Origin: Klebsormidium nitens
Taxonomy: Eukaryota; Plantae; Klebsormidiophyceae
Length of the DNA: 47,677 bases
Reading direction: 5' to 3'
NCBI GenBank assembly: GCA_000708835.1
Contig: DF237595.1
Location: 1 to 47,677, forward strand
Positions 1 to 47,677 of this stretch are shown in pieces. Numbering within the stretch: position 1 is the stretch's first letter; every line of letters starts with the position of its first letter. Below the pieces are notes generated by a model. That model was not told the DNA's origin and did no database searches. It saw only the letters and a program-made list of their open reading frames with translations. The position numbers and the translations under genes were made by a program.

Positions 1-1682
1 GTTCTAGACATCGAGGGGCAGCGTTCGACGAATACAACCTTTCGAACAGTTCTGTTTTCCTCCGGCCGACCCGGCATTGTGCTCGTCCGCATCCGTCCGC
101 CCTGTTTTACCCCGACCACCTACTACTAGTACTGTACTGTTTGACTAAAATCAAAATGGGCTAGGAGGGACACCGCCTAGCATTTTATGCATTTATTTTG
201 CTTTTTAACGGGGCGAAATGGTCTGCAAATCCTTGATTGGAATTTATTTTCAGTTCAGATTTTTGGGCAAGTCAAAATATATTTAATTGTTGCCCAACCG
301 GACAATTGGTACGGGTACATGCAAGTTACAACGTTTGCTGATGTTCCTCGGTAGAATAAACCGGGTAACAATTGTCGTACCGATTGACGTCGAAACTGCA
401 ACTTTTCTTGGTGCGTCGTCCCAATTACGGTAGTCGAACACTGCACACCTGACAGCAACCCATTAGGTGTGTAGGTACGTACCCCGAGACTCTGCCAGTG
501 CCAGTGGAGTCTGCCGGGAATCGGTCAGGTTTCTTCCAGCTGCAAAATGGCACCACTACTGTAGGCTGTACAGTGTACATAGTACATACATAGCTACCTA
601 TCCTCTCAGCTAGAGGCACACCTAAAATTTAGGCTACCGTAACACAAGACCCACTTGCAGGCGCGAGGAGAGAAGTGACTCGCCTGTTTGGAAGACGCAG
701 GGATGCCTAGCTGCCGCCTGCGCCACAAAATCTGCAAGGAGTAAAGTGGATCAGGTAAGAACGGAACGTCGCTGCTACTGGCATTCTCTCCTGGTTTGTC
801 CCTGTCTCATACACAAAAGGGACCAACGGTCTTTCTTTCAACAGCTGAGCGCTCCACCTTTCACTGGTTTGAGGAAAGTAGCTGGAGTCAAGTTGTAGGT
901 TCTGTAGGAGCTCTAAGAGCAAGATCTCTTGACTAGGAGCACCAGTGAAGGGTCACTTTGTGCGCTTCTCTCTGCACTGCTCCGACTGCTGCCAGACTAA
1001 CAGACAAGACAACGAGAGCTGGACACCACAATATGGGTATCTGTTCCGGACGGGGGCCTGCCGAAGCACTTTCAGAAAGTCATTCCAATGGCATGCCTGG
1101 TCTGGTTGCAGCGCCTGCCAGCATGGTGTCCGCTGAGCCCCACATGAACGGGACTTCCCCAGCTGTATCTGCAAAGAGTGTACACCCTGAGCCTCAAACA
1201 GCTCACATGGAGCAGCACCACAATCATGCAAATGGAGGAGCGCAGTTTGCCAACGTCTCAAAATGTCCATTTGCTCATGGCAGTGTGGGTGTCTTTCCGT
1301 ATCCAGGTGCGGCAATCCTTTCTGCCCCCTCAAATCTTTGTGTGAAAGTTTCAAGGTTGGACCATATGCTTAGCTCTTATTAGAGCCAAGGCATTACCAA
1401 CAGACTGAAGTGTAGTGGCTTTTATTCTTCAGAGCTAACTCAAGTATTGGACATTGACTTTGTCCAAAAGTTTTAGACTCTTCTGGATAATGCCTTCAGA
1501 TCCAAAGCTTGCTCAAGAAGTCCCCTGTTAAAGGCTTTTGAATGCTAATGTTGGGCTGCCCTCTTCGAAATCATACTCCTGTACACTTAAAAACACCTAC
1601 AAGATAAGTGACACTGGATCTCCGAAGAAGTAGACCTGACATCAGAAGCAGTTTGCAAATGCCAACCTTCCATGTCTTGCAG

Positions 1683-4600
1683 GATATGTCCATGGGAAGA
1701 ACCCAACCATCTGTCCCACGGGGTGCAAGCCTTCCCTTGACGTCGGCAAGAACGAGACCCCAAAGTAGAAGCTGATTCGTGAAGCAGTGGAGTATCAGGT
1801 ACACTGTCACAGAAGCATGAAACCCATGTGCGGTTGCCTGTGCTTGCTTGCCTATAACTGCAAAGATTAGGGCTGCCTAATTATGCATTACTGTCAGTTA
1901 GCTTTGCTGTGGGTCCTGAGGCTTCCACAATTTGAATGGCAGCAGCCTTGTTCATGAAAAAGATCTACAGTGAATTGGATATACGTCATTTGCACTCGCT
2001 GAGTGCTTCAGAGATGGCTATGCATGAAGCAGTCTGCTGGAAGAAATTGTCCTGCCAAAGCAGTTGTTCATTCAGCTCATCTTTAGCAATGAGTTCTGAG
2101 ATTGTCCATAGCTGACAGGGCCTTGGGCACGGGAACTAACCTGTGCTTTTCTTTCCGTGTACTGCAGGACCTCTTTCACAAGGAATTCCACTCCAGTCCG
2201 GAGGTCAAGGCTGCCAGGATCAAGGAGATTTTAGAGTCCATTGAGGCAACAGGGACGTATTCTCACACCTTTGACGAGCTGCAGCATGGTGAGCATTACA
2301 CTGTAAACCTTGTGGAGCAACACAATAGGCAACATACACGACATTGACTTTGAAGAGACTAGGCATTTGCACGCAAACTCCATAGAGATGTCTGATAGAC
2401 TGGTACAAAGGTCAGCATCTGTTTCCCTTAATTTAAAAACCGTCCTGCCTGAAAGGATTCAGAGCAAGTTTTCAGCATAATGCACAACACAGATACATTA
2501 GCTCAGAGTCAGCCTGGTGAATCTGGTGACATCATATGGAACTTTCTTTGAGAAAATCTTTGATCAAGCCAATGGGAAGCAGCAATTTCTGGCCTACTAT
2601 GTCAACGCACTTGCACCAGTCTCACCAAGAAAAAGCAGCTCTGCTCGAAAGATTGATTTCTATCCATTCCGAGCAATGGTAAGCCCCTGCTACGTAGAGG
2701 TCAGTCAATGACATGTACGCCGACTGCGTGTCTCAGATCAGTCATAGTTCAACATGGAGATTACTTCTGGGATCTTGCTTGAACCTGGCTTGAACCCTAA
2801 AAATATTCAGCTTATAAATGTGAGTGGCAGAAGCACCAGGTCAGTAAGAAAAGCTACCGCAAGGACTTGGGTTCAGTTGTGGCATTGATATATGGGTATT
2901 CTGGTCCCTGCTCTGAAAGGGCCATATCAACGTCAGGTTGACCCCTCCTTCACCCAACCAGCTACCGTTGTATCACTCTTCAGCAATCTGCTGCTTAATG
3001 CATCTCAAATCTCGTGCAGGGGCGCGAGTATCCTGGAGGAACGCCCCCAAGTGCTCCAACAGAAAGTTCTGGGACACCATTCAGTTGCGCGACAAGCGGC
3101 ATGTTACAACGGCTGAGGTGAGAGTTCGGGGTCAGGCCTCAAGCATCTAGAATTGGTGGTCATCTCGCAGTTTACGAGAGATAGATACTGCCACAGGTTG
3201 TTTCCTTTGTTGTCTCTCAGCTTTCTCTAGACTTGCAAGACGAGCTGGTTAGCCCTGCGCAACACTGGCAGAGAACAGTTCTCATTGCCACGGTTCGATC
3301 TGAACTCTGTCCGTCCACTGTTTTGTTTCAAGGCATGCACCAGGCCTGCTTGGAGATGCTTGAACTGGCTGGCAACTCTGGTGCTACTGAGCTTTTCATC
3401 TCAGTGTTCCCTCCTGAGCATCCGCTGACCAACGAGGGGGGCGCTCGAGTTTGGAACAATCAGCTGATGCGGTTTGCCGGTGAGACTAGTTACTCTACAG
3501 CATGCTGTTGGGGACTTCAAGCCAATTACCTCTGCTTCGAGCACTCAAATGTTAATATGTATGGTTGCAAAGCTGGTCTGGAAACAAACAGGGGTAAGCA
3601 AGGAGTTTTTGCCATTCTAGACTCGCAGAGTCGCTATTTTCACAGGAGATCAAGTAGAATGCCCTTTCCATTTTGAGGAAATGTCACCTCAAATGCCATT
3701 ATGTATCTTTTGCTCATTGCTTTCATGGACTGTCCAGATTTAGTTGCCGGTTTTGGCTGCAGACATCGCTGGAATTTGCTAGCCTGATCCTGCATCAGTT
3801 CTTTGACCAGTAGTACGGGGCAGGTATTGAGGTCGTTTTTGAGTTAAGATGGCGTAGGTTCCATTGAGCGTAAGTAGAAATAAGACTCGTGGGCTTCCTT
3901 GCGCCAAATGGCAGGGCTCGCAGCTGTGTTACAGGAGCACGGAAGCTTGATTTAGAGACCAGGCAAGTCGACTTGTTCAAGAGGCTCTAAAGTCAATGCA
4001 ACGGGTCCAGTCAAGAGGAAACGTCAGGGAGGAGGAAGCTGTGTTGCAAGACAGTGGGGATTCTCTTCTCTCGAAGCTGTCAAACACGTTTGCTGGCTCT
4101 GCCCAAGTGCAGTCTAATTGTCGTTCAGGATATCGGCAGACTGATATGAGCATCAAGGGGGACCCTGCGGAGGTGGCCTTCACGGAGATGCTTATCAGGA
4201 TGTTCGGATGGAAAGGACCAGGTACGGGATCTCTGGCACCCCTCCGGGGCCCTGCTATCGAAAGATAGCATGTTTCTGCCGATGTCTGCTTCTGGGGGTG
4301 ATTCTGGTCCGCTGTGATTTGCTGGAGATTCTTCGAAAGAGATATTCTACTGATCGAGTTCGCTCTAGCTCTAGAGTCCTCAGGCACGTTTCCGTACTTA
4401 TAGCACGGTGTGTATTGTAGTATATGTTGAGGCTGGCGAGCTCTAAAGAGTGGTATCAGGCGCTTCGGAGAAGCGAAAAGGGTCTAGCTAAATTAAACCC
4501 AAAACCCCGCACCTTCTCCGGATTCCAACTTCCTCACGTCCCACTCTTCCGTTCCTTCGTGAAATCGCTAATCCCTTTGCGGCCTGGAGAGTACCTTTTC

Positions 4601-6900
4601 TTAACGGGCTTCTGCTTCCGGATAAACTGCGCCAGGTCAGATCTCGCTCGTTTGCGAGTCCCTTCGTGCGCGCACAGCACATATCGGGTGCATGGACTGC
4701 TCTGTCTCAATAATCCACCAGTTCGTTAATCTCTGAAGTTACACGCTTGGAGCCTTTTTCATCCCTCTTCTGCAGGCACGGACTTCGACATTCTTCCCCT
4801 GGTCCTGCAGCCCAGCCCGACAGACGAGCCCAAGATGTTCTCGATCCCCCCCCAGTACATCCCGGAGGTGCGCTTCTTGCACCCCCAGCACACGTGGTTC
4901 GCCAGCCTGGGCCTCAAATGGTACGGCATCCCCTGCGTCTCCAACATGCGCATGCGCCTCGGGGGGCTCCTCTACACGGGCGTCCCCTTCACCGGCTGGT
5001 AAGTCGTCTGTTCCGGTGTCGCTGGCAGCGGAACCGATCGAAGGCGTTTTGGTGGATGCTCGAGGCTTGTCCAAGGCGTAGCTAGCTTAGATCCAGAGGA
5101 GTCTTGTCACGCGTCCTTGCCGGTGCCGTCGAAAGCCATTGCTTGCCATCGCCCCGCTCTGGAAGCGAAGAACAGACGGTTTGTCTTCCTTTCTGCCTGG
5201 TGTCGGTCAATAAATGTTTTAGACAACAAACTGGGGAGTGCCGTGATGTGAACACATTTCCATTGTTTCTTTTCCCCCAAGAGCACCAAAAGCTTACTCA
5301 AAAGCGTACTTACTGGCCTACTTGGATCCTGCCTCTAGACCAAGACAGCCTGAGCTTGATATGATCGTTATGCTTCAAAGTGCTAAGAAACTGCCTCAGA
5401 GGACACTTCTCTGCCTTTTAATTCCGGCTTGACAGGCGGGATGCTTCCCCCTTCCCTTAGACGGCATCAAGAACTTCATTTTTTGTGCACGCCTTTCAGG
5501 TATGCCGACGTTGAGATCTTGCGCAATCTGAGCGACGAGTCTCGCTACAACAAGCTGTCACTTATTGCCGAACGCCTGGGCTACAATACGTCAGAGAACA
5601 GCAACCTGTGGAAGGATGCGGCTCTCCTTGTCTTGAACCAGGTACGTTGTGAAAGATTGAATCTTTCTGCTAGAGTGCTTCGGTGTTTCGGTCCCAACTT
5701 CCTGATGAGGCTTGAGTTGGAAGAAGATCCAAGCATCAACAAAGTTCTGGGCTAATAGACTGCTATTACGTCAACCAAGAGAAAGCCAACTGCGATTCAG
5801 CGCACCCTTGATTCGACAATTACCTCGGCGTCAAAGCATGGCTCTTTTCACTAAAGCTCAGTACGATTTGTTAGGATGATCAGCATCACTCTTACTATCG
5901 TGCTCGGTGTGCTTCGAGGGGTTTCTGAACTCCCTTGGGATATTTGGTGTGATTGTAGTAAAACTTGAGTTTTGTAACACCTGACCGATCCGTCTCGTGA
6001 TACTTTCGCAGCCTCTTGAAGATGCAAACTTCGGCAAAACGTTCCGGTAGGACTGTGAGAGCCGTGTGCTGTTCCTCCTCACCGTTGAGCCTCTTGCCCT
6101 ATAGATTCTGGCCATTGTCCTCTGATTTTGCCAGTGACTGAGAGCCTTTCTTCTCTTACAGGCGATTGTCTACAGCTTCCAAGAGGCAGCATTGGGCATC
6201 GCGGACCACCACACGCTGATGGAACAGTTTTGGGTTTGGCAAGCGGTGCGTGAATCGGTTTGCCGCCTCTTCATGTGCATGATTGAGCCGCCTCTCCCCC
6301 TGCAAAGTTGATCTATCGTTTCTAGAGCTGCTCTTGCCTTCTGACGTTCTCAAGGTGCGGACGAAAACTTCAATTGTTCGGTTTTGATGGCTTCATTCTA
6401 CGATCGGAAGAATCAAGAACTTTCTCTCAGTCCTGAGCCATGGGGCCTTCCTTCGAAACATTCAGAGATTATCTTGTTCGGACACTTGGATCGCCAAGAA
6501 AAAGCAGAAAACCATGAAGGACAGGTCGATAGCCGAATTGTACCTTTTAGGAGTAGGCTGCCATGTTGCCCCGCTTTCCCAAAAGAAAACAGCCTTTGTG
6601 ATCTTTCTGGCCCTCAACTCTCTAACAGTCGGATTGGTTGAACGAGCAGAGGTGAATTTCGGACAACCTGTCTATAATTCCGTGCCTTTGTAGGCCTTGT
6701 TCGCAAATTCCGAAGCCTGAGCCCGCTCAAGGATCGATACCTCGGCCTTCTCCTTTGCTTGCAGGAAGAGAAGGCGAAGCGCGGCTACGTGTCCGTCAAC
6801 TGGAAGTGGGTCATTCCGCCGGTCGCCTCTAGCACCAGCCGCTGCTATTTAGGGCTCAGCAAGACGACGGAATATACGCTGCAGCCCGCGTATGTCGGGG
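1683..6900 (+). other. NOS oxygenase (heme/pterin) domain exons
   Basis: CPTGC (CX3C zinc motif), ATGTYSHTFDELQHGARVSWRNAPKCSNRKFW (heme-thiolate Cys codon 3052-3054), RVWNNQLMRFAGY, FDILPLVLQ, KWYGIPCVSNM, PFTGWYADVEILRNL (substrate-binding Glu), DHHT, NWKWVIPP. Confidence 0.95.
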
Positions 6901-9900
6901 GCCCCGGTTGGCTGAACTTTGCGAAAGCGCACTTCGGGCCAAACTTCGACCGGTCCCCCGGGGGCTTCAACCCAGGGGTGCTCAACCCGTACGTCATCAA
7001 AATGCTCGCGTGGATCAAGATGCATACCGCAAAGCCGAGGCCGCGCCTGCTCATCCTCTAATCCACCGTCACCGGGACCGCACAGGCGTACGCCTCTCAA
7101 GTAAGACGTGTGACGCGACTAACCAGCTTTCTTTACCCGCTTTACCTGATCGGGGACAACTTCGAAGGTCTTTCGCTGGCTGTTGTTGATGATGTGCAGC
7201 CTTTGGAGCGATACGAGCAAGCGAAGTCAGAGGACTGCATACAGGGTCCCCTAGACTATAGGGCACGCCGTCACATGCATAGCTTGACAGCGTGCCATAT
7301 CGCGACGTTTCACAGCATGGGTGGTCGACTGGGTCCGCAAAGTGGTTCCCAAGCGTGTGCCTGAGCGCCTCTGGTCTGAACGCACACCGCCTGCACCACT
7401 GCAGCTCCTCTCGAGAGCAAAGCGTATCCTTTCATCCCGCTCGACTGCTGCTCAGTCCCGGCCTGCCGCTTCCTCTCAAAACAATCCTTACAAATGTGCC
7501 GGTTCAATGTAACGAAGAAGACTCTGACTCGCCCTGACCTGGCATGCGTCGCCTGGAAAGTAGCAGAATGGACTTCGTTGTTCTAGTCCTGCCCTCAATG
7601 CTCTGAGTTTAATGCTGCTTCTATGCTTTTCGATGCATTGAGTTATGAGCGCGTTGAACCTTTAGCATTCGACTTCAAAGCAGGTAGACCAGAGGGCTGA
7701 TCCCTCGCACCCGCACCGAGCCAAACCCGCCACCACCTGTTCCATTCCTGTCGACTGAGCTTACAGTCGACTGACAGATGGGCTGATAGTTGACTGAACC
7801 GACTAATGCTTCTTCGTGCAGCTGGCCGGTCTCACGAAGGACCCTTTCAAGGTGCAAGTCCTGAGCGTCAAGGAATATGAGGACGCCAAGTTCAACGCCT
7901 CTGACGTCATCATACTTGTGACGTCGACATACGGGTCCGGGGCGCCCCCCGCCACGGCCACCAGGTGATTCATATGCCGCAATACCAAACTGTGATAGAA
8001 GCGTCCCCTTGACTAACTACTGGTGATTTGAGCCCCAGAAACTGCGCCACTCGATTTTAGCCGCTTCGATCATAAAAGTGTTGAAATGAAGTTGCCCAGG
8101 AGGTATCCTCTTCTCGAAGGTAGTTCCGATCTCTCATATCCACTGCGATAAGAGATTTGGGAAAGCGGCCACTTCTTTAACCGATGACGTCTTGCCACGT
8201 GCCAGGCTGAGAGTCTGTCAGAACATTCGACACCAATAGGCCCAGTTTTACACAGGCCTTTGTGATCCTTCACGCCTTTCACAGTTGGAAAGGTCAGATC
8301 TTTACCAGACCAAACGGTTCCTGAATCATTTGACGAAGGGTCCGCCCCTCAATCATCTGCAAAGCCGATGAATTCAAGTTTCTCTGCCGTATCTTGTACA
8401 ACTTGAAAATAGGCCTTCAGTGCTTTATACTGACGCTCTTGTTTCGCTCACGAAGGTTCTTGTCTTGGCTGAGCCTGCAAGGCGACGACCCCAAGTCTCC
8501 TCTCAAAGGCAAGGCGTTTGGCGTGTTCGGACTTGGGAGCAGCTGCTACCCTCGGTTCTGCGCAGCGGCCAGCCTGATGCACACCCTCATGCTCGCAGCA
8601 GGTACAGTCTAACGGAGAAATCCACGGTCCCCTTGCAACTCCTCTCTAGTCTGATTCGAGGGATCTATCCTCTAAGCCGTCCAGCTTGGTGGATTTTTGC
8701 CACTTTAGAAATCTTTCCTTTCCGAGAAAGTTAACTAAGAGGCAATACTTCTGTCCGACAATAGCTGTTTGTCAATTCGTTGCCTTTCCTGCGGAGACGA
8801 GCGGCATTCTGCGGGGTTGGTCAACCCTGAGGTCCAGAACGGAATACGGCTCTCCATTGCGCTTCTCGGTGTGTGTCAGACGTCGAGTTCTGCGGCCTTT
8901 CGGGATGTTTCATCAACGACCTGCGATGCTTCCTTTGACGATGCTGGTCTCGGTCTTGTTTTCTTCGTTGCCCTTCCTCAAAGGACTTTGTTAGAATCTG
9001 GGCGCATCCTGTGAAGGCTTGCCAGCTGGTCTCGACTCTTTCTCCGACGACTTGAATCTCGTTCTTGGTCGTGGAAACAGGGGGAAATCCTATCGCTCCG
9101 GTTGGGAAGGCGACCAGCTTGGGGGCCGCGAAACTGCGTTCCGTGAGTGGCTTGGAGACGCGTTCCGTGGGGTTGCCACCGAGCAGGTATGCCTACCTTT
9201 CTTCTACCTGGCGGAAAGGATGCGTTCTCATGATTCGAAGCGGGTTTGGATTCTGGCTGCGCGTGCACTTCAATCGCTCCTTCTCATAGTGAATCTGGAA
9301 CGTCGGAGATAAGTGATTTCGATTGAACCCTATGGCAAGCGGTCCCTCTATCCCTGCCAGAAGTGGAGGGCCTTTTCCAAAAAGTTGAAATAGGACATCC
9401 TCTCTTTGGAATGCAAAGTCTCATAACATGATCCCTTCCTGCATCCGAACCCGCAAACCTGATTCCGTATTGACGTCAAGAGCGCCGGTCCTGCAGCCTG
9501 GAATACGAGAGGCCTGCGAAGGCGTGCAGACGAACCTGAAGACTCTCATGGGTGGAGACGCTGGCTTCGTCGCCCGCTACGGGCTCGTCGTCCTCTCAGG
9601 TGAGTTTCGCTCGTTCTTTCAGCAGTTTTCAAAGCGCTAAGAGGAACTTTGGCATCCCTTTGAAAAGACGTAGCCCAAACCTCATCGATCCTGAGAATTG
9701 GTATTGAGCAAGAGCCGAACACGGAGTTGCCCCTTCATCGTAGCCTTTAGCCGGTATCGCTCAGACAAGACTTGCATTCTGCACCTTTTTGGCGCCGCTA
9801 TGCTGACCGCTTTTGTGCGCGCGCAGGCATCAAGAAGCTCGCGGAGGATGTGAAAGTCCTCAAGGGGCCGGTCCTGGAGGCCAAGCCGCTCTTCGACAGT

Positions 9901-11160
9901 ACCGATGGACGCGCGACCACGCTCGTGCGGATTGACATCTCGTCGGAGCCGCTTGCCATCTACGAGCCAGGTTTGGAGCCCTTTCCGATTTCTCGTCGTT
10001 GTTCAATTATTCCAGGGCTTGTTAGTGTGTGAGCTCAATTTTTCCAGTTAACAAGAGTCCCCTGCCCGTTTCTATCTCACTGCATCTCTAACCTGTGATG
10101 ATCGTTTCTTCCTAATCAGACTAACAGGGTCTCAAGTGTCGTCTTGATCTGTCTGGGGTAGTGCTTCTTCTTGAAATAGTTGCTGAATGCGAGCCTCAGC
10201 AGAGGCATTGAGTGATGTCATCGGAGTAACGATTCTGAGCTGGACGGATGAGGGACAGGTGCTCGCACGTCTAGCGGGGGGTTTGAAGAAGACTTTAGGA
10301 CATGGACTTGACCGACTCGAGTTCAGTAGCTGAATATACTCTCCGTCGCTCGTCGAGCTTCCGCGGCTGACGTGAGGAAGAATGCAGTGCGCAAGCTTTC
10401 TAAAGAATGTTGGCTGCAAACTTGTCCGCTGATCCGTTCCGTTGAGCTCCCGCTCCAAATTGACCTGGTCAGCTTGATTGGTTCTACTACACTTATCGGT
10501 CTTGCAACAGCGAACGCGTGATCTTCGAAAACATTTTTGCAGCTTCATGAGTCTCCAGACGAGCTTGAATTTAGATGTTCCCTTTCATTTTGAGTCGATC
10601 ATCCAACCCTTTCAACACAATACTTTGACGGGCGCCCTGACATGATTGTAGCGGGTGCATCTACGACAACCGAGGCTTCAACCTTTAGTCGCCTTTCTTT
10701 CCACTGTAGCCGCCTTCCGATGCAAATTTTCACCCCCCTCTTGTTCCAGGCGACCACATCGCCGTCGCGCCTTGCAACCTTGCCCTGGGATCCCGCCTGG
10801 ACGAGGTCGCCGACCACTTGGAGCTCAGCCTCGATACCGTCTTCGACCTAGAAATTCTGGTCAACAGCGATGACCCGGACGTGGAGGACCCCAAGAAGAT
10901 TTTCCCGCTGCCCAACTCGCTCCGCACGATCCTGACCAACCACGTGGCGCTCCAGGACGAGGTCAACTTCCGGGCCGTGCTGCCGCTCTCGATGGTACGT
11001 GTGGCATCTGTAACTTCGCGTGTGAACATTTGTGATTCACACTAATTAGGTTCTGTTGGAGGACAGATCATTGAAGTACCTTCAATGATTTTGCGTCAGA
11101 TTTCTTGTCCAAGTCCGGTCGGATGGGAGTGTGTTCCGTTTGGGCTCGCTGCAGATTCTT

Positions 11161-11330
11161 CTCAAGGGATATAAAGGTAGGCCAAGATAATAACAAGCTT
11201 CGACTAATACCAAAGCCTAACCCAAAAAAAGACGTGCTCCGCGCCCATACCCACCCTTACTACCAGACTAACCCTGCCCGTCCCATTGCCGTTACCTTAT
11301 TATCATCCGCTTATCATTATCTTTATTGAG
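11161..11330 (+). mobile_element. MITE-like non-autonomous element, copy 1 (NOS intron after the exon ending 10994)
   Basis: Imperfect terminal inverted repeats (ctcaag...gataataa / ttattatc...ttgag), no ORF, and clear similarity by eye to the reverse complement of 12641-12827. Confidence 0.55.
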
Positions 11331-12640
11331 TTTAGGCTAAGCAGCGGTAGGTGATGCATCCCGGAGTTGTTCCTTCCGACCACCGTGGCCGTCGATTATG
11401 TGTAGAACAGGGAGCACGGCCGCCGCCCAGTGAGCGGGTTCAGAAGTTGCTTTACACGCCTCCATCAGCTGTGGATCCAATAAATGTCCAGTCGGACCCT
11501 CGTCTTGAAGTAGAAGAAAGTCAGACGCATTGAATTGAATTCTGCAGTATGCCAAGGGTGCGGACGAAGAAGAGCTGACTGCGCTCGGCGGTGATGAAAA
11601 GCAGTTCCAGGCCTGGCAGGCGGAAGAGCACCTCAGGTCAGTACTCGAACTGGCTCAGCTTGTTTCCGCATTTACTCTAGCTCGTGCCATAAGCATGCCT
11701 GTCTTTCTCAATCTCCGCACGAGTCATTCTGGAAAAACATAGAACATGCTTCGGTCGTTGGTTGTCCACAGAGAGCTTCAATCACCTAAGAAGCCGCCAC
11801 AGTCGATTTCTTGAGCGGCATCTCTGCCTGCGACGATGCCGCCATCCGCCCTGCCCGCATCGATCGCTGCAAAAAACCCGTTCAAACCTTTCCAAAAGCC
11901 CTGGTGTCAAGTCAAAGCCTTCCCCCTATGTTCACGCGTATGCTCTGCGGATGCTGATCCCGCTTACAATGTTGATGGCACAGGTGGGTCGACATTTTCG
12001 ACCGCTTCCCAACGCTGTCCAGGAAGCTCCCCGTCGAGGTGCTGCTTCAGATCGCGCCGTCCATCCACCCCCGCTACTACAGCATTGCGAGCAGCATGCT
12101 GGCAAGCCCGGGAGAGGTGAGCAGTTACTGCGTACTGATCGAAACCACTTTTCTCGTAAGTTTGAGACAGATTAAGCTAAGTACGTGGCGTAACATAGAT
12201 TTTCAAGCACGAAAGCCGATTGTAGGTGCTTCTTTTAAGGTGACTGGTTTAGGTAGCTGGAGACAGCATGCTTTTTTTTGGAAGGGGTCAGAAAGTTGTA
12301 GGCGTTGAAAGCAGCTAGAGATCGTTGCGTCGTTTGTTGCTGAGGATTGCTGGAGGACGTATTTCCGGAACTTTTCTTTGCCTTCGTTCCTCAAGATTCG
12401 TCTTCCTCCAAAAACACCTAACCCTTCGCCTCTCCGTCAAGTGATGTTTCAGCTCTTAGCCTCCCACACGCGGCAATTAGCAGTGCTTCCCGCTAATTTC
12501 CGCTTTGATTTTCTCCACGTATCACGCAAGAAGGTTGGCCAACAGTGCTACTTCTTCTCCTACATATGAGTTCCCTCTCGAGGTACTTTTGCCGGTGTCA
12601 TGTCACGCTGAACACCCCGTCAGGCCACGATCACAATATC

Positions 12641-12827
12641 CTCAGCTTTTATATCGAAGAAAATACATATAAGCCGAGATAATAATAAGTTGAAACCGTC
12701 CTGGGACGGGTAGGGTTAGATTGGTGGTTGGGGTGGGTGTGGGTGCGGAGCAGGTATCCTTTTGGATTAGGGTGTTTTTATTAGCCGGAGCTTTCAATTA
12801 TCCTGGCTTATAATTGTCTATCTTGAG
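12641..12827 (-). mobile_element. MITE-like element, copy 2, inverted relative to copy 1
   Basis: Reverse complement contains ctgctccgcacccacacccacccc...ctaaccctacccgtccc, matching gtgctccgcgcccatacccaccc...ctaaccctgcccgtccc in copy 1. Confidence 0.55.
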
Positions 12828-15722
12828 ATTTATGAGTTGTCGGGCTACGGGGAATCCACCATTTTTCACGTGTTCCCAGGTTCACGTCGTAGTGGGCGCT
12901 CTCTCGTACACTCTGCCCAACGGCAAGCAGCGCTTCGGCCAGTGCTCCAACTACCTCACGCAGCACGTCAAAGCTGGGGACATCGTCCGCTACAAGCTGA
13001 CCAAGGTACGTGGAAACAAGCTTTTATGACAAGTTGCGCAGTTCATGGCGCACAGTTTCCAAAAGTGGCCGGAGGAATGAGTTCCGAACGGAGTGCTCGC
13101 CACCCTTAGAACACTTTCTCGTTTCGTACAAACACATTCGTGCCTCGACGAGAGTTCTCTAAGAATCTGGTAATGGTGTCCCTTCAATTTCGGCTGGCTA
13201 ATACCTTGGTAGGCTGCAAGGGTAAGAATTTGGACCAGTTTTAGTTAGATTTCCTGACCGTAATACGATCTCCTCACGCCAATCTGTGTAGGAGACCCGT
13301 GATCACCGCCCCGCTCATTTTCTGCACCGTGGAGTCTCATCGGTGACGTCCCAACGCTGTCCAAGTGTAGACGGAATCGTCAAACGCCTCTGTTTCCGCA
13401 ATTCTTCTTCAATCAACCAACTTTGTCGCCACTGCTAACCGCCTCCTGACGGCCGCTTAACCAGGTCTCAATCAGGGCTTAACCAGGGCTGATTGAACCC
13501 TCTTCATTCCAGGTCCCGGCATTTAGGCTGCCTCTAGACACGAGGCGCCCGGTGATTATGGTCGGAGCGGGGACCGGGCTGGCGCCCGTCCGCGGCTTCA
13601 TCCAGCACCGCAAGAAGCTGCGCGCGTACGGCGAGATGGGCCCCTGCGTTTTCATCTTCGGCTGCCGCTCCAAGCAGGACCAGATCTGCAAGTGAGTCGT
13701 GCCTGCCTTGGTTATGTTCTGGTGATCGTGCTTGTGGGAATGCTTCCCAGCTTCTGGGTTTGACAAGTACCACGCACGCTTGTTTATGATGGCGTCGTCA
13801 CGCTTGTGTCGACTCCGAATTGTGCTCGAAGTTCTCTCATGTTGGACAGATACTGCAGAGGCGTTCTGATGTCTGTCCGTTCCAGCGAGAAGGGTTAGGG
13901 ACTGGTTCGGGCAGGTCGTTTGGAACGGCTCCCATGCTGGCTCCCATGTTTGGGCATCAGGGCAGAGTTAGGCTGTAAGTTTCTCCGCCTTCTCAAAGAT
14001 TCTCATCCGGCTTGTTCACTTGTGAACCCATCGTGTTCGCAGGGAGGAAGTCGAGGCCGCCGTGGCGAGCGGTGCAATCAGCGCCGTTCTAGTTGCCTAC
14101 TCCCGCGAGCCAGGGGTCAAGAAACTGTACGTCCAGCAGAAGCTCAAAGAGGTGAGGGAAAAGCCAGGAGCTGTTCTTTTGGTTTATCAATTGGAGTCGA
14201 GAACTATGCTTCATCTGTCATCTCAGACAGTCTGTCTCGGAACTCTACTTCTGGGTCTGAGGAGAACGGGACCAGTAGTCTCTGGTCCATGCATTCCGAC
14301 AGTGACTTGGGAAAGCGGAGTTCCTTTGAGATACAGTACATGCGCTGACGTCACTGTTTGTTTTGCAGTCCGCAGCTGAACTGAGCGCGATGCTGGAGGC
14401 CAAGGACGGGCACGTCTACATTTGTAATACGTCGGAAAAAGTTCCGCTCTGAATTTGAGGTTGAAGGTCTCCAGGCTGTGTGGCTTTGATAAGGCGACAC
14501 GTGACGAGGCAACCTCATCCTTCTATTCTTACAGCCCCCTCTTGTTAATAGGGCATTCACGTGATCCGTACGGCCAGCTTGCTGCCTCCCGTTGCCTCGA
14601 TTGTTACTTTTCAGTTTGAAAGCTGCAAGCGGACTGGTGCCAGGAATCTGAACTCCCATTCGACGTTTTGCAGGTGATTCGCGCATGTCTGCAGAGGTGT
14701 CGGCAGTGATCGCGGGCATCATTGGTAAGTCTGGGTTGATCTCAACAGGGAGGAAAAGGAAACCGTTCCGCTGAAAGCTCTTCACGAGTCATCTTCCAGA
14801 GCCTGGTTATGCCGGGGCGTCACGTATCAAGGCGTCTTTCGCGTCGTGCATCCGTCAGTCAAACGGGAAGCCCTCAAATTCCACGTGTTTCTTTCGCACC
14901 GAAAGATCCTTGCAAACCTCAGATACCGGTCCTGAAACCTGGCAGAGTTCCTCCGATGCAATCCTGCGAGAGGGTCGCCGCTCCAACAGACGTGCTTTCT
15001 TGACACCCTCGCTGCTTCTTGGTTCAAAAACTACCTGTGTGTCAAAGGCGTCTTACGACCAGTCCGTTCTTTCGCCAGGCAAGGAGAAGCTGACTGCCAT
15101 GTCCGTGGAGCGCCGCTTCCACGATGACGTCTTCGGCATCGTCTCGAACGCGGGTCAAAAGAACGCGGCCGCCAAGGCGCTGAAGCCGGAGCAAGACACC
15201 CTGAGCGACGTGCTCCGGGCGGTGCCCGGTTCTTCCGTCACGGAGCGTGAGGCGCTGACTCGAAAACTTATTTTTGAAGTTCCTATGTCACGCTCGGGCA
15301 ACTTAAATTCGCACCCACAATCTTGTTTTCGATGGAGTGTTCGATGGTTACCACGAAGGCAGAGAGTTGATATATCGTCGATTTCCGTGATTTCCGCGCC
15401 TAAAGAAGTGCAGACTGGCCGTACAACATCGTGGGTGCGGGTTTAAGGTGCCCGAGACGGTTTTCCTTTTTGAGTTACGCCGTCCCCACTCGGTATCCTG
15501 CGCCGCGCCTTTCTTTCTCGGTTCGCATGAGGGGCTGAGGGGGTTGCTCGTCTGGAGTTGCTGTTCCACTGTCTGCGTACCAGCCGTCGATTGGCAACTA
15601 GGCAAAACAAACAAGAAGAGGCGAACAACAACTGAGAAAAAGATGTGGGAAGGTGGACACAAGAGATAACATTGTAAGGACGCCTGCAATTGTAGTGACG
15701 TGGAGCCTCACCGTTTGTGCAG

Positions 15723-17620
15723 GCGTTCTCAAGGCGTTGGACCACGGCCTGCGATTCGATGTGGCGGACAGCGCCGGCAACACTTTGCTGCACACCGCCG
15801 TGGAGAAGAACGATCCGGAGCTGCTAAAGGTGAGTCGCTTCGTATACCTGAAATGCGGAAATCGATCATTCCCTGGGGCACTGGAGATTATCGGAGAATA
15901 ATAGCCGTTACACGGCAATCTGCTGCATTGACATGCAATATTTGCTGATCTTCTGCAGAACCGTCAATTCTTACCGTACTAGGGTTCTCAGCGTTTTTGT
16001 ACAGAGTCAAACGCGCGCAGGCGTGCCTTCGAGCGCAGTGTCTTCGAGCCGCAGAGTAATCGATTAAAACCTTGTAGATGCCTTGGGCAGAATTGCTCGT
16101 CACGAAACCTGCTTGGAAGTACTTTCCGATCCCCGACCTTGCACCCTGAAGGACACCTTATATTGTGTGATGTGAGCATCTCGTTTCCAGCCCTCGAGCA
16201 GCAGATTATGTCGGGTGGAAACGCCATAAGCAATCAAAAAGCGCACGCGCACACGAACTTACCCTCCCTCACTTTCCTCGACAGGCCCTACTGGCGCGAA
16301 AGGACATGTTACCGGTGCTGATGTCACTCAACCACTGGCACCTGACGCCGCTTGCGCTCGCACTCGCGCGGCGCAAGCCGGAGCTGCAGGCGGTGCTGAG
16401 GGCCGCCGGCGGGTCTGTCGTCAGCGGAATGCACAAAGACTTCTACCCCGTGCACGCGGCCGCGCTGACCAACGACGCAGGTCGGGCGGCACGCTCTTCC
16501 GACTTTTGTACCGTTCACGCCAAGGTCTTAAAGCGTTCTTGTCTGTAGGAATCAGTGCCCAAACGAAACATTTTCAGAGCTCTGACTCACTTCAAAGCCC
16601 ACATCTGTTCTGGATTCCCGTTTTCTTTTCCGTTGCGGAGACGGAGGGGCCAAGGGGATCCTGGCGGCCGCGGTTCGTTGTAACCACGCTCCAAATCGTC
16701 GTTGAGGTTCGCCCTCCGCTCTCTATAATTGCATTGCGCATCACGGAGGCGGCCGGGGCAAACTTTGGCGGCCGCAGTTTCCTTCAACCACGTGTTCAAG
16801 CCCGCATTGAAAGCTAGCCCTCCCCTTTCCGTGAATGCAGTGCACATCGCGGCGCTGAAGGCGGCCGGGCAACCTTTGGCCGCCGCGGTCCCTCTAACCC
16901 AAATCAAAGCCCCAGTCACTCAATCAATTTTCTGTTCCTGTTCCGCAGCGCGCATCACGGAGCTGAAGGCGGAAGGGGCGAGCTTGGCGGCCGCGGACTT
17001 CGTGGGCGCGACGCCGGTCCACCTGGCAGCGGTCCTGGGCAGCGCGGACGTGCTCGCGCTGCTCATCGAGGAGGGGTGCAACGTCAACGTGGCCGACAGG
17101 TGACCGTCAGATACCATTCTTGCCAGATACCGAGACCCCGAACTGCTATTCGTCCACCGTTTTCACAGTAGGCTGTTTCCACGTTGCTTCCCCCCTGCCT
17201 TGACAGTATAAGGTTTCAAGCCAATTCCATCCTGATGGCCCCCTTCTACCCTTTATCCCCTCTTCTGAGAGCATTGTCGTAGGGTTGCCTTGATGCACCG
17301 GTCGATACTCCCTGGTGCTTCTGTTCCTAAGCGAACCAATCATCCTACCGGCACTTTCTCGGAACTTTCTTTTGGGGTAGGCGGTTAGTGACTACCGCCC
17401 TGTTGGTATTTGAGACAGCGAGGGGCTCCTCGCCCGCCTTTGCTGCTATTCGCGGTTTTCTTAACATATTTTGAGGAATCAGTACCTCGCTCCCCGCACG
17501 AGCTAACCGGCATCCCGGCGTTGCGCGCGCAGGTGGGGCCAGTCGCCCCTGATGTGCGCGCTCACCTACAGCCACGCGGGCGCGGCCGCGCTTCTCAAGG
17601 GCGCCGGCGCGCGCGTGACG
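15723..17620 (+). other. Ankyrin repeat exons of the NOS C-terminal extension
   Basis: DSAGNTLLHTAVEKNDPELLKALL, HLTPLALAL, FYPVHAAAL, DFVGATPVHLAAVLGSADVLALLIEEGCNVNVADRWGQSPLMCA. Intron phases are continuous from 15723 to the end of the gene. Confidence 0.92.
16630..16900 (+). repeat. Three degenerate tandem copies (about 105-bp spacing) of the 5' end of the downstream ankyrin exon
   Basis: Exon 16949 begins cgcgcatcacggagctgaaggcggaaggggcgagcttggcggccgcgg. Similar strings occur near 16640, 16736 and 16845. Confidence 0.65.
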
Positions 17621-17699
17621 GCCTCTAGCACCTTCGACGCGTGGCCGAGCATGACCGCGTGGAGCCCCAGCGCGGCCGCGGGCGAAGGCGCCGCGGACG

Positions 17700-19324
17700 C
17701 GAAGCTCAGCGACGAGCGCATTCTCAAGGCGCAGGCGCTGTGAGTGTGCTATATGCGACTGGAGACTTACTCGGAGCGTGTCTTACAGTCTAAAACGTGG
17801 TGTCCGGGACTGTGTTCGCTGTGGAGTGTGCTATATGAGACTGAAAACTTTTTCGGAGCGTGTCGTACATTGAACAAGAGTGGTATCCGGGACTGTATTC
17901 GAGAGCGGAGAATATCATCGGGCAGCTCGAGTGCCACTTAGCTCCCGTAAAGATGTTCCCTGGGAGAAAATTACGCGCCCGGTCTACAATTCAGGAATTT
18001 TGCATTGCATCAAGGCTGAGAGGGTGTGATTAGAACTGGGAGGTTCTGTGTGGTTTTCAGAAACTAACTTGAGCAACGTCCTGTTGATAGAACTTCATTT
18101 GTATGGACGGAATTCAGGAATGAGGATTACGAAGCTTTCAGGCTCTGTAATGAAACGCGAGGAAAGCCCTGGACCGACTTTTCGTTCTGCTACTTTTCTT
18201 TCATCCTTTTACTCCTGCGTCTTTCAAATAGCGAGAATTGCAGTCAGTTGGTTTTCTCCACGCTTCTTTCTTATTTCGTCGCAGTCATCAACTTCCCTTG
18301 ATCTTACGTTTGCTGGCCAATATTGCGATCGACTTAGTCTTGTGAATGAACAGATCAGTGGCAAATCCTCGAGCCCTCGCCGTTTGAATTGGTTCGTTCC
18401 CCCGGATGCAGGTGGGACTTCATGGAGGGTTCCGCGTTCGCGGATAACGACCGGCGCCAGTTCATCGATCGGGGCGTCAAAGTGTTCGAGAACCTATTCG
18501 AGCTGGCGCCGCAGGTGCTCACCCTGTTCCCCTTCAAGGACGAGAACGGAAGACCGCGCCGGAAGGTGAGCGGCGGAATCATTATCGTGCTTGGGGCCAC
18601 AAACAAAACCAATGTAAAGCCCAAGGTATTGCTCTCCGCATCTAATCCCCCAAATTCCATTACTCGTTCTGCAGCAATCCGCCACGCTGCTGTTCCTGAC
18701 GAGGTCTGAATCGAGCGAGTTGCCTGTTCAGTCACTTTTTTGTCGGAAAACGTTCACCAGAACGCGGTTGGCCATTTTCATTGATGGGCCTGGCAGGCGC
18801 ATCCAATTCTTCTTAGTTATTATATGCAAGGCTCTAGCACGTCAGCTTCCCGTGCGAATCCTGTTGGATTTTGAAAGCGAAGCATCTCTCTAGACTGGCG
18901 CGCCTTGAACAGACGCGATCTTTGTGTCCTGACGCCCTCCATTTTCTGCTAACGCAATTTCCGTGTGCTGCGCCATTTCCGTGGCTGATGCCTTTCTCCT
19001 GTGCTGACGTCGTTCCGATGTGCTGACGTCACCTTCCTTCCGCCCCGGCAGGAGCTGGAAGTGCACGTGGAGACGGTCATGTCAACCACCGGGCAGGTGG
19101 TCCGCCAGATGCAGGACCCGGACTCGCTGGCGCCGATGCTGACGGAGCTGACAGCGCTCCACGTCAAGTACGGCGTGGAACTGATTCATTACGACATTTT
19201 GTGCTCCACGTTCCTGCTGACGTTCGAGCAGCTGCTGGGGCCCCGGTGGAACAGCGACTACCGCGACGTGTGGATCTCCATCTTTTCGTTCATCACGACC
19301 TTCGCGAGGAAAGCCTACGAATAA
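17700..19324 (+). other. Globin domain (3/3-type) terminating the NOS fusion
   Basis: KVFENLFELAPQVLTLFPF (B10 Phe, C2 Pro, CD1 Phe), ELEVHVETVM (E7 His, 19064-66), LTALHVKYGV (F8 His, 19160-62), LGPRWNSDYRDVW (H helix), stop TAA ending at 19324. Confidence 0.9.
17742..17902 (+). repeat. Two-copy tandem duplication with an 82-bp period starting at a splice donor
   Basis: gagtgtgctatatg...tcggagcgtgtc...gtggt(g/a)tccgggactgt occurs at 17742 and 17824. Confidence 0.8.
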
Positions 19325-22154
19325 CGCGCGGGAGCGGGGACGTTATTGGTTATTTGTACAAGAGTTGCAAGAGCGGGGATGCGGATGGACTTCCGTATAA
19401 GCTCACCAGCCGCGAGGGTCGTTGGTTGGGAGTGCATGTATCACGCAAAAAGCAGAGCATGAGCAGACGATGCGATCAAGAGCTCATGCGTGCCCGTTTA
19501 TTTGGTCGGTCGCGGGTCCTTTAAAACGGTGCGGTTGATCTTCGTGTTGGGGTTGCGTAGTACGTCTACAGTAGTATGATTATACGGGTGGTGATTGCAA
19601 TCATTTGGTCCCAATGGCACTTACGGTTGCTGCACTCTCACGCATAGATTATTAGGTTGAATGTTACGTAGGTGCTAACGCGGTGGTTAAGTTTTGCTGG
19701 AATGCTCTACAGGGAACCGTCTGTGTCACGCGAAGACGGTTTCAAAAGTTTGATAAGGGTCAGGAGGGAATACTGGCAAAAAACCAGCTTAGATATAAGC
19801 AGCGGGCCGGTGTGATTGCAAGATGTTAGTTTCGACGGGTTGGCACAGCGTCAAATATCTGCATGGATAGCGTCGGCTGGATTACACTTGGACCGGACTC
19901 AAAAAGCATCCTGCGGTTGTGTCAGATTTAAGGAACCAATTATCGTTTTGCATATTTCGGCGGAGGTTCGGTAGCTGCCGCGCAAGCTAGGCCGCCTTGA
20001 GTACTGCATGAGCTCTACAGGGTGAGCTCTACAGGGTACGTGTCAAATTATAGATGCCATGCATGCACATCGTCCACATGCTTTTGTCACTATACCGTCT
20101 GGCACAAGAATAGCAGGTGGTATGTTTATAGCAACCGGTGCGGCCGCCGCTAGATTGTATACTATAAGGCTAAAAAAGTTGCAAAAGCTATCGCGTACGT
20201 CCTGAGGCCAATGATCCTGCAGCCGCCGGGCTCGGGATATACTGACTAGTTCGATCGTTTTGAGTTAAATATTGCAGTATACAGCATGAGTCGTCGATCG
20301 TGAAAATTCTGGCATGAGTCAGCTCGCAATGCACGGTCTCTGTCCAGTCTTATTTAAGACTGCGTACAGCAGAATTAATCAAGCATGATTAATACTACCT
20401 TTCATATGTTGATCTCGGAGCAGCTGGCCGGGCAAGCTAGCACAGTGACATGGCCCACAAGAGGCGGCCCGGCCCGCCGATGCTGCAGCCCTTAAGATTG
20501 ACATAGTGCATTGATCATTTCGATCATCCGCCGCGTAAAGCACTTCGAAGTATGTTAGATACCATGCCTCAGCCTCGGTCACTATATCATGTGTGGCCGA
20601 TTGGGCGGCCAGCGCGACTTTCGTTCACGTACAAAGAAGAATTCTGCTTAAATTGATTGATGGACAGCTCGCAGTATGTGCAGACCGTACATTCAATGAC
20701 CTGACCGCACTTTGGCTTGTCATGAAACGCGTGCACAAACCGTCAGAGCTTAAGTTCTTTTCTGCATGACAGGCGCAAACTGGCGCCAACGTTTTGGGAA
20801 ACAATGCAATCAGTTCGAAACCCGTGAGACAATTTAGGCTCGGAGACTGACGTGCTCCTCTTCCTCGGAGATGGTGGGTAGTGCATCAAACTCATTTTGG
20901 AAATCACGCGGCACGTCGCCTGCAGGAACGAGGTGGAAGGATCACGTGGCCTTTGACAAAAAAACCAGAAAATCTTGTTACTATCGAACTTAAACAGAGC
21001 CCGTGAAAGCAATGTAAATAAGAAGTGGCGACGGCACAATTCCAACTGAAGCGTTCGCCACAAGCAAGAAGAGGTGGCCCGCCTCTTTCCCAGCACGCCA
21101 TGTTCATCAGATCCGAAGGTTCACGTTAGGCAAAATGAGCGGGAACCGAAACCGACGTGCATGACTGGTAACGTCATCTTTTGACTCGCCGTTATGCTGG
21201 TCGTTGTGTTCCATGGGCCAAGCAAGCATCAAGGACGGAAGGAGAGTGTACTGTATAAAAGGAGCGCGTGAAGCTCACATTTGGTTGCCCGCAAAGGCGG
21301 ATAGTAATGATGGTAGCTCCACCACGCCAGGCTGAATCCTGCAAAAGCGGGAAAAAAAAAGTATCTGGATTAACAGGTCTTGCTCTTACAAACGCCCTAC
21401 CAAATCAGAAACGCCCATTATAAAACCATCTGAGCCGGGATATTACACAGAAAAGCAGTCTGCTTATCGAGTGGGGCATCGCCGCCCGATGCACGGCTCC
21501 TTTTCGGTTACGGACAAACGATGGCGATTGTTCTTCGCCGAGGCCTCCGCTTCTGATCCTCGTCTGCCTTTGCTCATATTGCCGGGAAATGGAGGCACCG
21601 AAGAACAACAGGAGCTTCTCTTCCAACAGCCTGAATTAGGGGTGTCCGACCCCACTCTTCCGATCATCTGGCAAAGTAGCATGGGACATCGTCTTGCGTA
21701 TCCGTGATTGCCTTCTGCCGCAAAAGTTGTGAGAAAGTTCTGAAGGATAACGTTTACCCGTGTTCACCAGTGTCCAATTGGTCGATTAAAGTTCAACGCG
21801 CCTCTCGACCGGAAACCAACCTCCAAGCTTCGTGGCTTGCTCAAATCGCCGCAGACACGCACGATACTCGAAATCGTCAAAAGCCCAAGGTCTATGTGCA
21901 CGAATTGTCAACCGAGTGTAAGCCCCCCTTTGAGATTCGGCTGCAAAGTGACTCAACTGGCCCACTCTAATTGCCTTTCGGAATCTCAAAGGCACCCCAA
22001 ACATTTCCGGAGTCCTTTTACATTCCGGTTAACCCGCACAGGCACCAAAGGAGCACAACCAGCGCACCAATCCGGGGGAAAGTAACGGCGACTTGGTGGC
22101 AGAAGCGCCAGCTAAACGGTCGCCGCACTCGCGTGACGATATCTGCCCACCTAC

Positions 22155-25100
22155 CTATACCGAGCCCCACGAGCACATCCTGCCAATGGTGCTTGTTGTC
22201 GTCGACGCGCGAGACGCCAACTAGGATGGCGAGCAACATGGGGAAGAGGACCAGGATGGACTTGGACACGTGGCCCTCCTCGTCGAACAGCTTCAACTTC
22301 CCGGCGAGGTAGAGGGCCAGGTAGCCGAGGCCCACAGCGGAATCTGCAGAGCGGAACGCCGGAATTGAAGTCGGTCAGAAGGGATAGAAGAACAGGGCCA
22401 GATAGCCGAGGCCCACGGCGGAATCTGGAGACGGAACGGCAATGGACACTTCTCTTATAGCCCGTGCGCATCAAAGGGCATGGGGCGTACGATAATACAG
22501 TGGCAAAACATATGCCATGTTCACGAGGAAACGTACCTACAAACAACGCTAATGATCCGAAGCTAACCACTGCATCCAGTTATCGAGGGTTCATCAAATG
22601 ATTCGAGAGTGTAGGGCCGGGTAGCCGGGTCCCGGAACGCAATCCGGAACAACGGAACAGCGGAACGAGAATCAACTGAAAATCCGAGGGCAGGTAGCCA
22701 GGACCCAGGACGGACTTTTATATTTATTTGGCGGAACGGGGTTCAGTCAAAAGGTCTAGAGATGCAAGGCCAGGTAGCCGAGACCCACTCCATAGTTTCG
22801 AGGGAGGAAGGCGGGAAAAGGCAGGTCTCAAGAGTCTCAAACACAAAGGGTGGCTTAAACCTTGGGATTGGCGGCAGGCTAGGTTCTTTGGGCTTGAGCT
22901 AGGGGTGAGGATGGCGAGCGAGTGAAGATCGGAGGGGAGGAAGGCTGAACCTACTGATTTAGCTGGTTCTTACCGACCGCTTGATGTGAACGAGCACAGC
23001 AAAGCGACGGTCTCGTGTGATGTGCCAAAACCAATTGGATTTGCCGAGATTCTGCAGTCTGATTGTAGCACCAACTCAGGAGTGAACCTGTGGATTTTGC
23101 GGCAAGAGCCGAGCCTTTCTGCGCTGTCTCGACAAGATGCTGCAAGCTTTGAGGGTCCAGCCTTGGGTTAGTCATCTCCGGTCATACAGCTTCCGCGTTC
23201 GAAAAGGACTCACGCCGTGCTTCGAAAGAGGTAAGTTGGAACGAGTGATGTAGGCACCGCCAGCAAAGCCCATCCGAAGTCCTCCGAAAGCAAATACTTT
23301 CAGGGCAAGATCGACAATCCTTGAGTTCTGGCTTGAAGAAACAAGAGCGGAGGCGATTTTATGCAGTACAAAGTAAGGCAAAACATGTGGTTGCACGAAC
23401 TGGTGCCCAAAACTAGAGTGGTCCAGAGTACTGGCAACCGCGCAACTTCTCACAGCGCAATAGTCAGAAGGCTTCAAAAGGCTCACATGCTGCGTGCCCG
23501 CTCGGGAAGCTCTCGTGGCCCTGTTCGACGAGCGCACGCGCGCCTGTGCAAAGCACCTCCCCAGTTTGACTAAAGTCCTGCAGGAGAAACCGAAGCGCAA
23601 TCGATCGCCAGTTCCTGTCCTGCTGAAAGGTTCTTAGGGATAAGCCGCCAGACACCTTACATCTGAGCAGATTCACCAAAGCCCAATCAGACGGGAAAGC
23701 CCCGGGGTCTCAACAGGTAGTCGACAACGCTTCACATAAGCAGACGCACCAATCCGTTCGCAACGGAATAGCCCTAAGGTCCGATTCAAATGGAGTCAAA
23801 GTGGCGACAAGTCGTCCTTGACAAAAAGGACAGTATATCTCTCCAAGTACCTCAAATCCTCTAGATCCCTAGGTAGAGATATACCGGCACGATGGACTCC
23901 CACAGGAAAGAAGTGGGTCCGACTAGCAAAGCATCCACGACGTCAAACTCCTGCACATTTTACCTGTAGAAAGCCAACCACAATGACTGGAAGCGTGCAA
24001 AATACAGGTGGCAACTCAGAGCGGAACTCCGTTCTAGGTCAACATTCAAAGGAGGCAGCCGCCAGGAGATTATTGATGGGGCTTGGATCCTACCTCCTTT
24101 CCGTCTGGAAAGCACCTAGCTGCAAAGTCAGGCCTCGGCCTCCCCACAGAGGACTTGAGGGCGCTGACGATTACGTTGGTGAAGACCACCGCGGTGAAAA
24201 GACCTGCGTGGACACAGTATGTTCAGCTTCTCAGCCCCTCTTCAGTTTCAAGAAACCTTGGTCAGAAACCTTGGTTATTGTCGGGAACTCTTGAGCTGAT
24301 TCGAGTGGACCATCAGAATGACTTCGTCGTTCTTGTGAGGTAGAAAGCGAAACGGAAGATCGGATAAAAGACGAATCACTGCAGTCGACGTAGCGCAGAG
24401 CAGGGCTTTCTATCAACGACTGTTGCTTTGCAAGAACCACGTTAGACCCTTCACAATGAAGTATGTGTGATTGTCCACTATGCATTCATCCGTCTGCGAG
24501 CAAAGCTCGACTTTGATGAGCTCTCATGGCTACACAGACGGGATGGAGGCACAAAGAGCTTATACAACCCCCTGACTACTTAACGGCCTGTACAGCCAAG
24601 CAGTATGATTGCGAGGAAGCCAGCAGCTAGATTACGAGGAAACGGCAGGGTGCCAGAAACAGTCACAATGTCTCACCTAGCAAGCCATGGTGCATGTCCC
24701 TCTTGTTCCGCTGAAGAGCGAAGAAGATGAGGACAGCAACGCCTGGAATGACCGTCTGGATGATCTGAGATGCGAGGCAGCGCAACAATTTGGCTTGGCA
24801 GACTTTGAATGGTTGAAGCAAGATCACTCATCTTCTCAAACGAAATGCTGTTCCCAGTATCAAAAACAACAACAATGATTCCCACCAGAAGACCCTCCTC
24901 CCCAGTTTCCAAGAACACTAACGTGGAACAGGGGCCCTTTCCATTGTTCCTCTCAACGTTCAACAGCAATGTGTGGCTACGAGTCAATCCTTGAATGAAA
25001 ACCCAGATCTCTTCAGTTTGGAAACGCCTCTGCATCTTCCTTCTAATGTTGACGACAAAACAATTTGAAAGTCTACACTCTGCAGTTTGCCTTCAATGCA

Positions 25101-25580
25101 ACATGGTGTTCCTTCACCCCCAACGAACAGCAACCCCGACAGTACTGCCAAACACTGTAGGAAGCTGCGTTTCCCAAATTCAGCGGGAGAATTGACCATC
25201 TTGTGGAACTAGGGTCTTACCTGCAGGGCCCAGCCCGGCACGGTGTTCTTCCTGATTGGATACCGCAGCCATACCAGATGGTCTTTATCTACATAGCTTA
25301 TGAACGTGGGGGCCACTAAGAGCACAACTTTGAGCAGTAGTAAGGAGACGCATAAGGCCCAGTCTGGCCAGTGCAACCGAAGTAGGCCCAGGAGAGAAAG
25401 ATCAGAGGATTGGCTCTGGCGCCTTGGTCGAGAGGAGTTTGCGGATGGACGCATCGTGGGGGCGGACAGGGAGCGGAAGAAAGTCCCTGCAGAGGAAAGA
25501 GCGCAGACAGGTGGTTCGCTGCGGAGGTTGTCAAGGGCGGTAGCAAGTTTGATGATAACAGGTAAGAAATCATCAATCAT
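22155..25580 (-). CDS. Lipid phosphate phosphatase (PAP2/LPP family), multi-exon, 3' terminal exon not resolved
   Basis: Exons 25580-25221, 24764-24677, 24203-24094, 23577-23487, 22343-22155 with matching phases. Motifs: HWPDW, YPIRKNTVPGW, DMHHGLLG, C1 KSSVGRPRP, C2 SFPSGH, C3 SRVDDNKHHWQDVLVG. Confidence 0.9.
22380..22795 (-). repeat. Four degenerate copies of the LPP exon-5 start within the upstream intron
   Basis: Plus-strand agggccaggtagccgaggcccac (exon, 22313) recurs near 22394, 22613, 22686 and 22766. The first copy is 81 bp from the exon and keeps an intact CAG acceptor. Confidence 0.75.
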
Positions 25581-27411
25581 AACAACAACAACATGAGAAC
25601 ATTCGTGGAAAGAGAACTTGCTGAGTGCGTTTGTGGTTCTAAGTAGGTAGCAAAACTTGGCCCTTCTTACTTGCTTCTAGAACGATGCTGCCCAGGCAAG
25701 CGCACAACACTCTCAAGCATTTTGGTAGTCAGTGTCAATACTGCTTCGGGCCACATTGAAGCGCCAGCTCATAAGGATTGCAAGATGGGGATATTATGGA
25801 GGAATGCTGTGGTGGTGGTACACGTTAGGGCCTCCTAAGTCTCCAGAAGAACCCCAATTTTCAAACCCTTTTTCAAACTCAATCGTGTGATCACAGTATT
25901 ATAGTTGTTCGAATCGCAATCAAACTTGGTCTTCTCAAATTGGACATTGGGTCTATAAAGATCAACGCAGATGATTGGCTAAAACTGTTGCTACCAAAAG
26001 TTTGATCAGTTATATCCAAAAAGCATGACAACAGCGCCAGCCTTAGTGCAGATTGCTTTGCACTTTTGTACAGGGTTTTCGCTGAAAGGAACTTTGCAAA
26101 ATGTAGTTTTCCTTGGTGGATTAGAGTAAAAAAATCTTACTTGTTCTGGACTCATATCCACCCCCCGAAGAACCCCATTGCCGATCAGACTGAGGTGGTG
26201 CCATTTGCACCCCAAGAGATGACCGTGTAGCTGCTACTGAAGAGAATTCAATTAATAAAAGGCGAGCATTGCGGGGGCAGAAGGCATGCACTCTTCCTGG
26301 ATATCCTATACACGCGCTGCCAATCCTTCGAAAGACAACAACATTTGATGACTTGAGTTGCTCAAGGATTACGCAAGGTGGCTGGACTGAATAATTATGC
26401 TGCCAAAGGCGTCCACGGATCAGCTGCATGAGCAGAAATGACATTGAGATGTGCAGACTCTTGAAGTTGAAGTTGGGCCGAGGCCACAGACCCTGTAAAC
26501 TTAGGGTTTGTCTGCATTTTCCCGTTTCTTATAACTTATGTGTATATAAGCCATGAGCTCGGTCATCGGACGGTTTGGAAGATATCTTACCTTGATTCGA
26601 CGGATATCACGACTCCCTGCCCGTGCATACGAGTAGGGTCTTCCAGGAGTTCGCCTGCATTTATAAGCAAGGCGAATACACATACGCAGCTTTCATGTGC
26701 CGGAAAGTGGGGCGAATATAAAGGCAGTACCTGGGATCTCGAAAACTCTCATGAGGATCTAATGAGCGCCCAGGTACAAACTTCGGATGAAAAGTTTCGG
26801 ATGTACCCCTATAAATATCGAAGGTCTATCACCGAAGTCTGACTCATAGCAAAATCTGCAAATATTACTTCATATGACAATGTATCCGGGCCCTCATGAG
26901 GAAGGAGGTGCAGACACGAGTCAGACAGCAGCACAAATGCTCGATCAAGATCTTGCAAGTGCAAGGAGTGGCAAGGGAGGGTGGTGCACTAGCATGGTGA
27001 ATTCCTTGTGTCCATAAGGGCCAAAGAGAAGAGCAGCTTTACCGGCTCGTGTAGGATCTTACAGGCTCTGGTGCCAGCTGTTTGGGTTAGGAAGCGCACG
27101 CTATATTGTCAAAATGCAAGCACAGCAGCTGTTGCTATGAAGTAGCTGGCGGTCACTCGGCCTTAACAGTGTAGGGTTACATAGAGCATTTGGTGGGCGA
27201 GGTTGATGAGCCAGATTATTGATAGGTGGTACTTTGAGGTGCCACCACACCTTGAAAGAGTGCATTTGGCTTGTTCAAGTTGTTGATCGTGCAGCTTTTG
27301 AACGTGGATAGGGGCTGTCGGATCAAGAAGAAAGCAGTGCGGCGATCAGTTTTGAACAGCCTTGTCAGGGACGCTCTGAAAGGTTGATGTGTTCTGATAG
27401 CCGCAAGCAAG

Positions 27412-40893
<13,482 letters not shown>

Positions 40894-41450
40894 GGACACC
40901 AATAGTGCAAGCAAGAGGACTGCTTGGCTGTTTACGCTTGGCGGGCATGGAGATTTGCGGTTCCACCTTTCAAAAGCTTTCCAGGATTACCTTCTTTCCA
41001 ATATAAGTCGAAGCTCTTTGCCAAGACTTTGACGATGCATGGAGCATCCGCTTGTGATCCTCTACTGAACTTTGCGACATTGGGACAGTGACATGGCTTG
41101 CCAATCCCGCCGCGTTGCATTAACGACCTGATGTCCATTCCGATGCCAGGCTGCCGATTACAATGTCCGATAAACGACCGTGTAATGATGCCTGAGTGCC
41201 AGTTGATCGACCGTCCCATCGCGACCGTAACTAGTAAGATTCAAGAGACCGGGCCATCAGAGTCAGGCTGGCGTGAGGCCGCCTCTGCTCTGAGGCTTGT
41301 CAATCTGTCGCGGACCCTGAGTCCGGTCCATGCCGGCCGCCCGGCCCGGCCTGTGCATGGGTCAGGTGCATCCGATCAGCTAGCTCATTACCAAGATCTG
41401 ACCATGATCGGTTTGCGGCATAATTAACAAATTGGTGTTCGCAGCTTGCC

Positions 41451-41470
41451 ATACATACATACATACATAC
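41451..41470 (+). repeat. (ATAC)5 microsatellite
   Basis: atacatacatacatacatac. Confidence 0.9.
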
Positions 41471-42446
41471 TTCTTTTATATAAGGCCGTAGCGGTTAAGC
41501 CATGGACCTGGAACGCTGAAAACGATGTTCGATGAGTCCGGGCCTTGAATTCGACGAGCTATCTACTTGAAGACCTACATCCCTATTGCTACACTGCTAT
41601 TTTACCATCGGCCTTGCAGCCATTTTATTATCGATGTCTTCTAGTTAGCGAAACCATGGTCCGATAACAGCATCTCTATATGGAGAGATAAACTTGAGAA
41701 CGTTCCTTAGTCTACAAGATACTTACGTGATAGGAAAGTATTTGCACTTAAGCTTTGCATTAAGAGCGAGTTTAGTGCAGAGTTAGTAAATAGAGACATT
41801 CGTCGACTTAGCCGACCACGGCTCCGAACCGACGTTAAATCAACTAAATCTAAATCTAATATGTTGGCAAAGGTTCCATGTGTCAGTGCAATATATCGGT
41901 AGCTTCGAGTACTACAGAAATTGGCCGGGCTGGAGCGCGGCGGTGCGGGACCTACTACGTACTAAAATCGTTTGGATACCGGTATTTCTGCTGATCGGTC
42001 GATACTATGATATAATTAGATTACAGAACTCGAAGCATTGTATATAGAGCTATTGATCTATGCGCACCGTCAAAATGCACGAACCCTGATAGAACGCTTA
42101 AGTTGCAAGCCGGGCCTCCCTCTATCATGTGCATGAGGATTCTCGAGGCCAGGATGCTGAGTAAATTTGCACACGATGAGCAAAGCCGGGTCGGTTCTGT
42201 ACTTTGTACGTGGCGGCTAGTAGCAATTCATGTTTGTACGTCAATCTGCTATTTAACGAGTGAGTATATCTAATTACCTCGTGTCATTCGCAATCCTGAT
42301 CTGCTGTAGTCTCATCAACTGACACGAGTCTTTCTCTCGCATCTTGACAAATATATTGTCATCGTGGTTGTACCGTCGTATATGTACACAGTTATTTCTC
42401 GGTTAGTAGCCTGACCCATTCCTGAGAGGTGCAAAACTTGTTCACT

Positions 42447-43286
42447 CTACACGGAATGCGCGTAACTCTTGCACAGGGCATCCAAGAACGCGCAGAAGCC
42501 CCTGAAAAAGTCCTCCGCGCCCGCGCGCACGCGCTGAACTGCGCGCCCGTCCAGCTCCTTCAGCGAGCGGCACATTGCCAGCACCTCGCCCTCGTGCTCC
42601 ACCTCTAGTTCAGCGTGCAGGCGGATCCACCGGAGCTCGTTCGGGGACAGGTGGAGGGAGCCGTTCGCCACGTGGCGATTGATGGCCTGCAAAACGAGAG
42701 AACATGGCTTGTGTTAGACGAATCAACGCAAGCTGAGGCCGAGATGGTCAAAACTTTTGATGCATCCTGCACAATGCTCCTAGATTTCATGCGTTGGCTC
42801 TGAAGGTCTATTCGAATTGCGGTTCGTGAAGGAACGGTGCATCAGTTCGACACGATGCCCGTTCAAACTTGATGCGCCAGTGACCATTGGAAGCTCGGCC
42901 GAAAGCATCGACCGAAGCCTATTAAGAAGCGCTGCCCTCTAGTCGAGGCCGCCCGCTTGACCCACGTTAACCGGAACCGTAACCCACCCCGAGGAGCGCG
43001 ATGTCAAAGTGCTTTGCCAAAGCCTCAGCGACCATGAACGCCCCCAGCATCCGCAGGTTGTCCGGGTTTAGATAACCCTGGTCGAAAACTTTCTTCAAAG
43101 TGTGAGCCGGAGAACCCGGCGCAGTCAGGACGTCCTGGGGAACAAGCTCCCCAAGCTCCCGGTTAAGCCCGTTAACCATTGTTTTCAGGAGGTTAGCGTG
43201 GCCGTCCTCTGCCCATCTGCCGTTTCCCAACTCGTCGTTCAGCTGACTGATGATGGTGGAACGGATCTCGTCATTCGGCGCGTGAA
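42447..43286 (-). CDS. Heme-oxygenase-like diiron oxidase (HDO / iron-containing redox enzyme fold), 3' two exons; 5' exon uncertain
   Basis: Exons 43286-42988 and 42686-42447 join in phase 0: HAPNDEIRSTIISQLNDELGNGRWAEDGHANLL...LGAFMVAEALAKHFDIALLG-AINRHVANGSLHLSPNELRWIRLHAELEVEHEGEV...FLDALCKSYAHSV*. The pattern DExGxG...H, E, HX3EX2H matches HDO ligand spacing. A candidate first exon at 43605-43500 would give a 214-aa protein. Confidence 0.75.
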
Positions 43287-43712
43287 CTACAGAGGCATAA
43301 ACAAGAGTCGCAAGTCAGCTAAGTTGCGAGTCGGGACCGCGCAAGGCTGAGAACACTCTAGTCAGCGTTTGCCAGCCAAGAGTCGCCCTTTGCTGCGAAC
43401 TGCACGTGACAATCAACGGTGGGGAATCAGGCGGGGAAGAGTGCTTGGCAGTTGCTTGGGGTGCGTGGGAATCGGGGTACGACAGTGGGTTTTGAGCACC
43501 CAGGCTTTTGAGCACCCAGGCTGAATAACCCACGGTTTGTTCGTAGTGGGAGATTGGAGAAAAGCAGGGTTGGCTTTGAGCCCGCTTTGAGGGATTGATT
43601 GCCATATTCTGAGATCGTCACGTAAAGTGAGCATGAATGGCCAGCAGAAAAATGAGGCAGGGCCTGGGATTCTCTGCTGGCTAAACAATTATACTTTGTT
43701 ACTCTGAGACAT

Positions 43713-43757
43713 GCTGGACTAGCTGGACTAGCTGGACATGCTGGACTAGCTGGACTC
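43713..43757 (+). repeat. Minisatellite, 5 x 9 bp (GCTGGACTA consensus)
   Basis: gctggacta gctggacta gctggacat gctggacta gctggactc. Confidence 0.9.
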
Positions 43758-45599
43758 AAATGCGTTCAAAGAAAGTTCGGAAACGAAACCAAGTTCACAT
43801 ACAGTACATGCACCCACAGGATGACTTAAACATCTTTTTGCTTACATTGTTCAGTATCATCGATACTGGACGAAAAAAGCTTACCAGCGCCAAAAGCAAG
43901 ATAGGATGGGAAGCAGCACGTGCTATGCTCGAGGCTACGCACAAGGAGCGCTACCATCTGGGGGCTATCGCAGGCGCCAAACACGGGGTGCTGTGCAACG
44001 CTAGCAGGAAGGAGCTCAATGTCATGTGCCAGCGACTCTGCGAAGCTGGGCTGCTTGACAACAAAGGCCGGGCTAAGGCTCTGCAGAAGTCCGGGAAGAG
44101 CCAAGTGAGACGATCAAGGAAAGAGGTTCCGAATCGAACAGATGAAGGAGAGGTTGAGAGTGATCAGTCAGTCAACTAAAGGTACTCCCATTTTTCGTAC
44201 TGGCACTGGTCAGATAGTCTGGTGAGACTTTTGCCTGACGGTCCACAACTTCCCACCCTAAAAAGGCCTTTACAGTCCTTTAAAGTCCTCTCAAGCCCCT
44301 TATCAGTGAACTATCATCCGAGCAGCAACGGGGGGCATGTTCATTTATAAATTCCCCTCTTCAAATGCCGATTCATGCCGATAAATATAAACAGGGCATC
44401 TGCAGGAAGATCCTTCAATTTCGGACTTATTCCGAAAGCAAGTCTGTAGAACGAGAGCAAACTGAACCAGCATATATGGGTTGCACATGGAGAGTTTCTC
44501 CTGTTCCCTAATGGCCTCAAGCCCTGGCCCCCTCTTTATATGAGCATAGCAGAATTAGACTGTATTCGGCCTCATCAGCAAAGTAATAGATCGAGGTAAC
44601 TCTTTTTCTAGAATTAAGATGTGTGCAGTTTGCCAGCTGTTAATGATGACATGCTTAAGCAAGATGGAAGAGTACTTGGCCGTCCATGTAACGATAACAA
44701 CTCCAGCCATCGATAGGGTTACGGTAGCCAACTTCAGCACCTAATAAGAACAGCTCTGTACCAAGCTGGCTGCTCATTCACCCGATTGAAACGCAGTCCC
44801 TCCAGTGGTGCAGTCAAATCAGAACAAACAAGCAGGGCACAAGTACTACTTCATTTGTTGGCGTGTAGTACGCGAAGTGGTGCATGGCTGTAGCTTGCAA
44901 GATCGTTGAGAGGCTCTTACCCATTTCTCTGCCACCATTGGAGCTGGTTTACTGTTGATGGTCGTAGCTCGAACGGGATGCCCAACACGAGTGCTGGGCT
45001 GCCTGCATTGCCTCCGTACTCCTTCCTTGCAAACAGAGCCCGACGCAGGTGAAACTTGACAACTGTACTTGTGAAGAGCTATAAGTGAAGGAGCCAGTAC
45101 CAAACCGGAGAGAGCATGCCTGTTCTTCTCCGCTGCTGGTATAGAAAGGGTGGAACCTGAGGTACTTGACTGCGGCCTGCTGAGATGCCCCGCAGACCTG
45201 AGTAGTGCCATGCTGAGCTGAACGAGCTGGAAAGACACGACGTGAGCTGCTGAAAGTATTCAAGTGGCAATCAAATCGATATAAGTGCTGCAATGCTCTT
45301 CTGGGAACCTGATAAAGGGGAATCTTGTTGTTGATGAGCCTGAGCTCGCGACGGTCGCAAAGGTGGTGCAGAGGCGGCCTGCACGCCGAGCCGAAAAGTC
45401 ACTTCTGACCTCTTGCCTCCGGTGCCCTGCCTGGCGCTCTTCATTAAATTCGTCTTCTAGGACATCACCAGCGGTATGCTCAAACAATTGCAAAGTGTCG
45501 CTTTCTCGTTCTGAAGTGGCCATGCTGCTCAAGGCTATTACAAGTGCGCATCGCTGCAACTTTCGAGCAATATTGCTGACAGTTTTCAGCTGTCAGGTA

Positions 45600-45749
45600 G
45601 GACTACCCTGCTAGGTTCGAATGTACCTAGTATATAGCTGGTTGTCCACAGGGTTTGACTCGATCTTAGGAGTCAGGACTACCCTGCTAGGTTCAAATTT
45701 CAAAACCAACACCAGGTAGCTGGTTGTCCACAGGGTTTGACTCGATCTT
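45600..45749 (+). repeat. Two-copy tandem duplication with a variable core
   Basis: ggactaccctgctaggttc...tagctggttgtccacagggtttgactcgatctt at 45600-45667 and 45676-45749. Confidence 0.85.
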
Positions 45750-46213
45750 CAGACTTGACCACTCGAAACTTCTGAACGCGGCCCGGGGGTAGTAGACAGG
45801 ATCAGAGCTGGCCACGTGAGCAAGGTGCATGATGCAATTAAAGTGGGCGTGGGACCCGCGGGTCCCAAATTGACCGAATCTGATCGGACGCTGCAGATCC
45901 CATCGGCTCAATCGATCGGACCTCCATCGGACGGTATCGATGAGCTGTGACATAAGCAAGCGTCAGCGTACCGCATATATCTGGTACGGTACTTCTAGAG
46001 TTAGAGGTACCGCCAGAAAACCATGACGTCATGAAAGACTATGCCCGGTACACTGCAAATAGGGTACAACATACGCCGTCAGATGAGCCCAAGTTCTAGT
46101 GACACAATATTTGACCGTTAGATCGCGTTTCTCGGGCCAAATCACTTGCCCGGTATGCCCCCAAAAGCCTGCCCTAATAGCTTGGTGTTGCAACAAGGAA
46201 GAAGAAAACCTCG

Positions 46214-46303
46214 AAAAAGTTGGACCTCTGCGAATCGAACTCAGGACCTCGGCCGATTCAGCCGAGCTCAGGCGAGCGCGCTATCCACTTGAGCTACTGT
46301 GAC
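46214..46303 (-). ncRNA. tRNA-derived element (pseudo-tRNA or SINE head)
   Basis: Minus strand: TAGCTCAAGTGGATAG (A box/D arm), GAGTTCGATTC (B box/T loop), then TTTTT. The acceptor stem does not pair and the anticodon arm is non-canonical. Confidence 0.55.
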
Positions 46304-46919
46304 TTGGCCGACTCCTGCTTTAGGCTGGCAAGTTGGGGTTTTATACCCTGACGCCCCGTCGTACGTTACTCGGACCCGCCTTAATTACCTCAAGTCACGA
46401 GTCACGAGTCCCAGGGGTTCTAGCAATTTGTTTCCGGCCGTGCAGCTGAGAGCCCCGAGCCGATGACTCTGCCCGGGCTTTTCCCCCCTTACGCTGCAAA
46501 CCATTTACGGCCTGCTATTCTCAAGCTGCGGCTGACATTGATATTTGGGCGTTTCCGCACCATATGACCGATATCAAACCGTATACGACGTTGATGATGC
46601 TACATCGAGGGTCCATCCGACTCCAGGTTTCCTTCAAGCTCCCAAGGAAAATGTCTGCGTCGAAGCATTTTAATCTTTACAAAAGATCCAAACCGTTCAA
46701 AATATTCCATCGACCGCCACACACGAAAATATAGTTGCCGAAGTGATTCAAGGGGGTTGAGGTTTTGTAGAGCCGGGCCGGGTCGGAGTAGTCTAATATA
46801 GCCGGACAAACGTGCCCTGAATATATCTACTCGAATCAGGTGTTCCGAGACTCTTGAGTAGGATCGACGGAGAGTGCCCGGCCAGCGGAACAACTGGCCG
46901 GAACAAGGGCACCGGGCCT

Positions 46920-46999
46920 GCACGGCAATCTGCACGGCGGGCTTCGCCCGGCCGTGCAGAGATTCCCCCGGCCGTGCTATGCACGGCGATCTGCACGGC
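46920..46999. repeat. GCACGGC motif array (six copies in mixed orientation) with a GC-rich hairpin
   Basis: Plus copies at 46920, 46932, 46981, 46993 and minus copies at 46951, 46971. Hairpin tgcacggc-gggc-ttc-gccc-g-gccgtgca at 46931-46958. Confidence 0.7.
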
Positions 47000-47677
47000 G
47001 CCAGAACCCCTGGTCACGACCGACTCCGAGTCCGACGGTCCGACCGACACTATATAGGAGCCCGGGGCACCTTAACGAAGAACTCCAACCCGAAATGGTT
47101 ACGCGCTCCGCAGCTCGGAGGCTCACCCTAACCCATTAACTAACCCCGCCCGTCCCCCGGGTGCTTATCGTCGAACACAGCACCTCAAAGTCTGTGCCGA
47201 TGGAGCGTGCATCCGCACTGCGGCACAGGGCATCATCGTGATGGTATTATGGACTGCCATGATCGCAGTGGTCGATTGACGAAAGCTTCAACTTCACCTC
47301 CCATGGTGCCATGGTCAGCGTCCAGCTGATTGGCAGGCACTACTAGTAAGTGTTGAGTTTGCGGCGCTAGCTACGTACTACCACTAAGGCCGGCTAGAGG
47401 CGGCTAAAGCGTATCTCTGCAAGCAGGCCGTTGAAAAGTGTGAACAGGCTCCATGCATGTGCTTTGACCGTTGCTGGCAAGCCAACTCGAAAGCAGGCAT
47501 ACGAAAAACTTCACATGTCGTCTTTGTGGGGAAACTCCCGTCCTACGTACATACAGCCAGTTTGGACCGGCAGCTGGCCGCGCCTTGCAAGAATTGACAC
47601 TGACATTGACAATTGACATTGACAACAAGCCCAGCTGTCATGGCATAGAACATCGTTGTTGCATAAGCTCGAGATTC

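Follow-up and report, generated by a model that had tools for sequence, protein, structure and literature searches.

Does a single gene of the alga Klebsormidium nitens encode a nitric oxide synthase (NOS) fused to a globin that could consume its product? A reading of the DNA from its letters alone had proposed that it does: a complete animal-type NOS was seen to continue into ankyrin repeats and a globin, placing a source and a sink of NO in one polypeptide. We examined this proposal in the window, by which we mean the whole stretch of 47,677 nucleotides of contig DF237595.1, a scaffold of K. nitens NIES-2285. All positions below are those of the window.

The locus is KnNOS2 and has collinear relatives

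The locus corresponds to KFL_006460015 / GAQ90485.1. This protein was named KnNOS2, with a "NOS-Globin" model, by Chatelain et al. (2021; PMC8728061), so the sequence-only reading was correct in noting that a K. nitens NOS with ankyrin and globin parts had been reported. The NOS-ankyrin-globin layout is already published for KnNOS2 and is no new kind of system. Scans of the whole window for tRNAs and Rfam families returned nothing.

Three proteins from two other genera share the domain order of KnNOS2 and are collinear with it over their full length: Chlorokybus atmophyticus Chrsp180S02868 (P0026) and Chrsp63S00556 (P0166), and Mesostigma viride Mv07497 (P0144). Their identity to KnNOS2 is 65%, 59% and 55%, respectively, in the oxygenase and 43%, 43% and 33% in the C-terminal extension, where the alignment takes in the second Chlorokybus paralogue. 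The same whole-protein Pfam layout was obtained for the annotated K. nitens protein (P0004), P0026 and P0144. K. nitens also has a canonical NOS, KnNOS1 (P0165, 1099 aa), which is annotated as intact and is 67% identical to KnNOS2 in the oxygenase. Unlike KnNOS2, it stops 18 residues past RYHEEVFS, without an ankyrin or globin part. The tree pairs KnNOS1 with KnNOS2 as sisters (support 100/98), and each of the two branches is 0.30 long.

Thirty exons encode an ordered NOS-ankyrin-globin layout

Over 1101-7100, the locus was compared with a DNA run (X1) and with spliced RNA contigs from three runs (X5, X9 and X16), which come from studies of 2024, 2022 and 2015. Thirty exons on the + strand encode, in order, the NOS oxygenase, FMN and FAD/NADPH domains, a run of some six ankyrin repeats and, last, an M-family globin. 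Pfam searches of the separate exons and of the annotated protein bear out the placement, strand and order given earlier for these domains. The 5' end and the oxygenase comprise the following features.

703 to 754, + strand: 3' end of a non-coding upstream exon that belongs to one 5' isoform; its donor GT lies at 755-756
1033 to 1306, + strand: coding exon 1; ATG at 1033-1035; joint 1306/1683 is GT..AG in X5, X9 and X16
1683 to 1798, + strand: exon 2, with a Cys-x3-Cys zinc motif (ICPTGC); holds lesion 1 (see below)
2168 to 3117, + strand: exons 3 (2168-2288) and 4 (3020-3117); PF02898 positions 15-86; RNA joint 2288/3020
3333-3479, 4129-4221, 4776-4998, 5500-5641, 6162-6245 and 6765-7100, + strand: exons 5-10; PF02898 positions 86-355

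In the 5' isoform the exon ending at 754 is spliced to 1112, which removes the ATG at 1033; the loose contig ends at 1109 in X5 and X9 match 725-751 exactly, and the X16 contig is unbroken across 1101-1303. Exon 1 aligns to the orthologues and encodes a lipidation-like start (MGICSGRG) and an N-terminal KCPFAHG motif. Over 1680-1795 the RNA contigs carry 0 other letters, and neither exon-wise Pfam nor the orthologue alignment placed a globin in the N-terminal exons (1033-1798). Exon 4 encodes WRNAPKCSNRKFW, with the codon of the heme-thiolate Cys at 3052-3054. Exons 5-10, whose five joints are all GT..AG in the three RNA runs, encode the remaining part of the oxygenase and the stretch that links it to the FMN domain. 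Eight exon pieces cover PF02898 collinearly over profile positions 15-355 of 362.

Downstream, the gene continues as follows.

7062 to 9109, + strand: FMN (flavodoxin) exons, comprising the rest of 6765-7100, 7822-7964, 8456-8601 and the start of 9081-9186; Flavodoxin_1 positions 20-117
9497 to 15246, + strand: FAD/NADPH (FNR-like) exons 14-24, from the exon map, Pfam, the ORF scan and alignments
15247 to 15722, + strand: junction intron of 476 nt, GT-AG, phase 1, inside the first ankyrin repeat; acceptor AG at 15721-15722
15723-15829, 16285-16480, 16949-17099 and 17533-17739, + strand: exons for the ankyrin part (about six repeats) and for the stretch that links it to the globin
18412-18565 and 19052-19321, + strand: globin exons (Pfam Globin, E=3.8e-12), followed by TAA at 19322-19324

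Pfam matches to Flavodoxin_1, FAD_binding_1 and NAD_binding_1 follow the oxygenase in that order. The RYYSIASS and GAGTGLAP motifs align with the orthologues, and the CGD motif lacks its conserved Gly at joint 14423/14674.

The reductase probably runs on into ankyrin repeats and a globin

The RFHDDVFG motif lies at 15114-15137, and the exon that holds it (15079-15246) continues stop-free to the GT donor at 15247, encoding both the C-terminus of the reductase and the first half of the ankyrin cap repeat. The junction at 15221-15723, which the earlier reading had left unresolved, is explained, judging from the letters, by a canonical phase-1 GT-AG intron at 15247-15722. Joining 15246 to 15723 yields the in-frame ...SSVTE-R-VLKALDHG..., and the orthologues are collinear across the join. 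In the structure model a predicted helix bridges it, and disorder is predicted for the roughly 35 residues that follow RFHDDVFG. That disorder, and the position of 15246/15723 outside the read-compared range of 1101-7100, would suit a separate ankyrin-globin gene never joined to the NOS exons. We regard such a gene as highly improbable: one stop-free exon carries the reductase end and half of the ankyrin cap up to the donor, the three orthologous proteins of the two other genera are collinear here whereas KnNOS1 extends only 18 residues past the motif, and the public model GAQ90485.1 has the identical join. With the stop-free exon, the in-frame phase-1 join and the Pfam matches, the proposed continuation past RFHDDVFG into ankyrin repeats and a globin holds at the level of the exons. 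Word-indexed protein searches found no match for a 131-aa query spanning the reductase-ankyrin join, and only unrelated ankyrin proteins for the C-terminal extension.

Pfam assigns Ank_2, Ank, Ank_3, Ank_4 and Ank_5 to the ankyrin part of the annotated protein, and the structure model has a pLDDT of 80-93 there and of 61-81 in the globin. The globin was said to have intact distal and proximal histidines, and we read their codons at 19064-19066 and 19160-19162; both residues are kept in the three orthologues. All four aligned sequences share the ELEVH and xHVKYGV motifs, and the proximal His falls opposite its counterpart in 3wfw. Among PDB sequences the best matches of the globin are HGbRL (3wfw, 1.3e-9), a class-1 nsHb (7z1u, 1.5e-8) and neuroglobin (1.3e-7).

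Four breaks interrupt the reading frame

The expected domains are present, with an oxygenase that has its heme Cys followed by ordered FMN, FAD and NADPH parts, but no single open reading frame joins them. Four breaks were found.

1766 to 1768, + strand: lesion 1, an in-frame TAG; Chlorokybus has Gln and Mesostigma Glu at the same place
3331 to 3333, + strand: lesion 2; the acceptor AG at 3331-3332 starts exon 5 at 3333, where the conserved frame requires 3332
7059 to 7061, + strand: lesion 3, an in-frame TAA in LLIL-stop-STVTGTAQAYA at the start of the FMN-binding loop; Tyr in both orthologues
9109 to 9110, + strand: lesion 4, one G lost, as read in the assembly sequence only

At lesion 2 the frame of the mRNA slips by -1 at joint 3117/3333 and reaches a TGA at 3426-3428; the joint is present in X5, X9 and X16, and record 11 of X9 is contiguous over it. 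Around lesion 3 the RNA contigs show neither an interruption nor a differing letter between 6764 and 7100, and the DNA run is identical. At lesion 4, where the assembly reads AAGGCGAC at 9107-9114, GDQLGGRETAFREWL is read in the frame next to that of GNPIAPVGK, and the orthologues are uninterrupted through PGK-GD. Each of the four breaks (X in the alignment) sits where the orthologues read through.

Over 1101-7100, the DNA run and the three RNA runs, all probably from one laboratory strain, show no differing letter and no indel, and this includes both stops and the 3117/3333 joint. A single spliced contig of 3,522 nt holds lesions 1, 2 and 3 together, extending from the 5' exons about 1.6 kb past 7100 and well into the downstream exons. 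Assembly error is ruled out for lesions 1-3 by the DNA run and the RNA contigs. Since contigs drop rare variants, a repaired isoform at low level, or another copy of KnNOS2, is possible. We rejected an altered genetic code or programmed readthrough because the breaks are a TAG, a TAA and two frame shifts, and because the gene's own terminator is TAA.

These observations bear on whether an intact full-length NOS-ankyrin-globin protein is nonetheless made, the breaks being assembly errors or being bypassed by recoding or a minor isoform. Such a protein would be in keeping with the high mRNA level, with a piecewise translation that aligns well to the orthologues in all domains, and with a KnNOS2 branch no longer than that of KnNOS1. 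We consider it very unlikely and largely refuted: the DNA run and the RNA of three studies agree to the letter on three of the breaks; the four breaks fall into three kinds (TAG, TAA and one-base frame shifts, of which one stems from a shifted splice site and one from a lost base); the gene itself terminates with TAA; and no alternative joint that avoids a break is among the joints listed. With two premature stops and a splice slip in the mRNA, and a further 1-nt deletion in the assembly, standard translation cannot give the fusion. The description of a complete animal-type NOS was not borne out, as three of the four breaks are verified in DNA and spliced RNA, and the idea that one polypeptide combines an NO source with an NO sink does not hold for the K. 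nitens genome, whose abundant spliced mRNA carries the stops and the frame slip.

The deposited protein sidesteps the breaks

The deposited GAQ90485.1 has 1205 aa and maps exactly onto 28 exons at 3467-19324. It starts at MRFAG and, unlike the full locus, lacks the heme-Cys exons; the public record assigns the exons at the 5' end to a 152-aa model of their own (1207-3428). This late start, with two artificial introns, takes the model around the breaks in the reading frame. A 108-nt intron at 6978-7085 bypasses the TAA at 7059-7061. The RNA contigs lack this intron, which is ruled out: the joints listed do not include 6977/7086, and none of the three RNA runs has a gap within exon 6764-7100. 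A further intron, of 50 nt at 8516-8565, masks the 1-nt loss at 9109/9110 and was judged artificial; it interrupts the conserved FGVFGLGSS...RFCAA, which both orthologues keep. The 1205-aa public protein is an annotation work-around and not the product of the observed mRNA. A search of the text of PMC8728061 for the words truncated, pseudogene and stop codon found none of them, and our literature search found no report of breaks in the KnNOS2 reading frame. A correction of the accession used as KnNOS2 may be useful to the field, as work to express this protein or to pull down its partners would be directed at an artefact.

KnNOS2 is probably a recently inactivated, still-expressed pseudogene

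The spliced contigs have a word depth of 350-1,800, compared with 0.4-36 in intron bins with any depth. An ORF scan of the observed mRNA gave ORFs of 119, 327 and 812 codons. The last spans the FAD/NADPH, ankyrin and globin parts, unbroken from the ATG at 9548 to the TAA at 19322-19324, and 34 ATGs precede it. In the sequenced strain KnNOS2 is still transcribed and would be spliced at all canonical sites, and ordinary translation of its mRNA would yield only a 119-residue N-terminal peptide.

We think it probable that KnNOS2 is a recently inactivated pseudogene that is still expressed, with KnNOS1 remaining as the intact paralogue. Lesions 1-3 are real in DNA and RNA, and all four lesions lie at positions through which the orthologues read. 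Neither relaxed constraint nor loss of expression was seen: the mRNA is abundant and the branches of KnNOS2 and KnNOS1 are equal. This is compatible with an inactivation that happened very recently, or with a function that part of the locus has kept.

An mRNA with an early stop is expected to drop by nonsense-mediated decay. The KnNOS2 spliced contigs are deep, contrary to this expectation, and their depth counts against a pseudogene.

None of the four breaks lies beyond codon 651 of about 1,507 (chance 0.035), and this clustering may indicate that the FAD/NADPH-ankyrin-globin part is still under selection. It also favours a reading in which the NOS half has decayed and the 812-codon ORF is made from an internal start of transcription or translation, as a flavohaemoglobin-like NO dioxygenase or gas sensor with its parts in reversed order. 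No break follows 9110 in about 860 codons, the FAD and NADPH motifs and both globin histidines are intact, and the transcript remains abundant. Furthermore, the RNA-like runs contain 0.28-0.54 of the sampled words in 9400-19324, a stretch of which exons make up 0.25; from these word shares, the ankyrin-globin exons are probably represented in the RNA. Set against this are the 34 ATGs and 2 kb of mRNA upstream of the ORF, the absence of an observed internal start in a locus where a 3.5-kb contig passes from the 5' exons beyond 7100, the lack of an FMN domain in the ORF, the missing CGD Gly at 14423/14674, and the weakness of p=0.035 for a hypothesis formed post hoc. On balance we find this reading unlikely, and we give a marginally smaller chance to the claim that the ORF was selectively kept and is expressed alone after the oxygenase and FMN parts were broken. 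If true, a fusion enzyme would have been caught being re-cut into a different one. As a recent pseudogene, KnNOS2 would be a clean case of a duplicated gene at the very first stage of pseudogenisation, still transcribed and spliced as before.

Orthologues with unbroken models and related globin systems

The public gene models of Chlorokybus and Mesostigma are unbroken at all four positions disrupted in K. nitens. KnNOS2 and these orthologues may be described as a putative streptophyte-algal NOS family in which the reductase continues, within one exon, into the ankyrin part of about six repeats, followed by a globin of neuroglobin/phytoglobin-like type. Class-1 non-symbiotic haemoglobins (phytoglobins), neuroglobin and flavohaemoglobin dioxygenate NO when a reductase is supplied, and flavohaemoglobin has an FNR-type reductase of its own. 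Phytoglobins and neuroglobin are free-standing and flavohaemoglobin is a globin followed by an FNR, whereas KnNOS2 places the reductase first, then the ankyrin repeats, then the globin.

In the Chlorokybus and Mesostigma orthologues, NADPH would probably supply electrons that travel via FAD and FMN to the heme of the oxygenase, where NO would be made. The globin at the end of the chain would probably be kept ferrous by the same reductase and, as is reported of SyNOS, would oxidise NO to nitrate or sense NO/O2. The proposal that the reductase re-reduces the globin, as a self-limiting NOS or NO dioxygenase, can be meaningful only for the orthologues with unbroken models. It is these, and not KnNOS2, that suit the question of whether a NOS feeds its own globin and turns NO into nitrate.

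SyNOS of Synechococcus PCC 7335, a globin-NOS that makes NO and nitrate, provides a precedent for a NOS-borne NO dioxygenase (PMC8728061). Like KnNOS2, it is a NOS with a covalently linked globin. As described, the two architectures differ in that the SyNOS globin is N-terminal and comes without ankyrin repeats, while that of KnNOS2 is C-terminal; the sequence-only reading had rightly placed it at the end opposite to that of SyNOS, as the 2021 paper also points out (PMC8728061).

KnNOS2 is a genuine NOS-ankyrin-globin locus

Using the last globin exon (19052-19321) as query, a profile-free search retrieved a 1205-aa protein with a 100% identical C-terminus. Exact look-up identified it as GAQ90485.1, "hypothetical protein KFL_006460015 [Klebsormidium nitens]", which belongs to record DF237595.1 of GCA_000708835.1. 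Chatelain et al., 2021 (PMC8728061) named this protein KnNOS2, "the NOS-Globin model", described its C-terminal extension of ~380 residues as an ANK motif plus an M-family globin, and reported the same layout in Chlorokybus, Mesostigma, Gonium, two Chlamydomonas species and Edaphochlamys. The window locus is the published KnNOS2 itself, and the sequence-only reading was therefore correct that such a fusion had been reported in K. nitens.

When exon-sized stop-to-stop pieces of the window were submitted to Pfam, successive pieces matched the NOS oxygenase profile collinearly (15-56, 54-86, 86-136, 132-165, 162-237, 226-285, 285-314 and 313-355 of 362), and further pieces matched Flavodoxin_1, FAD_binding_1 and NAD_binding_1. 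The proposed order of NOS oxygenase, flavodoxin, FAD, NAD, Ank and Globin was recovered. NO_synthase, Flavodoxin, FAD, NAD, Ank families and Globin occur alike in GAQ90485.1 and in orthologues from Chlorokybus atmophyticus (P0026, Chrsp180S02868, 1504 aa) and Mesostigma viride (P0144, Mv07497, 1469 aa). This architecture is real, and it is not new. Its landmarks are:

exon 2, + strand: Cys-x3-Cys zinc motif
3052-3054, + strand: heme-thiolate Cys codon
15114-15137, + strand: RFHDDVFG motif
15247, + strand: GTGAGG donor, with open reading up to it from the RFHDDVFG exon
15721-15722, + strand: acceptor AG
19064-19066, + strand: globin distal His codon
19160-19162, + strand: globin proximal His codon

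The closest solved relatives of the globin are HGbRL (3wfw), class-1 non-symbiotic haemoglobins and neuroglobin (E 1e-9 to 1e-7). Top matches to the globin exon were giant proteins unrelated to NOS (P0001, P0002 and P0005; 1,842-2,461 aa), every one of which contains 10-14 globin-like stretches. The P0026 gene model lacks one ankyrin repeat and ~17 NADPH-domain residues, and that of P0144 is short of roughly 70 FAD/NADPH-region residues compared with K. nitens; the absences probably reflect the gene models, not biology.

The reductase and ankyrin repeats are probably joined in frame

The junction that had been left unresolved (15221-15723) reads as an in-frame, phase-1 GT...AG join, 15246|15723 (...SSVTE-R-VLKALDHG...), and exact spliced mapping of the deposited protein showed that GAQ90485.1 uses the same join. 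One exon encodes the reductase end and the first half of the ankyrin cap repeat, and three orthologues from two other genera align collinearly through it. In a structure model of the extension, a predicted helix spans the join; the ~35 residues after RFHDDVFG are of low confidence, the ankyrin stack is confident (pLDDT 80-93) and the globin has pLDDT 61-81. KnNOS1, the K. nitens paralogue, ends 18 residues past the corresponding motif. Across six studies, 0.28-0.54 of sampled words from 9400-19324 were present in RNA-like runs, the exon share being 0.25 (NOS exons alone, 0.14), which backs the linkage only indirectly. That ankyrin-globin forms a separate gene is scarcely credible.

Two or three decayed direct copies of the 5' part and acceptor region of exon 16949-17099 lie in the intron that precedes it (16620-16996; spacing 104-111 nt), and the frame is open from 16729 into the exon. 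One ankyrin repeat is ~99 nt, and the copies may be relics of tandem duplication of a repeat unit.

Four breaks interrupt the NOS half

Orthologue guidance and reading of three frames located four lesions:

1766-1768, + strand: lesion 1, TAG; Gln or Glu in orthologues
3117|3333, + strand: lesion 2, exon joint; exon 4 ends in phase 0 at 3117 and the conserved frame needs 3332
7059-7061, + strand: lesion 3, TAA at the FMN loop start (LLIL*STVTGTAQAYA); Tyr in both orthologues
9109/9110, + strand: lesion 4, one G absent; GNPIAPVGK in one frame, GDQLGGRETAFREWL in the next

At lesion 2 the sole acceptor starts exon 5 at 3333, a one-base mRNA slip leading to TGA 3426-3428. A piecewise translation (1,507 positions, X at each break) can be aligned over its whole length with both orthologues. 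All breaks fall within the first 651 of ~1,507 codons (chance 0.035), a post-hoc test that makes the 5' clustering suggestive but weak. Separately, the predicted join 14423|14674 (14419-14426, 14672-14679) yields YIC-DS; the diflavin reductase family reads YICGD at this place, as do both orthologues. Loss of this conserved Gly of the CGD motif is a possible fifth, in-frame defect.

We compared 1101-7100 with contigs from a DNA run (X1) and from RNA-like runs of three separate studies (X5, 2024; X9, 2022; X16, 2015), all probably of one culture strain. No differing letters or indels relative to the assembly appeared in any run over this stretch. Nine GT..AG joints in the RNA runs agree with the exon ends placed by orthologue guidance; those from 3479 on also agree with the exon ends of the deposited model. 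The exons bearing TAG (1680-1795) and TAA (6764-7100) were contig-covered with 0 other letters in 3/3 RNA runs, X9 record 11 crosses 3117|3333 contiguously with no extra base, and one 3,522-nt spliced contig (X16 record 2) carries lesions 1-3 together. Lesions 1-3 are therefore real in DNA and mature mRNA. Lesion 4 is read from the assembly, in which no error appeared over the 6 kb compared. An intact enzyme, through recoding or because the breaks are assembly errors, is very unlikely, and the "complete NOS" of the sequence-only reading is wrong for this genome. The RNA evidence consists of Logan contigs, which show presence, not absence, and do not rank expression precisely. Word depth was 350-1,800 in spliced contigs vs 0.4-36 in intron bins with any depth. 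None of X5, X9 and X16 showed the deposited model's 6977|7086 intron.

In the public record the locus is two models. A 152-aa NO_synthase fragment (1207-3428) stops at the TGA that the slip brings into frame, and GAQ90485.1 (3467-19324) lacks the heme-Cys exons because it starts at MRFAG. GAQ90485.1 excises the lesion 3 TAA with a 108-nt intron (6978-7085); a second intron of 50 nt (8516-8565), which cuts a conserved FMN-domain segment, brings it back into frame ahead of lesion 4. Both introns are artificial ways past the TAA and the missing base. A text search of PMC8728061 found none of "truncated", "pseudogene" or "stop codon", and a literature search found no later paper on the breaks.

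KnNOS2 is likely a recent pseudogene

Three ORFs remain in the observed mRNA:

ATG 1033 to TAG 1768, + strand: 119 codons
3335 to 7061, + strand: 327 codons
ATG 9548 to TAA 19324, + strand: 812 codons, FAD/NADPH, ankyrin and globin

The last could yield a surviving FNR-ANK-globin product; 34 ATGs precede it, and we consider such a product unlikely. We favor a recently inactivated pseudogene, still transcribed and spliced, as the likely state of KnNOS2.

There are two 5' isoforms (703-1125). X5 and X9 join 754, the end of an upstream exon (donor GT 755), to 1112. This takes out ATG 1033 together with its MGICSGRG start, similar in look to a myristoylation/palmitoylation motif, and makes ATG 1123 the first in-frame start. 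A short uORF (ATG 703 to TAA) sits in the upstream exon, and an X16 contig passes unspliced through 1101-1303. Neighboring genes were called as a 317-aa PAP2 phosphatase (20834-26204, - strand) and a 2444-aa WAC/DDT/PHD/WHIM chromatin protein (27412 onward, + strand).

An oxygenase-domain tree places KnNOS1 as the sister of KnNOS2 (support 100/98), each on a branch of length 0.30; it also pairs the two Chlorokybus NOS-globins (93/92) and unites both pairs at 96/94. On the simplest reading, this clade had the ANK-globin extension ancestrally, KnNOS1 shed it following a duplication in Klebsormidium, and the disabling of KnNOS2 is very recent.

A mechanism in which NO source and sink limit each other in one enzyme would be reasonable, given the analogy with SyNOS and phytoglobins; the place to look for it is in the orthologues, since no such breaks appear in their public gene models. 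Chatelain et al. (PMC8728061) set the C-terminal globin of the NOS-Globin layout against that of SyNOS: the globin is N-terminal in SyNOS, whereas in KnNOS2 it is C-terminal.
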